From: Candidatus Spyradenecus sp.
GTDB taxonomy: Bacteria > Verrucomicrobiota > Kiritimatiellia > RFP12 > DVOR01
DNA length: 64,000 nt
Assembly: GCA_045634445.1 (NCBI GenBank)
Contig: JAZRAG010000075.1
Location: 7,782 to 71,781, forward strand
Direction of reading: 5' to 3'
Program-made: the position numbers and the translations under genes
Notes under the pieces: model-generated
Told to the model about the DNA's origin: nothing
Databases searched by the model: none
The model's input: only the letters and a program-made list of their open reading frames with translations
Part shown: positions 1 through 64,000 of the stretch, one piece after another
How the letters are laid out: the number at the start of each line of letters is the position of its first letter
How positions within the stretch are numbered: the first letter of the stretch is position 1

Positions 1-1964
1 ACCAGCCAGAGGCGATAGATGCCTTGGTTGAGGGGTTTGAAAAAGGTGCGCGACGTGCCATTCTGCGAGGGGTTACGGGAAGTGGTAAAACCTTCACAAT
101 GGCGAATATCATTTCACGCTTTAAACGCCCGACGCTCGTCATTTCGCACAATAAGACGTTGGCTGCGCAGTTGTATGCAGAATTAAAGGCCTTTTTCCCT
201 GATAACGCGGTGGAGTACTTCATCTCCTATTACGACTATTATCAGCCAGAAGCCTATTTGCCGCAGACTGATACTTACATTGAAAAAGACGCAAGTATCA
301 ACGAGGATTTGGAGCGTTTTCGCTTAGCCGCATCGCATAGCCTTTTGGGGCGTAAAGATGTCATTATTGTGGCATCGGTGTCGTGTATTTATGGTTTGGT
401 TTCGCCAGAAGATTACCGAGGACTGATGATTTCGTTGCGCCCAGGGATGGAATTGCCGCGCGATGAACTCCTTGCGCAATTGACGGAAATTCAATACCAA
501 CGCAATGACTTTGAACCGCGTCCAGGTGTTTTTCGTGTGCGTGGGGATGTGGTGGATATTTTCCCCTCATATGCTACGGAAGGTATCCGTGTGAACTACT
601 TTGGCGACGAGATTGAGTCGTTGCAGAGTTTCAATGCGACAACAGGAAAGGTGACGGGCGCTTTGCCCTCGTGCCTTCTTTCGCCCGCAAAGCAATTTGT
701 GATGCCGCGGTCGCAGTTGATGGATGGCGTTGAGCGTATTAAAGCAGAGCTTAAAGAACGGCTAACGGAGCTTTCTGCGCATGGGAAACTCTTAGAAGAG
801 CAGCGTCTGCGTCAACGCACAGAATACGATTTGGCGATGTTGGCAGAGATGGGCTATTGCACTGGGATTGAAAACTACTCTGCGCCGCTTGCAGGACGTG
901 GACCTGGTACGCCACCGCCCACCTTGGTAGACTATTTTGGTAATGACTTCCTCTGCATTATCGATGAAAGTCATGTGACATTGCCCCAAATTCGCGCGAT
1001 GTACAATGGTGACCAAGCGCGTAAGCAAGTGTTGGTGGATAACGGTTTCCGTTTGCCTTCTGCGAAAGATAATCGTCCGCTCACCTTTGATGAATTTGAC
1101 GAACGCATTCCGCGCATTTTGTACACCTCTGCCACTCCAGGGCCACACGAACGCGCAGTTGCAGACTTGGAAGCAGAGCAGATTATTCGCCCAACGGGCC
1201 TATTGGACCCGATTGTTGAAGTGCGTCCGCTTGCCAATCAGATTGACGATGTAATGGAAGAGATTCGTGCTGCAGCAGAGCAGGGCGGGCGAACGCTTGT
1301 GGCGGCGCTGACGAAGCGTTCGTGTGAAGATTTGGCGCAATATTTGACTGATGTGGGCATTCGCTGTGAATATTTGCATTCGGACATTGATGCGATTGGG
1401 CGCGTCGACATCTTAGGACGTTTGCGCAGAGGTGATTTTGATGCGTTGATTGGCGTGAATTTGCTACGTGAAGGGTTAGACTTGCCAGAAGTGACGCGCG
1501 TGGCGATTTTAGATGCAGATAAAGAAGGCTTTTTGCGCAGCGAAACCTCGCTCGTGCAGACGGCTGGACGTTGTGCGCGCAACACTGGTGGTAAGGTGAT
1601 TCTGTATGCTGATGAAGAAACGCCTGCAATTGCGGCGTTGAAGGAAATCACGCAGCGTCATCGCGAAAAGCAAGAAGCCTACAATCTCGCCCATGGTATT
1701 GAGCCGCGTTCGGTGAAACGTGCCATTAATGAAGATTTGCAAGTGATGCCAGGCTCAGGTTCTGAACCTGTGCCGCAGAGCAAAAAGCGCACGAGCGCTA
1801 CGCTTAAGGTGGCAGAAGGTGACCTCCCGATGGAGGATGTCTTGGACGCACTTCATCAATTGGAAGCTGAAATGCGCCAGGCTGCAGAGGCCTTAGAATT
1901 TGAACGAGCCGCACTTTTACGCGATGAAATGCGTACGTTGCGAAAAACGTATGGATTAAATTGA
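1..1964 (+). CDS. uvrB: excinuclease ABC subunit B (UvrB); 5' end lies upstream of the window
   Basis: Reading frame open from base 3 (QPEAIDALVEGF...); Walker A GVTGSGKTF, DESH box, helicase motifs and C-terminal UVR motif (ALEFERAALLRDEMRTL) present; ORF track 24..1964 is the in-window part. Confidence 0.95.
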   Translation, partial: QPEAIDALVEGFEKGARRAILRGVTGSGKTFTMANIISRFKRPTLVISHNKTLAAQLYAELKAFFPDNAVEYFISYYDYYQPEAYLPQTDTYIEKDASINEDLERFRLAASHSLLGRKDVIIVASVSCIYGLVSPEDYRGLMISLRPGMELPRDELLAQLTEIQYQRNDFEPRPGVFRVRGDVVDIFPSYATEGIRVNYFGDEIESLQSFNATTGKVTGALPSCLLSPAKQFVMPRSQLMDGVERIKAELKERLTELSAHGKLLEEQRLRQRTEYDLAMLAEMGYCTGIENYSAPLAGRGPGTPPPTLVDYFGNDFLCIIDESHVTLPQIRAMYNGDQARKQVLVDNGFRLPSAKDNRPLTFDEFDERIPRILYTSATPGPHERAVADLEAEQIIRPTGLLDPIVEVRPLANQIDDVMEEIRAAAEQGGRTLVAALTKRSCEDLAQYLTDVGIRCEYLHSDIDAIGRVDILGRLRRGDFDALIGVNLLREGLDLPEVTRVAILDADKEGFLRSETSLVQTAGRCARNTGGKVILYADEETPAIAALKEITQRHREKQEAYNLAHGIEPRSVKRAINEDLQVMPGSGSEPVPQSKKRTSATLKVAEGDLPMEDVLDALHQLEAEMRQAAEALEFERAALLRDEMRTLRKTYGLN

Positions 1965-1992
1965 TAAAATGTGCAGTTGAAAGGAACGAAGA

Positions 1993-4476
1993 ATGAAACG
2001 CTTACGCTACTTAATGAGTGCAATGATGGTGTGCATCGCAGGGATGCTTCACGCAGATGCCTTGCACGAACTCGCAGCGCGTATTTCGCCAGAATTGGCT
2101 TATCGCGTGCGCTTCGTGATTGATGCGGCAGAGACGGACATCACCATTGCGCCTGGAGAAAGAGATGTAATCTCAATCACAGCGCCAGATACACGATTGG
2201 CGGCGGCAGGTTTGGGGTGTTACTTACGTGATGTCGCGCAGGCGCATTGGTCGTGGTGTGGCGATCGTTTGGCCGTGCCGATGCCGATTCCCGCGCAGAC
2301 CTACACGTATACGCCCGCTTTTACGCGCACCGTAGCCTACAACTACTGCACGCTTTCGTACACGATGGCCTTCTGGGGTAAGGAAGAATGGCGCGCAGAA
2401 TTAGACCGTCTCGCGCTCTATGGCTTTGAAATGCCGCTCGTACAAGCGGGGCTCCCGAAGGTGTGGCAACTCACCTTGCGCGAATTGGGGTATCCTGAAG
2501 ACCGCATCAATGCCTTCATTCCTGACGAAGCCGCCGCAGCGTGGTGGAATATGGGTAACCTCGAAGGGCTCGGCGGTCCGCTTTCGCAAGAACGCATTGA
2601 TGGCGATGCAGAATTGGGCCGTTACATCGTAGCCGAAGCGAAGGCGCTCGGCATGAAGCCGATTCTTCAGGGTTTCGTGGGCCTTTTGCCACACGATTTG
2701 CCGCAGTATCTCTCAAAGACTGAATACGCTGATGCGAAGTTCGTGAATCAGGGTCGCTGGGTGGATGGCTTTGTGCGTCCGACGTTGCTTTTGCCCAATA
2801 GCGAAACCTATGCCAAGATTGCAGAGATTTGGTACAAGAACCTCTTGAAAGTGTATGGCGTAGAAAGCGCAGATGCCTTCGCTGGCGACCTCTTCCACGA
2901 AGGTGGTAGCACTGCGGGTGTGGATGTCACCGCTTGCGCACGTGCTGTACAGGCCGCGCAACAGAAGGCATCGCCCGGCGCGATTTGGGTGATTCAGGCA
3001 TGGCATGGTAATCCGCGTGCGGAATTGTTGGCTGGCTTGAATCCGAAGTACGCTTTGATTGAAGCCTTGGTGAAAGACCAGGCCAATGGCCAAAACTACA
3101 ACCGCTCCTTCCAAGGTGTGCCGTGGGTGTGGTGCGAACTCTTAAACTTCGGTGGTAATCACGGTCTTTACGGCGGCATGGAAATGTTGACGAAGTTGGG
3201 AGATCTCACGAAGCAACCTGGCGCGTCCACAATGGTTGGCTTTGGCTTGCTTTCTGAAGGGCTTGAAACCAATCCCATTTACTACGAATTCTTCACCGAA
3301 CACTTCTTCATGCCGAAGGATAAGAATTTTACTAAGCAGGAGTATGATGCGTGGTTGGCGCGTTACGCACAGCGTCGCTATGGTTCGTCATCAAAGCGCA
3401 TTGTGGAAGCATTGAAGCTGATGTCGCGCTCGGTGTATCGCCCGATGCGCGAACAGGAAGGTTGCACCGAAAGTATCGCGTGCGCAAAGCCCTCTTGGAC
3501 GGCGCGTAAGGCCTCTTCTTGGGCAAGTGGCGATGTCTACTACTCGGCACAGGATACGTTGAAGGCCGCGCTTCAATTGGCGAATGCCGCGAAGGAAAAT
3601 CCCGAATTGTTGAAGGTGGAAACCTTCCGCTACGATTTGGCCGACTTTACACGTCAGGCATTGTCGGACTTGGCGCGTCCTGTTTTGGCGCAGGGTAAAG
3701 AGGGTAAGATTGCGCCCATCTTCCTTGATGCTATTCGTTACACGGACAAGGTCTTGGCTTGCGAACCGCGTTGGACGTTGAAATGGCGCGAAGACATTGC
3801 ACGTCGCACAGGTGGTGACGCTGCGGCAATGGCGATTCGCCGTATGTATACGACGTGGAGTGGTCGCGGTGGTGCATTGAATGACTACGCTCATCGTCAA
3901 CTCGCAGGTTTGATGCGCGATTACTACTTGAAGCGTTGGGAAATCTTCTTCAATGCAGAAGCAGAACGTCGCAATCCCAATGCAGAATTGAATGCGTTGA
4001 ATGACGCCTTCTTGAAGGAGGGGGTTGCCTCTGAAGCAGAACCTGCTGAATTGATGCGTGCAGTGCGTGAAGCATTGGTGTTTGCCGTGGATGTGCATAA
4101 GCGTTGGCCTGAAGCCTTCACATTTGCAACCGGTGTGCCGTGGAAGTTGAATGGTGTAAGAGGGCCCACAAAGCTTGAATTCAGCGTTTCTGAATACATT
4201 ACGCGTGCTGGCGTCTATGAATTGAAGATTCAGTACCAGTCGGGTCGTCACGCATTGAAGATTGAATCGGTGGAACTTTTCGAAGGCGAAAAGAAAGTCG
4301 CAGAGGATGTCCACGCAGGGTACACAGGTATTCGCACGACGAACAACGTCTATCAGTTGCGCGTAGAACAGTTGCGCGCAGGCTTGGAAGACTACGTTTT
4401 GCGCATCAATTGTTCGGGTGATGGCGGTGGTAATTCTTCGGGTATCTTCACCTTGAAGTTTAAATCTGCCAACTAA
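1993..4476 (+). CDS. secreted alpha-N-acetylglucosaminidase, GH89 (NAGLU family) with an extra C-terminal ~110-aa beta-rich domain
   Basis: Signal peptide MKRLRYLMSAMMVCIAGMLHA; NAGLU-type N-domain, TIM-barrel (YGFEMPLVQAG, WWNMGN, ILQGFVG) and C-terminal helical domain recognised by eye. Confidence 0.85.
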   Translation: MKRLRYLMSAMMVCIAGMLHADALHELAARISPELAYRVRFVIDAAETDITIAPGERDVISITAPDTRLAAAGLGCYLRDVAQAHWSWCGDRLAVPMPIPAQTYTYTPAFTRTVAYNYCTLSYTMAFWGKEEWRAELDRLALYGFEMPLVQAGLPKVWQLTLRELGYPEDRINAFIPDEAAAAWWNMGNLEGLGGPLSQERIDGDAELGRYIVAEAKALGMKPILQGFVGLLPHDLPQYLSKTEYADAKFVNQGRWVDGFVRPTLLLPNSETYAKIAEIWYKNLLKVYGVESADAFAGDLFHEGGSTAGVDVTACARAVQAAQQKASPGAIWVIQAWHGNPRAELLAGLNPKYALIEALVKDQANGQNYNRSFQGVPWVWCELLNFGGNHGLYGGMEMLTKLGDLTKQPGASTMVGFGLLSEGLETNPIYYEFFTEHFFMPKDKNFTKQEYDAWLARYAQRRYGSSSKRIVEALKLMSRSVYRPMREQEGCTESIACAKPSWTARKASSWASGDVYYSAQDTLKAALQLANAAKENPELLKVETFRYDLADFTRQALSDLARPVLAQGKEGKIAPIFLDAIRYTDKVLACEPRWTLKWREDIARRTGGDAAAMAIRRMYTTWSGRGGALNDYAHRQLAGLMRDYYLKRWEIFFNAEAERRNPNAELNALNDAFLKEGVASEAEPAELMRAVREALVFAVDVHKRWPEAFTFATGVPWKLNGVRGPTKLEFSVSEYITRAGVYELKIQYQSGRHALKIESVELFEGEKKVAEDVHAGYTGIRTTNNVYQLRVEQLRAGLEDYVLRINCSGDGGGNSSGIFTLKFKSAN

Positions 4477-4487
4477 CTGGGTGCGCT

Positions 4488-4931
4488 ATGAGTTTTAAGC
4501 CAATGGTTTTGCGAGTAGAACGCTTGACTGCAACCGCGCAATTGCCTGCGTATGCGCATCCAGGCGATGCTGGAATGGATCTCTGCGCAGATGAAGCGCG
4601 CATCCTTCAACCTGGTGAGCGCGCGGCGGTTTCAACAGGGATTCGTATCGCGTTGCCGCAGGGTACAGAAGGGCAAGTGCGTCCGCGCAGTGGGCTCTCG
4701 ATTAAGCATGGCATTACGGTGATTAACGCGCCTGGTACGATTGATGAAGGTTATCGTGGCGAGGTGAAGGTGCTCTTGGTCAATCTAGGTCAAGAAGCCT
4801 TTGAAATCACCCCTGGGATGCGCATTGCGCAATTGGTCGTGGCGCCCGTTTTACGCGTGCCTGTGATGGAGGATGTCGTTGATGACACCACTGCACGCGG
4901 CACAGGTGGCTTTGGCTCAACAGGAATCTGA
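4488..4931 (+). CDS. dut: dUTP diphosphatase
   Basis: 147 aa; dUTPase motifs AGMDL, RSGLS, GTIDEGYRGE. Confidence 0.93.
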   Translation: MSFKPMVLRVERLTATAQLPAYAHPGDAGMDLCADEARILQPGERAAVSTGIRIALPQGTEGQVRPRSGLSIKHGITVINAPGTIDEGYRGEVKVLLVNLGQEAFEITPGMRIAQLVVAPVLRVPVMEDVVDDTTARGTGGFGSTGI

Positions 4932-4941
4932 GGCATTTTGT

Positions 4942-6228
4942 ATGATACATGAAGCTCTTTATCAACGCGCTTGCTCGGTCATTCCTGGGGGTGTGAATTC
5001 GCCTGTTCGCGCATTTAACGCGGTGAGCGGCACGCCGATTTTCGTGAAGTCGGGTAAAGGTGCTGAAATTACACTTGCTGATGGGCGCACATTGATTGAC
5101 TGTTGCTGTTCATGGGGCGCGATGATTTTAGGGCATGCGTCCCCATTGGTGACAGAGGCCGTAACGAAGGCCGCCGCTTCTGGTACGACCTTTGGCATTG
5201 GCACGCCTGGCGAAGTGGATCTCGCCGAACGTCTTGTGGCGGCAAGTCCGCTCTTGGAAAAGGTGCGTTTGGTCAATTCTGGCACCGAGGCGGTAATGAC
5301 GGCGGTGCGTTTGGCGCGCGGTGTAACGGGGCGTGATTTGATTTTGAAGTGCGAAGGGTGTTATCACGGACACAGTGATAGCTTACTCGTGAGCGCAGGA
5401 AGTGGCGTTTTAACGGCTGGTGATGGTACAGAAGTCGCAAGTGCCGGCGTACCTGAAGTGATTGCACGCGATACGCTTGTGATTCCGTACAATGATGTCG
5501 CGGCCGCAGAACGCGCTTTTGCGACGTTTGGTGCGCGCATTGCCGCTGTGATTGTGGAGCCTGTCGCTGGAAATATGGGCTGTGTGCCGCCAGTGGAGGG
5601 GTATTTAAAGGCGCTTGAAACCTTGGCTCACCGCGCGGGAGCGCTCTTGATTTGTGATGAAGTGATCAACGCTTTCCGTTTCCATTATGGCCTTTACAGT
5701 GACTTAGCGGGTATTCAGCCTGATATTATCACGATGGGTAAGGTGATTGGTGGCGGTTTCCCCTTGGCTGCGATTGGTGCGCGTGCAGAGATTATGGATG
5801 CGCTTGCGCCGCGCGGCAAGGTCTACCAAGCGGGCACGCTTTCGGGTAATCCGGTGGCTGTGGCGGCTGCAATTGCGGTGTTGGACGAGTTGAAGGCGCA
5901 TTCTCCGTATGAAGCAATGGCCGCGAAGGTGACGCGTATTACGGACGCATTTAACGTTGCTGCCGACCATCATGGCGTGCCGATGCGTGTCCAACGTTAT
6001 GCCACGGTCTTTACACCCTTTGCGACAACGGTGCTTCCTGTACGTAATCTCGCTGATGCGCAGGCTGCAGACACCGCGCTGTATGCGCGATTCTTCCATG
6101 CGATGTTAGATCGCGGTGTTTACGTAGAACCTTCTGCGTTTGAAGTCAATTTCGTTTCTGCGGCGCACACAGAGGCGCATGTGGATGCGATTTGCGCAGC
6201 GATGGATGACGCTTTACGCGCGTTATAA
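4942..6228 (+). CDS. hemL: glutamate-1-semialdehyde 2,1-aminomutase
   Basis: Class III aminotransferase, HemL-like throughout (GGVNSPVRAF, PLP-lysine region MGKVIGGG); start moved from 4873 to ATG 4942 just after the dut stop. Confidence 0.92.
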   Translation: MIHEALYQRACSVIPGGVNSPVRAFNAVSGTPIFVKSGKGAEITLADGRTLIDCCCSWGAMILGHASPLVTEAVTKAAASGTTFGIGTPGEVDLAERLVAASPLLEKVRLVNSGTEAVMTAVRLARGVTGRDLILKCEGCYHGHSDSLLVSAGSGVLTAGDGTEVASAGVPEVIARDTLVIPYNDVAAAERAFATFGARIAAVIVEPVAGNMGCVPPVEGYLKALETLAHRAGALLICDEVINAFRFHYGLYSDLAGIQPDIITMGKVIGGGFPLAAIGARAEIMDALAPRGKVYQAGTLSGNPVAVAAAIAVLDELKAHSPYEAMAAKVTRITDAFNVAADHHGVPMRVQRYATVFTPFATTVLPVRNLADAQAADTALYARFFHAMLDRGVYVEPSAFEVNFVSAAHTEAHVDAICAAMDDALRAL

Positions 6229-6254
6229 TTCGCTTAAAAGGTGCAATTACATTT

Positions 6255-6295
6255 CACGCGGGGCAGAAATGCTCCGCGTGATGCTTTATTCGCGT
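6255..6295. terminator. GC hairpin tcacgcgg...ccgcgtga between convergent hemL and the SEDS gene
   Basis: 8-bp inverted repeat with T-rich 3' flank; overlaps the last codons of the SEDS gene. Confidence 0.35.
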
Positions 6296-7671
6296 TTGGT
6301 GAGCGCGGCGGCAAGTCCGCAGAGGATAAAAACTGCGAGGATTGAAAAGCCGCCGTGGGATAAAAAGGGTAGGGTGATGCCTGTCATTGGGAGGGCTTTG
6401 GTAACGCCGCCAATATTGAGAATGATTTGCACTCCTAAAACGGCGCCAATGCCGACATTGGCGAGTTGCGTAACCAATGACTTAGCCGAAGAGGCTGCGC
6501 GGAAGATGCATCGCAGCCAAAAGAGGTAAACAATGAGCAAAAGCGCGCATCCCAAAAGTCCCCACTCCTCGGCAATTGCGGCATAAACAAAGTCACTGGT
6601 CACAATCGGCACGCTACCGGGCATCCCATGGTTAATGCCGCTTCCAGTGAGGCCGCCAGCATTCATAGCGCAGAGGCTTTGAAGGATTTGGTAACCCTTG
6701 CCCAATGGGTCATTGAAGGGATTAAGCCAAATCGAAAAGCGCGTGGCGGTGTGTGCGGAGATTTGGCAGATGGCAAGACCTGCGCCTGCCGCACCCCCAA
6801 GACCAAAGAGGAGCCAAAGCGGATTGCGCGTGAGAGAGGTGAGCATCACCACAAAGGTGAGACAGAGGATGAGCACGAGCCCAAGGTCGCGCACCATCAC
6901 CACTCCAAGAAGCGGTGCACCCCAGAAAAATCCCAATGTCATGAGCGAGGAGAATACCGGAAGCGGGACCCCGCAAAAATGACGTGAAAGGCCTTCTTTT
7001 AAGGGTGGCAACATCGTAGCGCCAAGCAATACCGCGAAGATTTTGACGAGCTCTGTGGGGTTGATTTGCCCAGGCAAAAAGATACCGCCGCGATATCTGC
7101 GTCCAAAACAAAGTAATGCGCCTAAAATGCCCATAATACCCAGCCATAAGAGCCATTTTAGGACCTTTGGCGCTAAAAGACGTTCGATGCGATTGGCGGA
7201 AAGGAGGCGAATGCAGAGCAGAAAACTCACCGCACCTGCCAACATCGGAGTGTACGCGCGCCAAACTTCCCACGTTTGCTTAAAAGAGCCGAGGCGTAGT
7301 TGCTCCACAACGCCCAAGCCGAAGAGTAAGAGTGTGAGCACTACGAAGAGACGGTCGCCCGTAAAAACCTTTGGGCGCGTAAACCAAAAAGCCAAGAGCG
7401 CAGTGCCGCCCCAAATGGCTAATGGCGCTAAAATAGCGGAGGAAAGCTGCGGATTTTCGGCGAGTTGCTCAGTAAAAATGGGCAACGCCATAACCACTAA
7501 AAAGGCCGAAAGCGCAAGGAACCAAACGATGCCCGTGGGGAAAAAGGTCCGCGCCAAAGCAGGGGCAATTCGCCGCCCTTTAGCATTCCCCTCAGCGGAT
7601 TTCTTACGCGTAGATTTCTTCGTTCCTTTAGCCATAAATGATGGTCGCAAGTATAGCAAAATTCGCGGCAT
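6286..7671 (-). CDS. ftsW: SEDS family peptidoglycan polymerase (FtsW/RodA/SpoVE) with a ~35-aa lysine/arginine-rich N-terminal tail
   Basis: 10-TM profile and conserved C-terminal region (GITLPFLSHGGFSILAVF); an alternative start at MAKGTKKS (7635) is possible; FtsW versus RodA identity is not resolvable from sequence. Confidence 0.85.
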   Translation of the reverse strand: MPRILLYLRPSFMAKGTKKSTRKKSAEGNAKGRRIAPALARTFFPTGIVWFLALSAFLVVMALPIFTEQLAENPQLSSAILAPLAIWGGTALLAFWFTRPKVFTGDRLFVVLTLLLFGLGVVEQLRLGSFKQTWEVWRAYTPMLAGAVSFLLCIRLLSANRIERLLAPKVLKWLLWLGIMGILGALLCFGRRYRGGIFLPGQINPTELVKIFAVLLGATMLPPLKEGLSRHFCGVPLPVFSSLMTLGFFWGAPLLGVVMVRDLGLVLILCLTFVVMLTSLTRNPLWLLFGLGGAAGAGLAICQISAHTATRFSIWLNPFNDPLGKGYQILQSLCAMNAGGLTGSGINHGMPGSVPIVTSDFVYAAIAEEWGLLGCALLLIVYLFWLRCIFRAASSAKSLVTQLANVGIGAVLGVQIILNIGGVTKALPMTGITLPFLSHGGFSILAVFILCGLAAALTKRE

Positions 7672-7684
7672 TATTGACTGCGTT

Positions 7685-7790
7685 TTAAAGAAGGCTTGTT
7701 TTGACCTTCAAAAGAACCTCTTTTGCACTTCAAAAGCATTTGTTTTCAATCTCAAAACAAGCTGTTTTCAAAAACCTTGATTTTAAAGGC
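7685..7790. repeat. copy of a dispersed intergenic palindromic repeat family (CAAAACAAGCY / RGCTTGTTTTG units)
   Basis: Shares exact 16-mer TTTTAAAGAAGGCTTG with 61584-61599 and unit structure with 29395-29462 and 46255-46350. Confidence 0.75.
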
Positions 7791-7923
7791 TTTTCGCGCA
7801 CCTTTGCGAAGTGAGTAAAAAGCGCCATTTCTGCGATTGATTTTGGGTGGTGCTTTTTTGAAAAAGATGATAAAAAGCGTGCAAAAATGCTCTGCACAGA
7901 ACGTGGGGTTTATGTTATAATGT

Positions 7924-9165
7924 ATGGCACTTATGAAGTTGAAAGCATTTTCTTTATTTGCGATGGCACTTTTGGCATGTTCGGCAACGGCATGGGCGAA
8001 TTCTACGCCTGTGATTGATGTGAATGTGCAGGGTGTGGCGCGTCAATCGTTATCCTTGACGGACGTCGCGCCGAGTGGGGCGGGTGGCCAGACCTTTTTG
8101 TCGACGTTGCAGAATGACTTGCAGCGTTGCGGTTGGTATCGTTTGGCTCCGAATGGCCAGGTGAAGGTGGGCGGTTCTGTAGCAGGTGCTGCAGGCGTAA
8201 CGGAAGCCCTTTCTGTGACGTGGCCTGGGAAGCGTTTTGCGTGGAATCGTGCGGCTGTGGATACCGATCAGGCGCGCCGTCATGCACACGAATTGGCAGA
8301 TGCCATCGTGAATGCTACGACGGGTGAAAAGGGTATCGCTCAGACGAAGTTTGCATTGGTTCATCAGTCTGGTACGCGTCAGTCGGGTCAGGCTATTCAA
8401 GACCTCTACATCTGCGATTACGATGGGCAGAACCTCAAGCGCGTGACCAATGATGGTTCGCCGATTGTGGGTCCGCGTTGGGGCGTGGATGGTTATTCTG
8501 TCTTTTTCACGAGCTATCGTTTAGGGTATGCCACCGTTTTCCGCGTGGATACTCGCACGGGTGCAGTGGAGCGTTTGGCCAACTTTCGTGGGTTGAGCAC
8601 GGGTGCAGTGCCTTCTCCTACGAATCCGAACCAGTTGGCAATCATCCTCTCTCACCAAGGCAATCCCGAATTGTACGTGATGGATATCCGTACGAAGCAG
8701 TTGCAGCGCATGACGCGCACGCCTTTGGCCGCAGAAGCCAGCCCTTGCTGGTCGCCTGATGGTAAGCGCATCTGCTACGTCTCTGACGTTTCGAAGTCTC
8801 CTCAGCTTTACATTGTGGATGTCGCCACGGCACAGAGCCGTCGTCTTACGCTCAAGGGCGGTGAAAGCGTCCAGCCCGATTGGAGCAAGAACGGCATCGT
8901 CTTCGCTACCCGCCGTGGCGCACCGTACCGAATTGCTGTTATTGATCCGGATGCAGGCGAACGCTCCTTGCGTTTCTTGACGCCGGTAAACGAACAGTAT
9001 GAATCCCCCTCCTGGGCGCCAGACGGCCGTCATGTGTTGGCTGCGCGTACACAGGGTAGACAGTCGTCCATTTGGGTGCTGGACGCTGCCGAAAAGGGCG
9101 CGGCACCTTACAAACCTTTCTCTTCGAGCAAGGGTCAGTGGTTGAGCCCTGCTTGGAGTCGATAA
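7924..9165 (+). CDS. tolB: Tol-Pal system beta-propeller protein TolB
   Basis: Signal peptide; N-terminal TolB domain plus repeated WD40-like propeller blades (SPDG.., LYV.D motifs); directly followed by pal. Confidence 0.82.
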   Translation: MALMKLKAFSLFAMALLACSATAWANSTPVIDVNVQGVARQSLSLTDVAPSGAGGQTFLSTLQNDLQRCGWYRLAPNGQVKVGGSVAGAAGVTEALSVTWPGKRFAWNRAAVDTDQARRHAHELADAIVNATTGEKGIAQTKFALVHQSGTRQSGQAIQDLYICDYDGQNLKRVTNDGSPIVGPRWGVDGYSVFFTSYRLGYATVFRVDTRTGAVERLANFRGLSTGAVPSPTNPNQLAIILSHQGNPELYVMDIRTKQLQRMTRTPLAAEASPCWSPDGKRICYVSDVSKSPQLYIVDVATAQSRRLTLKGGESVQPDWSKNGIVFATRRGAPYRIAVIDPDAGERSLRFLTPVNEQYESPSWAPDGRHVLAARTQGRQSSIWVLDAAEKGAAPYKPFSSSKGQWLSPAWSR

Positions 9166-9193
9166 CCCTAATCAACACCATAGGAAAAACATC

Positions 9194-9760
9194 ATGCGTA
9201 CAACATTCCTCTTAACTCTACTTCTCGCAGTAGCATTTGTGTTCACGGGTTGCGCTCGTAAGTCTCGCAACGCAGCTGGCGGTGCTGACGACTTTGACAG
9301 CGCTGCAACGTTCGCTGGCGACGGTGCATTCATCGACCCCAACGGCGCAAACTTTGACCCCAATGATCCGAATGCAGGCGCTTTCGACACTGGTAAGTTT
9401 GAAGACACCCGCACTCGCGTGACAGATGCAGGCTTGGAAGCGCTCTACTTCTCCTTCGACTCTTACATGCTTCCTCCGGAAGAACTCGCTAAGGCAGAAG
9501 CTGCAGCTCAGTATCTCTTGAACAACCCCTCTCACGTGATGATCCTCGAAGGTCACTGCGACGAACGTGGTTCCAACGAATACAATCTCTCCCTCTCCGA
9601 ACAGCGTGCAATCGGCGTGCGTGACTACATGACCTCCTTGGGCATCGATGGCGCTCGCATTCAGACCCGTGCATTCGGTGAAGATAAGCCTGCTGTTCCT
9701 GGCACGGACGAATCTGCGCACAGCTTGAATCGTCGCGCGGAATTCGTTCCTTACAAGTAA
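9194..9760 (+). CDS. pal: peptidoglycan-associated lipoprotein (OmpA family)
   Basis: Lipobox VFTGC; C-terminal OmpA-like domain (EGHCDERGSNEYNLSLSEQRA...NRRAEFV). Confidence 0.85.
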   Translation: MRTTFLLTLLLAVAFVFTGCARKSRNAAGGADDFDSAATFAGDGAFIDPNGANFDPNDPNAGAFDTGKFEDTRTRVTDAGLEALYFSFDSYMLPPEELAKAEAAAQYLLNNPSHVMILEGHCDERGSNEYNLSLSEQRAIGVRDYMTSLGIDGARIQTRAFGEDKPAVPGTDESAHSLNRRAEFVPYK

Positions 9761-9864
9761 TTCCTTCGCGGACGTTCCGCTGACTAGCACCGCGCAGCCG
9801 TTTCCGACTGTAATAGGTCGTTGACGACGCGTGGTGCTCTCATCTTCTTAAGACGCTTAAAGCT

Positions 9865-10206
9865 ATGTTCTCCTTCCCGGAAATCCTCGTCATCCTTATT
9901 GTGGCGGTCATCGTATTGGGACCCAAACGATTGCCCGAAACAGCGCGCAAAATCGGGCGCTGGGTTGGCGTATTCAAACAGGCTGGAGACGAATTTAAGC
10001 GTCAACTGATGACGATGGATCGCATGGTAGATGATTCGCTCAATCGTGCGACATCAGATTTAGACCAATTAGAGCCAGAAGCGGTGAAAAGTTATGAAGA
10101 CGTGGTAGCTGATATTGCTGACACCTTCAATGCGCCCTTCACCGCTGCGCCAAGTGCCTCATCCCCTTCTGCGGAAACACCCGTTCAGGAGGGCGATAAA
10201 GCATGA
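9865..10206 (+). CDS. tatA: twin-arginine translocase subunit TatA/TatB family
   Basis: N-terminal TM helix + amphipathic helix (FSFPEILVILIVAVIVLGPKRLPE); acidic C-tail. Confidence 0.8.
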   Translation: MFSFPEILVILIVAVIVLGPKRLPETARKIGRWVGVFKQAGDEFKRQLMTMDRMVDDSLNRATSDLDQLEPEAVKSYEDVVADIADTFNAPFTAAPSASSPSAETPVQEGDKA

Positions 10207-11042
10207 GTGCGCCAAAAGCTCGCTTCCAATCGCGCATGGCACAAGGCTTTACGCGCTTTTTTACCTCCACAGAGGAAGATCGCGTACGTGATGAAGCGAT
10301 GGATCCCCCGCGCCCCTTCATTGAGCATTTCATTGACTTGCGCAACTGTGTCATCGCCTGCGTGATTGCGTGGGTGGTAGCAATGCTTCTTGTGGCGCCC
10401 TTTTCACCGTGGATTATTGAACTCTTGCAAGCACCCGTTGTGGAATCTGGTTTGCAAGAGCAAGGGGTCACGGTGGAAGGTCTTGAAATTGGCGTAGGCT
10501 TCTCCCTCTTTATGACCACGATGCTTTGGGGTGGCACCATTGTCTCCCTGCCAGCATTGCTCTACTTCATCTTCCGCTTCGTCTTCCCAGGATTGCGTCG
10601 ACACGAACGCAATATTGTATTGGCGACGCTGATTAGTGGGGTGGCGCTCTTCATCGGTGGCGTTTGGCTCTGCTTTAGCTTTGCCCTGCGGTTGGCTCTT
10701 GAAGCGCTCATGGCCATTAACCAATGGATGAATGTGCCTGTCACCATTTTACAAGCAGAAGCCTACATCGGCTTTGTGCTGAAAATCTTGCTTGCCTTTG
10801 GCCTTGCCTTCCAATTCCCCTTAGTGCTCTTAGTGCTCGGATGGCTTGGCATCATTAGCGCAAAAGCGCTCTCTTCGCGTCGCGGTATCGCGATTGTCTT
10901 GATTTTTACGATGGCGATGTTCTTAACACCGCCAGACCCTTTATCGCAGATTATCATGGCTGTGCCGATGTGCCTGCTCTATGAAATCACCATCATTTTA
11001 GTACGATTGCGCGAGAAAATCAGCGCAACAACAATGGAGTAA
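10203..11042 (+). CDS. tatC: twin-arginine translocase subunit TatC
   Basis: 6-TM TatC profile (FIEHFIDLRNCVIACVIAWVVAML...); 4-bp overlap with tatA. Confidence 0.9.
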   Translation: MSAPKARFQSRMAQGFTRFFTSTEEDRVRDEAMDPPRPFIEHFIDLRNCVIACVIAWVVAMLLVAPFSPWIIELLQAPVVESGLQEQGVTVEGLEIGVGFSLFMTTMLWGGTIVSLPALLYFIFRFVFPGLRRHERNIVLATLISGVALFIGGVWLCFSFALRLALEALMAINQWMNVPVTILQAEAYIGFVLKILLAFGLAFQFPLVLLVLGWLGIISAKALSSRRGIAIVLIFTMAMFLTPPDPLSQIIMAVPMCLLYEITIILVRLREKISATTME

Positions 11043-11047
11043 TTACT

Positions 11048-12238
11048 ATGGGCTTTGAGTCTGGGTCAATGACCTTTCGCGCATTTTACCTCTCTCGCGC
11101 ATTTACCCCCGCTGACATGGAGCGCTTTGCAACGCGTCCCTTGCCTCCCATCAATACATTGACGGGCGATCAGCCGTTACATGGTTGGGCAGGTCCGTCT
11201 CACGCATTGGATACTGAACTCACCGAAGAACACTGCTGGCGCGCAGATTGGCTGTGGTTCGCACACGTAACGGCTCAGAAGAAGGTGCCGCCAAGCTTGA
11301 TGCGTGCGATGTTGATGGCTGAACTTGAAGTAGAACGCAAGGCCCGTGGTGTGGAAATTTTGCCACGTGCAGCTAAGATTGAAGTGAAAGAACGCGTTGC
11401 CGAAGATTTGATTCGCGATGCGCAGCCCTCCTTTGGTTCGATGGAGTGCGCGATTGACTTGCGTAATGACCGCTTACTTGCGAGCGCAATGAATGACGCG
11501 TCGATGCAGGTGCTCTGCCCCTTCTTCCGCGAAACCACGGGTTGCATGCCTGTGGCCTGCGGTCCTGAAAGCGCGGCTTATCGTCTCTGTGGCCTTGATG
11601 CCAATAGCGTGGAATTGATGAATCTCACACCGAATGAAGCCATTGGCATCCCGCCAGAAGTGACGCTCGGTACGGAATTCTTGACTTGGCTCTTCTACCG
11701 TTGGGAAAAGGAAGACGCCACCTTCAAGATGGGCGATGATCGTTGTCAGTTGATGTTTGAAGGCCCCTTGATGTTTACGGGCGATAAGGCGCCAGGTTGC
11801 CACGAAACGGTCTTGCGTAATGGCACACCTTTGGATACGCCTGAATTCGGCATTGCGCTTTGGAATGGTAAGAAACTCCGCCGTGCGAAGTTGACCTTAA
11901 CCCGTAATGACTGGATTATCACCGCCACGGTGGATGGTTACGACTTCTCTTTCCGTTCGCTCAAGTGTGATCCGCCGAAGAAGTCTAAGGATGCTGACGC
12001 TGTTTCGGAAATGCCGTCAATGAACGCCCCTGGCGCTGCACCTGCACCCGAGGTAGAGGATGGCAAGCGCAAGTTGAGTGCAGACGAACGTCTTGATCGT
12101 GCTGCCTTCTATGTGGATGCCTTCTTGCATCTCTACAAGGAGTTCTTGAAGTTGCGCGAAGATGGCGTGGCATGGCGTGGAGAACTTGCTAAGATTCGTC
12201 CGTGGATTGCAACTCGTTCGGGTCAGGTAGAGGCCTAA
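11048..12238 (+). CDS. hypothetical protein, possibly RdgC-like recombination-associated protein
   Basis: Pattern similarity to RdgC N-terminus (F..YRLSR..., MAFTP-like) and C-terminus (KRLKF-like LRRAKLTL); weak, by eye only. Confidence 0.4.
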   Translation: MGFESGSMTFRAFYLSRAFTPADMERFATRPLPPINTLTGDQPLHGWAGPSHALDTELTEEHCWRADWLWFAHVTAQKKVPPSLMRAMLMAELEVERKARGVEILPRAAKIEVKERVAEDLIRDAQPSFGSMECAIDLRNDRLLASAMNDASMQVLCPFFRETTGCMPVACGPESAAYRLCGLDANSVELMNLTPNEAIGIPPEVTLGTEFLTWLFYRWEKEDATFKMGDDRCQLMFEGPLMFTGDKAPGCHETVLRNGTPLDTPEFGIALWNGKKLRRAKLTLTRNDWIITATVDGYDFSFRSLKCDPPKKSKDADAVSEMPSMNAPGAAPAPEVEDGKRKLSADERLDRAAFYVDAFLHLYKEFLKLREDGVAWRGELAKIRPWIATRSGQVEA

Positions 12239-12843
12239 TGCGTTACGCACTGCATGAGATTTTTGAAACCCGCCAAGGGGAAGGGCGCAATACGGGAAAG
12301 CCGTGCGTTTTCGTCCGCTTTGCGGGATGTAACCTTGCGTGCCCTTGGTGTGATACCGATTTCTCTGCACAATGCTTCATGGAAGCAGACGAAATCATCG
12401 CAAAGTTGGCCACTTATTCTGTGAAGAGTGTGATTTTTACGGGCGGTGAACCGCTTATTCAGTCAGGACTTGAAGCCCTTGCGCGTGAATTGAAAGCGCG
12501 CGGTTATTGGTTAGGCATTGAAACCAATGGCACGATTGAGCCCAAGGAGTGCCTTCGTGAAGTATTAGACTACATTGCGACTTCGCCGAAATTAGAGGCG
12601 CCCATTGCGATTACGCGTGCGAATGAAGTGCGTTTAGTAACCGCTGAGGGCGTGACCGCGGAGTGGTGTCGTGCAGTGCGTGCGCAGATTCAGGCTGAGG
12701 ATTATTATCTTTCGCCATGTGACTGTGATGGCGGGCTGCAAGTGCGTCCCGCGCTTGAACGTCTAGGTGAGCTAAACAGTGATTCGCCAATGCCGCCGTG
12801 GCGGCTTTCATTGCAAACGCATAAGTTAGCGGGGATTCCATGA
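12238..12843 (+). CDS. queE: 7-carboxy-7-deazaguanine synthase (radical SAM)
   Basis: CxxxCxxC-like radical SAM motif FAGCNLACPWCDT; start ATG 12238 overlaps upstream stop (TAATG). Confidence 0.85.
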   Translation: MRYALHEIFETRQGEGRNTGKPCVFVRFAGCNLACPWCDTDFSAQCFMEADEIIAKLATYSVKSVIFTGGEPLIQSGLEALARELKARGYWLGIETNGTIEPKECLREVLDYIATSPKLEAPIAITRANEVRLVTAEGVTAEWCRAVRAQIQAEDYYLSPCDCDGGLQVRPALERLGELNSDSPMPPWRLSLQTHKLAGIP

Positions 12844-13547
12844 GCGTGACAGAAACGGAAGAGCTTTTTAACGGATGCCGAGTGGTTCGTCTTACGCCTG
12901 AAACGCCTAAAGGCACGATGGTGTGGTTTCATGGCGGCGGCTGGATGATTGAATTGGGCGAAGATGCCTTACAGTGGGGGCGTGATTTAGCTGCGCGCAC
13001 AAGCCTCACGGTGTTGATGCCCGATTATCCCTTGGCGCGTGAACACGCTTATCCAGCTTCCAATGCGTGGTGCGTGGAGTTTTGGCGTCACTGCTTGCGT
13101 ACAGAAACGGGCCCAGTCTATTTGGGCGGTGACTCGGCTGGCGCACATTTGGCATTGTGCTCACTGCCAGGTGGTCAACCCGAAAAGGCGCTCTTTATCT
13201 ATGCCGTGACGACGCTTTTGCCCATCCGTGATAGTGGCTCGTGGGCGGCCTTTAAGAAGGGGTGGCCTCTTTCGCCGCGGTTGATGGACTATTTCTATGA
13301 TGCGTATTGTCCCAATGTTGAGATGCGTTACGCTGCATCGCCTTTGGAGCAGCTCGAAATCGTGCCGCAGACGTTGTTGATTACTGCGGCTAACGACATT
13401 TTGGCAGACCAACAAACCGAGTTTGCGCGTCGCTTTGGTGCAAAGCAAATCGTCTATGAAGGCGCAGGGCATATCTTCCTCTCGCGAGCAGAAGGTGCGG
13501 CTTATCGCGCGAAGGCGTTGGAGGATGCGGCAGCCTTTTTGGCATAG
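12840..13547 (+). CDS. alpha/beta hydrolase (esterase/lipase fold-3 family)
   Basis: HGGGW oxyanion motif and GDSAG nucleophile elbow. Confidence 0.78.
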   Translation: MSVTETEELFNGCRVVRLTPETPKGTMVWFHGGGWMIELGEDALQWGRDLAARTSLTVLMPDYPLAREHAYPASNAWCVEFWRHCLRTETGPVYLGGDSAGAHLALCSLPGGQPEKALFIYAVTTLLPIRDSGSWAAFKKGWPLSPRLMDYFYDAYCPNVEMRYAASPLEQLEIVPQTLLITAANDILADQQTEFARRFGAKQIVYEGAGHIFLSRAEGAAYRAKALEDAAAFLA

Positions 13548-13620
13548 TGTGATGGCCTAAAAATGAATTAAGGTTCTTTTGAGGTGCAATTGAAGCCTTT
13601 TGTGGAATTGAAAATAGCTT

Positions 13621-14298
13621 ATGTCGACGCGGAAAACAACCCTTATTAAAAAGTACACGCTTGCGGACTATGAAGCGATTCACGCTGCATTAGCGCAGGC
13701 GTATACGGAAGTACAAGCGCCGATCATGGATTTAATTGCCGCGCAGACGCATGACCCGTATCGTATCCTCGTTGGGACGATCCTCTCTGCGCGCACCAAA
13801 GACCAAACCACCGCAGCTGCTCTTGAACGTCTTTTCCCTGTGGCGCCAGACATGGCTGCGCTGGGCAAACTTACTGCTGCAGAACTTGAAAAACTCATTT
13901 ATCCCGTGGGCTTTTACCACACAAAGGCCGAACACTTAGCCGCTTTACCACACGCGTTGGAGGAGAAGTTTGGCGGTGTGATTCCGCACACTGTTGAAGA
14001 GTTAATCCAACTGCCCGGTGTCGGACGTAAAACGGCGAACCTTGTCGTCTCTTTGGCCTTTAATCTGCCTGCGATTTGCGTGGATACGCATGTGCATCGC
14101 ATTAACAATCGCCTTGGGATTGTGCGCACAAAGACGCCACTAGATACAGAGATGGCCTTGCGTAAATGTTTACCGCAACATCTCTGGAGCCCGTGGAATA
14201 TGATTTTCGTCTCCTTTGGGCAGACGCGTTGTAAGCCCATTGGCCCGAAGTGTGCAGGTTGTCCCATCGCCCATTATTGCAATGAGGTGCGCGCATGA
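13621..14298 (+). CDS. nth: endonuclease III (HhH-GPD DNA glycosylase, 4Fe-4S)
   Basis: HhH-GPD motif LPGVGRKTANLV, catalytic D, C-terminal Cx6CxxCx5C cluster. Confidence 0.9.
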   Translation: MSTRKTTLIKKYTLADYEAIHAALAQAYTEVQAPIMDLIAAQTHDPYRILVGTILSARTKDQTTAAALERLFPVAPDMAALGKLTAAELEKLIYPVGFYHTKAEHLAALPHALEEKFGGVIPHTVEELIQLPGVGRKTANLVVSLAFNLPAICVDTHVHRINNRLGIVRTKTPLDTEMALRKCLPQHLWSPWNMIFVSFGQTRCKPIGPKCAGCPIAHYCNEVRA

Positions 14299-14963
14299 AG
14301 ACCACCCTCCCGCGCGTAGCGCTCTTTGATGTGGATGGCACGCTCTTTGATACGGAGCGTTTGTGGTCTGAAGCATTGGCTTTAATTTTCGAAGAACTCG
14401 GTCATCCGCAACCCGTTTCGCGTCTAATGCATCTAACATATGGCCTTGCGTGGCCAGATGCGCATGCGGCATTGCGAAAAGCATTCCCTGATGTCTTGGC
14501 AGACTTCTCTGCGAGCCGCTTGGGGCATCGTTTGTGCATATGTTTTGATCGTCTCTTTCAATTGGCACCGCCTGTCATTGAGAGCAGTGTCGCATTGTTA
14601 CGACGTTTAAACGCGGCAGGCGTTAAGTGCGCCTATGTTTCGGGAAGCCCGCGTACAACGATTACTGCGAATTTGGCACGTTGCGGAATGACTGACCTTT
14701 TGGATGCGTCATGCTCTGTGCCTTCTGATGATATGCCGCGTGGCAAACCTAATCCAGATGGTTACCTTCTCGCCCTTGAGCGTTGCGGCGTGACAGCTGC
14801 AGAGGTTGTCGCTTTTGAAGATTCACGCGTGGGCTCAACCGCCGCATTGGCCGCAGGCATTGAGCGCACCTTTGTTTGTCCGCCACCGAGTGCGCCAAAT
14901 CAAGATTACCCACCAGGCGCCATCCGCGTCTCAACGTGGGACGAACTCTTTCCTGCGAGTTAA
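14295..14963 (+). CDS. HAD-superfamily hydrolase (beta-phosphoglucomutase-like phosphatase)
   Basis: DVDGTLFDT motif I; motif III/IV (FEDSRVG); 4-bp overlap with nth. Confidence 0.75.
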   Translation: MKTTLPRVALFDVDGTLFDTERLWSEALALIFEELGHPQPVSRLMHLTYGLAWPDAHAALRKAFPDVLADFSASRLGHRLCICFDRLFQLAPPVIESSVALLRRLNAAGVKCAYVSGSPRTTITANLARCGMTDLLDASCSVPSDDMPRGKPNPDGYLLALERCGVTAAEVVAFEDSRVGSTAALAAGIERTFVCPPPSAPNQDYPPGAIRVSTWDELFPAS

Positions 14964-15014
14964 TCGTTAATTCGTAAAGACTTTAATTGCTAACACTTAA
15001 AACGAAAGTAGAAT

Positions 15015-16157
15015 ATGTTTTATTTAATCAGTGAATGGTTACGCACCTTTTGGGGTCCTTTCCGCCTCTTACAATCCCACGTGGTGATGATGGGTGGCGG
15101 TGCTCTTGCTGCTGCAATTTTGGTCTGGATGTTCTTACCGAAATTGGCAAAGAAGTGTCCGATGGATCGCGGCAAAGTCGTCAAGACGGTTGATGGCAAG
15201 AGTGTTGCAATCGCAGGTGGCGCAGACGCTAAGGCAAAGCCTACGGGTACGGGTGCGGCGATGGCGCTCTTGTTGGCGCCTGTGCTCCTCTGCTTTTTCC
15301 CGATTTACGCATGGGAGTCCTTGTGGGACATTGGCGTGATTCTCTGCATCTATGCGTGCATGATTTCGGGTTACTTAGATGACCGTGCAGACATCCCTTG
15401 GAGCGGACTCAAGAAGGGCCTCTTCGATGTGGCGGTTTCGTGTTTGACGGCGATTTGCCTCTGCCATGGCCAAGATATGGCGGTGTGGTGGCCCTTTACG
15501 CGCGTTGAAACCCTCATGCCTGTGTGGCTCTATGTGCCCATCGCAGGCGCATTGCTCTTTGGTGCGATTAATACCACCAACTGCTCAGACGGCATTGACG
15601 GCCTTGCAGGCTTGTTGACATTGTTGTCCTTAACGGCGATGGCTATTTTGCTTTACGTGGTAATCGGTCACAGCGTGGTGGCAGACTATCTCTTGATCCC
15701 GCATAGCAATTCTGCTGCAAAGTGGGCGGTGCTCGTCAGTATCTTCGCAGGTTCAATGGGCGCATACTTGTGGTACAACTGCAATCCTTCGTCGCTTTTG
15801 ATGGGTGATGCAGGCAGTCGTATGTTCGGAATGGTGATTGGTATTGCAGCTTTGATGTCGGGCAACTTCTGTGTGTTGTTGGCCGTGGCACCGATGATCT
15901 TGATCAATGGCGGTTTGGGCCTTGTGAAGCTCGCTTGCTTGCGCGTCTTACGCCTCGCTGGGCATCCAGTGAATCGCCCCGAGCCGGGGCAGAAGCCAAC
16001 GCTTTTGCAGCGCATCTTCTTTACCTTCACCTTCCCCTTGCATGATCACTTCCGTAAGCAAAAGGGTTGGTCTGGCCAACAGGTGGTGATTCGCTTCTTG
16101 CTTTTGCAAGCATTGCTCTTGCCTGTGTTGTTTATGATTTTGATTAAGGTGCGCTAA
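15015..16157 (+). CDS. mraY: phospho-N-acetylmuramoyl-pentapeptide transferase
   Basis: PNPT family motifs GYLDDR, NTTNCSDGIDGLAG, and MraY-type C-terminus PLHDHFRKQKGW...IKVR aligning with E. coli APIHHHYELKGW...LKVR. Confidence 0.85.
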   Translation: MFYLISEWLRTFWGPFRLLQSHVVMMGGGALAAAILVWMFLPKLAKKCPMDRGKVVKTVDGKSVAIAGGADAKAKPTGTGAAMALLLAPVLLCFFPIYAWESLWDIGVILCIYACMISGYLDDRADIPWSGLKKGLFDVAVSCLTAICLCHGQDMAVWWPFTRVETLMPVWLYVPIAGALLFGAINTTNCSDGIDGLAGLLTLLSLTAMAILLYVVIGHSVVADYLLIPHSNSAAKWAVLVSIFAGSMGAYLWYNCNPSSLLMGDAGSRMFGMVIGIAALMSGNFCVLLAVAPMILINGGLGLVKLACLRVLRLAGHPVNRPEPGQKPTLLQRIFFTFTFPLHDHFRKQKGWSGQQVVIRFLLLQALLLPVLFMILIKVR

Positions 16158-16618
16158 TGCGAAAACTCATTTGCCTTTCAAGCGCTATTGGTGCCGTTGC
16201 CTTGGCGGCAGACCAAGTGACAAAGGTCGCTGTTGAGCGCGCCTTTCAATTAGGCGAAACGCTTCCCGTGTGGCCCTTCTTTTCCTTGACCTATGTGCGT
16301 AATCAAGGTGCCGCATGGGGTATGTTCCAAGGCGCGCACTACATTCTTGCAGGTGTTGCCGTCATCGCGATGGTGGCCTGCACGATCTTTTGGCGTAAGA
16401 TCTTCGGCGAGAGTCGCGGTGCGGTATTGATTGGCGGCTTGCTCTATTCGGGCATTATTGGCAATCTCATTGATCGTGTTCGCTTAGGGTATGTGGTTGA
16501 CTTCTTTGACTTTTATTGGGGTAACTACCATTTCCCGTGCTTCAACATCGCTGATTGCGCGATTTGCATCTCGGTCTTTATCTTGATTCTCTTGCAATGG
16601 CGGACGAAGGAGTCATGA
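16157..16618 (+). CDS. lspA: lipoprotein signal peptidase II
   Basis: 4-TM LspA pattern with conserved NRGAAWG and FNIADCAI motifs. Confidence 0.85.
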   Translation: MRKLICLSSAIGAVALAADQVTKVAVERAFQLGETLPVWPFFSLTYVRNQGAAWGMFQGAHYILAGVAVIAMVACTIFWRKIFGESRGAVLIGGLLYSGIIGNLIDRVRLGYVVDFFDFYWGNYHFPCFNIADCAICISVFILILLQWRTKES

Positions 16619-17490
16619 GCGAAGCACCACGTTTCTGTTTAGCTGGAGCCACCGCTACGGGCAAAAGCGCCGTTGCGCAATTGCTTGCGGAACGCCTCAA
16701 TGGCGTTATTTTGTCGGCGGATGCGATGCTTGTCTATCAAGGACTCGACATCGGCACGGCAAAGCCCTCTATCGCAGAACGTGGGGATGTGCCCTATTTT
16801 GGTGTGGATTGCGTAACACCAGCCGAAGATTTCTCCGCGGCTGCATGGCTCGCAGAGGCAGAACGCGCACGCCAATGTGATGCGCCTTGCATTGTTGCTG
16901 GCGGCACAGGTCTCTATTTCAGTGCGCTCTTGCGCGGCTTAGATCCTTCGCCGCCTGCGAATCCAGAACTGCGTGCGCAATTGGAAGCCTGCTCTTTAAC
17001 AGAACTTCAAACGCGTTTGGCCGCTACAGGTAAGACGATTGCCGATCCATCGAATCCACGTCGATTAGTACGAGCATTGGAAATCTTGGAAAGTGGGGGT
17101 GACTTGCCTGGCGGTTGGCAGACCAAGGTCAAGCCGCCGCTTACGGCCCTCACGTGGGATCGTGCAATCTTGCACCAACGCATTGCGCGTCGCGTGGATG
17201 AGATGTATGCCATGGGCCTCTTAGATGAGGCGCAGCGCGTCCGTAAAGTCTATCCTGTGTGGTCGCGCACTGCGGCGCAGGCAATTGGTTATGCAGAAGC
17301 CTTTGCAGTCTTGGATGGCACAATGACGCTTGTGGAAGCGAAGGAACGCACTGTGATTCGTACCCGTCAATTGGCGCGTCGCCAAGAGGTCTACTTGCGG
17401 GGTCAGTTTGAGGTTACGTGGATTCGTGGCGAAATGGGTGATACGGTCGAAACGCTTGCTGAGAAGGTGGCGCAAGCGTGGCAATTGTGA
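16615..17490 (+). CDS. miaA: tRNA dimethylallyltransferase
   Basis: P-loop GATATGKS, DSMQVYQGLDIGTAKP-like motif (DAMLVYQGLDIGTAKP); ATG 16615 overlaps lspA stop. Confidence 0.9.
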   Translation: MSEAPRFCLAGATATGKSAVAQLLAERLNGVILSADAMLVYQGLDIGTAKPSIAERGDVPYFGVDCVTPAEDFSAAAWLAEAERARQCDAPCIVAGGTGLYFSALLRGLDPSPPANPELRAQLEACSLTELQTRLAATGKTIADPSNPRRLVRALEILESGGDLPGGWQTKVKPPLTALTWDRAILHQRIARRVDEMYAMGLLDEAQRVRKVYPVWSRTAAQAIGYAEAFAVLDGTMTLVEAKERTVIRTRQLARRQEVYLRGQFEVTWIRGEMGDTVETLAEKVAQAWQL

Positions 17491-17513
17491 GCGTAACAGA
17501 AGTGGAGGGTGTC

Positions 17514-18266
17514 ATGGCAGAGGAAATCCCTGAGGGAGAGCAGAATCGCCTAAAAGATTTACCAGAGGCAGAACGTCCGCGTGAAAAGCTTCTCGCGCGT
17601 GGTGCCGAAGGGTTGAGCGATGCAGAGCTTGTTGCCATTCTCTTACGTACAGGTGTAACGGGATGTAATGTCCGCGACTTGGCGCAACGTTTCTTAGATG
17701 GGCTCACGGGTCTTGATAAGATTCGTACGTGGGATAGTCGCACATTGAAGACCTTTATTGAGCGTACGCCCGAATTACGTGGTATTGGTAAGGATAAGAT
17801 TGCCACGTTGCTCGCCGCTTTTGAAATTGGGTTTCGCATCTATGCTCCTAAAGAGAAATTAGTGCGCGGTGCCGTTTTAACACCTGCACAGGCTGTGTCG
17901 CTAATCATTGACGATGTGAAACACTTTAATCGCGAGGGCTTTTGGGCGATTTATTTGGATAAACGACGTCGCCCGATTGAGCAACCTCAACCGCTCACCT
18001 TAGGCATTGGCGCGCAGACAGTGATTGATGCTAAGACGCTCTACCGCCGTGCCGTCCTCTTTGATGCATGCGCTGTCATTATCTTGCACAACCATCCGAG
18101 TGGTAATTTAGACCCCAGTGAGGCCGATTTAGAGACTACGCGTGCACTTATCTCTGCGGGTAAGACAATGAACATCCCTTTAATTGATCATATCATTGTC
18201 TGCCCACCGGGCTTGAATCATCCGCATTATCGTTCGCTCCGTAGCCATAACGACTGCACCTTCTAA
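17514..18266 (+). CDS. radC: RadC-family JAB/MPN domain protein
   Basis: HhH N-region (LSDAELVAILLRTG) and JAMM motif HNHPSG..DPSEAD; upstream alternative start 17478. Confidence 0.85.
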   Translation: MAEEIPEGEQNRLKDLPEAERPREKLLARGAEGLSDAELVAILLRTGVTGCNVRDLAQRFLDGLTGLDKIRTWDSRTLKTFIERTPELRGIGKDKIATLLAAFEIGFRIYAPKEKLVRGAVLTPAQAVSLIIDDVKHFNREGFWAIYLDKRRRPIEQPQPLTLGIGAQTVIDAKTLYRRAVLFDACAVIILHNHPSGNLDPSEADLETTRALISAGKTMNIPLIDHIIVCPPGLNHPHYRSLRSHNDCTF

Positions 18267-18302
18267 ACAAACCACGCTTTAGATACTAATAAGCAAAATA
18301 AA

Positions 18303-18334
18303 ACAGGGATGACGCTTTACGCAATCATCCCTGT
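18303..18334 (-). terminator. intrinsic terminator hairpin (10-bp stem acagggatga/tcatccctgt) downstream of nfnB-like gene
   Basis: Perfect inverted repeat with A-run on plus strand 5' side (U-run on minus transcript). Confidence 0.6.
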
Positions 18335-18355
18335 TGAAGTTATATGACTGAACGC

Positions 18356-19849
18356 TTACTTGTTCGCGAGGTAGTCATTGATAGCCTTTGCGGCACGGCG
18401 ACCTTCGCCCATGGCGAGGATTACGGTCGCGGCGCCGAGCACGATGTCACCGCCAGCATAAACGCCAGGGATGCTCGTGGCTTGTGTTTCATTCACGACG
18501 ATATTACCGCGACGATTGATTTCCAAGCCAGGGGTGGTCTGGGGGATCAAGGGGTTGGAGGCGTTACCGATTGCGATAATCACGGCATCAATGGGCAGGG
18601 TGAATTCGCTGCCGGCCACGGGTACAGGGCTTCTGCGACCAGAGGTATCGGGTTCACCAAGCTCATAACGCAAACATTCAATGGCGTTTACAATGCCATT
18701 TTCATCACCGAGAATGCGCTCGATATTGCAGAGGAACTGGAAGTTGACGCCCTCTTCTTCTGCGTGTTCCACTTCTTCTGCGCGAGCAGGCATTTCTGCG
18801 CGGCTACGACGATAGACGAGGTAAACCTCTTCTGCGCCTAAACGGAAGGCCATGCGCGCTGCGTCCATTGCCACATTGCCACCGCCTAAAACAGCTACGC
18901 GTTTGGCGGGATAGTAGGGCGTTGCGGCGGCTGCACGGTCGTAAGCCTTCATGAGGTTAGCACGCGTGAGGTATTCGTTGGCCGAGAAGACGCCGACGAG
19001 TTCTTCGCCTGGGATTCCCATAAAGCGCGGCAAACCTGCGCCAGAGCCCACGTAAACGGCATCGTAGCCATCCTTTTCCATAAGGTCCGTGAGCTTACGT
19101 GTGCGACCAACAACAAAGTTGTTTTCTACGGTTACGCCCATCTTCTGGAGGCCTTCGACTTCCTTATCCACGATGGCCTTTGGCAAGCGGAATTCAGGGA
19201 TGCCGTAAACGAGCACACCGCCGGGCTTCTGGAAGGCTTCAAAGAGGGTCACGTCATGACCTTCACGACGGACGTCTGCAGCCACTGTGATACCCGAGGG
19301 TCCAGAACCCACTACTGCGACCTTCTTGCCAGTCGCGGGCTTTACGGAGTTATCAATCGGTGCTTCATCCTCGTGTTCGCGCTGCCAGTCAGCCACAAAA
19401 CGTTCCAGGCGGCCAATCGCCACACTCTGATTTACATCCTTGTGGATGAGACCAACGGTGCAGCCCTTTTGGCACTGATTTTCTTGCGGGCAAACGCGAC
19501 CGCAAATTGCGGGCAAGATGCTATTTTTACGAATGATACTCAAGGCTTCTGCGTAGTTACCCTGTGCAATTTCGCGAATGAAGTCAGGGATCTGAATGGC
19601 AACAGGGCAACCCTTCATGCAAGGTGCATTCTTACACTGTAAGCAACGGTTTGCTTCAATGCGAGCCTGAGTTTCGGTATAACCACACGCCACTTCGTCC
19701 ATGTTGTGCTTACGCACTTCGGGTGGCTGCACGGGCATAGGTTGCTGTGCGAGAGCGTTACGGTCTTTTGGCGAGAGCGGGCGATCTTTAATGGTGGCCC
19801 AAGTTTCAAGAGCTGCGGTTTCAAGCGCTTCTTTGGTGATAAAGGACAT
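18356..19849 (-). CDS. glutamate synthase small-subunit family NAD(P)H oxidoreductase (NfnB/SudA-like), two [4Fe-4S] + FAD + NAD(P)
   Basis: Cys clusters CLQCKNAPCMKGCP and CGRVCPQENQCQKGC; FAD GxGxxG VAVVGSGPSG and second dinucleotide fold VAVLGGGNVAMD. Confidence 0.8.
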   Translation of the reverse strand: MSFITKEALETAALETWATIKDRPLSPKDRNALAQQPMPVQPPEVRKHNMDEVACGYTETQARIEANRCLQCKNAPCMKGCPVAIQIPDFIREIAQGNYAEALSIIRKNSILPAICGRVCPQENQCQKGCTVGLIHKDVNQSVAIGRLERFVADWQREHEDEAPIDNSVKPATGKKVAVVGSGPSGITVAADVRREGHDVTLFEAFQKPGGVLVYGIPEFRLPKAIVDKEVEGLQKMGVTVENNFVVGRTRKLTDLMEKDGYDAVYVGSGAGLPRFMGIPGEELVGVFSANEYLTRANLMKAYDRAAAATPYYPAKRVAVLGGGNVAMDAARMAFRLGAEEVYLVYRRSRAEMPARAEEVEHAEEEGVNFQFLCNIERILGDENGIVNAIECLRYELGEPDTSGRRSPVPVAGSEFTLPIDAVIIAIGNASNPLIPQTTPGLEINRRGNIVVNETQATSIPGVYAGGDIVLGAATVILAMGEGRRAAKAINDYLANK

Positions 19850-19865
19850 GATTAACTCCTAAGGG

Positions 19866-20717
19866 TTAGCGCTGTGCGTTTTCTTTTGCGTCTGCCATCT
19901 TAAGGAGATTGCAGCTGTCTTCGCGTTCGCGTTGCACGAAGGCACGATTACGCTTCATCAAGTTGTCAAAGTCCACTTGATGGGCGTCAAATTCAGGGCC
20001 ATCAACACAGACGAACTTAATCTTGCCGCCTACGAGCACGCGGCAACCGCCGCACATACCCGTACCATCAATCATGATGGAGTTGAGCGAAGCAGTCGTG
20101 GGCACGTTGAAGGGGAGCGTCGTCAAAGCGCAGAACTTCATCATGATGGGCGGGCCAATCGTGACGCATTCAGCGATGGTTTCGCGTTCGCAGACTTCCT
20201 TGAGCGGTTCGGTGACTAAGGCCTTACGACCATAAGAGCCGTCATCGGTGCAGATGATAAGCTCGTCTGCAATGGCGGCCATTTCCTTTTCAAGGATGAG
20301 AAGATCTTTGGTGCGAGCGCCCATAATGACAATAACCTTGTTGCCTGCGCGCTTCATTGCTTGGGCAATAGGATGCATTGGTGCCACGCCAATGCCACCC
20401 CCCACGCACACTACGGTACCTTTCTTTTCAATATGGGTAGGCTTCCCGAGCGGCCCTAAGAACACCGGAAGCGCATCGCCAGGATTCATCTGAGCGAGCT
20501 TATTGGTTGAGGCGCCAACGGCTTGGAAGATAATGCGCACGGAGCCCTTTTCGGGGTCTGCATCGGCAATGGTGAGTGGGATGCGTTCGCCAAATTGTTC
20601 GTCAATTTGAAGGATGATAAACTGCCCAGCTTGACGTTCTTCTGCAATTAACGGGGCGTGAATCCACATGGAATAGACATCAGCGGATAACTGTTCTTTT
20701 TCAAGGATTGGAAACAT
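19866..20717 (-). CDS. ferredoxin-NADP reductase-like electron transfer subunit (NfnA/SudB-like), FAD + [2Fe-2S]
   Basis: FNR-like beta barrel and GGIGVAPM NAD-binding motif, C-terminal CGGC...C cluster; start chosen at MFPILEKEQ preceded by GGAGAA. Confidence 0.72.
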   Translation of the reverse strand: MFPILEKEQLSADVYSMWIHAPLIAEERQAGQFIILQIDEQFGERIPLTIADADPEKGSVRIIFQAVGASTNKLAQMNPGDALPVFLGPLGKPTHIEKKGTVVCVGGGIGVAPMHPIAQAMKRAGNKVIVIMGARTKDLLILEKEMAAIADELIICTDDGSYGRKALVTEPLKEVCERETIAECVTIGPPIMMKFCALTTLPFNVPTTASLNSIMIDGTGMCGGCRVLVGGKIKFVCVDGPEFDAHQVDFDNLMKRNRAFVQREREDSCNLLKMADAKENAQR

Positions 20718-20770
20718 TTGCTTCTCCAAGGATATAATTGACATCTCAATGTAGAGTATAGCACAGTTCT

Positions 20771-21481
20771 TTACCAAAAACCATAGGCATCAAAGAGAAG
20801 GACGTGTAACCCCAATAGGAGGTTGGTCACCACATGTGCAATAATCGAGGCTCGTAGGCTACCTGTGCGTATAGCTAACGCACCATACGCAATCCCTGCG
20901 AGGAGTCCACCTACATAACGATCGTGTTCAAGCGCGAAGACCACGGCTGTTACCCAAAAGGCATAACGTGTCACCGCTGAAAAGGGGAGGTGCTGCCATG
21001 CTTTTTCGCTGAGCCAACGCATCATGCAGCCACGGAAGAAGAACTCCTCAATCGGTGCAATCACAAAGGCTGATCCGATCAGTTTAATGATGGCAAGTGC
21101 AGGATGTTCGCTATAAGCATAACACCATGAAGCGCTGTAGTCGGGCAACGTTCCAGGCATCATAACGAGCCAACGGCGATAGGTTTCGGTTACCGCAGGC
21201 CATGGCGTACTCTCGGGGAGCGCCCAGAGAACGTAAATCGCTATCCCAATCAAGAGCCCTAATGCCCAGTCACCCTTCACCGCGTGTAACGGTACATAAC
21301 GCCACGGCTTGAGCGTGAGCGTTAGTCCTGCGCAGAACACTGTCTTGACTGCATAAACATATGCGGGAAAGTCAAAGCCGTGTGGGAGGAAGAGCAACAC
21401 AATCCCGGCAATCCATAGGAAGAAGGGCCATGTTAAGGCTCGGGTTGCGCGGGGATTATCGTGAGGGGTTGTTGGCTGCAT
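20771..21481 (-). CDS. CPBP family intramembrane glutamic endopeptidase (CAAX protease/Abi family)
   Basis: EEFFFRG motif, FALEHDRY, second His in IIAHVVTN; polytopic. Confidence 0.72.
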   Translation of the reverse strand: MQPTTPHDNPRATRALTWPFFLWIAGIVLLFLPHGFDFPAYVYAVKTVFCAGLTLTLKPWRYVPLHAVKGDWALGLLIGIAIYVLWALPESTPWPAVTETYRRWLVMMPGTLPDYSASWCYAYSEHPALAIIKLIGSAFVIAPIEEFFFRGCMMRWLSEKAWQHLPFSAVTRYAFWVTAVVFALEHDRYVGGLLAGIAYGALAIRTGSLRASIIAHVVTNLLLGLHVLLFDAYGFW

Positions 21482-21513
21482 AATAGGCTATGAATAATGT
21501 AAAGAGGTGCGAG

Positions 21514-22032
21514 TTAATTGCCTCTGAGGTGAAAGAGCGTCATTAAGAGAATGCGACAGTCAAACCAAAAGGAGCGCTTGGCGACATACTCAAGGTCATA
21601 CTGCACCTTTTCAGCGCGGGTAATGGCATTACGACCATGTACCTGCGCCCAACCTGTAATCCCTGGGCGCACATCATGACGGTGATGTTCGGCTTCGGTA
21701 TATTCGTCGAGATACGCCATCAAAAGCGGGCGCGGTCCGACCAAGGACATTTTACCCGAGAGTACATGAAACAACTCAGGCAATTCGTCCAACGATGTCG
21801 CACGCAAAAAGGCGCCTAATCGTGTGGTGCGCACATCATCGCTTTCTGTGCCAGCGCGCATCGTGCGGAACTTCACCAAGGTAAAGGGTTGGCCATGTAA
21901 TCCTGGGCGCTCTTGACGAAAGAAGACAGGCTTTCCATCTATGCAGCGAATCAAGAGCGTTAAGAGTCCGAACACAGGCATCCATAAGGGCGCTGTAAGC
22001 AAGACTAGAAGCACTTCAATTACGCGTGGCAT
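21514..22032 (-). CDS. small undecaprenyl-phosphate sugar phosphotransferase (bacterial sugar transferase, PglC/WcaJ C-domain type)
   Basis: One TM then conserved RPGLHGQPFTLVKFRTM...GPRP...PGITGWAQV catalytic domain; start at MPRVIEV avoids overlap with nadE. Confidence 0.8.
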   Translation of the reverse strand: MPRVIEVLLVLLTAPLWMPVFGLLTLLIRCIDGKPVFFRQERPGLHGQPFTLVKFRTMRAGTESDDVRTTRLGAFLRATSLDELPELFHVLSGKMSLVGPRPLLMAYLDEYTEAEHHRHDVRPGITGWAQVHGRNAITRAEKVQYDLEYVAKRSFWFDCRILLMTLFHLRGN

Positions 22033-22046
22033 AGGTGATACGGATT

Positions 22047-23876
22047 TTATAGGACGAGGTTGGCGTCGGAGGGTAGCATCCATCCACCACGTGGTGAGAG
22101 CGCAATGCCACCGACAGCAGGTCCATCAGGACTGCAAGAACGCTTGAACTGCTGCGTAATTACGCGACGGCAGAAGATGTCAAGCGTGCGGGTGCGTTCG
22201 GCTTCGGGAATCTCACCATGTAAAAGCGTAGCCAAATCGGCGAGTTGCTCTCTATTACACCCATAACGCATAAAGTACCACAAGAAGCAGTCGTGCAATT
22301 CATAGCGGCCAACGATTGACTCAGTATGTTGCACCCCAGGGACCAATTCAGGCGAAACAGGCGTCTCGCAGATATCCTTCAATACCGCGGTAAGCGTTTC
22401 GGCTGCAACATGATCTGCAGAGGCTAAACGCTCCGTTGCCGCTTCAAGACAGGCGGGAATCAATGTCTTTGTGATGGCGCAGTTCACGGAGTACATGCTC
22501 ATGTGGTCACCATTGTAGGTACTCCACCCGAGTGCAATCTCTGAAAGGTCGCCTGTGCCCACAAGTAACCCGCCCTCTTTATTGGCGATGTCCATGAGCA
22601 ACCACGTACGTGCGCGAGCTTGAGCATTCTCGTAAGTGACATCGTGCGTCTGCGGATCTTGGCCGATATCAGTGAAGTGTTGGGTCACACAGGGCACAAT
22701 TGAAATCTCGCGCAGTTCAGCTCCCAATGTCTTTGCCAATGTACACGCGTTGTTGTACGTGCGATCTGTTGTACCGAAGCCTGGCATTGTCACTGCGATT
22801 ACCGTCTCTGCCGGCAACCCATACTGACGGCAAAGCAACGCGCACACAATCAAGGCAAGCGTTGAGTCTAAGCCGCCTGAGAGCCCCAGAACCAAACGTT
22901 TCGCGCGGATTTGCTGGAAACGGCGTGCCAACGCATGCACCTGCATCTCAAGCAATTCGTGGCAACGTTCCATGCGCGCTGCTGGCGTTTCTGGCAAGAA
23001 GGGGTTCGCGCGTAATTTCGCCTGCGAACCATCACATGCTGTCGCAGGGAGCGTCGCCGTAATGAGGCGCTCAGGTGTCGGTGCTGTGAGATTCGCACGG
23101 AGGCGATGGGCATCAATCCATGCCGGCGAGAAGTCCATCAATGACACCCCTGTCTCCCAACGTGCTTCAGCGCAGAGACGTCCTTCATTGGCTAAGAGAC
23201 GGTGACCGCTGTAAACGCCATCAGTAGAGGATTCACCCATGCCTGCATTGGTGTACACACACGCGCCGCCTGTTGTGCGAGAAAGAAGCGTAAGCGCTTC
23301 ACGACGGAATTGCGGTTTGCCTGCGCCTTCAGGTGAAGCATCCAAGCAGAGGAGGAGATGCGCATCCAAAGTAGACGTAGCGTCCAACGGCAAGCCAAAG
23401 GTTACGGCAAGACGCGCATCTGCGATTGCAAAACGAAGATCCGTGCCAAAAGGTGTGCCATCAGGTAGTGCAACGCATGTTGCAGATGCGGCAGGTGAGA
23501 AACAACGGAAGCGCGGGTCTTGCTTGGGGAGTGTCGCACGCGGCACCACGCCTAAAATGGCGTTGTCTTGAATAACCACCGCGCAGTCGTAGAGCTGGCC
23601 CTCAATGAACAATGGTGCACCGCACACGAAAAGTAATGCCGGTGGCAAGCTTTCACAAAGGTCCATTAATGCGACCTGTGTCTGCTCCTGAAGCGTCCGT
23701 GAGAGGAAGAGGTCGCCACATGTAGCGCCTGTAAGTGATAATGCTGGTGCCACCGCAATGGAAGCCCCTGCCGCAACAGCCTTCTCTGCAGCCGCGAGCA
23801 AAGCAGAAACATTCGCCTGAGGATTCGCAAGCGTAATATCAGGCGTCAATGCCGCCACACGAATAAAACCAGTCAT
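22047..23876 (-). CDS. nadE: glutamine-dependent NAD+ synthetase (nitrilase domain + NadE domain)
   Basis: N-terminal CN-hydrolase domain, C-terminal PP-loop LVLGLSGGLDSTL. Confidence 0.9.
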   Translation of the reverse strand: MTGFIRVAALTPDITLANPQANVSALLAAAEKAVAAGASIAVAPALSLTGATCGDLFLSRTLQEQTQVALMDLCESLPPALLFVCGAPLFIEGQLYDCAVVIQDNAILGVVPRATLPKQDPRFRCFSPAASATCVALPDGTPFGTDLRFAIADARLAVTFGLPLDATSTLDAHLLLCLDASPEGAGKPQFRREALTLLSRTTGGACVYTNAGMGESSTDGVYSGHRLLANEGRLCAEARWETGVSLMDFSPAWIDAHRLRANLTAPTPERLITATLPATACDGSQAKLRANPFLPETPAARMERCHELLEMQVHALARRFQQIRAKRLVLGLSGGLDSTLALIVCALLCRQYGLPAETVIAVTMPGFGTTDRTYNNACTLAKTLGAELREISIVPCVTQHFTDIGQDPQTHDVTYENAQARARTWLLMDIANKEGGLLVGTGDLSEIALGWSTYNGDHMSMYSVNCAITKTLIPACLEAATERLASADHVAAETLTAVLKDICETPVSPELVPGVQHTESIVGRYELHDCFLWYFMRYGCNREQLADLATLLHGEIPEAERTRTLDIFCRRVITQQFKRSCSPDGPAVGGIALSPRGGWMLPSDANLVL

Positions 23877-23998
23877 GAGTCATCCCCTTCATCAAAATCG
23901 CCTACATTATAACACACCCGCGCGTATTCTGCGCGCGTTTGGGTGATAGTGGCAATGCAGTCAATAGGGCCGATGAACGCCAATCGCTGCGGAGCCGC

Positions 23999-26557
23999 TC
24001 ACTCTTCCTGTATTGTGCAAGGAGCGGTGACAGAATAGGTCTTGCCATTGGCCTGCACGCTTACGGTAGTGGGTTGATTTGCCTCAAGTGACCACATGAC
24101 GACGCGTCCTTCGCGCCATTGCAGTGAGACGCGAATCCCATCGTGTGCACGCACACCATGGAGGGAGCCGCCCTTTGCCCATGCAGTAGGGAGCGCTGGC
24201 AATAATTCAATCATTCCCGAGCGCGACTGCACAATCTGCTCCAACATCGCGGCGGCGATGCCATAATTGCCATCTATTTGCAAGGGGATGCGGTGCGAGG
24301 CAAAGCCGTTGTCTAAGACATTGTGTTGCAACAGTCCTTGTATCATAGCATGGGATTCCTCTCCTCGATGGAGGCGTGCCCAGAGTGCCGCTCGCCACGC
24401 CCAAGCCCACGAACGGCGACTGTCGCCTGTGGTTTTGCGTAATCTCAAACTGCGTTCGGCGGCAGTAGCGAGTGTAGGCGTTGTGCTCGGTGAGAGGAGT
24501 GTGCCAGGATAGAGTGCAAAGAGATGTGACGTGTGACGATGGTCGGTCTCAGGGTTGCGGTCAATGAGCCACTCCATGAGATTGCCCCGCTGTCCAATCT
24601 GAGGCGGCACTAATCGCGCCGCGGCTTCGCTAATCTCGGTAAGGAGGGGTGAGGTATGCCCCGATTGATGTGCTCCGGTGAGGGTCGCTTGAAAGAGTTC
24701 GGTGACGATTTGCTGATCATGGGCGACGCCATCTTCTTCGCGCGGTCCGTGTTCGGGTGACCATCCTTTAGGGACGACCAAGGCGCCCGCAGGCAGGGCG
24801 GCGAGTTCTGGATACGCACGCGGATCGACCGCATGACCATTGGAGCAAAACCCCTCGCCGCCAGGGCCGAGCGCCTTGAGCCGTTGAAGCCAGAAGGCAG
24901 AGAGTTCGGTCAAGAGCGGAAGCGCTTCATCCCAACGGGTGGGAGAGGGTGCTGCAAAGGCGGCATGGTCGCGGAAGTGTAAGGCGTACCAGGCTGAAGC
25001 GGGCAGATTCATCTGCCAACCGCCCGCGCCAAAGGGGTTGTGCGATGTATAGACAAGCCATCCAGAGGAGGTGGGGACCTTTTCGCCACGGGCAATGAAG
25101 TACTCGGTAGTGGCGCGTTGGAAACAAGGACGCATGGCTAAGAGGTAGTCAAGGAGGGCGCGATGACATTCGGGTAGGGCGCCTCGTTCGGCAAGCCAAT
25201 AGACCATCTGCGCGTTGATGTTGCTGTGGTAGTCATTTCCCCAAGGTGCTTCGGGATAGGGATTCCAAATACCTTGAAGACCTGCGGGAAGGCCACCAGG
25301 ACGTGAGGTCGCAATGAGAAGATAACGCCCAAAGGCGAGGAAGAGCGCTTCCAAGGCGGGGTCTCCCTCGGGATGGTCGCGATAAGCGGCCAATCGCTGT
25401 GGGGTCGGGAGATCGCGTTCGGGCGCATCAAGCCGTAGCGCAAGGCGACGATAGAGGGCGCGCGTATCTGCGCGATGACGTTCGCGTAAAGCTTCAAAGG
25501 TGAAATCCGCAAGCGCAGAAAAGCGAGCGGCACAACGTTCGGCTGCAGGTGTACCTCGAAAGCCAAGCGCAGGACTCATCTCGTAATTGGTCTCCACTGC
25601 GGTGAGCAACGTCCATTGCCGCACATCCTTGAGAATGAGCGCTTCTGGGGTTACCTCCACCTGCGCAGCATCGCAATGAACCAAACGACTTTGTGAACGG
25701 CATTGGAGGCCATTGGCAAGGGTCGCATCAAGGATGAGTTCGGAGGGCGACAGGGTGAGTGTGTCACTGGGACGATTCCGTGCGAGGGTAATCGCAACGC
25801 GTGCCAACGGTGCATCAGCGGTGTAACGTAGCGCGATGACGCGGTCAGGATAGGAGCAGAAGGCCTCGGAGTGAATCGTTATCCCATTGCGTATGGCAAT
25901 AGCACGCACCGCAGCAGTGTCAAAATCAAGTTCGCGTCGAAAGCCTTCCTTGTGTACGGGCGCGCCGAAGTCAATCAGTAAATCCGCTACGGGTTGTTGG
26001 CCGCCAAATCCCGAGGCTGAATCAGGCCCATGCGAACCATTGTAGGGCTTATCGCCGAGCGCATCAATGCCAGGATTTGCGCCACCAGACCAGAAAGCGG
26101 CCGAGGAAAGCGTGTAGCGGTCACGTCCCGAACCATGAAAGACCGAAACACCCGTAAACCCATTGCCCAATGGATAAGGTTCACCCTCCCACAAGCGTGC
26201 AGGATTGGTGTAACGTCCTTCGGTTAGCGCGTACGTGCGCTCACAAAGGATGTCTACCCCCTCGCCCATGGCACGATGCTTAGGGTAGGAGGGTGGAGGC
26301 GTAGGACGTACTGGCGCTGGCGCACCGATTCGAACGCCCTCAAAAGCCTCTGAAGTTACCGCTGGCACAAGTTGATGTGGGAAGAGTACCGTATAGGCGG
26401 GGCAATCAGACCAAAAACCCTCAAAAGCGCTGCCAGCGACCAACCGCGCTAACGGTGCAATCACCCCTAAAAGAAGAAAGAATCGTCGCCCATTCATACG
26501 CCTCACATTATAACATATGGGCGTGCCTACCGACGCTGTCAAGCGTTTAGATGTCAA
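23999..26557 (-). CDS. secreted glycoside hydrolase, GH95-like (putative alpha-L-fucosidase)
   Basis: Signal peptide after internal Met (MNGRRFFLLLGVIAPLA); GH95-type motif GNDYHSNINAQMVYW; ~830 aa mature size typical of GH95. Confidence 0.65.
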   Translation of the reverse strand: MTSKRLTASVGTPICYNVRRMNGRRFFLLLGVIAPLARLVAGSAFEGFWSDCPAYTVLFPHQLVPAVTSEAFEGVRIGAPAPVRPTPPPSYPKHRAMGEGVDILCERTYALTEGRYTNPARLWEGEPYPLGNGFTGVSVFHGSGRDRYTLSSAAFWSGGANPGIDALGDKPYNGSHGPDSASGFGGQQPVADLLIDFGAPVHKEGFRRELDFDTAAVRAIAIRNGITIHSEAFCSYPDRVIALRYTADAPLARVAITLARNRPSDTLTLSPSELILDATLANGLQCRSQSRLVHCDAAQVEVTPEALILKDVRQWTLLTAVETNYEMSPALGFRGTPAAERCAARFSALADFTFEALRERHRADTRALYRRLALRLDAPERDLPTPQRLAAYRDHPEGDPALEALFLAFGRYLLIATSRPGGLPAGLQGIWNPYPEAPWGNDYHSNINAQMVYWLAERGALPECHRALLDYLLAMRPCFQRATTEYFIARGEKVPTSSGWLVYTSHNPFGAGGWQMNLPASAWYALHFRDHAAFAAPSPTRWDEALPLLTELSAFWLQRLKALGPGGEGFCSNGHAVDPRAYPELAALPAGALVVPKGWSPEHGPREEDGVAHDQQIVTELFQATLTGAHQSGHTSPLLTEISEAAARLVPPQIGQRGNLMEWLIDRNPETDHRHTSHLFALYPGTLLSPSTTPTLATAAERSLRLRKTTGDSRRSWAWAWRAALWARLHRGEESHAMIQGLLQHNVLDNGFASHRIPLQIDGNYGIAAAMLEQIVQSRSGMIELLPALPTAWAKGGSLHGVRAHDGIRVSLQWREGRVVMWSLEANQPTTVSVQANGKTYSVTAPCTIQEE

Positions 26558-26673
26558 TTGCGCAGTGATGAAATAAAATGCGTGCGGAGTGGGAAGGGCG
26601 TGAAGTAAAATAAGGATGTCCTCGCGGAGGTGTTGAGGATTGGTGTATGTTTAACAACAAAAGGAATGAACAG

Positions 26674-27042
26674 ATGAAGAAGATTTTGCTTTTAGCAATG
26701 ATGGCGATGATGTTCGGCCTTGTAGGGTGCGGTTCATCTGAGACGCCAGAGTCTACGGTGACACAGTGGGTAGATGCAGTGCTTGCAGCGGATTATGAGG
26801 CTGCAAATGCGTTGTGTGATGGCTTTGGAATGTCGCTCGCAACGAATGTCACGATTAATCAAACTAAAGACGGAAGCCCTCGCAAGGAAGAGGTGCGTGC
26901 CTTTTTGACAGGATTAAAGGATTTGCGTTCTAAGGTTGAGGGTGACACTGCGAAGGTCTATTGTCCCGCTCGACCTGACAAGCCTATTTTTGAACTTAAA
27001 AAGGTCGATGGTAAGTGGAAGATCGTTGGCGAGGGTATCTAA
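26674..27042 (+). CDS. small lipoprotein, function unknown
   Basis: MKKILLLAMMAMMFGLVGC lipobox; AAGGA RBS before ATG 26674; followed by hairpin terminator. Confidence 0.55.
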   Translation: MKKILLLAMMAMMFGLVGCGSSETPESTVTQWVDAVLAADYEAANALCDGFGMSLATNVTINQTKDGSPRKEEVRAFLTGLKDLRSKVEGDTAKVYCPARPDKPIFELKKVDGKWKIVGEGI

Positions 27043-27067
27043 GCTAAAGGTTTGTTTTAAATTGTTG

Positions 27068-27113
27068 AAGGCGTCCTTGGGTAGTTCCTAAGGATGCCTT
27101 ATTTATATTTTTT
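27068..27113 (+). terminator. intrinsic terminator (11-bp stem aaggcgtcctt/aaggatgcctt + T-run)
   Basis: Inverted repeat with one G-U position followed by atttatatttttt. Confidence 0.6.
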
Positions 27114-27129
27114 AGTTCTTCAATACTTT

Positions 27130-27405
27130 GTACTCTATTTTTCCGGCCGTAACTTATTCATTTTTAATAACTTATTTTGAATATTTTATGGCCGGCAATT
27201 TTAAGCTTAAAATCAGTACAATTTGTACTATTCATGCAAAATTTAAACAGTACAATTTTTTGGGGGCAAGATATTTTAAGGGAAAATTTCCGCTCGGGAA
27301 GAAATCTTAAATAGTACAATTTTTTGCACGGGACTTTTTAGACCTGTCTAGAAAACTTTAGAAAATAGTACGAAGGACCGAAGAAGTGAAACAATAGGGT
27401 TGTGC
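27130..27405. repeat. non-coding direct repeat copy A (~275 bp; contains AGTACAATTTGTACT palindrome 27215-27229 and a 67-bp internal duplication)
   Basis: Aligns base-for-base with 29118-29327 (e.g. GTAACTTATTCATTT, TTTTATGGC, AAAATCAGTACAAT, TATTCATGCAAAATTTAAACAGTACAATTTT, CTGTCTAGAAAACTTT); the two overlapping ORFs are in different frames. Confidence 0.85.
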
Positions 27406-27423
27406 TATCATCATCGGCGTTTT

Positions 27424-27499
27424 CGGTCTCTAACTCAGTTGGTAGAGCACGACACTTTTAATGTTGGGGTCGCGGGTTCGTTCCCCGCGAGACCGGCCA
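27424..27499 (+). tRNA. tRNA-Lys (anticodon TTT)
   Basis: Cloverleaf: acceptor CGGTCTC/GAGACCG, D arm ACTCAGTTGGTAGAGC, anticodon loop CTTTTAA, T arm GCGGGTTCGTTCCCCGC, encoded CCA. Confidence 0.92.
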
Positions 27500-27506
27500 T
27501 CTTAAA

Positions 27507-27536
27507 CCTCTCAAACGCACGTTTGAGAGGTTTTTT
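27507..27536 (+). terminator. intrinsic terminator after tRNA-Lys (cctctcaaac/gtttgagagg + TTTTTT)
   Basis: Perfect 10-bp stem, 4-nt loop, 6 T. Confidence 0.8.
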
Positions 27537-27544
27537 GTTGCCCT

Positions 27545-27580
27545 AAAATAAAAAAATCACCAGCATTTGCTGGTGATTTT
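27545..27580. terminator. bidirectional hairpin atcaccagc/gctggtgat flanked by A-run and T-run
   Basis: 9-bp perfect stem; serves minus-strand gene 27635-28054. Confidence 0.65.
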
Positions 27581-27634
27581 CAATACATTAAATTTGACTA
27601 AAATAATGTATATGGTAAACTAGACGTTATCCCG

Positions 27635-28054
27635 TTAATCGGGAATCGCTGCATAGATTAGTAAAAATAGAAGGCCTAGAACGAAGCCAATTGAGCCTGT
27701 GATAATCCCAGACATCCCCTTTCCGCTTTTAACTTCAGCACATCCACATCCAATGCCTCCTGCGGAAAGAATCATTCCAAACCATGCAGTCCACGATAAC
27801 ACTAAGCCAAGAATACCAAGAACAAGTGCCAAAGTAGCTAAAATACTCGAGTTTTGGCTTCCTTCAAACTCTTGTCGAGGTACAACTAGGGGTGTTGTAT
27901 TGCCCGCTCCAAAAGTATTATAAATCTGAATTGGAGCATTTTGTTGTGAACGAGCTCGATGAAGCTCATTACCACACGCCATACAGAATTTATTCCCAGT
28001 TGATTGCTGCTTTCCACAGTGAGCGCAAAACATTTGTTCGTCAGTCATATCCAC
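27635..28054 (-). CDS. zinc-ribbon membrane protein (DUF4190-like: N-terminal CxxCG...CxxCG ribbon + two Gly-rich TM helices)
   Basis: FCAHCGKQQSTGNKFCMACG then TM hairpin ILATLALVLGILGLVLS / GIITGSIGFVLGLLFLLIY; lower GC than surroundings. Confidence 0.6.
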   Translation of the reverse strand: MDMTDEQMFCAHCGKQQSTGNKFCMACGNELHRARSQQNAPIQIYNTFGAGNTTPLVVPRQEFEGSQNSSILATLALVLGILGLVLSWTAWFGMILSAGGIGCGCAEVKSGKGMSGIITGSIGFVLGLLFLLIYAAIPD

Positions 28055-28729
28055 TTAATCTCTCCATTTAGCGTTAAATTCTTCATGCGACATCTGCCCA
28101 GAGGCGGCATCCACCGCATCTGTGACAACTGCTTGAATAATTATCCCCCAAAGAGCAATGGAAATCACCCACAAGAGGAACGATGTTACGGCAGGACCAT
28201 AATTTTTATTTGTGAGTTTTGCTCGTCTAAACAAATACCAATAAGGGAAAAGACACGACCGAATTCCGATTTCAGCCACTTCTTTTCTATACCCTGCCTT
28301 TTCTAATACTGCTTCATCTTTAAGCGTCAAAATGATTAATACAATTCCCGCACAAATGAAAGCTGCACCCCTCGACGAACTGATGATGCCCACCACATAC
28401 CAAACTATAATCGGCACAATCGCCAGTAACCATGCCCACTTATCCGTTAAGGGAAGCCGCTCTTTCGACTGTTGCGAGGTAGAACTTTTGAAGGCTTCGT
28501 TTTTAACTTTTACGCGCTTGCCAGACGGCAGCGTCACAATTTTATAGGGAGATTCCTGCGAAACACTTTCTTTTTGCAGTGTTTTAGTCTCAGCCACAAG
28601 CGACTCGGTTGTTGAATTATCCAAATGTGTCGGCACGCTCGGTTCAACTAACGACTCATGACTTTTTCCACATTTTGGGCAAAATCGAACTTGAGCTTGA
28701 AGTTCATTTCCACAGTTTGTACAAAACAT
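28055..28729 (-). CDS. zinc-ribbon membrane protein, unknown function
   Basis: MFCTNCGNEL...FCPKCG ribbon, then 3-4 TM helices; abuts the preceding gene with no gap. Confidence 0.55.
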   Translation of the reverse strand: MFCTNCGNELQAQVRFCPKCGKSHESLVEPSVPTHLDNSTTESLVAETKTLQKESVSQESPYKIVTLPSGKRVKVKNEAFKSSTSQQSKERLPLTDKWAWLLAIVPIIVWYVVGIISSSRGAAFICAGIVLIILTLKDEAVLEKAGYRKEVAEIGIRSCLFPYWYLFRRAKLTNKNYGPAVTSFLLWVISIALWGIIIQAVVTDAVDAASGQMSHEEFNAKWRD

Positions 28730-29117
28730 ACCATTTCCTTTCTTTTACTAGCAGTTTTCTTACTAAGCGAAAGGAACTCGTTTTATTTTACTGAGATAAA
28801 ATAAAGCGTGTTCTTCGCCCAATCATCTTCAGTAGAGGCCTACCACAGCCCGAGTGACGACAAGTGAACAGAGAACACGCTAGGAAATGAATCCTAACGC
28901 GCCTCCGCATTACAACTCGTTCACTCAGAGAAAAGTGGTAGTTTCTACTGAACAAATTGTTATGCGTTAACGCATCTTTTAGTACGTCTGAGAGGTGGCA
29001 AGAGGACGCATCACGTCATCGCCCCAATCAAACTATGTGATGGTAGTATAGACCTTTTTAGGATTTAATTCAATAAGAAATTATTGCCCATCACAAAGTA
29101 TTAATTCTTCATTATTC

Positions 29118-29327
29118 CGTACTATATTTGCCGAGTCGTAACTTATTCATTTACAATAACTTATCTTGAATATTTTATGGCAGGTAATTTTAGGCTTAAA
29201 ATCAGTACAATCAGTACTATTCATGCAAAATTTAAACAGTACAATTTTAGGCGGGGACTTTTTGGCCCTGTCTAGAAAACTTTGGAAAATAGTACGGAGG
29301 GCTGAAGAAATGAAACAAATGGGTTTG
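29118..29327. repeat. non-coding direct repeat copy B (~210 bp; AGTACAATCAGTACT palindrome 29203-29217)
   Basis: See copy A; same orientation, ~1.7 kb downstream, no tRNA after it. Confidence 0.85.
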
Positions 29328-29394
29328 CAAATGATTGACGGATTGGGGGCTATAAAGCGTTAAAAACAATGTGAAAAGAGATTACTTTTAAGGG

Positions 29395-29462
29395 GTTTTT
29401 GAAAACAAGCCTTTTTGCCTTTCAAAACAACCCTTTTTGATCTTGAAAAGAGGTTGTTTTGG
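29395..29462. repeat. copy of dispersed intergenic palindromic repeat family
   Basis: GAAAACAAGCCTTTTTG...CAAAACAACCCTTTTTGATCTTGAAAAGAGGTTGTTTTG imperfect palindrome. Confidence 0.7.
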
Positions 29463-29568
29463 GAGTCAATTTCAGCCTTTTCTAAAAACCGCTTAAAATC
29501 AAGCATTTAATGGCGCAGCGTTGAATGGATGCGCTCATGGTTGATGATGGGTGTAAAAGAGGGTTATG

Positions 29569-30489
29569 TTATGCGTCAAAGAGCCAGGTGGAGAGGTAGC
29601 GGTCGCCGCCGTCGGGGATGATGACGATGATGCGTTTGCCGGCGTAGGCTTCGTTGCGGGAGAGGTCGCGGGCTACTGAGAGGGCGGCGCCTGCTGAGAT
29701 GCCGACGAGTAAGCCATCGGTCTTGGCGATGGTACGCGCAGCTTCGCCAGCGGCTTCTGCGCTAACGGCGATGGCGCGTGTAATAAGGGCGGTGTCTAAG
29801 TTCTTGGGAATGAAGCCTGCGCCGATGCCTTGGAGTTTATGGGGGCCAGGGGTGCCACCACTGATAACGGGGGAGGTGTCTGGCTCTACAGCGATAACTT
29901 CGAGATTGGGATTCTTGGACTTAAGCACAGTCGCAATGCCCGAAAGGGTGCCACCAGTGCCAACGCCTGCGACTAAGACATCGACTTGGCCATCGGTGTC
30001 GCGCAGGAGCTCGTAGGCAGTCTGTTCGCGGTGGGCGGCGGGATTGGCTGGGTTTTCAAATTGTTGGGGAATCCAACTGCCTGGGTTGGCCGCTTGTAGG
30101 GCTTGGGCTTCTGCGATGGCGCCTGTCATGCCGCGTTCGCCTGGGGTGAGGACGAGTTCTGCACCATAGGCGGCAAGGAGCTTGCGGCGTTCGGCGCTCA
30201 TGGTTTCGGGCATGGTGAGGATGAGGCGATAGCCTTTAACGGCGGCGGCAAGGGCGAGGCCGATGCCTGTATTACCGCTAGTGGGTTCAATGATGAGGCC
30301 GCCAGGCGCGAGGAGTCCATCGCGTTCGGCGGCTTCAATCATGGCGAGGGCAACGCGGTCTTTGATGCTGCCACCGGGATTAAAGTATTCGACCTTGGCG
30401 AGGAGTTCTGCGTGGCCATCGTTGAATCGATTGAGGCGCACGAGAGGGGTGTTGCGGGCGGTCTCAAGGATGGTGTTGTAGATGGGCAT
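29569..30489 (-). CDS. cysK: cysteine synthase A (O-acetylserine sulfhydrylase)
   Basis: PLP-lysine region GGSIKDR, TSGNTG motif, GTGGT loop. Confidence 0.92.
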   Translation of the reverse strand: MPIYNTILETARNTPLVRLNRFNDGHAELLAKVEYFNPGGSIKDRVALAMIEAAERDGLLAPGGLIIEPTSGNTGIGLALAAAVKGYRLILTMPETMSAERRKLLAAYGAELVLTPGERGMTGAIAEAQALQAANPGSWIPQQFENPANPAAHREQTAYELLRDTDGQVDVLVAGVGTGGTLSGIATVLKSKNPNLEVIAVEPDTSPVISGGTPGPHKLQGIGAGFIPKNLDTALITRAIAVSAEAAGEAARTIAKTDGLLVGISAGAALSVARDLSRNEAYAGKRIIVIIPDGGDRYLSTWLFDA

Positions 30490-30512
30490 AGGAGGCTCTC
30501 GCGTAGGGTGGT

Positions 30513-31442
30513 TTAGCGGGCTTGTTTGGCGGTGGAGCCAACGCGATAACGGCCGCGGGTGGCAAGGAGGTAGATCTGTAAGGGGCTCCGATTGCCAGGG
30601 ATAATGCGGCGATGGATATCATCGGGCGCGGCTTCAATGGGGCGCATATACTTGCCCGTGGTTAAGATGTAGGTGTAGCCAATGGCTTTGACGGTGGCGC
30701 GTAAATCGTCTGCAGGGACGCCCACGGGCAAGGAGAAGAGTTTAGGGGAGTGACCAAGAACGCCCGTCATCCACTTGCGTGCGAGCTGGAGCTCGTCAGT
30801 GAGGGTGGGGGCGGAGACTTGGTCGGCCGCGATGGTGGAACCGAATTCAACGAGGCCTGAGCGCACCATTTCCTTGACTTCTAAGACTTTGAGGTGGTCG
30901 GCATTCTGGGGATCCAAGGGCGGAATGAGGCAGGTGGCCTTGGCTTTGAGTTTGCGTAGGATGGGGAAGAGGGCAAAGAAGGCGTCGCGGGTGCCGCCAT
31001 CAAAGGTGAGGACGACGGACTTCTGGTCGGGTGCTGCGATGGCTTCAGAGGTGGTGAGGAGTCGGTAGTTGGCCGCCTTGAGATTGAGGATGAGCTTTTC
31101 GAGGGCTGCAGGGTGGATGGTCTCCTCGGGGTGTGCGGGGTCAACGGGCTTTTCGGCCACGTGACGGAAGCAGAGGAAGATCGGCACATCGCGTGCAGAG
31201 CGCGGGCGCCACCAAGCAACCAAAAGCGAAATGAGTAATGTCACGCCCAACCAAACGGCTGCGCCGATGAGACGGGTTTGCCAAGTGAGTGGGCACATAA
31301 TCCAAATGGTCATCAAGACAACCCAAATGGCTGCTAACCAACGAAAGCGTGCTTCGTACGAAGAGAGAAGACCCAAAGTCATAGTTGACTCCTTGTTTGG
31401 GCTGTGAGTGCTTGTCCACCATGGGCCGCTCATCACAGTCAT
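30513..31442 (-). CDS. membrane-anchored polysaccharide deacetylase (NodB-homology domain)
   Basis: N-terminal TM helices, then TFDGGTRD (TFDDG-like) and His motif region. Confidence 0.68.
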   Translation of the reverse strand: MTVMSGPWWTSTHSPNKESTMTLGLLSSYEARFRWLAAIWVVLMTIWIMCPLTWQTRLIGAAVWLGVTLLISLLVAWWRPRSARDVPIFLCFRHVAEKPVDPAHPEETIHPAALEKLILNLKAANYRLLTTSEAIAAPDQKSVVLTFDGGTRDAFFALFPILRKLKAKATCLIPPLDPQNADHLKVLEVKEMVRSGLVEFGSTIAADQVSAPTLTDELQLARKWMTGVLGHSPKLFSLPVGVPADDLRATVKAIGYTYILTTGKYMRPIEAAPDDIHRRIIPGNRSPLQIYLLATRGRYRVGSTAKQAR

Positions 31443-31562
31443 TCAATAATGTAGCAAAATCACCCCTATGGGATAAACCCTTTTTTTGCTTCTTGTGTGC
31501 TTTTCTTGTGAGAACGCAGGGGAGCGGAGGAGGGGTGTACGGAGGGGTGGGATTTTAATTAC

Positions 31563-31592
31563 TTGACAGAGCACAGGGAGATTTGGTACAGT
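31563..31592 (+). promoter_or_regulatory. candidate sigma70 promoter for rpmH operon (TTGACA-N18-TACAGT)
   Basis: Consensus -35 at 31563-31568 and -10-like TACAGT ~31587; ~95 nt upstream of rpmH ATG. Confidence 0.4.
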
Positions 31593-31683
31593 TTCGGTTC
31601 ATTGCAGATTTTGGAATTTGAATCTTCGCAGATTTTGATTCGCAGATTTTGAATAGGTCTCAACGACGAGAGGAATACACATC

Positions 31684-31821
31684 ATGAAGATGACTTGGCA
31701 ACCTTCTAAGATTAAGCGCGTTCGCAAGATTGGTTTCCGCGCTCGCATGGCTACTAAGGGCGGTCGCAAGATCTTGGCTCGCCGCCGTGCTAAAGGCCGC
31801 AAGGCATTGGTTCACGCTTAA
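31684..31821 (+). CDS. rpmH: 50S ribosomal protein L34 (45 aa; below the ORF-track size cut-off)
   Basis: [45 protein letters not shown] matches L34 (MKRTFQPS..K...GFRARM.T..GR.VL.RRR.KGR..L). Confidence 0.92.
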
Positions 31822-31844
31822 GTGAATCGCTCGGGGGGCACGCT

Positions 31845-32264
31845 GTGACCGATACCCCTGTGTGCGGCGTTGTTTCCAAAGGAGGCTCCTACCAGGCGCC
31901 TCCTTTGCTTTTGTCGCCTTTTAGACTCCCTGAAGACGTGTTTTCGGCGTTGTTTGAAAAGGGGAAGTCTGAGGCGAATCGCTCATTGGTGCTGCGTTAT
32001 GTGCCCAATGGGTTGGAGAAGACGCGCATAGGGGTGATTACGACGAAGCGGACGTTCCGTAGGGCGGTGGATCGCACGCGTGCCCGTAGGCTGATGCGTG
32101 AGGCGTTTCGATTGGAGCGTACGCAGTTGGCCGTGGGGTACGATTTGGTTTTGATTGGGCGGCAGGCTTTGACAACGCTGCGATGCCAAGAGGTGCGAAG
32201 CGACCTTTTAAAGTTGTGTCGCCGTGCGAAGTTGCTGGCGAATCAAGGTCGCAGTGGACAGTGA
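31845..32264 (+). CDS. rnpA: ribonuclease P protein component
   Basis: RnpA core [15 protein letters not shown]...[30 protein letters not shown]; true start may be a downstream non-ATG codon. Confidence 0.85.
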
Positions 32265-32271
32265 GGCTATA

Positions 32272-32547
32272 ATGGCGCGTGCACGATGGCAACAATGGCT
32301 TGCGAATGGGTTGATTGCCTGCGTGCGGTTCTACCAGCAGACGTTGCATAGCTTCTTTGGGTATGGCAGCTGCCGTTTTACACCGACGTGTTCGCAGTAT
32401 ATGATTGAAGCGGTGCAGGTGTATGGGCCCTTTAAAGGGTTGGGCTTAGGGCTCTGGCGCATTTTACGATGTAACCCGTTTTGTCGGGGTGGGTACGACC
32501 CAGTACCATTGCCTCGACAGGACAGAAACGAGATGAATGATGAATAA
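32272..32547 (+). CDS. yidD: membrane protein insertion efficiency factor YidD
   Basis: [16 protein letters not shown]...[20 protein letters not shown] signature; ATG 32272. Confidence 0.85.
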
Positions 32548-34210
32548 GAATGACAAGATTTGGGTGGTCGTATTGGTGGCCGCACTCTTGGGTTATTTTG
32601 CATGGAGTTGGCTCTCTCCGAAGCCAGCACAGCCTGCTCAGCCAGCGCCTGTAGTGGCGCCAGTAGCGCAGACTACCGCACCTGCGGTGACGCCGAGTGC
32701 GCCTGCGCCTGTAGTGGCTCCAACGCTTCAACCTGCGCAGCAGCAGTTCTACACGCTCAAGAATGACGAGGTGGTCTTGACCTTCTCTGATTTGGGCGCT
32801 CGTTTGACGAAGGCTGAACTCTTACAGTATCGCAAGGAAAACACCGAAGACTCCGCGCATGTGGTCTTGGAAACGGGTGATTTGATGAATCTCTCGTTTG
32901 AGGGCGCTGCGCAGTATTTGAAGTATCAGGTGGCAACGCCTGATGCGCAGACGTTGGTTTTCTCTACGGTGTTGCCGACAGGGGTGACCTTGGAACGTAC
33001 GGTGACGTTGGGCGATAACTACGTGGTAGGCGTGCGCGATGCCTTCCGTGCGGCTCAGAATGCAGCGATCGCTCCTTATCAGTTCAGTGCGGGTGCGTTT
33101 CATTTGACTGACAAGCAAGGCGATACGATTGGTTTTGATACGCTCGCTGCTGGTGAAGATGATCCCGAATACCATGAAGGGGATTTGGCAAAGCTCTTGG
33201 GTGCACGTAGCGCATTCTTGGGTTGCGGTACGAGTTCTGATCCGACTGGCTTGCCTTTGACGGGCAGTGCTTCTTTGGCTACTGCACAGACGTGGGTAGC
33301 ATTGAAGAGCCGCTTCTTTGCAACGTTGGTGATGCCTCCAGTGGCGGCGCCGTGCACGTATGGCGTGTCGCGTGATCCTGCGGCTAAGACGTTGCAGATT
33401 ACAGGCGTGAATGCCGCCTTTACCTATCCTGCGATGCAGCTCACGGGCGGAGTTTCTTCTGGCGTGGTGACGCGTTTGTACGTGGGCCCTAAGTTGTTGA
33501 GCAATCTCAAGGCTTTTGGTAACAATGCAGACGACGTGATGGACTTCGGGATGTTCTCGTGGTTCTGCGCATTACTCTTGCCGATTTTGAACTTCTTCTA
33601 CAACTTAATCCCGAACTACGGCGTGGCGATTGTGCTGTTGACCCTGCTCGTGCGTGTGGTCTTCTGGCCGTTGACGCACAAGAGCACGGTTTCGATGCGT
33701 AAGATGAGTGTGGTGCAGCCTCAGATTAAGGCCTTGCAGGCACAGTTTAAGGATAATCCGCAGAAGTTGCAACAGGAAACGCTTAAGCTCTATCGCGAGC
33801 ACAAGGTGAATCCTTTCTCGAGTTGCTTGCCGATGTTGGTGCAGATTCCGATCTTCATTGCGCTTTTCACGGTGTTGCGCTCTGCAGTGGAATTGCGTTT
33901 CGCCGACTTCCTCTGGATTGCCGACCTTTCGCAGCCTGAAAACCTCTTTGCAGGTATCTTGCCGATGCCGCTCAATATCTTGCCGATTTTGACGGCCGTT
34001 ACGATGGGTTTGCAGACGCACCTTTCGCCCGCTTCGGGTGACCCTGCGCAGAAGAAGATGATGACGTGGATGATGCCGATTATGTTGCTCTTCATGTTCT
34101 ACTCGATGCCGTCTGCGCTCTGCTTGTATTGGACGATTTCGCAGGTCCTTTCGATTGCACAGATGTGGTACATCCACAAGACTACGGCCACAACGCCGAC
34201 TAACGCTTAA
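32537..34210 (+). CDS. yidC: membrane protein insertase YidC
   Basis: N-terminal TM, large periplasmic domain, 5-TM C-terminal core ([20 protein letters not shown]...MQPQIKALQ). Confidence 0.9.
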
Positions 34211-34218
34211 GTAATACC

Positions 34219-35088
34219 ATGAAAGCTCAAGATATTACAGCCGTTTCCGCAGTGCTCCCTTCATCGGAGGCTGCGGAATGTCTTTTAGAATTGCTCGATG
34301 CTGATGCCTTTACACCCACCGTTTGGGAAGACATTGAAACGGGTAATGTGCGTTTAGACATCTTCTTGGAAGATCCTGCTGCAGCCGAAGGTGTAGAAGA
34401 CGCTGTGCGTGCAACGGCAGCGATCGCAGGCCTTGAGGTGCAGCTGACGCGCGATACGCTCCCTGCGGCAGATTGGTCGGAAGCGTGGAAGCGTTTCTTC
34501 CATGTGGAGCACATCACCAACCGTGTTACGATTCGTCCTTCTTGGGAAGATTACGCAGCGCGTGAAGGTGAAGTGGTGATTACGCTTGACCCCGGAATGA
34601 GCTTCGGTACAGGGAAGCATCCGACAACGCGTGCCTGCTTAGAAATGCTTGATGAGCTCGCTGTGGGCGATTTGAATCGTCCAGTGTTGGACATGGGCTG
34701 CGGCAGTGGGATTCTCTCGATTGCAGCGCAGAAGTTGGGCTTTACGCATGTGCGTGGGTTTGATTATGATGCGGATGCTGTGGCCGTGGCAAAGGAAAAT
34801 GCTGAGCTGAATGGCGTATGTATTCCGTATGAAACGCGCGACTTGGCGAATAACTTGGATCAGGGCGCTGTAGTGCTTGCCAATATCTTGGGCCCTGTCT
34901 TGATTGAATACGCTGCAGAAGTGGCATGTGCTGTATTGCCAGGGGGCGCTTTGGTTGCTTCGGGTATCTTGGATACGCTCTATCCTGAAGTGAAGGCTGC
35001 TTTTGAAAAGTACGGCTTGCAAGAGGTTTCGTCGCGCTTGATTGGTGAATGGCGTTCGGGCCTTTTCACGCGCTCAATGGAGGACTAA
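34219..35088 (+). CDS. prmA: ribosomal protein L11 methyltransferase
   Basis: SAM motif LDMGCGSGILSIAA, DYDADAV, PrmA N-domain. Confidence 0.87.
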   Translation: MKAQDITAVSAVLPSSEAAECLLELLDADAFTPTVWEDIETGNVRLDIFLEDPAAAEGVEDAVRATAAIAGLEVQLTRDTLPAADWSEAWKRFFHVEHITNRVTIRPSWEDYAAREGEVVITLDPGMSFGTGKHPTTRACLEMLDELAVGDLNRPVLDMGCGSGILSIAAQKLGFTHVRGFDYDADAVAVAKENAELNGVCIPYETRDLANNLDQGAVVLANILGPVLIEYAAEVACAVLPGGALVASGILDTLYPEVKAAFEKYGLQEVSSRLIGEWRSGLFTRSMED

Positions 35089-35089
35089 G

Positions 35090-36163
35090 ATGGAATTCGC
35101 AAATCTCGTTGCGTGGCTTCCTTGCGTAGGCCAGTGGATCGCGGCTATTTTTGCGATGGCCTTTGGTATGTGGGTCTTAACCAAGAGTGCGGACCTCTTT
35201 GTTGAAGGCGCAGTAGCGCTTGCAACGCGCCTTAAAATGCCCGCATTGCTTGTGGGCTTCATCATCGTAGGATTTGGCACAAGCGCGCCCGAAATGTTAG
35301 TTTCTGCGCTTGCAGCGGCACAGGGCTCCACGCCGTTGTCGCTTGGAAATGCCTACGGAAGCAACATCACGAATGTGCTATTGATTTTAGGCGTGTCGAT
35401 GTTGGTGGCGCCGATTGTGCTTCATCGCGCAGCGCTTCGCCGCGATGTGCCCTTTTTGCTGGGCATTATCGCCTTGTTCTTCCTCTTGGGTTTGAATGGT
35501 TTTTCACGCTTAGACGGCATTATTCTGGTGAGCGTCTTTTTGCTCTTTTTGGGTTGGCAGATTGGGATGGTGTTTCATCAACGTAAGACTGGCACTGTCA
35601 ATGCGGAAGAAGAAATCGCGCAAGATGCTGAAAAGTCAATGGGCATCATCCTTTCGCAGACCTTTGGTGGTTTAGGATTGCTCTTGCTTTCTTCTCAGAT
35701 TTTGGTGAGTGCGGCTTGTTTTATGGCGAATCGTGCGGCTGCAGCGGCTGGAATTACGCCTGAAGCTGCAGAACTCATCGTAGGCGTTACGATTGTGGCA
35801 CTGGGTACTTCTTTACCTGAATTGATGGCATCTGTCGCTGCAATGCGTCATGGACAACCCGACATCGCGCTTGGCAATGTGGTGGGGTCAAACTGCTTTA
35901 ACATTTGTATTGTGGCAGGGTTGGCATTGATTATTCGCCCAACGGTGGGTGAGAGTGTGCCTTCTGCATTGATGGTGCGTGATCCTTTGATTATGTTGGG
36001 GACGACTCTTTTGCTTGCTTGCTGCGGTTGGGGCGCGTGGGCGCTCTTGAATCGACGCGGGAAGCGTGGCGAGGCGATTACTTTGACGCGTTGGTGGGGG
36101 GTACTTTACCTCGCCCTTTGGATTGGCTATACCTTGCTTGCGGTGTGTTGCACGCGCGATTAA
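35090..36163 (+). CDS. Ca2+/cation antiporter (CaCA/YrbG family)
   Basis: Two alpha-repeats GFGTSAPEMLVS and LGTSLPELMASV. Confidence 0.8.
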   Translation: MEFANLVAWLPCVGQWIAAIFAMAFGMWVLTKSADLFVEGAVALATRLKMPALLVGFIIVGFGTSAPEMLVSALAAAQGSTPLSLGNAYGSNITNVLLILGVSMLVAPIVLHRAALRRDVPFLLGIIALFFLLGLNGFSRLDGIILVSVFLLFLGWQIGMVFHQRKTGTVNAEEEIAQDAEKSMGIILSQTFGGLGLLLLSSQILVSAACFMANRAAAAAGITPEAAELIVGVTIVALGTSLPELMASVAAMRHGQPDIALGNVVGSNCFNICIVAGLALIIRPTVGESVPSALMVRDPLIMLGTTLLLACCGWGAWALLNRRGKRGEAITLTRWWGVLYLALWIGYTLLAVCCTRD

Positions 36164-36196
36164 GGGACTCTGTTAGAAGTGAGCGATTAGAAGACG

Positions 36197-36727
36197 ATGA
36201 GCCTTTTTTTAATCATTCTTGAGTTGTTTATCTTTACGTGCATTCCAGCATTAGAACTGCGCTTCTCCATTCCGATGGGATTTTTCGCTTTAAAGACCGA
36301 GGCGGGCGTTCCTTTAGATTGGTGGTGGGTGGCAATTATTTGCACGGTGGCAAACATCATCTTAGGCATTGGTGTGTATGAGATACTTTTGCCTATTTTG
36401 CGCTTTATGTGCCGCTTTAAGTGGTTCGCAGATAAACTTTGGAAGCATGTAGAAGTGCGTCGCGATAAGTTGCGCCCAGTAGTAGAGAAGTATGGCGAAT
36501 GGGGCTTGGCGCTCTTTATTGGCGTGCCACTTCCTGGAACGGGCGCAGTGACAGGTGCAGCGGGGGCCTTTTTGCTTGGATTTAAGCGTTCGCGCTTTTA
36601 CATTGCGAACATCGTGGGCGTTCTTATCGCAGCGATTTGCGTGACGGCGCTTTGCCTTTTGATTCAAAATGGCGTGGTGGCAGAAGATTCCTTCTTACGG
36701 ACGCTCTTTATCAAAGACGTGCATTAA
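36197..36727 (+). CDS. small integral membrane protein (putative small multidrug export protein family, COG2426-like)
   Basis: 4 TM, motif GVPLPGTGAVTGAAGAFLLG. Confidence 0.45.
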   Translation: MSLFLIILELFIFTCIPALELRFSIPMGFFALKTEAGVPLDWWWVAIICTVANIILGIGVYEILLPILRFMCRFKWFADKLWKHVEVRRDKLRPVVEKYGEWGLALFIGVPLPGTGAVTGAAGAFLLGFKRSRFYIANIVGVLIAAICVTALCLLIQNGVVAEDSFLRTLFIKDVH

Positions 36728-36750
36728 AGGCGAAAGTCTCGTGTAATACG

Positions 36751-36782
36751 ACCGCTCGGCGCACGCTGAGCGGTTCTTTTTT
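36751..36782 (+). terminator. intrinsic terminator (accgctcggc/gctgagcggt + TCTTTTTT)
   Basis: 10-bp stem with one mismatch, T-run. Confidence 0.65.
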
Positions 36783-36923
36783 GGGTGTTGATGTACGTAT
36801 TTTTGGGTGCACAGTGGGGAATGCATTTCGCAAAAGAAATGCTTTTCTACCTTGCGCTTCAGTTTAATTGGTGGTATGCTTTAAGTAGTATTATTTGAGT
36901 ACTCTCTGGCAAAGGAGCCAACT

Positions 36924-37571
36924 ATGGATTTTCTAAAGACGTTTTCTCTCTTCGCAACGGTTGCAGCAGTGATTTCTTTGACGGGTTGCCAGCAGGCAAA
37001 GACTGTAAAAACGCAAGAGCCTGTATCTGCTGGAGAGACTGCTACGCAGGCTCAGGATACGTTGGCTGCATGGCTCGCAGAGGCCAAGGAACCTACAGTG
37101 GTGGCATGTTCTGTTAGCCGTGATATAGCGCCGACGGCTGTGGATGGCTTTAATACGATTGCTGAGAAGGTTGCTGCGATTTATCAGGCTGTCTATGCCG
37201 AAGCTCAAGAAACGGCCACGGCACGTGATTCTGGCGATGTGATGGCCGATGCAGTGCTTGCAAAGGTCGCAGAGGGCGTTGCAAATGGCGAAACTTCTGT
37301 TGATTGGAAGTCTGCTGCACAAGATGCCGTGATCTCCAATTATCAGGAAACGGTGAAGGCGATTGAAGAACAGCGTAAGACTTTGGCAGATTATTCGGTT
37401 TCGTTGAAGTCTGAGCCCTCTGTTGCCGCAATCACGAATGGCGTTGAGAAGACCTCAGTTTTGATTAAGATGGGTAAGGATACCGCGGAATTGGGTCGTC
37501 AATTGAAGGCCGCAGGTGAAGGCGCTTCTGCGATTCGTATGCGTCGCATCTCTACCGCACTTGGAAAATAA
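36924..37571 (+). CDS. lipoprotein, helical, unknown function
   Basis: Signal + lipobox LTGC; Ala/Glu-rich. Confidence 0.5.
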   Translation: MDFLKTFSLFATVAAVISLTGCQQAKTVKTQEPVSAGETATQAQDTLAAWLAEAKEPTVVACSVSRDIAPTAVDGFNTIAEKVAAIYQAVYAEAQETATARDSGDVMADAVLAKVAEGVANGETSVDWKSAAQDAVISNYQETVKAIEEQRKTLADYSVSLKSEPSVAAITNGVEKTSVLIKMGKDTAELGRQLKAAGEGASAIRMRRISTALGK

Positions 37572-37728
37572 GCCCGTTTTGAATAAGGGTTGAATTAACC
37601 CTAAAAAGCACTGCTTTTAAAATTAAATAAGGGTTGAATCGCAAGGCAATTAAAGCCTTTTCATTTGGCCTTGCAAATCGCCTGTAAAAAGGTGTTTTAT
37701 CCTTAGTTTAAAAGGTCTGGGGGAATCA

Positions 37729-38913
37729 ATGGCCAAACTCCTCATTTACAAGGATTATTTTCGTTCTGGACGCGGTGCCGACCGCGCAACTGCGACCTTG
37801 GCGAATGCAATGGCTGCGCGTGGATATGACGTGCATGTCGTCACGTTACAGCCCGCAAAAGAACCTTTCTCTGTGACATTCGCTCCAGCGGTAACTTGCC
37901 ATTGTCTCCCGAACCCAAAACGCCCCTTTGCGCGACAACTGAATAAGTGGTTGCTTACTTCTGCTGTAGGTGAACGCATCCTTGCGCGTTGCTTTCCGAA
38001 GTTGGATATTGTGCGCGTTGTTTCAAAGCGTTTGCAAGCGATGATTGAGCGTATTGCACCAGATGTAGTGGTGGCGGCAGGGACGAATGAATGCGTGGAC
38101 ATTCTACTCGCAGGCCCCATCCCAGCGCCTGTAGTAACGATGTTTCATGTGTTCCCGCCAGAGTGTTTCCGCAAGAATAAGTTCCGTCGCGTTTCTCGGT
38201 TAAAGGTCGTTTTGCAGCATGTGGCGGAGTGTCAGGTGTTGCTGCCCTCGCATTGCGAGACTTTGCGTCCATATACAACTGCGCCGATTACTGCGATTGG
38301 GAATGGGGTGTCATATCCTGCAGACGAGGCTTTGCCAAGTGTGACTTCGCGCGACAAGAGCATTGTCTATGTAGCCTACTTCTCAAAGGATAAGAATCAC
38401 CTCGAATTATTAGACGCATTTGCGCGTTTAAATGCTCCAGATTGGACGCTTCACCTTTATGGAAGCGGTACGCCAGAGTGGGAAACGCGTTTGAAGACGC
38501 GTGCAGAAGAACTCGGCATTACCGCGCGCGTTCGTTTTATGGGAATTACGCACACGCCGCGCCCAATCTTATTGCGCGCCGGGATCTGCGCATTTGCATC
38601 CAAGGTGGAAGGGTTTGGCTTGGCACTTGCAGAAGCGATGTGGTGTGGCTTACCTTGCGTGGGCTTTAAGCATGCTCCAGGCGTGAATGAATTGATTACT
38701 CACGAGGCAAATGGCTTGCTCGCAGAGGATGGCGCAGAAGCCTACGCAGCACAGTTGCAGCGTCTGATTGATGATGAAAGTTTACGTGACCATTTAGGCG
38801 AAGTCGCCGCACGAACTGCACGTCGCACATGGTCGCAAGCAACCGTTGAGCAACAATGGGACGATTTATTCCAACGCAATATGCATAAAGCTACGAACGC
38901 AACTGAAGCGTAA
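37729..38913 (+). CDS. glycosyltransferase family 4 (GT-B, retaining)
   Basis: EX7E motif region EGFGLALAEAMWCGLPCV; GT4 N-domain. Confidence 0.8.
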   Translation: MAKLLIYKDYFRSGRGADRATATLANAMAARGYDVHVVTLQPAKEPFSVTFAPAVTCHCLPNPKRPFARQLNKWLLTSAVGERILARCFPKLDIVRVVSKRLQAMIERIAPDVVVAAGTNECVDILLAGPIPAPVVTMFHVFPPECFRKNKFRRVSRLKVVLQHVAECQVLLPSHCETLRPYTTAPITAIGNGVSYPADEALPSVTSRDKSIVYVAYFSKDKNHLELLDAFARLNAPDWTLHLYGSGTPEWETRLKTRAEELGITARVRFMGITHTPRPILLRAGICAFASKVEGFGLALAEAMWCGLPCVGFKHAPGVNELITHEANGLLAEDGAEAYAAQLQRLIDDESLRDHLGEVAARTARRTWSQATVEQQWDDLFQRNMHKATNATEA

Positions 38914-39138
38914 TCGCAAAAAACGTATTTTAAATCGGCTTAATTACCCCTGAAAACGCCTTTAATAAAGGTTTTTCTCAGGGGTAAACCCTTATTTATG
39001 AGGGTTTTAGAGAGGAAAAGTTAAAAAAAGCCCTTTAAATCAACTTTTCTGCTTGATTTTTTTAAATTAAAAATCCATAATAAGAGCATATTCGGCGGAT
39101 GACCTGCCGGACAAACACAATCAAGGAGTTATTCCCCC

Positions 39139-39444
39139 ATGGCTAAGAAGACGACTGCCAAGCCGATGACCAAGGCTGCAATGATCGATGCACTCGCTAA
39201 GGACACTGGTTTCACCAAGGTGACCATTGAAGAAGTTTACGGTGCAATCCTCGCTCTCACCGCTAAGGAAACCAAGAAGGTTGGCGCCTTCACCCTTCCT
39301 GGCCTCGGCAAGTTCGCTGTCGTTCAGCGCAAGGCTCGCATGGGCCGCAACCCCGCCACCAAGGAAGCAATGAAGATTCCCGCCAAGAAGGCTGTGAAGT
39401 TCACCGTTTCCAAGTTGGTGAAGGACAAGGTCCTCGGCAAGTAA
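39139..39444 (+). CDS. hup: HU-family nucleoid-associated DNA-binding protein with N-terminal Lys-rich extension
   Basis: GAFTLPGLGKF...RNP.T beta-arm signature. Confidence 0.88.
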   Translation: MAKKTTAKPMTKAAMIDALAKDTGFTKVTIEEVYGAILALTAKETKKVGAFTLPGLGKFAVVQRKARMGRNPATKEAMKIPAKKAVKFTVSKLVKDKVLGK

Positions 39445-39467
39445 GCTTTAGCTGAAATGCATTTAGC

Positions 39468-39500
39468 AGGCATGGAGCAATCCGTGCCTGTTATTTTATA
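39468..39500 (+). terminator. intrinsic terminator after hup (aggcatgg/ccgtgcct + TTATTTTAT)
   Basis: 8-bp stem with one G-U, U-rich tail. Confidence 0.6.
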
Positions 39501-39979
39501 TTTAAATCAAATGGAAATATATTTTGAATAGCGAAAACAGAAATCAGTTACAATTTACCTGCAATTGGCATGTAGTATTTTGTTAAAGAAATCACGCATG
39601 TGTCGTTTATGCGGGTATTGAATAATGCGACACTCTAAAGATTAAAATTTAAAGTGTATTGGTTGTTAATGGACCATTATGAAATAGTTAAAGGAATCAG
39701 CTAATTAGAAATATTGACGCGTGGAATGTAAAAGTAATACTTGACGTGCACTTTTACTGACGCTTTGAATGTAAAAATGTTAGATTTTTGTTAGAAATAT
39801 TCATATAGATGTGTGAGTTGGCGATTAAAGAAAGTAATAAATCATTGAAAATATAAGGAGTTATTAACATCTTAATGGTTTAGAATAAAGTGATGTAAAA
39901 TAAAGAAAGATGTTGTAGTATTTACGATGAGTGTGTTAGAATACTTTCGAAATGAAGATGATTATGTGAAGAAGGCTGT

Positions 39980-40897
39980 ATGAAAAAAGTCATTTCTTAC
40001 ATTTACTATTTATTGGTTGCGGGCTTGTGGAATCTTTATCGATTGATTCCTATCTCGTGGACGTATCGAATCGGCTGGGGTATTGCCGTTGGTTCGTTTG
40101 CGCTTTGCCGTAAATCAAAACGTGCGCTCGTGGCGATTGATAATGTAATTATTGCAGGTCTCGCAAAGACGCGTAGAGAAGCGTATTATATCGCTCGTAA
40201 CTCGTTGGGTCATTTCGTTGGTCATATTTGTGAGGCATTGCGTGCGCCGCGCCTCGTGACGCATGATAACTGGCGTGAGTATGTCTCTGTGGAAGTTTCT
40301 CCTGCGTCACAGAAGGTACTCTTTGAAGAAAAGAAGCCCTATGTTTTGGCTACGGGCCACTTGGGTGCATGGGAAGCTGCCATTGTAGCACTTACGAGCG
40401 TGCGCCCGTTGTTGGCCGTGGCTCGCATGATGGACAACCCTTATATCCAGCGCTTCTTAAATCGCAATAATTTCCGTGGCGGCGCTACGATTATTCCGAA
40501 AAGCCGTGGATTCTCAAGCTCGGTTATTCGTCAATGGCAAGAATCCAATGCTGCGTTGGCAATTTTGTTTGATCAACACGCCTCTCATGGCGCACCTGTA
40601 ACTTTCTTTGGCAACCCTGTTTCGGTGTATACCTCTCCTGCACGCTTGAGTTATAAGACTAATAGCCCGATTATCGTGGGTGGGTTCTTGCGCGCAGGCT
40701 TCAAGAAGTACAGAATGGTGGTTGTCGGTGATCCGATTTACCCAGACCTTTCAAAGCCACAAGATCAAGCAATCCAAGAATTGACTGCTGAATGTATCTC
40801 GCGCTTGGAAAAGGTTATTGCGATGGCTCCTGATCAGTATTTGTGGTTGCATCGCCGTTTCCGTGGGATCCCTGTTCCCGAAGTTCCTGAAAAATGA
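39980..40897 (+). CDS. lipid A biosynthesis (Kdo)2-lipid IVA acyltransferase family (LpxL/HtrB-like)
   Basis: N-terminal anchor, LpxL-family fold pattern; preceded by ~540 bp AT-rich region. Confidence 0.72.
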   Translation: MKKVISYIYYLLVAGLWNLYRLIPISWTYRIGWGIAVGSFALCRKSKRALVAIDNVIIAGLAKTRREAYYIARNSLGHFVGHICEALRAPRLVTHDNWREYVSVEVSPASQKVLFEEKKPYVLATGHLGAWEAAIVALTSVRPLLAVARMMDNPYIQRFLNRNNFRGGATIIPKSRGFSSSVIRQWQESNAALAILFDQHASHGAPVTFFGNPVSVYTSPARLSYKTNSPIIVGGFLRAGFKKYRMVVVGDPIYPDLSKPQDQAIQELTAECISRLEKVIAMAPDQYLWLHRRFRGIPVPEVPEK

Positions 40898-41217
40898 GTG
40901 GTTGGTATCAACCCGTAGATGATGCTCACGTCCGTCGAGAACGTACACGGGCGCGTCAATTGCGTGCATCTCCATGGTGGAAGTCGCAATTGGCAAAGGG
41001 GCTTTGTTATCATTGTGGGAAATCTTTTCCGCCAAATGAATTGACGATGGATCATTTGATTCCGGTGGCGCGTGGCGGCACTTCCACAAAGGGGAATGTT
41101 GTGCCTGCGTGCTTTGCATGTAATCAAGCGAAGGCTGCTCAAATGCCTGCGGAGCAGATTTTAGAGTCGCTAGGCTTTGATGATGACGATTTCCCGCCAG
41201 AGATGTATGATTTATAA
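40894..41217 (+). CDS. HNH endonuclease-domain protein (107 aa)
   Basis: CYHCGK...DHLIPVARGG...N...CFACN HNH zinc-finger motif; 4-bp overlap with preceding gene. Confidence 0.75.
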   Translation: MSGWYQPVDDAHVRRERTRARQLRASPWWKSQLAKGLCYHCGKSFPPNELTMDHLIPVARGGTSTKGNVVPACFACNQAKAAQMPAEQILESLGFDDDDFPPEMYDL

Positions 41218-41257
41218 AAAGGTTTTCTGTTTCTTTTGGGTTAAAGACTTTACAGTT

Positions 41258-41299
41258 AAAACAAAAAGCTCGATGGTGAACATCGAGCTTTTTTGTTTT
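41258..41299. terminator. bidirectional intrinsic terminator between convergent HNH gene and panB
   Basis: aaaacaaaa-AGCTCGATG-gtgaa-CATCGAGCT-tttttgtttt. Confidence 0.85.
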
Positions 41300-41380
41300 G
41301 AAAGATGAAATAAGCTTATTTTAAAGGTGTAATTACAGCTCTAAATTTGCTTATTCAAATCAATCGTTGAATGGACGAAC

Positions 41381-42184
41381 TTATTCGTAGGCTTCTGCTG
41401 GAGCAGGGTAGGAGCCATTACCAACGGAGGACGCGTAGTCACTCAGTGCGTTTTGGACAGCTTCGCCGAGATTAGCAAAGCGACGAACAAACTTCGCAAG
41501 ACGGTTTTGGTTGAGGCCTAAGAGGTCTTGCCACACTAAGATTTGGGCATCGGTGTCAGGGCCTGCGCCAATGCCAATCACAGGAATTGAGAGCGCAGCT
41601 GCGACCTTCGCACCGAGTGCGGAAGGGATGCATTCAACCACTAATGCAAAGCAACCTGCAGCTTCAAGCATTTTGGCTTCTTCAATGAGGCGGTTTGCTG
41701 CGTCTTCATCGCGTCCTTGTACGCGGAAACCCATCGCAAGGCAGGATTGCGGCGTGAGGCCTAAATGGCCGCAAACGGGGATGCCAGCATCAACCAAGCG
41801 ACGAATCAAAGGCGCGCAGCGTTCGCCGCCTTCTAATTTTACGGCGTCTGCTCCACCTTCTTGGATAAGACGGACGGCATTGCGGAACCCTTCGTCGTCA
41901 TTTGCTTGATAGGAGCCAAACGGCATATCCACGAGTAAGAGCGAATTCTTGAGCACGCGTCCAACGCATTGAGCATGGTAGACGACGTGATCAACGGTGA
42001 CGGGCAGGGCCGTATCGTGGCCCTGCATCACGTTCCCAAGGGAGTCGCCCACCAAGACAAGCGGGAATGCGTCGCAATCCATCGCCTCAATCAGTGCCGC
42101 GCTTGTGGCGTCATAGCAGGTGACGGTGGCGAATTTACGCTTACCTTTGAGGGCGCGGATTTTGCTTGGCGTCCAATTACGCAT
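41381..42184 (-). CDS. panB: 3-methyl-2-oxobutanoate hydroxymethyltransferase
   Basis: KFATVTCYDATSA, VGDSLGNV, KLEGG motifs. Confidence 0.92.
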   Translation of the reverse strand: MRNWTPSKIRALKGKRKFATVTCYDATSAALIEAMDCDAFPLVLVGDSLGNVMQGHDTALPVTVDHVVYHAQCVGRVLKNSLLLVDMPFGSYQANDDEGFRNAVRLIQEGGADAVKLEGGERCAPLIRRLVDAGIPVCGHLGLTPQSCLAMGFRVQGRDEDAANRLIEEAKMLEAAGCFALVVECIPSALGAKVAAALSIPVIGIGAGPDTDAQILVWQDLLGLNQNRLAKFVRRFANLGEAVQNALSDYASSVGNGSYPAPAEAYE

Positions 42185-42196
42185 GATTTAACCCTC

Positions 42197-43966
42197 TTAG
42201 AAGAGTCCCTTAACCTTGCCAGTTTCTGCATCAACGTCAACACGACGATACGCCGGGTTTGCGGAAGTGCCAGGCATGAGCATGATCTTGCCAGAGACGG
42301 GGACGATGAAGCCTGCACCCTGATAGATGAGGATGTCCTGCACTTTGAGGCGCCAGCCTGTCGGGCGGCCAATCTTCGTGGCATCGTCAGAGATGGAGTA
42401 CTGGGTCTTTGCCATGCAGATGGGGAGGTTTGCAGTTTCGGGATTGGCTTCAAATGCCTTCAACTTTTCGAGTGCTGCGGGTTCATAGTCCACACCGTCG
42501 CCGCCGTAAACTTCCTTAACCTGCTTTTCAATGCGTGTGGAGAGCGGTTCGGAGAGGTCGCAGAGGAATTGGAAGTCCACGGGATCTTCGCAAGCGGCAA
42601 TGACCTGCTGAGCGAGTTCTTCGGCACCTTCACCACCCTTTTCCCAATGCTTGGAGAGGGCAAAACGGCAACCTGCTTCTTCGGTGATTTGCTTGACGAG
42701 TGCGACTTCTGCATCGGTATCGGTGTAGAAGTGGTTCAAGCACACCACAGGGCGAATGCCTGCGCGACGGATAATGTCGATGTGTGCGAGCAAGTTGGTG
42801 CGGCAACCAGCTTCAAGGAGTTCAAGATTTTCCTTCGTATAAGCTTCGTCAAGCGGAGTGCCAGGCTTGACGTCTGGGCCGCCGCCATGGCGCTTGAGTG
42901 CGCGAACGGTTGCTACGAGCACCACTGCATCGGGCTTGAGACCAGAGCAACGGCACTTGATGTTCCAGAACTTTTCAAAGCCCATATCGGAGGCGAAGCC
43001 ACTTTCGGTGACAAGGTAGTCTGCGAGTGCGCAACCCACGCGGTCTGCAACCACAGAGTTCTGGCCGATTGCGATGTTTGCGAAGGGGCCTGCATGCACG
43101 AGCACGGGCTGGCCTTCAAGGGTCTGCATCAAGGTGGGATCGAGTGCGCGGACGAGCCATGCGGTCATTGCACCGCCGACTTCCAAGTCGTCTGCAGTGA
43201 CGGGTGTGCCGTCCTTGGAGTAAGCCACGATGATCTTACCAATGCGCTTGCGCAAGTCTGCGAGGTCTGCGGCCACTGCGAGAATAGCCATCACTTCGGA
43301 GGCGACAGTGATGTAGAAGCCGGAGTCCATTTCAAAGCCATTGAGCGTGCCTGCGCCCATGCCAATGCGAATCTGACGCAAACCTTGTGCGCAGAAGTCA
43401 AGTGCCCAACGCATCTGCACACGTGCAGGGTCAATGTCTAAACGCTTCAAGCCCTTGGAAGCGAGCCATTCATCGTCGTGATTGCGTTCGTGCTGCATGC
43501 GTGCATTGAGGGCCACCATACAAAGGTTATTTGCCTTTTCAACGGCGTCAAAGTCACCCGTAAGACCGAGCGAAAGGGGCGTCAACGGAATAACCTGTGC
43601 CAAACCGCCGCCAGCAGCGCCGCCCTTGATGTTGAAGGTGGGGCCGCCAGAGGGCTGACGCAAGGTGCCGCAGCAATTCTTACCCAATCGGCCGAGGCCT
43701 TCGAGCAAGCCAACGGTGGTGGTGGTCTTGCCTTCGCCGAGCGGCGTCGGGGTGATGGCGGTCACATCGATGTACTTTGCCTTCTGCTTGCCGTTGGTGC
43801 GCTTGAGAATGGCGCGTGCATCAACTTTGGCATAGCTATTGCCGTAGGGGATGAGTTCTTCGGGCAATACACCGAGGCTTTCTGCAATCTTAGCGATGGG
43901 CTGCATGGTTTCTTCTGCTGCTTCAGCAATCTGCCAGTCTTTGAGTTTGGTAGGGTCAAGTTTCAT
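42197..43966 (-). CDS. fhs: formate--tetrahydrofolate ligase
   Basis: PTPLGEGKTTTTVGL P-loop and full-length FTHFS similarity. Confidence 0.93.
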   Translation of the reverse strand: MKLDPTKLKDWQIAEAAEETMQPIAKIAESLGVLPEELIPYGNSYAKVDARAILKRTNGKQKAKYIDVTAITPTPLGEGKTTTTVGLLEGLGRLGKNCCGTLRQPSGGPTFNIKGGAAGGGLAQVIPLTPLSLGLTGDFDAVEKANNLCMVALNARMQHERNHDDEWLASKGLKRLDIDPARVQMRWALDFCAQGLRQIRIGMGAGTLNGFEMDSGFYITVASEVMAILAVAADLADLRKRIGKIIVAYSKDGTPVTADDLEVGGAMTAWLVRALDPTLMQTLEGQPVLVHAGPFANIAIGQNSVVADRVGCALADYLVTESGFASDMGFEKFWNIKCRCSGLKPDAVVLVATVRALKRHGGGPDVKPGTPLDEAYTKENLELLEAGCRTNLLAHIDIIRRAGIRPVVCLNHFYTDTDAEVALVKQITEEAGCRFALSKHWEKGGEGAEELAQQVIAACEDPVDFQFLCDLSEPLSTRIEKQVKEVYGGDGVDYEPAALEKLKAFEANPETANLPICMAKTQYSISDDATKIGRPTGWRLKVQDILIYQGAGFIVPVSGKIMLMPGTSANPAYRRVDVDAETGKVKGLF

Positions 43967-43994
43967 AGGATTATTTCCGAATCTAGTTTTAAAT

Positions 43995-44627
43995 TTAAGG
44001 GAGGAGGGGACTTACAGCATCCCAAACGGCTGCTGCGGTGATGTCCTGCGGCGTGGTGCTATCAATTCGACGAATGCGCTGCGGATCTTGTGCTGCGAGG
44101 GCACGGAAGCCTTCTGCGAGGCGCTGATGGAAGGAGTCGCGTTCTTGTTCAAAACGGTCTGCCTTTTCATTGCGTCCAGCTACGCGGTCGCGACTTTCAT
44201 CTTGGGGAATATCCAAGAGAATGGTGAGGTCTGGCATAAGACCTTGTGTAGCGAAACCATTGATGGCGCGGAGTTCTTCCACGTTCATGCCACGGCCGTA
44301 ACCTTGGTAAGCGAAGGTCGAGTCGCAGAAGCGGTCGCTCAACACCCATTCGCCACGTTCAAGCGCAGGCAGAATCACGTTGTTGACGAGTTGTGCGCGA
44401 CTTGCCAAAAAGAGGAGCAATTCCGCTGTCGGTACAGGACTTTCGCCTGCGGTGTCAAATTGCAAGAGGCCTCGCACGGCTTCCCCGAGTTTGGTGCCGC
44501 CTGGTTCACGGGTGGTGAGCACGGGAATGCCGCGCGCCTTGAGCGCTTCGGCAAGCAACTTCAAGTGCGTGCTTTTGCCAGCGCCTTCAGGGCCTTCTAA
44601 GGTGATAAAACGTCCGCGGTTCATGGG
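43995..44627 (-). CDS. tmk: thymidylate kinase
   Basis: P-loop FITLEGPEGAGKST, DRF motif; start at MNRGRF avoids overlap with cysS. Confidence 0.87.
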   Translation of the reverse strand, partial: PMNRGRFITLEGPEGAGKSTHLKLLAEALKARGIPVLTTREPGGTKLGEAVRGLLQFDTAGESPVPTAELLLFLASRAQLVNNVILPALERGEWVLSDRFCDSTFAYQGYGRGMNVEELRAINGFATQGLMPDLTILLDIPQDESRDRVAGRNEKADRFEQERDSFHQRLAEGFRALAAQDPQRIRRIDSTTPQDITAAAVWDAVSPLLP

Positions 44628-46030
44628 GTGGCGAGGGGTTTGAGGGTTTGACCTTCCTTTGAGTCGCGCACTTGCCATCCCTTCGCAGCGAGTTCATCGC
44701 GCAAACGATCGCTTTCGGCCCAGTTCTTTGCGGCACGGGCGGCGGCGCGTTCATCGGCGAGAGCCTGAATGTCTGCGGGGATTTCGGTGCTTTCTGCGCG
44801 GCCAAAGAAGATGAAGCCGAGCACGCGGTCCATTTGACGAAGTTCTTCAAGTGCGGCAGGGGCGCCAGCGGCGGTGAGACCTGCGGTCAAAGCTGCGTTT
44901 GCGGCGCGCACGAATGCAAAGCATGCGCTGAAGGCTTCGGAGGCGTTCAAGTCGTCTGCAAGCGCCTTACCAAAAGCTTCCAATTGCGAGGGTACGCGCA
45001 CGCCATCGTCTTCGCCTGCCACCTTGGTGCGTGCGGTGAGCGCATCAACGCATTCATCCAAACGGGCCAATGCGGCGCGTGCAGCGGAGAGTGCGTCGAA
45101 GGTGAAGTTGAGGCCCTGACGGTAATGCGCATTCAAAAGCACGTAACGGATTTCGCGGCCAGTGTAACCCTTTTCCTGAAGGTCACGAAGCGTAAAAAAG
45201 TTACCCAAAGACTTTGACATCTTCTGGCCGTTGACGCGCAAGTGTGCGCAGTGCATCCACGTCTGCACAAAAGGCTTACCCGTGACGGCTTCAGCTTGTG
45301 CGGTTTCGTTTTCGTGGTGCGGGAAGAGGTTGTCAATGCCGCCGGTGTGCAAGTCAAAGCTTTCACCGAGGTATTTCATGCTCATGGCCGAGCACTCAAG
45401 GTGCCAGCCTGGGCGACCTTTACCCCATGGTGCATCCCAAACGACGTCGCCATCCTTTTCATCCCACCCTTTCCAAAGGGCGAAGTCGCCAACGCCTTCC
45501 TTTTCGTATTCATCGGCATTGATGCGGACGCCAGAACGGAGAGCCTCGCGATCAAGATGGGCGAGTTTACCATAGTTCTCATACTTTTCAACGCTGAAAT
45601 AAACCGAGCCATCTTCGCTCTTGTAGGCGATGCCCTTGTCAAAGAGCGCAGAGATGAGGTTGAGCATTTCAGGGATGTGGTCGGTCGCTGCGGGATAGAC
45701 GGCGGCGGGTTCGACGTTAAGGGTCTTCAAATCTGCAAAGAAGGCTTCAATGTAAGGCTTGGTGTATTCCTTGAGGGGAAGCTTTGCTGCCTGCGAACCG
45801 CGAATCGTCTTATCGTCCACGTCGGTAAGGTTCATCACCTGCTTCACCTTATTGCCAGCGAATTCTAATACGCGACGCAAGAAGTCTTCAAAGAGATAGG
45901 CGCGGAAGTTGCCAATGTGCGCAAAATTATAGACCGTTGGGCCGCACGTATACATGCCCACTTCACCCGGTTTCAACGTCTTAAACGGCTCAATTTGCCG
46001 CGTCATTGAATTGTAAAATTTAAGTTCCAT
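44621..46030 (-). CDS. cysS: cysteine--tRNA ligase
   Basis: HIGN and KMSKS motifs, Zn-binding Cys. Confidence 0.93.
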   Translation of the reverse strand: MELKFYNSMTRQIEPFKTLKPGEVGMYTCGPTVYNFAHIGNFRAYLFEDFLRRVLEFAGNKVKQVMNLTDVDDKTIRGSQAAKLPLKEYTKPYIEAFFADLKTLNVEPAAVYPAATDHIPEMLNLISALFDKGIAYKSEDGSVYFSVEKYENYGKLAHLDREALRSGVRINADEYEKEGVGDFALWKGWDEKDGDVVWDAPWGKGRPGWHLECSAMSMKYLGESFDLHTGGIDNLFPHHENETAQAEAVTGKPFVQTWMHCAHLRVNGQKMSKSLGNFFTLRDLQEKGYTGREIRYVLLNAHYRQGLNFTFDALSAARAALARLDECVDALTARTKVAGEDDGVRVPSQLEAFGKALADDLNASEAFSACFAFVRAANAALTAGLTAAGAPAALEELRQMDRVLGFIFFGRAESTEIPADIQALADERAAARAAKNWAESDRLRDELAAKGWQVRDSKEGQTLKPLATP

Positions 46031-46254
46031 GACAATTTCCTATTTTAAAAATAAATAAGCGTCTGAGATTATACCATAATTATAAAAGAATAGCACCATA
46101 ATTAAAAGAGATTCGCGAGAAGCGATTTCGTAGACAGTATCGGCAAAACTGCTACTTATGCGTAACGGTTAATCTCTCTTAAACTATTTTCTGATAGGGG
46201 CAGTGGAGGGGATGCGTAAAACGGCATTTTTGAAGCGTTTTAAAGGTTGAAAAG

Positions 46255-46350
46255 AAAGGGTTTTTCAAAACAACCTGAATTGACATTCAAAAAGGCTTGT
46301 TTTGCTTTTCAATAAGGCTTGTTTTAAAACGCAAAAAGGCTTGTTTTGAA
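46255..46350. repeat. three tandem AAAAAGGCTTGTTTTG units plus CAAAACAACC unit; member of the dispersed intergenic repeat family
   Basis: ttcaaaaaggcttgttttgcttttcaataaggcttgttttaaaacgcaaaaaggcttgttttgaaaa. Confidence 0.75.
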
Positions 46351-46551
46351 AATGCAGTGTTTATAGATGTTTTTGGAAGAAGCATTTTGGGGCGGTAAAA
46401 CGTGTTAACCTTCTTCAAAACCTAGTGAAAAAGGAGTGGGATAAGCGTCTGTAGCGTCGCTTAGGGAAAAGGTGGATTTTCCATTAAATAAAAGGAAGAA
46501 AAACGGGGGTGCAACTTCTAGAAAAAAGTCACGTTAAAATACGCTAAAGTC

Positions 46552-46580
46552 TTGACGGATGGCGAAAATAAGAATATACT
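46552..46580 (+). promoter_or_regulatory. candidate sigma70 promoter of the secretin/PilM operon (TTGACG-N17-TATACT)
   Basis: Consensus-like hexamers ~55 nt upstream of ATG 46633; GGAG RBS. Confidence 0.45.
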
Positions 46581-46632
46581 TTCTAACGTCAAATGGTTAA
46601 AGGGCGGGTGAAGCCCAGAAGGAGCCGTAAAA

Positions 46633-47457
46633 ATGAAGTCATGGATGATGGTTTTGTTAGCAGCACTTTGCGCTGGTACTGTAATGGCACAGAGCCGGAA
46701 TGGTAAGCAGAAGCAAGGCAAGTCAAAAAATAATGAGGCTGGCCAGTTCATTTCAATTAAGGAAATCTCTTCGGTGGGCGGTGAAAGCGATTACGCTGTG
46801 GAAGCTCCTACCACGGATGATAACTGGAAGAAGGTGAAGATCAACCACGTGGATTCCTACAAGAAGGAAGGCGCGAAGGGTTGGCACTTCTTTGAAGTTG
46901 CTTACGAAGTGGATAAGGTGGGCATTGATCCTGAGAAGAAGAAAACATTGCCGCTCTTTGTGTTGCCCGAAGTGGAAATTACCTACGCGCTCCTTTATGA
47001 TATGACCGAATCGAAGCACACCTCTTCGGTGAAATCGCAGGCGAACAAGGCTGGCGGTGCGATTGGTTGGGATAAGCCTGATCAGACGAATATTTTGTTC
47101 TCTGAAACAGTGGTTTACTCTCAAGTCACTCCTGGTCGTGTGCACTACGCAGCAGTGTGCGTCCCGCCGAATGCCGTTGTGCTTTACGGGAAACCCATCG
47201 TCTTCTCCGTGCAGATTAAGGTTGATGGAGTGCAGCAGGGCGAAATCGAAACGCAGTTCTTGGGCGGCAAGAAGATTGAAGGTAAGGAAATTACTTCCTT
47301 GTTAGTCGGCGCCAAGAAGGAAAAGATTGCTTGGTGGGAAACGATTCAGACAAAGTCTAAGACCGTGCAGAAGGTGGACAATGTGTTGCGTGACCGTTCG
47401 CAGACGCCCTTCGCATTGGTTGGCGATATGTACTATGACCAAGTGAAGGCTAAGTAA
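46633..47457 (+). CDS. secreted beta-rich protein, first gene of the pili-like cluster (positional analogue of Amuc_1102)
   Basis: Sec signal peptide MKSWMMVLLAALCAGTVMAQS; no TM thereafter. Confidence 0.6.
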   Translation: MKSWMMVLLAALCAGTVMAQSRNGKQKQGKSKNNEAGQFISIKEISSVGGESDYAVEAPTTDDNWKKVKINHVDSYKKEGAKGWHFFEVAYEVDKVGIDPEKKKTLPLFVLPEVEITYALLYDMTESKHTSSVKSQANKAGGAIGWDKPDQTNILFSETVVYSQVTPGRVHYAAVCVPPNAVVLYGKPIVFSVQIKVDGVQQGEIETQFLGGKKIEGKEITSLLVGAKKEKIAWWETIQTKSKTVQKVDNVLRDRSQTPFALVGDMYYDQVKAK

Positions 47458-47493
47458 GGTTTTCCCTAAGGATTTGAAACAGACGGATACTTT

Positions 47494-49179
47494 ATGGAAC
47501 GTATTTTAACACTTAATATCGGCGCGACGCGTCTTGCGCTTGCCGAGTTTGAGGTCAGGGCCGGTCGCGGCCCCGGCCTCTTGCGCTATGCTTTTGGCGA
47601 CTTGCCAGATGGTAGCACGGACAATCCAACCGCTTTTGCAATTGAAGTGGAGCAAGTCCTTCGTGGCATGATGGTGATGTCGGGCATTCGCCCCGGCCGC
47701 ATCCATGTGGCACTCTCTGGACAGATGGCATTCCCGCGCTTCATTAAGGTGCTTGCAGACAGTCCTGAAAAGATGGATGAACAAATCCGTTTCGAGCAGG
47801 AGCAGGCTGCACCCTTCCCCTTGACCGAAGCTATCTTCTCACACGCATTGGTCGGTGAGCCCGATGTCGGTGAACAGCATGTGATGATCATCGCTTCTCG
47901 TGAAGCGCTTGTTTCTTCCGTGACGCGTGCACTGTTGAATATGGGCTGCGAACCCGATGTGGTAGATGTTGCTCCGATTGCGCTCTACAACGCTGTGCGC
48001 TTTAACTATCCTGAAATGGATGGTTGCACCCTTGTTGTGGATATTGGTGCACGCTGCACAAACTTGGTCTTTGTGGAGCAGGATCGCATCTTCTATCGTT
48101 CGATTCCTGTCGCGGGCAATACGATTACTGCAGAAATCGCCAAGACCTTCGGTATCACCCCTGAAGAAGCTGAAGCCTTCAAGTGCGAACAGGGTATTGT
48201 GGCACAAGGTGGCGCATTTGCAGTAGATGATCCCGATGTGGACCGTCTCTCCAAGGTGATTCGTAATGTCATGACGCGTTTGAACGCAGAAGTGGCACGT
48301 TCAATCTCCTTCTATCGTAGCCAGCAGGGCGGTAGCGCACCCTCGCAGATGTTGCTCACAGGTGCCTCCTCGCAGTTGCCTTACATGCAGAACTTCTTTG
48401 AAGAAAAACTGCAGATTGCGGTTGACTTCTTGAACCCCTTCCAGACTGTGGCATTCCCCAAGCACGTGGATGCAGAACAGTTTGGCCATGACGCCTTCTC
48501 CTTGCCCGTATTGGTGGGCTTGGCCTTGCGTCGCGGCTTGACCTGCCCAGTGGAAATCAACTTGGTTTCCCAGGAAATCGTAAATCGCAAGATTTTCCGT
48601 CGTCGTTTGCCCTTCCTCGGCCTCGCAGCAGTGGGTATGGTCGCGACATTGGGCATTTGGTGGCTCTTTGTGAACAACCTCAAGAACTCTTACGAAACGC
48701 ATCAAGAAAACTTGGCATCTCGTATTAGTGACTATCAGGACCAAAAGGATCGTTACGATCGCGTAGATAAGAAGGCTAAGACTGCAGAAGCTCGTGCCGC
48801 CGCTTATCGTGCGTTGATGAAGCGCCGTGGTCAGTGGTTGGACATGATGGTGGCTATTGATGACGCCGTGCCCAATGGTCTCTGGGTGACAAGCATGAAG
48901 GCTCGTCGTCAAGACAACGTCTTACAGGGCGTGGACCTCACCGTTTCTGCTTGGAAGGATCTTGAGCCGCGTTTGGTAGAAAAGGGTAAAACCATCGCAG
49001 AAACCATTGCTAGCCGTCTTGCAACACAAGAAGTCTTCGTGGATGACGCAAAGGAAATCACAATCAGCAAAATCAATCAGAGCGTTGATTGGATGACCTC
49101 CTTTGACCTCACCGCTAAGCTTAAAGGTGTGGAAGAAGCAGCAGCTAAGACGAACAACAAGCGTCGCACCCGGAGGTAA
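47494..49179 (+). CDS. pilM: type IV pilus assembly protein PilM (actin-like ATPase fold) fused to a PilN-like TM + coiled-coil C-terminal region
   Basis: PilM pattern LNIGATRLALAE...VVDIGARCTNLVFVE...LTGASSQLP; TM FLGLAAVGMVATLGIWWLFVNNL at ~aa 385 followed by charged helical segment. Confidence 0.75.
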   Translation: MERILTLNIGATRLALAEFEVRAGRGPGLLRYAFGDLPDGSTDNPTAFAIEVEQVLRGMMVMSGIRPGRIHVALSGQMAFPRFIKVLADSPEKMDEQIRFEQEQAAPFPLTEAIFSHALVGEPDVGEQHVMIIASREALVSSVTRALLNMGCEPDVVDVAPIALYNAVRFNYPEMDGCTLVVDIGARCTNLVFVEQDRIFYRSIPVAGNTITAEIAKTFGITPEEAEAFKCEQGIVAQGGAFAVDDPDVDRLSKVIRNVMTRLNAEVARSISFYRSQQGGSAPSQMLLTGASSQLPYMQNFFEEKLQIAVDFLNPFQTVAFPKHVDAEQFGHDAFSLPVLVGLALRRGLTCPVEINLVSQEIVNRKIFRRRLPFLGLAAVGMVATLGIWWLFVNNLKNSYETHQENLASRISDYQDQKDRYDRVDKKAKTAEARAAAYRALMKRRGQWLDMMVAIDDAVPNGLWVTSMKARRQDNVLQGVDLTVSAWKDLEPRLVEKGKTIAETIASRLATQEVFVDDAKEITISKINQSVDWMTSFDLTAKLKGVEEAAAKTNNKRRTRR

Positions 49180-49186
49180 GTAATTT

Positions 49187-50287
49187 ATGGATCCTAAACA
49201 AAAACTCATCTTCGGAATTGTAGCAGGCGCTTGCACTGCTGCAATCATCGCGCTTGCAGCGTTGCTCTTTGGGCAAATCGGAGCGAAGAACGAAGCAAAA
49301 GAAGCGCGCGATAATGCCGCATCTGAAATTCGCGGCTACTACTCTGAAGCCATCTACCCTTCGAAGGCCAATCGTGATATCCGTGAACAGGATACGAAGA
49401 CCTACACTGAAGTGGCAGAAGCCGCACGAGCTTTACTCGCAAAGCCTTTGGAATATCCCAAGGGAGAATCCCCCTCGCAATTCGTGACGCGCGTGGCTGA
49501 CACCATTCACGCATTGGATGCGCGCAAGAATGCTTCCCGAGTGGAAATCTTTGATGGCATTGCCAAAAACAAGAATGCTACGCCCGCAGAGCAGGGGATG
49601 GATTACTCCTTCGGCCGCTATGTGCAGCAGGGTGAATTGCCTAAGGATACCGATGTGCCGCGTTTGGCTCATCAGTTCGCAGTGATTGAACACGTCTGCG
49701 ACATCCTTTTGGATGCAGGTGCATTGGACATCACCAAGGTCACACGTGAAATGTTCGACACCGCAGCAAAGCCTGTGCAAGAAGATAAGAATGCACGTCG
49801 CACGACGCGTCGCTCCAAGGCTAAGGAAGAACCTGTTGCAACCACAGGTGTGCAGCTCCCTGATGAACTCGCTAAGGATGGCGTCACCGCAGAGGCGTTC
49901 ACCATAACCTTCCGTGCGCAGTATGCAACCATCGCGAAAGTAATGAATACCTTGGCCAAGGATTCCCTCTTTGTCGTGGTAACGGATGTCTCCTTTAATA
50001 ATCCTATGGACTTGCGTACGCGTGTTGCCGACATGGTGAAGCGTCGTGAATCTGCTCGCGCGACCGCTGCACGTCGTAATCGCAATCGTGCCGCAGAAGA
50101 AAATGCAGAACCCGTTAAGGAAGTCGCACTCTTTGAAACTGCAGCACCTGCAGAGCGCTTGGTTACCGACCCCGAAAACGCGATGCCGATGGAAGTCTCC
50201 ATTTCGTTTGAAGTTTATTCGGTGCCTCCCGCTGAAGAGCCTGAAGCCGAAACCGCCGAAACCGATTCGGCCAAAACTGCAGAATAA
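49187..50287 (+). CDS. bitopic membrane protein, Amuc_1100-like / PilO-like
   Basis: N-terminal TM LIFGIVAGACTAAIIALAALLF; segment TFRAQYATIAKVMNTLAKDSLFVVVTDVSFNN resembles (from memory) Amuc_1100 AFQGDRESVLKAMNAITGMQDYLFTVNSIRIRN. Confidence 0.55.
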   Translation: MDPKQKLIFGIVAGACTAAIIALAALLFGQIGAKNEAKEARDNAASEIRGYYSEAIYPSKANRDIREQDTKTYTEVAEAARALLAKPLEYPKGESPSQFVTRVADTIHALDARKNASRVEIFDGIAKNKNATPAEQGMDYSFGRYVQQGELPKDTDVPRLAHQFAVIEHVCDILLDAGALDITKVTREMFDTAAKPVQEDKNARRTTRRSKAKEEPVATTGVQLPDELAKDGVTAEAFTITFRAQYATIAKVMNTLAKDSLFVVVTDVSFNNPMDLRTRVADMVKRRESARATAARRNRNRAAEENAEPVKEVALFETAAPAERLVTDPENAMPMEVSISFEVYSVPPAEEPEAETAETDSAKTAE

Positions 50288-50305
50288 GGAAGGAATCACG
50301 CAATT

Positions 50306-51445
50306 ATGGCAAACCAACTTCCTCCATTTTTAAAGCACTACGATCGCCTCGCCGCGGTCTTAGTCTTGGTGGCATTGTTGATCTCCCTCGCCTTCCTCGT
50401 GCTGAGGGGTGTTAGCCTCCAGCAAGAAGAGCGCGAATACGATGCAGACCTTGAAGCAGGTCAGCCCTCAACCTCTCAAGTGAAGCCTGCTGATAACGCA
50501 GCAGACCTCGCTTTGATTGCTGTGGTGGCAAATCCGCCCGCTGAAAAGTTGCTCGCACTTCAGGACAATCCTGAACTTGCAAACATGGGTACGCCTGAAC
50601 GCCGCTTGCTCTGCGTGAAGTGCACCAAGCCCATCGTTTGGGGTGCAGAAAAGTGCACCTTCTGCGCAGCCGTTCAGCCTAAGGAAGAAAAGATTGACCT
50701 CGCAGCGGTTGACTCCGATGGTGACGGCATTCCTGATATTGAAGAATTGAAGCTTAAGCTCAATCCGCAGGACGGCAATGACGTTGACTTGGATAATGAT
50801 GCCGACGGCTTCACGAATATTGAAGAATATTTGGCAAAGACCGATATGAACGATGCTGCAAGCCACCCTGGCTATGAAGGTCGTTTTGCATTGAAGTCAA
50901 TTGAAGGCACGAAGTTGCAAATTCGCGCAATCGATAAGATGCAGCTCCCCTCCACGAAGGATGCAGACGGAAAGAGTGTTTCTCACTACGCAGTCACCTT
51001 CGTTTCTGTGAATGCAGATGGTGTGATGGGTACCAATCCTGTTCGCGCTAAGGATGGCGAAGAAATTATGTCTAAGGCAGGCACCAGTACTGGTTATCGC
51101 TTTGTTCGCTACAACGAGCTTCCTAAGAAGAAGATTGAAGTTGGCGAACACAAGCAACAGCGCTTTGTTGACGTTTCGGAAGTTGAACTTGTGCGTGTGG
51201 CTGACAATAAGAAAATTGTCACCATTATGTATGACAAAAACAATCCCGAATGGCCTGGCGATCCGCTACTTGAACAGCGCGCAACTTTGGAATTTGACAT
51301 CCCTGGCGTGAAAAACGTGGTTGTTGCTCCTGGTGGTAAATTCACCGTAAAGGGCGAAAAATACACGGTTTTGAGCGTTGATGCCGAGAAAAAAGTCGTA
51401 ACCATTCAGAAAAATGCGACTGGCGCGAAATTTGACTTGAAATAA
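50306..51445 (+). CDS. bitopic membrane protein with zinc-ribbon and DxDxDG calcium-binding motifs (positional analogue of Amuc_1099; PilP-like role possible)
   Basis: TM LAAVLVLVALLISLAFLVL; CVKC...CTFC; DSDGDGIPDIEE and DLDNDADGFTNIEEY; beta-rich C-terminus. Confidence 0.55.
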   Translation: MANQLPPFLKHYDRLAAVLVLVALLISLAFLVLRGVSLQQEEREYDADLEAGQPSTSQVKPADNAADLALIAVVANPPAEKLLALQDNPELANMGTPERRLLCVKCTKPIVWGAEKCTFCAAVQPKEEKIDLAAVDSDGDGIPDIEELKLKLNPQDGNDVDLDNDADGFTNIEEYLAKTDMNDAASHPGYEGRFALKSIEGTKLQIRAIDKMQLPSTKDADGKSVSHYAVTFVSVNADGVMGTNPVRAKDGEEIMSKAGTSTGYRFVRYNELPKKKIEVGEHKQQRFVDVSEVELVRVADNKKIVTIMYDKNNPEWPGDPLLEQRATLEFDIPGVKNVVVAPGGKFTVKGEKYTVLSVDAEKKVVTIQKNATGAKFDLK

Positions 51446-51519
51446 TTCTTTTATTGGGTTATACTTACCTCACGATTTGGAATGGGTAAAGAGCCCAACT
51501 AACTGCGGAGAAACGTGTT

Positions 51520-54500
51520 ATGACACAATTTGTACGCTTTGCCATGATCGGCGCATTAGCCGCTGGGGCATCAGTATGCGCCATTGCGCAAGACGATGAC
51601 AGTCTTGACGCCCTCTTGGGGGACCTCGTAGAGGATGTCGCGATTGAAGAAGACGCTGTAGCTGTCGACGAAATCGCTGACGAACCTGCTGAAGAAGTCG
51701 CCGAAGTGCCTGCCGAAGAAGCAGTCGAAGAGGTCGCTGAAGAAGTTGCTGCCGTCGACGAAGATCCTATCGCAGATGAACCTGCAGAAGACGTCGCTGA
51801 AGTCCCCGCAGAAGAAGCGGTGGAAGAAGTTGCTGAAGTTGCAGATGAACCTGCTGAAGAGGTCGTGGAAGAAGTCGCCGAAGCAGACGAACCCGCAGCC
51901 GAAGTCGAAGAAGTGATCGCCGAAGCAGACGAGCCCGCAGAAGAAGTTGCGGAAGAAGTCGCTGAAGTTGAAGCTGACGCAGACGAAGCAGTCGAAGTGG
52001 TTGAAGTGGCAGACGAGCCCGCAGAAGAAGCTGTGGAAGAAGTCGCTGTCGCAGACATGGAAACTGAAATCAAAGAAATCGCGGAAGCTCCTGCAGACGA
52101 ACCCGCCGAAGGTTTGCTCGCTGGCGTCAACACCTCCGTTGAACCGATTGAAGAACTTACCGAAGAAGAACGCAAGTATAATGATCTTGCGCTCTTGATG
52201 GAACTCAAGAATCGTGGCTTGGATAACCATGCATATGCTTGCTTGGCTAAGGCTCGTGAATTGATGACCACGCCTCCGCAGCCTGGCAAGGCCTTCAATC
52301 AGTACGCTGATGCTATTAAGATGTATAAGGACGCTCAGGTTTACTTCCGTCAGCGCGAAGAAAACCTCCCTCTCCGCAATGAGTGTGACATCGGCATCCG
52401 CGAAGCTGAATATCGTCAGGCAAAGGTTCGCTTTGAAGAAGGTAACTTCGTTGAAGCTCTTGAAATGGCTCAGAATGTCCAGCTCAGCGGCCATCCTCAG
52501 GGCGCAGCTTTGATTGAAATCATTCAGGACGAAATGAATAAGCCGGTGGAAGTTCGCCCGAACCCCATCCTTCCTGAATACGCTAAGGAAGAATATCAGC
52601 GCAATCGTTTGGCCATTCAGGAACGTATGCGCCGTGCAACCGTTTACTTCCAGCTCGCTAAGTATCGTGAAGCAAACGATCAGTTGGAACTCATTCTCCG
52701 TGATGACCCCAACAATGAAGAAGCAATTAGCTTGCGTGCTCGCGTGAATCGTCGTCATGCAGATCGCAATCGTCAGTTGAAGTATTCCACACACGATGAA
52801 ATGATTAGCCAGGTGGAAGCTAACTGGACTCCCCTTGGTGCTCTCGCCCGCAACTCTGAAGAACTCTACGCTCCTGTAGAATCTAAGGGTGCCACCACGA
52901 AGGTGAACAAGGAGGGCGAAAAGGAAGAAGCAGTCGTGATGGCTAAGTTGCAGTACATCCGCTTGCCTGAATTCTCTATCCGTCCGCCGAGCACGCTCGC
53001 TGACGCAGTTGCGCTCTTCGCTGAACTCTCTAAGGATTACGACAAGCCCGAACTTCCTCCGGAAGAAAAGGGTATCGCTTTCGTGTTGAACATGGGCAAA
53101 AAGCCCGCGGCAGCTGCGGAAGAAACCGAAGATGATCCGTTCGCATCTGAATCGGAATCCTCCTCTGGCCTTCCTCCGATTGCCTCCATCTCCATGCCTT
53201 GGGTGACCCTCAAGGAAGCATTGGACATGGTTTGCGAAGTGACTGGCTCCAAGTACGTGATTAAGGGTAAAATCGTGATGATCGTTCCCGCAACACACGT
53301 TGACGGTATCATGGTCACGCGTTCCTATAACGTGATGGGCGGCTTGGTTGAAAAGCTCAGCCAAGTGAACAGTGAAATGGGTTCTTCTAGCGATGACAGC
53401 GATTGGGGTTCTGACTCCGAAAGTAGCTTCACTGCACCCTCTACCGACGCGGCATCCTTGAAGGCCTTCTTCACTGACCTCGGCGTGCCCTTTGATGGTG
53501 GTGCTCGAATCGCCTACTTGCCGACCATCGGTAAGCTCCGTGTTACAAATACTCCTGAAAACTTGGCAATCCTCGAAGGCGTCCTTGAAGACCTCAACGT
53601 GACTCCGTCTCAGATTGAAGTTGAAGCTCGCTTCGTTGAAGTAAGCCAGGAAGACTTGAACTCCCTCGGTTTTGAATGGGGCTTGAATGGTGACGTTGTT
53701 GGCACCATCGGTTCTGGTATCGACTGGGCTGACTCTGTGATTTCTGGCAATGCTAACCGTGGTCTCGCCGCAGGCGGTACTGGTGCAAATGGCAATGTCT
53801 TCCGCCCTGGACGCGGTGGCACGGGTGATGCAAACGTAGCTGTTCATGGTGGCTCTCTTAATAATGGTATGCGCTTCCTTGGCGATGGTAATGCATATGC
53901 AAATCGTATTAACCTCGCAGGTAGCACCATTGCTCCCGATGATACCTTTGCCAGCTTCTCCGCTGTCTTTGGTCGCGTGGACATGACGATGGTCCTCCAC
54001 ATGTTGGCTCAGCGCTCCGATACGGATATGCTCTCCAGCCCCAAGGTGCTCGCACGCCCTGGCCAGGAAGCACTCATCCGCGTGGTGACCGAACACATTT
54101 ATCCTACCGAATTCGATATTACCGAACTCGAAGAAGCTGAACAGAACTGGAACGGTAATAACGGTGGTAGCAGCCTTGCTGGAGGCTTGACCGGTGGCCT
54201 CATCGGTGGTAATAATGTGCAGATGAATGCACCGCCTGTGAAGTTCGCTGTTGAACCTCAGTCCTTCGAAAAGACGGACGTGGGTGTCTCCTTGCAGGTT
54301 GTCCCTGAACTTTCTCAGGAAGGTCAGATGATCAACATGTTGGTCAACCCCAAGGTTGTTGAATATCTCGGTGACTTTGACTACGGTATGAAGGTGCCTT
54401 ACATCCAGTACGGCATGACCGCAGGTGCAGTTTCTAGCGCTCAGGTTGAATACTACAACGTAGAAATGCCTCAGCCGAAGTTCCATGTTCGTGAAATCAA

Positions 54501-54786
54501 TACCTATATCTCTGTCTACAACGGCTCTACGGTTGTGATGGGTGGCTTGATTACCGAAACGCGTAAGTCCTTCGAAGATAAGGTTCCGTTCTTGGGTGAC
54601 CTTCCCTTCATTGGCTTCCTCTTCCGCTCTAAGGGCGAATTCAGCGAAAAGCGCAACCTCCTCGTCTTCCTTACCGCTCGTTTGGTTGACCCTGCAGGCC
54701 GCCCGTTGAAGACCGCTACCGATGGTCGTACAGGCAATGCTGCAATGGATACCGCAGCAGAAACCATGGACTCCATCGCAGAGTAA
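51520..54786 (+). CDS. pilQ: secretin (PilQ/GspD family), 1088 aa, with signal peptide, ~170-aa acidic repeat region, TPR-like helical region and Gly/Asn-rich insert
   Basis: C-terminal secretin domain (VPFLGDLPFIGFLFRSKGEFSEKRNLLVFLTARLVDPAGRP); signal MTQFVRFAMIGALAAGASVCAIAQ. Confidence 0.85.
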   Translation: MTQFVRFAMIGALAAGASVCAIAQDDDSLDALLGDLVEDVAIEEDAVAVDEIADEPAEEVAEVPAEEAVEEVAEEVAAVDEDPIADEPAEDVAEVPAEEAVEEVAEVADEPAEEVVEEVAEADEPAAEVEEVIAEADEPAEEVAEEVAEVEADADEAVEVVEVADEPAEEAVEEVAVADMETEIKEIAEAPADEPAEGLLAGVNTSVEPIEELTEEERKYNDLALLMELKNRGLDNHAYACLAKARELMTTPPQPGKAFNQYADAIKMYKDAQVYFRQREENLPLRNECDIGIREAEYRQAKVRFEEGNFVEALEMAQNVQLSGHPQGAALIEIIQDEMNKPVEVRPNPILPEYAKEEYQRNRLAIQERMRRATVYFQLAKYREANDQLELILRDDPNNEEAISLRARVNRRHADRNRQLKYSTHDEMISQVEANWTPLGALARNSEELYAPVESKGATTKVNKEGEKEEAVVMAKLQYIRLPEFSIRPPSTLADAVALFAELSKDYDKPELPPEEKGIAFVLNMGKKPAAAAEETEDDPFASESESSSGLPPIASISMPWVTLKEALDMVCEVTGSKYVIKGKIVMIVPATHVDGIMVTRSYNVMGGLVEKLSQVNSEMGSSSDDSDWGSDSESSFTAPSTDAASLKAFFTDLGVPFDGGARIAYLPTIGKLRVTNTPENLAILEGVLEDLNVTPSQIEVEARFVEVSQEDLNSLGFEWGLNGDVVGTIGSGIDWADSVISGNANRGLAAGGTGANGNVFRPGRGGTGDANVAVHGGSLNNGMRFLGDGNAYANRINLAGSTIAPDDTFASFSAVFGRVDMTMVLHMLAQRSDTDMLSSPKVLARPGQEALIRVVTEHIYPTEFDITELEEAEQNWNGNNGGSSLAGGLTGGLIGGNNVQMNAPPVKFAVEPQSFEKTDVGVSLQVVPELSQEGQMINMLVNPKVVEYLGDFDYGMKVPYIQYGMTAGAVSSAQVEYYNVEMPQPKFHVREINTYISVYNGSTVVMGGLITETRKSFEDKVPFLGDLPFIGFLFRSKGEFSEKRNLLVFLTARLVDPAGRPLKTATDGRTGNAAMDTAAETMDSIAE
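51640..52110 (+). repeat. degenerate in-frame tandem repeats encoding (A/V)EE(V/A)AE..DEPAEE units
   Basis: Repeated gaagaagtcgc / gacgaacctgc blocks; about 10 units of 14-18 codons. Confidence 0.7.
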
Positions 54787-54805
54787 GGTTGAGAAAACTA
54801 AAAGA

Positions 54806-54838
54806 AAACGCGGCATGAAAGTGCCGCGTTTCTTTTTA
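54806..54838 (+). terminator. intrinsic terminator of the secretin operon (aacgcggca/tgccgcgtt + TCTTTTTATT)
   Basis: 9-bp GC-rich stem, 6-nt loop, T-run. Confidence 0.8.
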
Positions 54839-55308
54839 TTAAAGACTTGGTTTGATATATCACACATTTAACTAGCAATAAAGCAGAGGATTGGAAACTG
54901 TTCGAATAGATTGAGATATGATAATTTTAAGAGAGACACAATCGTAGAGAAGGGCATAAAGTGTGATCTTTAATTATAGCCAGAGTTAAAAACATCTTTT
55001 AGAAGTGGGGTATATCGGAGTGGTTTGTGATAGAGAAGAGGGTATAAGAATAAAAGATTTCTAAGGTGTAGGTAACGCGGATAAATGTAGAAATCTTGGG
55101 TGTGAATCGTTACTGAATGTGGTAGTTAACACTGAAAGTTTGGCAACATTCTCGTAGTGATGTAATCTTTAAGGGATAACGAATATTGTGATGTCATTAA
55201 AGGAAATTTAAGCAGGGTTCTGTTAGGTGTTATTTATAAAAGAGGGGCACTCTTTAATTTTGCTATAAATAAAGCGTTAAATAAATTAAAGAAAGTTTAA
55301 AAAAGTAC

Positions 55309-55338
55309 TTGCATTCTGCTATTTAGATTTAGTATACT
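55309..55338 (+). promoter_or_regulatory. candidate promoter for tRNA-Val (TTGCAT-N18-TATACT)
   Basis: -10 ends 12 nt before tRNA 5' end; embedded in 500-bp AT-rich region. Confidence 0.4.
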
Positions 55339-55350
55339 TATTCGCGTTTT

Positions 55351-55427
55351 CGGGCTGTTAGCTCAGTTGGTTAGAGCACTACCTTCACACGGTAGGGGTC
55401 GCTGGTTCGAGTCCAGCACAGCCCACC
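55351..55427 (+). tRNA. tRNA-Val (anticodon CAC)
   Basis: Acceptor GGGCTGT/ACAGCCC, D arm AGCTCAGTTGGTTAGAGC, anticodon loop TTCACAC, T arm CTGGTTCGAGTCCAG, encoded CCA. Confidence 0.9.
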
Positions 55428-55433
55428 ATAATT

Positions 55434-55468
55434 TATCCGGATAGGTCTTCCTATTCGGATTTTTTTGT
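55434..55468 (+). terminator. intrinsic terminator after tRNA-Val
   Basis: atccggatagg-tctt-cctattcggat + TTTTTTT. Confidence 0.8.
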
Positions 55469-55629
55469 TTTCGAGAAATGTTCTAACGTTGAATGTCTCT
55501 TCTTATTCCTACATACTCTTTTTATTATTCCAATAATAAGGTGTTTAACAACAAGAAAGGTGGGCGTTCGGAAAGAAGGTGGAAAAGGTAAAGGTTATAG
55601 GAGTATATTTCCTGGTGTATGAGTAAAAA

Positions 55630-55654
55630 TCACGGCAGCTTTAGGCTGCCGTGA
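55630..55654 (-). terminator. intrinsic terminator of minus-strand gene 55685-56278
   Basis: tcacggcagc/gctgccgtga 10-bp stem; A-run on plus 5' side gives U-tail on minus transcript. Confidence 0.7.
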
Positions 55655-55684
55655 CAGTGTTTTAAAGCGGTTGTAGCGGATTTG

Positions 55685-56278
55685 TTAATCCTCTGGGTGA
55701 AGTTTGCGGAGTGCAGCTTCTGCGGCGTCTAGTTCGCGTGCAGGGAGGTTGTCAAAGCCAACAGGAGGATGGTTGCCGTTTTGTGATACGGTAGAGTAGG
55801 CAAAGTGGATGTCACCTGTCCCATTACGGCGTTCAATTCGGTCAATAAAGTTTATCTCGGGTGCTCGCCAAGACTTACGAAGAATACGCCCAAAGCAGAC
55901 AGCACGTTTGGTTGTAACTGCGTAGATTTGCCCAGTCATTGCAATACGCTTCCAGAGCGGCGCAAAGAGGGTCGCAATGCCAATCACAATAAACGGAACA
56001 AAGAATGCGCAGATACCAATCTTGAACCAAATAGAAATTGCGTCTGCAGTAGTTTTGACACCGTTTACAGTGATAGGCTCATTGGAATCGCCAAAGACGA
56101 CTTGGCTTAGAAAGATGGCGCATAGTGTTCCACTGATTGCGGACCAAGGGATGCCGAAGAGCATAGCTCCGATGGTTGCCTTGGAGAATGCGCGTGGGAT
56201 AGGCTTGGCACACCAGACAAGTTGCTCATTGACGTCAAGCTTGTTATGGATGCGTTGTGTTTCTTCGGGAGTAAGCAT
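55685..56278 (-). CDS. hypothetical membrane protein (two TM helices + C-terminal PH-like/YdbT-like domain)
   Basis: TM LFGIPWSAISGTLCAIFL and ICAFFVPFIVIGIATLF; no recognisable catalytic motif. Confidence 0.45.
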   Translation of the reverse strand: MLTPEETQRIHNKLDVNEQLVWCAKPIPRAFSKATIGAMLFGIPWSAISGTLCAIFLSQVVFGDSNEPITVNGVKTTADAISIWFKIGICAFFVPFIVIGIATLFAPLWKRIAMTGQIYAVTTKRAVCFGRILRKSWRAPEINFIDRIERRNGTGDIHFAYSTVSQNGNHPPVGFDNLPARELDAAEAALRKLHPED

Positions 56279-56306
56279 AACGATGTCCTTTTATGTAAGC
56301 GTTTTA

Positions 56307-56345
56307 TTGGGGTGTTTTAAGGCAGACCGCCGTCTGCGGGGCAGA
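56307..56345. other. GC-rich perfect hairpin (agaccgccgtctgc-ggg-gcagacggcggtct) downstream of ettA
   Basis: 14-bp stem; lacks a clear U-tail on either strand. Confidence 0.4.
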
Positions 56346-56361
56346 CGGCGGTCTTAGACGC

Positions 56362-58017
56362 TTAGTGGCGGACTGGGCGGAACTTAATGCGCTTAGGTTT
56401 GTCAGCGTCATCGCCGAGTTCCTTACGGCGCATTTCGTGGTAGTCGGAGTAGGAGCCTTCAAACCAGCGGACCTTGGAGTCGCCTTCAAAGGCGAGAATG
56501 TGCGTAGCAATACGGTCAAGGAACCAACGGTCGTGGGAGACAACTACTGCGCAACCACCGAAATCTTGAATACCTTCTTCAAGCGAACGGAGTGTGCCAA
56601 CGTCAAGGTCGTTGGTCGGTTCGTCGAGGAGGAGAAGGTTACCGCCAGAGCGGAGGAGTTTTGCGAGGTGCACGCGGTTACGTTCACCGCCAGAGAGTAC
56701 GCCAACCTTCTTCTGTTGGTCGGTGCCCTTGAGGTTGAAACGAGAGCAGTAGGCGCGGCCATTCATCATGCCCTTGCCTGCGAGGTTGACGTAATCACCA
56801 CCGCCAGTGATTTCTTCATAGACCGTGTGGTTGGGGTCAAGCGCTTCACGAGACTGGTCAACGTAACTGAGAACAACGGTTTCACCGATGCGGAGTTCGC
56901 CTTCAGAGGGCTTTAATGCACCTGTAATTAACTTGAAGAGGGTGGTCTTACCTGCACCGTTCGCGCCGATTACGCCGACAATGCCACCGCGCGGAAGGTC
57001 AAAGTTGACATTTTCAAAGAGCACCTTGTCGCCAAAGGACATGGAGAGGTTCTTGGCCTGCACCACGAGATTGCCCAAACGGGGACCTGGCGGAATCTGA
57101 ATCTTGAGTTCTTCTTCGCGAGTGTCGACTTGTTGCGAGACGAGTTCTTCGTAACGTGCGAGACGTGCTTTACCCTTTGCACGACGACCAGAAGGATTGG
57201 TGTGAATCCATTCGAGTTCTTGCTGGATCATCTTCTTGCGGCTTTCGGCCTGCTTTGCCTGTGCGGCCATCATAGCTTGCTTTTGTTCAAGCCACTGTTC
57301 GTAGTTGCCCTTATAGGGATACGTACGACCAGCATCCATTTCAAGAATCCACTCGGTGACGTTGTTAAGGAAGTAACGGTCGTGGGTCACCACGATGAGC
57401 GTACCCTTAAACTTCTTTAAGAAGGCTTCAATCCATGCCACGGATTCGGCGTCAAGGTGGTTTGTGGGTTCGTCAAGGAGTAACACGTCTGGATTGGAGA
57501 TAAGCAAACGGCACATTGCAACACGGCGTTTTTCACCACCAGAAAGGACGCCTGCTTTGGTGTCGGGATCTGGGCAGCGGAGCGCTTCCATTGCCATTTC
57601 AACTTGGTGATCAAGGCTCCAGAGATCGTTGGCGTCAATGATTTCCTGAAGACGTGCCATTTCTTCTTCTGCACCAGGTTCATCTAAGCGGCAGCAGAGG
57701 TCTTCATATTTTTCCAACATTGCCTGTGCTTCTGCAACGCCTTCCATGACGCATTCTTGCACGGTCTTTTCGGGATCTAATTCAGGTTCCTGCGGAAGAT
57801 AGCCCACCTTGGTATTCTTGCCGACGTAGCAGGTGCCCATGTAGTCTTTGTCTAAACCTGCGAGAATGCGCAAGAGCGAGGATTTACCTGCACCATTGGC
57901 ACCGATTACGCCGATGTGTGCGCCATGGAAGAATGCGAGATTCACGTCATCAAGAATGACTTTCTTTTCGTGATGCTTAGTGACGTTTTGAAGGTTAAAG
58001 ACATATTCGCCTGCCAT
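56362..58017 (-). CDS. ettA: ABC-F ATPase, energy-dependent translational throttle EttA
   Basis: Two ABC domains with Walker [13 protein letters not shown] / [12 protein letters not shown], signature LSGGE, arm region; end-to-end similarity to E. coli EttA. Confidence 0.88.
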
Positions 58018-58034
58018 AGGAGGGCCTTTCGGAA

Positions 58035-58733
58035 TTATGTTTCAAAGAGTTGAAATGAATCAAAGAGAAAAGTGAAATTGTCGCGCCAATAATCAACGTG
58101 GAAGTGGCCGACATACCAACGATTAAAAGTGAGTTTTTGTCGAATAGATTCTAACCACACTTCGGTGGAGTCATCAATAGGTCCCATATCGCTTGCCAAA
58201 GGCGGAAGTTTTTCCAATGGTACTTGCGATTTGGGACAGGTGTGCGAGAGCACAACGTCTACTTTCCATGCTGCCGCGTCAAGCGTGGCTTCTGTCCGCG
58301 CTTTAATGGCTTCAGAGGGTTGTTCATCATCAAACCATTTCCAACGGCGTAAAAGGCGGATAAACTTGTCTACCGAATAGGCACCGCCAATCACGAGTGC
58401 GCGTTGATTGCCAATTTGATAAATCGCGCCATCAACGGGGAAAAGTTGGTTCGGATAACGCGGATCCACATAAACCTGACCGCCGAATGCATCTTGCAGT
58501 ATGTATTCGCTTAGGGTTTCTGGGCGTGCTTCGTGATTGCCATGAATGCAGAAAAGCGTGATGGGCAATGTCGCAAGCTGCTCTTTTAATGCGGTCTCAC
58601 GTTCATCATTGAAGTAGTTAATCCCTGCATCACCGAGGATAATGAGCGTATCTTCGCGGTGTGTCTGCCATTTTTTGCAGAACGCTTCCACGCGCGAGAA
58701 GTCGCCATGTGTATCGCCAGTAATCCAGATCAT
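58035..58733 (-). CDS. metallophosphoesterase (calcineurin-like)
   Basis: GDTHGD, GDxxDRG-like [14 protein letters not shown] motifs. Confidence 0.75.
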
Positions 58734-58784
58734 TTCAAAGATGCGCTAGAATGGGTTGATGATTGTGTGCGGAGAAGACAATTT

Positions 58785-58821
58785 CCGCTTCCGGCAACAT
58801 TAGAATGTCGGCCGGAAGCGG
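58785..58821 (-). terminator. hairpin directly after gyrA stop (ccgcttccggc/gccggaagcgg)
   Basis: 11-bp stem with structured loop. Confidence 0.55.
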
Positions 58822-58830
58822 GTAATTGCA

Positions 58831-61404
58831 TTATGCTTCAGGGTTGTCAACAGGCTGCTCTACAGCTGCTTCAGGAGCTTCGGGTGCAACTTCGTTCGCA
58901 GGCGTTTCAGAAGGCGCTGCAGTGGCAGGCGTTTCTTCTTCGGCTTCTGCGGGTGCGAGCGAGAAGCTTGCGAGCGTTGCATCGCCCTTGAGCTTGATGA
59001 AGTTGACACCTGCTGCGCTACGGCCCATCGTGCGGACGTCGCTGACGTTTGTGCGCATCATGATGCCAGAAGTGGTGAGCAATACCATGGTTTCGTCGCC
59101 CTTAACGGTGGCGATGCCAATGAGCTTACCATTCTTTTCATTGCCAATCGGGTTACCAATGACGCCCTTCGAGCCACGATGTGTGACGCGGAAGTCATCA
59201 AAGGCGCTACGCTTGCCGCGGCCGTTTTCGGTGACGAAGAGGAGGTCTGCTTCGGGTTCTTCCACTGCGAAGCCGCAGACGCTATCGCCTTCAATCTTGA
59301 ACTTCATGCCGCAGACGCCCATGGCGCCACGTCCCACGCGACGGACTTCATCAATATAGAAGGCGTTCACGAGGCCTTCGCGAGAGGCCATAAAGACCTT
59401 GTCGCCAGGCTTGGTGAGGGCAATCTTAACAATTGCATTGCCTTCTTCAATATTGATTGCGATGATGCCGCGACGGTTGACATTGCGGTAATCCGAGAGG
59501 GCTGTGCGCTTGATGGTACCATCGGTAAGCACGAAGGTGATGTCGAGATCTTCGTCAAAGCCGTGAATCGGGAGGATTTCAACGATACGCTCGTCCTTTT
59601 GGAGGCCTTCAAGCACGTTGATAATCGGCTGACCCGCGTGGGCGCGTTCCTGTTCGCGAATTGAGAAGGCTTCCTTCTTGTAGACGCGGCCAGTATTCGT
59701 GAAGAAGAGGAGGTCATCGTGTGCGTAGGGTACATAGATGCGTTCAATGAAGTCTTCGTCCTTAATCTTCACACCTGTGAAGCCCGTGCCGCCGCGTGCT
59801 TGTGCACGATAGTCAGAGAGCTTGGTACGCTTCACGTAACCACGGTGGGAGAGCGTGATGACGGTGGGGACATTCGGCGTGATGGCGCGGATGTCAATTT
59901 CGCCCTTTGCTGCTTCAATCGTGGTAAGGCGGTCGCCTTCCTTCGTGTACTGAGCCTTGATTTCTTCAAGGTCTGCCTTGATGAGGGCGAAGACCTTTTC
60001 AGGATTTTCAAGGATGGACTGCAATTCTTCAATGCGAGCGCGCAATTCGGACTGTTCATTGAGCAACTTGTCGCGTTCCAGGCCTGTCAACTGACGCAAG
60101 CGCATTTCCAAGATTGCCTGCACCTGCGGGTCAGAGAAGCCGAAGCGTTCGCAGAGGCGCGTACGAGCCTCGTCATTCGTCTTAGAGTCGCGAATGATGT
60201 GAATAACTTCGTCAAGGTTGTCCTGTGCGATAAGCAAGCCATCCACGATGTGAATGCGTTCCTGTGCTTTACGCAATTCAAAGCGAGCACGACGCGTGTG
60301 CACATCGAAACGGTGATCCACGTAGCACTGGAAGAAATCGCGTAACGTCATACGCTTCGGGCGACCGTGATCCAATGCGATCATATTTGCGCCAAAGGTG
60401 GTCTGCAAGTCAGAGTGCTTGTAAAGCTGGTTGAGAATGACTTCGCCGTCATCAGCATTCTGCTTGAGTTCAATCACCACACGGATGCCGTCCTTAAGGC
60501 TCGTTTCATCGCGGATATCAGAGATGCCCTTGATGACGCCATCCTTGACGAGCTCTGCCATCTTAGAGACCATGGCAGCCTTGTTCACCATATATGGAAT
60601 CGAGGTGATGATAATGCGCTGACGCTTACCTTCTTGCTCAACCGTAGCCTCGCCACGCATCGTAATTGAGCCGCGGCCGAGCTTGTACATTTCTTCAATG
60701 CCCTTGAAACCGCAAATCAACGCGCCCGTGGGGAAGTCTGGGCCCTTGACATAGGTCATCAAGTCATCAATCGTCGCGGTAGGATTATCAATGAAGTAAA
60801 TTAAGCCATCGCAGAGCTCGCGGAGGTTGTGCGGCGGGATGTTCGTAGCCATACCCACTGCAATACCCTGCGAACCATTGAGGAGGAGGTTCGGAAGCTT
60901 GGAGGGAAGGACGCGCGGCTCTGTTTCATTGCCGTCATAGTTCGGCATGAATTCCACAGTATCCTTATCGATATCTGCGAGCATTTCATTGGAAATCTTC
61001 GCCATACGGCATTCAGTATAACGCGCAGCTGCCGCGCCATCGCCGTCGAGTGTACCGAAGTTACCATGGCCATCTACGAGCGGCACGCGCAAGCTAAACC
61101 ACTGCGCCATACGCACCAACGTGTCGTAGATAGAGCTATCGCCGTGCGGGTGATATTTACCCATCACTTCACCGACCACACGGGCGGACTTCATGTACTT
61201 GGTATTGTAGAAATTCTTCATTGCGTACATCGCATACAACACACGACGATGCACAGGCTTGAAACCATCGCGCGCATCAGGCAATGCACGAGACACAATG
61301 ACACTCATGGAGTAATCAATGTAGGAGTTCTTCATTTCCTCTTCTACATTGATTGAAGTTAAACGTGTATCTTTGGCAGGGGCCAACTGAACTTCTTCGT
61401 CCAT
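58831..61404 (-). CDS. gyrA: DNA gyrase subunit A
   Basis: Active-site region [31 protein letters not shown] with catalytic Tyr; C-terminal beta-pinwheel and acidic tail. Confidence 0.95.
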
Positions 61405-61440
61405 CCTATAAATCCTTTCAATAATGGTATATTATATCAC

Positions 61441-61472
61441 ATATATTACGCGTACGCGTATGCGCGCGTGCG
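61441..61472. promoter_or_regulatory. 26-nt perfectly alternating pyrimidine-purine tract (tacgcgtacgcgtatgcgcgcgtgcg) in gyrA upstream region
   Basis: Visible in sequence 37-68 bp upstream of gyrA ATG; flanked by AT-rich -10-like gatataat on minus strand. Confidence 0.5.
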
Positions 61473-61564
61473 AAAGACGCAAGAAAAGTGATAAAAATAA
61501 GCAATAAAATCGTCTTTAAACGCAAAGAACGCACGATTCTTTGCGTCACAATTGCGCGCAAAAA

Positions 61565-61670
61565 AGGCCCTCTTTTAAAGAAGGCTTGAATTGTACTTCA
61601 AAACAACCCTTATTGAACGTCAAAAGAGGTTGTTTTCAACATCAAAACAACCTCTTTTCAAAACCGTTTT
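61565..61670. repeat. copy of dispersed intergenic repeat family including a perfect 15-bp/7-nt-loop hairpin (61623-61659)
   Basis: aaaagaggttgtttt-caacatc-aaaacaacctctttt; shares TTTTAAAGAAGGCTTG with 7683-7698. Confidence 0.8.
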
Positions 61671-61826
61671 CACCATCACCTCAAAACGCCTCAAAAAAGA
61701 CCTCCTCTAATCCTCGTAAAATGCCGAAATAACAGCGTTTTAGAAGATTTTTCAGATTCCTAAATAAAAGAAACAGCCGGACGTATTAACGGCCGACTGT
61801 TACTTTGTAAAGAGATGTGAAGCAGA

Positions 61827-63713
61827 TTAGAGATCGAGACCTTCAATCGTCACTTCATTAGCATCTTCCACCTTCACTTCCGCTTCCGCTTCAATCTTTG
61901 AAAGCGCGCCCTTTGCGAGCGGGCTGTTACGATAGTAAACCATGAGCTGGAGCGCCGTAAGGCAGTTGCCAAGGATCATACCCTTCATTGCAGGATTCTT
62001 GCCAGAATGCCAACCCGCGAGCGTACAAACGTCACGATTGATAAGGTCCTTAATAGGATAACCCATGCGGGTGCCATTCTTTGTGCCCTTATCCTTCATG
62101 AGACGTTCTTCGTCAGGAATGGCCTTAGGCTCACCCTTGAACTGCGCAGAAGAATTCTGCACGGGCCAATAGGTGATGTACTGCGGACGACCATTGTGGT
62201 CCACATAACCAGACTTATCTGCGGGAATGTTGATTGCAGCAGCGTTGTAAAGACGCTTCTGAACTTCATTCCAACGAAGCCATGCGGGATGTTTTTCACC
62301 CTGGTTAAAACGCACTTGAGAGAGGTAATAGCAGTAATACTGAGAAGACTTACCGATTGCAGGAGACTTTTCCTTCTTCGGCGGCGCATCAGTATACTTA
62401 AACGTGGGATCCCACGTTTCCATGTACTTGAGCGACTTCTTACAAAGTTCCGTATCACCTTCGTCCAACATCTGGAGAATCAATACGCACGGAGCGGTCA
62501 AACCCCAATAGCTATTGAATTCACGCGGCTTATTCTTCTTATCCAAATAGCCGAATGCACCAGCCTGAGGACCATCCGTGTGCAAACACTCCTTGATACC
62601 CTTAGAAGCCTTCTTAAGTGCAGTCACAATCTGGCCCTTAAGCTTCTGGTCACCAATGTGAGCGAGCTTAGCAGCCTTAAGTGCCTGAACAGCCCAGCTA
62701 GCATACGAAGTATCGGTAATCGGACACTTAGCATCGAGGTTGTAATACCAACCGCCACTTGCGTTCTGACCATCGATAATCGGCTTAACAGCGCGTTCAA
62801 CCACAGGCTTGAGGTCAGGAATGCGCGTCATTGCATAAGCTTCAGAAAGTGCGTACACAGCGACCAACTGAGTGTAGTTGGTAGCGTTACGGGACTTAAA
62901 GTAGCCGACTTCACCACGACGGAAATTATGACCATCATAACCACGCTTCGAGTTCGAGTGGTCCTGCTTAGCCTCTTCTTCCGTCTTGATTTGGTCAGCG
63001 ATCATCGCGCGAATCGCCTTTTCAACCGTAGAGCCGAATTCTTCGCTCTGGCCCGGTAATTCGTTGTGAGCGAGGTAACAGAGAAGTGCGAGAGACGTAA
63101 GACCTGCGTCATCTTCCCACAAACCATTGTAACCCTGCTTCAACTTGAGCCAACGCAAGAAGCCGTAAACGAGCTTTTCAGTAGAAGCTGCACCGAACTT
63201 ACCAATCTTAGCACCACGCAAACCAGGATCACGAGAGCCGTGCACACCCTTCAACACCACAGGGGAGGGGGTGAGAGCCACCGAGTCCATCGGAGCTGGC
63301 TGGGGAGACTGCTCAGCAGAAGTTGTCGGAGGAGCATCGATATCCACGACCACATCCGTTTCAACCACTTCATCCAATTCCGGAGGTTGTTCCGGTGGTG
63401 GTGGTTCTTCAGGAGCGAGTTCTTCAGCAGCTTCAGGTTCAATAATCTGCGTTTCAATTGCCGGCGGCTTTTCATCTGGTACAAACTTGACCAAACTCAT
63501 TACAGCCACTGCAGTAAGCACGATAACAAACGCAGCAATCGGAGCGCCGAGACGCTGGAATTCAATCATAGCCTGCTTGAATTCCAAAGAGTCCTTCGGC
63601 TTACCGAAGCCCTTAAACATGTCTGCTAAACGTTTGAAATAGGAGCGTTCACCTTGCTCAAACATCTTGAGCAATTCGTCCTTTTCATAGTTATTATTTA
63701 AATCATCCGCCAT
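61827..63713 (-). CDS. TonB/TolA-like anchored protein: N-terminal TM + Pro/Glu-rich spacer + C-terminal alpha/alpha-toroid (prenyltransferase/terpene-cyclase-like repeat) domain
   Basis: TM IAAFVIVLTAVAVMSLV; spacer EPEAAEELAPEEPPPPEQPPELDEVV; C-domain with repeated aromatic/Gly motifs (GGWYYNL, SYASWAVQAL); lies immediately downstream of exbD/tolR. Confidence 0.5.
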   Translation of the reverse strand: MADDLNNNYEKDELLKMFEQGERSYFKRLADMFKGFGKPKDSLEFKQAMIEFQRLGAPIAAFVIVLTAVAVMSLVKFVPDEKPPAIETQIIEPEAAEELAPEEPPPPEQPPELDEVVETDVVVDIDAPPTTSAEQSPQPAPMDSVALTPSPVVLKGVHGSRDPGLRGAKIGKFGAASTEKLVYGFLRWLKLKQGYNGLWEDDAGLTSLALLCYLAHNELPGQSEEFGSTVEKAIRAMIADQIKTEEEAKQDHSNSKRGYDGHNFRRGEVGYFKSRNATNYTQLVAVYALSEAYAMTRIPDLKPVVERAVKPIIDGQNASGGWYYNLDAKCPITDTSYASWAVQALKAAKLAHIGDQKLKGQIVTALKKASKGIKECLHTDGPQAGAFGYLDKKNKPREFNSYWGLTAPCVLILQMLDEGDTELCKKSLKYMETWDPTFKYTDAPPKKEKSPAIGKSSQYYCYYLSQVRFNQGEKHPAWLRWNEVQKRLYNAAAINIPADKSGYVDHNGRPQYITYWPVQNSSAQFKGEPKAIPDEERLMKDKGTKNGTRMGYPIKDLINRDVCTLAGWHSGKNPAMKGMILGNCLTALQLMVYYRNSPLAKGALSKIEAEAEVKVEDANEVTIEGLDL

Positions 63714-63731
63714 AATAGACCCTTTCGTGCC

Positions 63732-64000
63732 TTAGAGGCTGAAGATTGCGAGATTGGTCATCCCGTACTTGTTGCAGAGGTCAAGCGCCTTTACAAGCAA
63801 GGAGTGAGGAGAATCCTTCGTGCAGCGCAAGAGCACCGTAGAACCCTTGTTGTTACGAGCTGCACGCTTGATTTCAGAATCAAGCTGACGATACGAAACA
63901 GGCGTCTTATTGACGAGGAAGCCTTCGCCACCCTGATTCGGATTGTAAATGTCAATGGTCAACATTTCAATCTGTTCAGCGGGTGCAGCCTTAGAGTCAG
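63732..64000 (-). CDS. exbD: biopolymer transport protein ExbD/TolR (C-terminal part; N-terminus beyond window end)
   Basis: C-terminal periplasmic domain pattern ...VLLRCTKDSPHSLLVKALDLCNKYGMTNLAIFSL; frame stays open to base 64000. Confidence 0.6.
   Translation of the reverse strand, partial: DSKAAPAEQIEMLTIDIYNPNQGGEGFLVNKTPVSYRQLDSEIKRAARNNKGSTVLLRCTKDSPHSLLVKALDLCNKYGMTNLAIFSL

Follow-up and report, generated by a model that had tools for sequence, protein, structure and literature searches.

Small dispersed intergenic arrays of phased 22-bp, A/T-framed modules in Candidatus Spyradenecus, and arrays of the same design in Prevotella

The closest described element to the arrays reported here is BrickBuilt of Porphyromonas gingivalis, a MITE-like element that carries a minisatellite of 23-nt units, from 1 to about 23 of them in each copy (Klein et al., 2015; PMC4596501). 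BrickBuilt has ~20 copies per genome in its Bacteroidota host, carries leader and tail segments that end in IS5-like terminal repeats (GAGACCTTTGCA), and was found by BLAST in P. gingivalis and P. gulae only (PMC4596501). The arrays are alike in concept, being dispersed, always intergenic and non-coding, built of spacer-free 22–23-nt tandem units whose number varies between strains, and without a match in Rfam. They nevertheless fail the defining features of BrickBuilt, as they keep an exact 22-bp period with 4–5 modules and have no leader or tail beyond ~10 nt, a distinction drawn from the description of BrickBuilt. The BrickBuilt/IS5-type terminal repeat occurs at chance level, with none near any copy.

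REPs are single G+C-rich imperfect palindromes of Proteobacteria that fold as hairpins; within BIMEs their orientation alternates, and they occur together with a RAYT gene that has a REP on either side (Nunvar et al., 2010; PMC2817692). Like REPs and BIMEs, the arrays are short extragenic repeats in regularly spaced composite arrays of species-specific sequence, for which roles as non-autonomous mobile elements and as protein-binding sites are proposed. Unlike them, the arrays are A/T-framed, have no conserved hairpin and are often uniform in orientation. REP/BIME elements exceed 100 copies per genome; the arrays number six in the 64 kb and at least seven in one metagenome. A first, sequence-only reading of the locus had called the family REP/MITE-like; the REP part of this label was given up, since the G+C-rich hairpin is missing and no RAYT gene was seen in the 64 kb. 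BOX of Streptococcus pneumoniae is organised as boxA-boxB(n)-boxC, with modules of 45–59 bp of three kinds and a long stem-loop. It is likewise modular and dispersed between genes, one internal module being repeated a varying number of times, but the 22-bp A/T frame of the arrays is absent from it. The design of a CRISPR array was not found either, the modules being separated by 5-bp linkers only, without unique spacers. The literature searched contained no paper naming or describing these arrays, and we file them as what would be a new family within the known kind of small dispersed intergenic repeats, unusual in that frame and phase are common to two phyla.

The arrays and their modules in the window

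The window, that is, the whole stretch of DNA analysed, comprises 64,000 nt from Candidatus Spyradenecus sp., in which four intergenic stretches had been noticed as look-alike copies of a ~100-bp palindrome. A repeat search of the window returned one family of four 96-nt copies at these loci, with 64–80% identity to the reference copy, and an nhmmer profile built from the four main copies found two further, decayed ones (Table 1). The proposed repeat family is thereby borne out at all four loci, with the correction to the limits that copy 2 reaches 29492 and copy 3 is inverted. The units quoted for it were also located, namely GGCTTGTTTT at 7693, 46294, 46316 and 46338, AAAACAAGCC at 29402, GGTTGTTTT at 29452 and 61628, and AAAACAACC at 29424, 46267, 61600 and 61644, as was the exact 16-mer TTTTAAAGAAGGCTTG common to copies 1 and 4, at 7683 and 61573.

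Table 1. Array copies in the window and the hairpin of copy 4, with the genes beside them (E, nhmmer E-value)
Feature	Position	Strand	Modules and match	Context
Array copy 1	7683–7778	+	four in-phase 17-bp frames at 7687, 7709, 7731, 7753; tail TTTTCAAAAACC; E = 1.4e-24	between ftsW/rodA-like gene (−, start 7671 or 7635) and tolB (+, start 7924), divergent
Array copy 2	29397–29492	+	good frames at 29401, 29423, 29445; degenerate fourth; tail CTAAAAACC; E = 6e-25	77 bp past cysK (−) stop codon, i.e. 3′ of cysK; preceded by duplicated segment 29101–29325
Array copy 3	46262–46357	− (inverted relative to the other three main copies)	frames at 46266, 46288, 46310, 46332; three with the same core orientation (GGCTTG)	divergent region between cysS (−, start 46030) and first gene of PilM/secretin operon (+, start 46633)
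Array copy 4	61573–61668	+	degenerate first module at 61577; frames at 61599, 61621, 61643, alternating cores; tail TTTTCAAAACC; E = 1.3e-24	169 bp upstream of gyrA start (61404, −); 159 bp past stop of conserved 628-aa ORF (−)
Decayed copy 5	37568–37666	−	modules of AAAATAAGCCCGTTTTG and GGGTTGAATT type; match 37573–37661, E = 7e-9	begins at stop codon of 215-aa ORF; ends 63 bp upstream of glycosyltransferase gene; flanking genes codirectional
Decayed copy 6	13566–13650	− (from the better nhmmer hits)	single intact module AAAACAACCCTTATT at 13633; E = 0.03–0.05	between alpha/beta-hydrolase gene (ends 13547) and HhH-GPD glycosylase gene (longest ORF starts 13621), codirectional
Perfect 15-bp inverted repeat, 7-nt loop	61622–61658	.	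AAAAGAGGTTGTTTT CAACATC AAAACAACCTCTTTT	modules 3 and 4 of copy 4

Tandem Repeats Finder gives a period of 22 at all four main loci, and each copy is therefore a tandem array of 22-bp modules instead of a ~100-bp palindrome, with a long hairpin only where neighbouring cores oppose. The module consists of a 17-bp frame, YAAAA-N7-TTTTR (C/T-AAAA-N7-TTTT-G/A), followed by a 5-bp linker, and when the four main copies are laid out in a 22-nt register each holds about four modules in exact 22-bp phase, to a total of ~95–110 bp. In the window the N7 core reads CAASCYY or, in reverse complement, RRGSTTG, and its orientation changes between modules. Alignment of the four copies, with copy 3 reversed, shows that all share TTTT at the left edge and the tail TTTTSAAAA(A)CC at the right, and the arrays end in a polar manner: the final module invariably has the CAAAAC-AAS-CC orientation and is followed by SAAAA. 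One N7 core is common to all copies within a genome, and other lineages have other cores. The perfect 15-bp stem with a 7-nt loop that had been described in copy 4 is present, and it arises from the opposite core orientation of the neighbouring modules 3 and 4; it is specific to copy 4 and no feature of the family.

As the conserved frame consists mostly of A and T runs, one could ask whether the copies are a chance resemblance of A/T-rich intergenic DNA, a reading to which we give next to no credence. A pattern for one module has 12 matches in the window against 0.16 expected, all within the repeat loci, and one for two modules has 6 against 0.00; frame pairs exactly 22 bp apart number 10 against 0.03 in composition-matched shuffles, while spacings of 21 and 23 bp yield no pair and a spacing of 44 bp yields 6. 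These counts and phased pairs, together with nhmmer E-values as low as 6e-25, refute the chance reading, and the G+C-containing cores common to several copies also stand against it. The sequence-only reading had allowed that a wider search might find only its own copies, with no consensus beyond low-complexity A/T runs; the extra window copies and at least seven same-core copies in a metagenome show more than that.

All six copies, the decayed ones included, are intergenic, as had been claimed for the original four, in a window of which long ORFs leave ~11% uncovered (P about 2e-6); copy 6 may overlap the start of the HhH-GPD glycosylase gene. The flanking genes are those named earlier, except that copy 2 lies 3′ of cysK and so does not occupy a promoter position. 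In copies 1 and 3 the array tail points towards the start of a gene, in copies 2 and 4 towards the end of one, and such inconsistent position and polarity argue against a simple regulon of promoter sites; the neighbours of the window copies share no functional theme. No sigma-70-type promoter was found in the region of copy 4. The promoter geometry of Bacteroidota is −33/−7, and by our own reasoning the 22-bp spacing of TTTG motifs does not suit it, so that promoters of this type were rejected as well.

Some other repeats of the window were also noticed. A segment of ~290 bp is duplicated at 27112–27401 and 29101–29325 with 84–86% identity; after the first copy comes a tRNA gene (27424–27496), after the second comes repeat copy 2 and no tRNA gene. 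Directly to the right of copy 4, at 61676–61704, is a run of phased A-tracts, CCTCAAAACGCCTCAAAAAAGACC, with the highest curvature of the window in the Trifonov model (peak at 61690). The secretin gene at 51520–54786 encodes, near the N-terminus of its PilQ-like product, an extended acidic region of tandem repeats in which Glu, Ala and Val predominate (51631–52078; periods of 12–96 nt).

Arrays of the same design in Prevotella and in metagenomes

In a scan of a genome collection, where many matches were ordinary terminator-like hairpins and were set aside, about half of the matches listed are arrays of the same design in Prevotella genomes. The carriers among the matches listed are UMGS899, ERR1190646-bin.12, Map_64_021, P. 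disiens, Leyella stercorea and Segatella copri, and no Kiritimatiellia genome is among them. The Prevotella arrays are many and dispersed, almost always with five modules (105 bp) in exact 22-bp phase and one polarity, and their ends are sharp (TTTT/CAAAAGGACTCC...CCTTTTG/AAAA, with slashes at the array ends). Their cores are GGACTCC or CGAGTCC in one species group; those of P. disiens are CAGGCTC. In the reading CAAAAC-RRG-YYY-TTTTG, comparison of the consensus sequences gives agreement between the modules of Prevotella and those of Kiritimatiellia at 14 of 17 positions. Since this frame and period are found in Prevotella genomes too, the architecture extends beyond the Kiritimatiellia-like lineage, and of the lineage specificity suggested for the element only that of the core sequence stands.

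Between Prevotella genomes that are 94–97% identical, arrays are found at orthologous sites with changed numbers of modules (6 vs 4 and 5 vs 3), and this stability at 3–6% nucleotide divergence suits an element kept by the host as well as it suits an old insertion. In these orthologous arrays substitutions affect 7/350 positions of the frame, 8/245 of the core and 9/140 of the linker, with 86/2078 in the flanks (frame vs linker, p = 0.02; frame vs flank, p = 0.07), which gives a weak hint that the frame may be under constraint or homogenisation, in statistics that are partly biased because the frame itself served to detect the arrays. In 21/29 cases, with orthologous loci counted repeatedly, the tail side is turned to a gene start, a bias that weakens if each locus is counted once. 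At two loci a pair of arrays brackets a whole operon, one array upstream and one downstream (L024, 579–683 and 5313–5417; L120, 282–364 and 6369–6495); the bracketed operons, clpP-clpX-recQ and one of three peptidases, are ordinary operons and not transposon cargo.

Nearer relatives of the window were found through its genes. The closest full-length homologues of its gyrA are 89–90% identical, and a partial one from a JGI metagenome (P0061) is 98% identical over 75% of the protein; the homologues carry the names Kiritimatiellia, 'Candidatus Spyradenecus' and Lentisphaeraceae, which points to an uncultured gut bacterium of Kiritimatiellia type as the source of the window. An exact look-up of the gyrA and cysK products gave no match. 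Contig L001, with a gyrA protein 89% identical, keeps the synteny around gyrA and has no array in the upstream region, of which only ~80 bp beside the gyrA start are conserved with the window. At the site of copy 5, a contig with a glycosyltransferase protein 90% identical (L209) has only a partly alignable relic. A further relative (L210/L211), in which this protein is 77% identical, has a four-module array of its own (TAAAAAGGRCYRTTTTG plus linker, core AGGRCYR) downstream of an HU-like gene, and the window has no array at the matching site. Another related contig carries an array of GAAAAAGGGCTRAATTG modules with the core AGGGCTR. The compared loci show that array sites have been gained or lost between related Kiritimatiellia-like lineages, though none of the comparisons yielded a filled and an empty site with clean boundaries. 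Two side observations belong to these sites. In the gyrA upstream region of L001, at 9600–9900, where the window has copy 4, an unrelated short repeat, TGCCTATCTC, occurs at least six times. The place in the window that corresponds to the L210/L211 array, between the HU-like and lpxL-like genes, is an unusually long, very A/T-rich intergenic region of 535 bp (39445–39979). The position of the HU-like gene beside the L210 array was treated as a coincidence.

At least seven further copies with the window's own core (CAAGCC or CAACC) are among the matches listed from a metagenome pattern scan followed by a profile search, each on a separate short contig of the metagenome RHMF01, and the family is thus multi-copy beyond the window. 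These copies have the polar tail of the window type and 3–6 modules, and adjoin rmlC/D, folE, uvrC, LemA and RRM-protein genes. The modules of copy 4 alternate in orientation, those of copy 3 and of the arrays in L141 and L162 mostly run one way, and those of Prevotella are uniform. On other metagenome contigs, of ~40% G+C, the arrays have a different core in every module and the frame alone is kept.

Two variants deserve separate mention. The six-module arrays of L091 (2916–3042) and L187 (9968–10094), in 22-bp phase with GYGCCAC/GTGGCRC cores, have left and right halves that are inverted and are thus truly palindromic. In the uncultured Bacteroidetes MAG G04_MAG_00060 a near-identical segment of ~90 bp lies on six contigs (L013, L031, L032, L056, L061 and L067), on several of them near the contig end, and holds the hairpin TGAAAAGAGGTTGTTTTCGAATTGAAAACAACCTCTTTT with GAGGTTG/CAACCTC half-units as in window copy 4.

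Proposed whole-array spread and the competing explanations

We favor the explanation that the arrays are small, non-coding, non-autonomous, modular dispersed repeats that spread as whole arrays, and give it about an even chance of being right. A putative enzyme would copy whole arrays into new intergenic sites, and copy-and-paste spread of this kind would explain why the dispersed loci of one genome share a core. The number of modules would then drift through replication slippage, selection would remove insertions within genes, and effects on neighbouring genes would be a by-product, different from site to site. The arrays have the MITE trait of being small, non-coding and present in multiple dispersed copies that are found or missing between relatives. 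The MITE-like label of the sequence-only reading fails on the ends of the element: these are TTTT...AAAA half-frames only, distinct terminal inverted repeats matching a parent IS are lacking, and no IS ending in this way was seen. Inspection of the flanks revealed no direct repeat as a target-site duplication, but the A/T ends would mask a short one. In the 64-kb window and the RHMF01 contigs no mobilising gene was found associated with the arrays, and the adjoining genes are housekeeping genes. An IS481-like gene (L178) was considered as the owner of an RHMF01 array and rejected as too far away, since it ends ~365 bp from it. Tn7 TnsB and Mu end sites are 22-bp sites; they were set aside, because their consensus sequences are unlike the frame and the arrays bracket housekeeping operons and not transposon cargo. 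Viral contigs contained no true arrays, and plasmid and phage collections gave no blastn match, in a search whose low-complexity filter may hide weak ones; a phage or plasmid origin was rejected on these results.

The frame recurs every two helical turns and its A4 and T4 tracts alternate, which points to action as double-stranded DNA, and the module would probably work in this form and not as RNA or as a single-stranded hairpin. The palindromic frame would be a putative docking site for a dimeric DNA-binding protein, repeated so that all sites come to lie on one face of the helix, and the alternation of A4 and T4 tracts every 11 bp would add intrinsic curvature. On this model the phased A/T frame would probably serve two ends, to dock a DNA-binding protein and to curve the DNA. 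Within the window the predicted curvature of the arrays lies at the 98.6th–99.9th percentile with Trifonov parameters and at the 95.6th–99.8th with AA-wedge parameters, as calculated by a custom wedge-model script with unreferenced parameters; in neither model are the arrays the strongest predicted peaks in the window.

The protein at such sites could be a host factor instead of a mobilising enzyme, and this is the main difference between the favored explanation and a tentative one that we rank as rather unlikely, with spread by an enzyme retaining its even chance. Here the arrays would be a binding platform kept by the host, with reiterated sites for a nucleoid-associated or insulator-like protein common to gut Bacteroidota and Kiritimatiellia, of which 4–5 dimers would sit on the YAAAA-N7-TTTTR frames along one face of a ~100-bp curved segment and organise DNA at the borders of transcription units. 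The sequence-only reading had already offered a reiterated binding site for a global factor, and we keep this as a live alternative. Frame, 22-bp phase and module number (4–5) are the same in two phyla despite different cores, mixed-core arrays keep the frame alone, the frame changes less than the linker in orthologous Prevotella arrays, and arrays persist at orthologous sites there and bracket whole operons at two loci, all of which, with the high predicted curvature, would fit a host platform. The tendency of the Prevotella tail side to face gene starts (21/29 before orthologous loci are deduplicated) is of the same kind, but is weaker once these loci are counted singly. A reader of the frame alone would, however, leave the uniform cores across the dispersed loci of one genome unexplained; sites turn over between related Kiritimatiellia lineages, the window copies keep no consistent distance or polarity to genes, and no candidate protein has been identified. 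The same anatomy recalls plasmid iterons, which are 4–7 contiguous ~22-bp direct repeats bound by a Rep initiator (RK2, P1, R6K, pPS10), and the arrays could be taken for Rep-bound sites that serve replication, partition or copy control in a replicon, either integrated or resident. In the length of the module, its strict 22-bp phase and the number of modules the arrays do match known iteron clusters, and the contiguous ~22-bp direct repeats place their sites on one helix face in both. An iteron cluster, though, is confined to one locus, next to a rep gene and to an unwinding region rich in A/T, whereas the arrays occupy six chromosomal loci (ftsW, tolB, cysK, cysS, gyrA) in 64 kb of housekeeping chromosome, none adjoining a rep or par gene, have many dispersed chromosomal copies in Prevotella and match nothing in plasmid, phage or viral-contig collections. 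This distribution largely refutes the iteron reading, which we hold to be scarcely tenable.

It is also quite improbable, in our judgement, that the arrays act at the RNA level, as transcribed bidirectional intrinsic terminators or mRNA 3′ stabilisers, through A-tract/stem/U-tract hairpins formed by opposed neighbouring modules. The folding of copies 2 and 4 is indeed much stronger than that of shuffled controls (z = −4.8 and −4.0), copies 2, 5 and 6 lie just 3′ of genes, and in many Bacteroidota inverted half-unit pairs of this composition form ordinary terminator-like hairpins. The folding of copy 3 is no better than chance (z = −0.25 and −1.5), however, and modules have a single orientation in several metagenome copies and essentially all Prevotella arrays. 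Conservation of RNA structure, a check that had been proposed for the repeat, came out negative, as RNAalifold returned no conserved base pair in 11 copies; a conserved hairpin was rejected on this result and on z-scores that vary from −4.8 to −0.25 between copies. The N7 cores of the window family are not self-complementary, and the arms of the frame are A4/T4. The arrays do not have the G+C-rich stem and U run 3′ of a gene that make an intrinsic terminator; a terminator scan gave only a marginal site, at the edge of copy 4, where the gene upstream has a G+C-rich inverted repeat of its own just past its stop codon (61771–61800, read from the sequence and not in the scan output). Copies 1 and 3, moreover, lie between divergent genes, and no array matched Rfam, which recognised only two tRNAs in the window, neither at an array. 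A CsrA-type GGA sponge was dropped as a candidate, as the window cores contain no GGA.

Significance of the arrays

Repeats of the REP/BIME, BOX, Correia and BrickBuilt types shape transcription, mRNA stability and genome rearrangement. To our knowledge there is hardly any work on small dispersed repeats in Kiritimatiellia and other uncultured gut lineages, and those of Prevotella, a dominant genus of the human gut and rumen, are poorly described. As their module number varies, the arrays would be useful for strain typing, and they are likely break points of short-read assemblies. The 22-bp phase and A/T frame that are shared while the cores are genome-specific suggest two connected possibilities: a shared protein may read the frame, or the element may move between phyla. 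We also consider, as an unlikely possibility, that the frame array is the recognition platform of an undescribed DNA-organising or mobilising protein, shared or horizontally exchanged between gut/rumen Prevotella and Kiritimatiellia (PVC group). If this were true, the arrays would represent a system of chromosomal architecture or insulation that spans phyla, or else mobile elements of a new type, built wholly of enzyme-binding modules.

What the first reader, a model, noticed from the sequence alone, without database searches (positions are those of the whole stretch)
61827..64000. ExbD/TolR followed by a TonB/TolA-like anchored protein whose C-terminal domain is an alpha/alpha toroid
The 628-aa protein has the TonB/TolA layout (cytoplasmic N-tail, one TM, Pro/Glu-rich periplasmic spacer) and sits in the tolA/tonB position after exbD. 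Its C-terminal ~430 aa look like prenyltransferase/squalene-cyclase-type helical repeats, not a TonB C-terminal domain. tolB-pal lie 54 kb away at 7924-9760 with no tolQRA beside them. A proton-motive-force-coupled transducer with a toroid cargo-binding domain would be an uncommon variant.
Basis: partly seen in the sequence, partly recalled or inferred. Interest (0 to 1): 0.55.

Follow-up and report, generated by a model that had tools for sequence, protein, structure and literature searches.

The report
Toroid-headed partner of ExbBD-like motor
A gut PVC-group bacterium encodes, right after proton-driven ExbB/ExbD-type motor genes, a membrane-anchored protein laid out like the force-transmitting proteins TonB and TolA but ending in a helical ring (toroid) domain, and it belongs to a conserved, apparently undescribed family whose head can also be a sugar-binding PA14 domain.

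Summary
ORF 61827-63713 (-) encodes a 628-aa protein with this layout:
- a conserved 56-aa cytoplasmic tail;
- one transmembrane helix;
- a short strand-prone "motor-box"-like motif;
- a roughly 100-aa Pro/Glu-rich disordered linker;
- a 420-aa (alpha/alpha)6 toroid;
- a conserved acidic C-terminal tail.

It starts 18 nt after a truncated ExbD gene (63732->64000).

In relatives the cluster is: large TPR protein, small TPR protein, ExbB/TolQ-like, ExbD, ExbD, then this protein. Of 67 related loci with enough upstream DNA, 59 show the motor genes directly upstream, down to about 30% identity.

The N-terminal anchor is a small, lineage-restricted module: 277 hits among 1.84 billion representative proteins. 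It occurs with only two heads, the toroid or, in the same operon slot, a PA14 lectin fold.

It is not a TonB or TolA family member. It has no TonB C-terminal domain and no Ser-His motif in the membrane helix. It is probably not a terpene cyclase either, because DxDD is not conserved.

The best reading is a force transducer for a Tol/Ton-like motor. It parallels the vWA-headed transducers proposed in 2025 for PVC bacteria, but has a different anchor and different heads. The ligand and the cellular role are unknown. Candidates are outer-envelope maintenance (a TolA substitute) or glycan binding.

The parts
63732..64000 (-). 3' part (88 codons plus stop) of the second ExbD/TolR-like gene of the motor operon. 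It is truncated by the window edge.
   Evidence: Pfam PF02472, E 1.3e-8, above the cut-off. It is 97% identical to L001 ExbD2 residues 51-138.
61827..63713 (-). Gene for the 628-aa toroid-headed anchored protein, the putative force transducer. Its ATG lies 18 nt after the ExbD stop codon.
   Evidence: The family has at least 699 members. The position after ExbB-ExbD-ExbD is conserved.
63546..63713 (-). Residues 1-56: conserved cytoplasmic N-terminal module with predicted helices. Invariant residues are G35, K46, A48 and R54.
   Evidence: Alignments A1 and A2. AlphaFold2 helices 8-21, 25-36 and 43-74. The module is restricted to 277 representatives among 1.84e9 proteins.
63489..63545 (-). Residues 57-75: the single transmembrane helix, acting as a signal anchor. 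It begins at the invariant Pro58 and contains no His or SHLS motif.
   Evidence: Hydropathy and charge counts, and the His count of 1 in 149.
63438..63458 (-). Residues 86-92 (IETQIIE), flanked by P83-P84 and P93: a motor-box / D-box-like strand motif 11 residues after the membrane helix.
   Evidence: The pattern is found in 55% of 161 family members, against 5% of shuffled sequences. The remaining members have a similar V/I/T-rich strand. The motif definition comes from PMC10907165 and PMC12204202.
63219..63479 (-). Residues 79-165: the Pro/Glu/Asp-rich disordered periplasmic spacer. It includes the conserved pre-head motif SPxP...SPV(V/I)xK..xGSRxPGxRGA at residues 136-170.
   Evidence: pLDDT is below 50 for residues 76-165. 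Composition and linker lengths are 99-172 aa, median 104. Invariant residues are S136, P139, S150, G164 and G167.
61929..63188 (-). Residues 176-595: the (alpha/alpha)6 toroid head with QW-like repeats. It carries a clade-specific insertion of about 80 aa, at roughly residues 495-575.
61830..61928 (-). Residues 596-628: a disordered acidic tail ending in the conserved terminal peptide ...EVTIEGLDL. The PA14-type relatives carry a similar tail (DVSVEVDI).
7924..9165 (+). TolB-like beta-propeller gene, with no motor genes beside it. It is a possible downstream partner; this is inference only.
   Evidence: PD40 repeats. TIGR02800 scores 240 bits, below the 343-bit cut-off. No TolB or Pal lies within 10 kb of the cluster in any of the 88 fetched loci L001-L088.
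9194..9760 (+). Pal-like OmpA-family lipoprotein gene next to the TolB-like gene.
   Evidence: PF00691. TIGR02802 scores 104 bits, below the 125-bit cut-off.

Best explanation
The 628-aa protein is the force-transducing (TonB/TolA-analogous) subunit of a lineage-specific proton-motive-force motor encoded by a six-gene cluster. The cluster comprises two secreted TPR proteins, an ExbB/TolQ-like protein, two different ExbD/TolR-like proteins, and this protein.

The proposed mechanism is as follows.
1. The conserved N-terminal module (cytoplasmic helices plus the membrane helix) docks on the ExbB pentamer.
2. The short strand just outside the membrane (IETQIIE) is captured by the periplasmic ExbD dimer, as the TonB D-box is.
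3. The roughly 100-residue Pro/Glu-rich linker spans the periplasm.
4. The toroid head, together with its conserved acidic C-terminal peptide, engages a target in the outer envelope, on which the motor then pulls.

Shown here: the domain anatomy, the fold classes, the tight and old gene linkage, and the interchangeability of heads (toroid or PA14 lectin) on one anchor.

Inferred: physical coupling to the motor, the direction of force, and the target. My preferred guess for the role is housekeeping outer-envelope maintenance, as a substitute for the TolA that this lineage seems to lack. The head would recognise a glycan or an outer-membrane or TPR partner.
For: - **Gene linkage.**
  - The ATG lies 18 nt after the ExbD stop codon.
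  - ExbB plus two ExbD genes lie directly upstream in 59 of 67 related loci with enough DNA; two more have a glycosyltransferase gene inserted.
  - All five upstream genes are present in 48 of 52 loci.
  - The linkage holds at 30-35% identity.
- **Real motor.** The ExbB proteins keep the GTV threonine and the IP motif. Both ExbD proteins keep the transmembrane Asp (MIDVVF).
- **TonB/TolA-like anatomy.** The topology is N-in, there is a strand-prone motif just after the membrane helix (55% against 5% in shuffles), and the Pro/Glu-rich linker has a median length of 104 aa.
- **Modularity.**
  - The anchor module is found only in this family: 277 of 1.84e9 representatives.
  - It carries either a toroid or a PA14 fold (Foldseek hit 6m8m, E 4.6e-8).
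  - The PA14 form occupies the same operon slot.
  - Extra paralogues with the same anchor occur in tandem or elsewhere in the genome, as multiple TonBs do.
[quoted passage not shown] That work started from a Kiritimatiellota species lacking TolA and TonB (PMC12204202).
- **Tol-like flavour.** The best NCBIfam hits are tolQ and tolR, and a YbgF/CpoB-type TPR for the large TPR protein. tolB-pal are orphaned in the window.
Against: - The Ser-X3-His motif is absent. In TonB and TolA it contacts ExbB or TolQ, and the vWA transducers retain it (PMC12215075 and PMC12204202). Only 1 of 149 family members has any His near the helix. Docking on the motor would therefore have to work differently, and it has not been demonstrated.
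- The toroid resembles enzymes (2-epimerases, glycoside hydrolases, cyclases) and has many invariant polar and aromatic residues, so a catalytic role is not excluded.
- TolB-Pal is never within 10 kb of the cluster, and a toroid cannot bind TolB the way TolA domain III does.
- Other Kiritimatiellota reportedly have TonB-domain proteins and TonB-dependent transporters (PMC10880615), so the lineage is not uniformly devoid of classical transducers.
Confidence: 0.6

Rival explanations
1. It is an inner-membrane-anchored periplasmic enzyme, for example a glycan-modifying epimerase- or hydrolase-like enzyme or an isoprenoid-lipid-processing (alpha/alpha)6 enzyme. On this view it is co-transcribed with the motor but is not mechanically driven by it.
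For: - All structural neighbours of the head are enzymes or ligand-binding toroids.
- About 40 invariant residues in the toroid are rich in His, Asp, Glu, Tyr, Trp and Gln.
- Public records name the family 'terpene cyclase/mutase' or 'prenyltransferase/squalene oxidase repeat' protein.
Against: - The class II cyclase DxDD motif is not conserved: it occurs in 6 of 50 sequences, at non-homologous columns. No thioester CGEQ motif is present.
- The Pfam score of the window protein is far below the cut-off.
- The head can be replaced by a non-catalytic PA14 lectin fold in the same slot.
- A 100-aa extended spacer and a motor-box-like strand are unnecessary for a membrane-proximal enzyme.
Confidence: 0.15
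2. It is a true TonB replacement for nutrient import. The toroid or PA14 head would bind polysaccharide substrates or an outer-membrane transporter, and the motor would power glycan uptake in these glycan-foraging bacteria.
For: - PA14 heads are lectin-like, and the toroid's best structural matches are carbohydrate-active barrels.
- The window encodes host-glycan hydrolases: NAGLU and GH95.
- Two orphan paralogues sit next to glycoside hydrolases (L005 and L086).
- K. glycovorans was reported to lack TonB-dependent polysaccharide uptake genes (PMC5148204).
Against: - Most orphan paralogues lie among housekeeping genes: SecY, ECF sigma factor, rRNA methyltransferases and RNase HII.
- The main cluster is never embedded in a polysaccharide-utilisation locus in the loci examined.
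- No outer-membrane transporter gene is linked to it.
Confidence: 0.15
3. It is a static anchoring or scaffold subunit. On this view it tethers the motor or the TPR proteins to peptidoglycan or to the outer membrane and transmits no force, in the way peptidoglycan-binding stator accessories do.
For: - The cluster always includes two secreted TPR proteins with BamD/YbgF-like repeats.
- The conserved C-terminal acidic peptide could be a TPR-binding tail (inference).
Against: - A long flexible linker is a poor rigid tether.
- The conserved strand motif sits in the position of the TonB D-box.
- ExbD proteins already carry the peptidoglycan-proximal domain.
Confidence: 0.1

Closest known systems
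[quoted passage not shown] 2025, Mol Biol Evol, PMC12204202)
   Same: - It is a bitopic inner-membrane protein with a transmembrane helix, a motor box, a disordered or Pro-rich linker of about 100 residues, and a non-TonB globular head.
[quoted passage not shown]
- It was found in the same broad lineage: the paper's starting point was Tichowtungia, a Kiritimatiellota species.
   Different: - The head is an (alpha/alpha)6 toroid or a PA14 fold, not vWA.
- The membrane helix lacks the SHLS/His motif that the vWA transducers retain.
- There is a conserved 56-aa cytoplasmic module instead.
- Two TPR genes precede the motor.
- The paper's main text does not mention prenyl- or toroid-type heads.
TonB (ExbB-ExbD-TonB system)
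   Same: - It is genetically linked to exbB and exbD.
- The topology is N-in with a single transmembrane helix.
- A D-box-like strand follows the helix, and the spacer is Pro-rich.
- Several paralogues appear to share one motor.
   Different: - There is no TonB C-terminal domain.
- There is no Ser16/His20-type motif.
- The cytoplasmic N-terminus is long and conserved.
- No TonB-dependent transporter is linked to it.
TolA (TolQRA-TolB-Pal-CpoB system)
   Same: - The motor proteins score best against the TolQ and TolR models.
- The large TPR protein carries a YbgF/CpoB-like TPR.
- TolB and Pal homologues exist in the genome without tolQRA beside them.
- The cluster has a housekeeping-like distribution.
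   Different: - There is no TolA domain III and no SHLS motif.
- There are two TolR paralogues.
- tolB-pal are unlinked: 54 kb away here, and never within 10 kb elsewhere.
Squalene-hopene cyclase / prenyltransferase beta-subunit superfamily (Pfam PF13243, PF00432)
   Same: The head has the alpha/alpha toroid fold with QW-like 'LRWLxxxQxxDGsW' repeats.
   Different: - The catalytic DxDD motif is not conserved.
- The domain is predicted to be periplasmic, on a long tether.
- The window protein is below the Pfam gathering score.

Membership tests
TonB family | C-terminal TonB_C domain (PF03544 fold) that binds Ton boxes | tested here: not met
   There is no Pfam or NCBIfam hit. The modelled C-terminal domain is an (alpha/alpha)6 toroid.
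TonB / TolA | Ser-X3-His(-X6-Leu-X3-Ser) motif in the transmembrane helix, which contacts ExbB/TolQ TM1 | tested here: not met
   The window helix (PIAAFVIVLTAVAVMSLVK) contains no His. Only 1 of 149 toroid-type and 0 of 12 PA14-type members have a His near the helix. The motif definition comes from PMC12215075.
TonB / TolA | Single N-terminal transmembrane helix, N-in, followed by a strand-prone motor box (D-box) in a disordered region | tested here: met
   The hydropathy peak is at residues 57-75, with 10 Lys/Arg before it and 2 after. IETQIIE is flanked by prolines 11 residues after the helix. The pattern occurs in 55% of members against 5% of shuffles. Binding to ExbD itself was not tested.
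TonB / TolA | Periplasm-spanning Pro-rich or helical domain II | tested here: met
   Residues 79-165 are disordered and 22% Pro, 15% Glu. The linker is 99-172 aa across the family.
TonB / TolA | Encoded with exbB-exbD or tolQ-tolR | tested here: met
   ExbD is directly upstream in the window. ExbB-ExbD-ExbD lie upstream in 59 of 67 relatives.
TolA (Tol-Pal) | Contiguous locus with tolB and pal, and a C-terminal domain III that binds the TolB N-terminus | tested here: not met
   tolB-pal lie 54 kb away and are absent from the fetched loci L001-L088. The head is not TolA-III. Interaction with TolB cannot be tested here.
vWA force transducers (PMC12204202) | [quoted passage not shown] | tested here: met
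vWA force transducers (PMC12204202) | von Willebrand A C-terminal domain and an SHLS transmembrane helix | tested here: not met
   The heads have a toroid or PA14 fold. There is no SHLS motif.
Terpene cyclase / prenyltransferase (PF13243, PF00432) | Alpha/alpha toroid with QW-type repeats | tested here: met
   The family profile matches 2sqc at E 5e-7. Foldseek hits include 8paj and 1sqc. Many homologues carry PF13243. The window protein itself is below the cut-off (11.9 bits against 26.1).
Terpene cyclase / prenyltransferase (PF13243, PF00432) | Conserved catalytic motif (class II DxDD) | tested here: not met
   DxDD occurs in 6 of 50 sequences, at non-homologous columns. D334 is the only invariant Asp.
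ExbD/TolR (upstream gene) | Pfam PF02472 above the gathering score, and a transmembrane Asp | tested here: met
   The score is 35.4 bits against a 25.4-bit cut-off. The transmembrane part lies outside the window. The 97%-identical relative has MTPMIDVVF with the Asp.

The most novel reading that the evidence does not exclude
These proteins define a third anchor type of periplasmic force transducer. It is independent of the TonB/TolA SHLS anchor and carries interchangeable glycan-recognising heads (toroid or PA14). On this reading a proton-driven motor pulls on a carbohydrate polymer (peptidoglycan, lipopolysaccharide, capsule or a substrate glycan) rather than on a protein Ton box. It would be the long-missing TolA/TonB equivalent of Kiritimatiellia-type PVC bacteria.
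Probability: 0.2. Interest if true: 0.85.

Novelty: new variant of a known kind. Interest (0 to 1): 0.6.

Why it matters
Ton and Tol motors are the only known way Gram-negative cells deliver energy to the outer envelope. Until 2025 all their transducers were thought to carry one head fold.

This family would add two more heads on a new kind of anchor, which suggests that the ExbBD/TolQR motor is a general-purpose engine with plug-in tools.

It also gives a concrete candidate for how a PVC lineage reported to lack TolA and TonB energises its outer membrane.

Finally, it would correct a misleading public annotation: hundreds of these proteins are labelled 'terpene cyclase/mutase family protein'.

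The family is well suited to experiment. It has a compact six-gene cluster, clear motifs to mutate, and two soluble heads to test for ligand binding.

Tried and rejected
- **Direct look-up.** The exact window protein is not on record in the assembly collection.
- **Pfam and NCBIfam on the window protein alone.** Only sub-threshold cyclase hits were found.
- **Link to tolB-pal.** No TolB or Pal homologue lies within 10 kb of the cluster in any fetched locus. Physical linkage is therefore rejected; a functional link remains open.
- **Polysaccharide-utilisation context for orphan paralogues.** Most are in housekeeping neighbourhoods. Only L005 and L086 lie beside glycoside hydrolases. This is not supported as a general pattern.
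- **Same anchor with TonB_C, vWA or other heads.** An exhaustive profile search found only toroid and PA14 architectures among full-length hits.
- **ExbB TM1 Ser/Trp, the TonB His-contact residues.** Alignment with E. coli ExbB and TolQ was inconclusive: the Trp38 position is Ile or Val, with Tyr or Trp one residue later.
- **Catalytic motifs.** DxDD and CGEQ are not conserved.
- **RNA and terminator scans, 61300-64000.** Nothing was significant.
- **Literature.** Searches for ExbD together with squalene cyclase, prenyltransferase or terpene cyclase terms gave no relevant paper.
- **Not possible here.** Conservation could not be mapped onto the model because coordinates are not exposed. Whole genomes could not be scanned for TonB_C or TonB-dependent transporters.
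Full report
**1. What is in the window**

On the minus strand, ORF 61827..63713 encodes 628 aa. Its ATG lies 18 nt after the stop codon of a reading frame that runs off the window edge (63732..>64000). That fragment matches Pfam ExbD above the curated cut-off (PF02472, E 1.3e-8).

The fragment is 97% identical to residues 51-138 of the second of two ExbD genes in a syntenic relative. The 628-aa protein itself is only 75% identical to its counterpart there.

Downstream, a 420-nt intergenic region is followed by gyrA, a metallophosphoesterase gene and an ABC-F ATPase gene. The same genes follow the cluster in the relative L001.

**2. Anatomy of the 628-aa protein**

An alignment of 50 homologues (A1) and an AlphaFold2 model give six parts.

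- **(i) Residues 1-56: hydrophilic cytoplasmic module.** It has predicted helices and invariant residues G35, K46, A48 and R54.
- **(ii) Residues 57-75: one hydrophobic helix.** Mean Kyte-Doolittle hydropathy is 2.54. It begins at the invariant Pro58 and contains no His. There are 10 Lys/Arg before it, against 2 Lys/Arg and 18 Asp/Glu in the 60 residues after it, so the predicted topology is N-in, C-out. A cleaved signal peptide is excluded by the long conserved N-terminal region.
- **(iii) Residues 86-92: the motif IETQIIE.** It lies eleven residues after the helix, flanked by P83-P84 and P93. This is the hydrophobic/hydrophilic alternation, bracketed by prolines, that defines the TonB D-box (PMC10907165). 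The same feature is called the 'motor box' and is found in nearly all TolA and TonB proteins (PMC12204202).
  - A strict pattern is present in 55% of 161 family members, against 5% of shuffled sequences.
  - The remaining members have a similar V/I/T-rich strand.
- **(iv) Residues 79-165: a disordered Pro/Glu/Asp-rich spacer.** It is 22% Pro and 15% Glu. From the end of the helix to the start of the head is 99-172 aa across the family, median 104. It ends in a conserved motif, SPxP...SPVxxK..xGSRxPGxRGA.
- **(v) Residues 176-595: a confidently modelled helical toroid.**
- **(vi) Residues 596-628: a disordered acidic tail.** It ends in a conserved terminal peptide, ...EVTIEGLD(D)L.

**3. The head is an alpha/alpha toroid but probably not a cyclase**

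- The family profile matches squalene-hopene cyclase chains through QW-like repeats (E 5e-7).
- Many homologues carry PF13243.
- Foldseek finds only (alpha/alpha)6 barrels: 2-epimerases, GH76, GH88, a cyclase, and C3d/C4 thioester domains. The best E-value is 8e-5 and TM-scores to the targets are 0.5-0.6. The fold class is therefore clear, but no specific family is matched.
- The class II cyclase DxDD motif and the thioester CGEQ motif are not conserved.
- The toroid has many invariant Tyr, Trp, Gln, Glu, Asp and His residues. This is compatible with either a ligand pocket or an active site.

**4. The genomic context is old and strict**

In relatives the gene order is as follows.

| Position | Gene product |
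|---|---|
| 1 | TPR protein of about 1040 aa, with a signal peptide and YbgF/CpoB- and BamD-like repeats |
| 2 | Secreted TPR protein of about 265 aa |
| 3 | ExbB/TolQ-like protein (262 aa) |
| 4 | ExbD |
| 5 | ExbD |
| 6 | Toroid protein |

- A scan of one genome per species found 411 related loci. The best 80 all come from gut, rumen or environmental PVC-group genomes assembled from metagenomes, labelled Kiritimatiellae/-ia, Lentisphaeraceae or Ca. Spyradenecus.
- Of 67 loci with at least 2.2 kb of upstream DNA, 59 have ExbB plus two ExbD genes directly upstream, with gaps of 14-186 nt in all but one locus (585 nt). Two more have a glycosyltransferase gene inserted.
- All five upstream genes are present in 48 of 52 loci.
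- The small TPR protein is itself a small family of 116 hits. Two of its three most distant members sampled lie in clusters that end in a toroid protein; the third contig ends before that position.
- The motor looks functional. The ExbB proteins keep the GTV threonine and the IP motif. Both ExbD proteins keep the transmembrane Asp.

**5. The anchor is a distinct module with swappable heads**

A profile of the first 80 residues was searched against 1.84 billion representative proteins. It found only 277 hits.

Full-length hits fall into two architectures: anchor-spacer-toroid, and anchor-spacer-beta domain. The second type comprises 12 representatives of 420-486 aa.

- The beta domain gives weak PA14/GLEYA Pfam hits.
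- Its AlphaFold2 model matches PA14 sugar-binding domains of adhesins, yeast lectins and RsgI sensors (best hit 6m8m, E 4.6e-8, TM-score 0.64). The PA14 'FDD' motif is invariant.
- One PA14-type gene occupies exactly the toroid slot after TPR-TPR-ExbB-ExbD-ExbD (L085).
- Both architectures share the invariant residues of the anchor, the post-helix strand, an 'SPSPV' motif and a similar acidic C-terminal peptide.
- Extra toroid paralogues with the same anchor occur in tandem or elsewhere in the genome. This resembles multiple TonBs sharing one motor.

**6. Comparison with what is known**

Williams-Jones et al. (2025) started from Tichowtungia aerotolerans, a Kiritimatiellota species in which they found no TolA or TonB. 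They proposed a new class of force transducers with vWA heads, SHLS-type membrane helices and motor boxes. [quoted passage not shown]

The present family fits that concept and gene context. It differs in its head (toroid or PA14) and in its anchor. The anchor has no Ser-X3-His motif, which cryo-EM shows to be the contact with ExbB or TolQ (PMC12215075).

That paper's main text does not mention toroid or prenyl-type heads. Four literature searches found no paper that links ExbD with such domains. Public records call these proteins 'terpene cyclase/mutase family protein' or 'prenyltransferase/squalene oxidase repeat-containing protein'.

I therefore do not file it as a TonB, a TolA, a vWA transducer or a terpene cyclase. 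In each case a defining feature was tested and not met. I classify it as a new variant of the force-transducer kind.

**7. Which process does it serve?**

This remains inference.

*For a Tol-like housekeeping role:*
- the best NCBIfam models for the motor genes are tolQ and tolR, and the large TPR protein matches a YbgF/CpoB-type TPR;
- the TolB-like and Pal-like genes in the window (sub-threshold but clear) have no tolQRA beside them;
- the cluster and most orphan paralogues sit among housekeeping genes.

*Against:*
- tolB-pal are never near the cluster;
- a toroid cannot bind TolB as TolA-III does.

*For a glycan-related role:*
- the alternative head has a lectin fold, and the toroid's structural neighbours are carbohydrate-active;
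- these are glycan-foraging bacteria.

There is no consistent polysaccharide-utilisation context.

The conserved C-terminal peptide and the two TPR proteins suggest a tail-TPR interaction. That is speculative.

**8. Verdict**

- My confidence that this is a motor-coupled transducer is about 0.6.
- The identity of the target is open.
- The finding is a genuine, apparently undescribed variant of a recently recognised class. It is of moderate-to-high interest to specialists in envelope energetics.

Noticed in passing
L085 10001-11356, with proteins P0150, P0152, P0201, P0159, P0169, P0216, P0264, P0244, P0157, P0239, P0240 and P0222: A second architecture shares the same N-terminal anchor, spacer and acidic C-terminal peptide but has a PA14 lectin-fold head. 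In L085 it replaces the toroid protein in the operon slot.
   Followed up: yes
window 63732-64000 compared with 61827-63713, against L001: The ExbD2 fragment is 97% identical to its counterpart in relative L001. The adjacent toroid protein is only 75% identical, so the head protein evolves much faster than the motor subunit.
   Followed up: partly
L004 9568-13404, L058, and L085 11360-13868: A MacB/FtsX-type ABC transporter pair (PF12704/PF02687 plus ABC_tran) directly follows the transducer gene in several environmental relatives. In L004 it is followed by a second toroid paralogue with a nearly identical N-terminus.
   Followed up: no
L035 8418-12906 and L060 5760-10270: An orphan toroid paralogue with no motor upstream lies directly after secY. 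It is followed by an ECF sigma factor gene and a zf-HC2 anti-sigma-like gene.
   Followed up: partly
L047 8758-9843 and L064: A GT4-type glycosyltransferase gene is inserted between the second ExbD gene and the toroid gene in two relatives.
   Followed up: partly
L003 9755-10162, L032 11680-12072 and L066 11769-12158: A third ExbD paralogue follows the toroid gene in some relatives. In L066 it is followed by another toroid paralogue.
   Followed up: no
window 61405-61826: This is an unusually long (about 420 nt), AT-richer intergenic region between the toroid gene and gyrA. It contains several hairpins and palindromes, for example around 61620-61660, and a hairpin followed by a T-run just after the stop codon (about 61761-61800). 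There was no significant Rfam match.
   Followed up: partly
window 46633-54786: PilM-like and neighbouring genes, plus a 1088-aa secretin (PF00263), point to a type IV pilus or type II secretion-like apparatus. A 1098-aa antisense ORF (51571-54867) has no Pfam match and may be spurious; this was not tested further.
   Followed up: no
window 1993-4476 and 23999-26557: An alpha-N-acetylglucosaminidase (NAGLU, GH89-type) and a GH95 fucosidase-type hydrolase are encoded here. Both are consistent with a gut bacterium that forages on host glycans.
   Followed up: no
window 7924-9165: After its signal peptide the TolB-like protein begins NSTPVIDVNVQG. This resembles the strand-forming N-terminal 'TolA box' of E. 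coli TolB as I recall it, although no TolA is evident.
   Followed up: no
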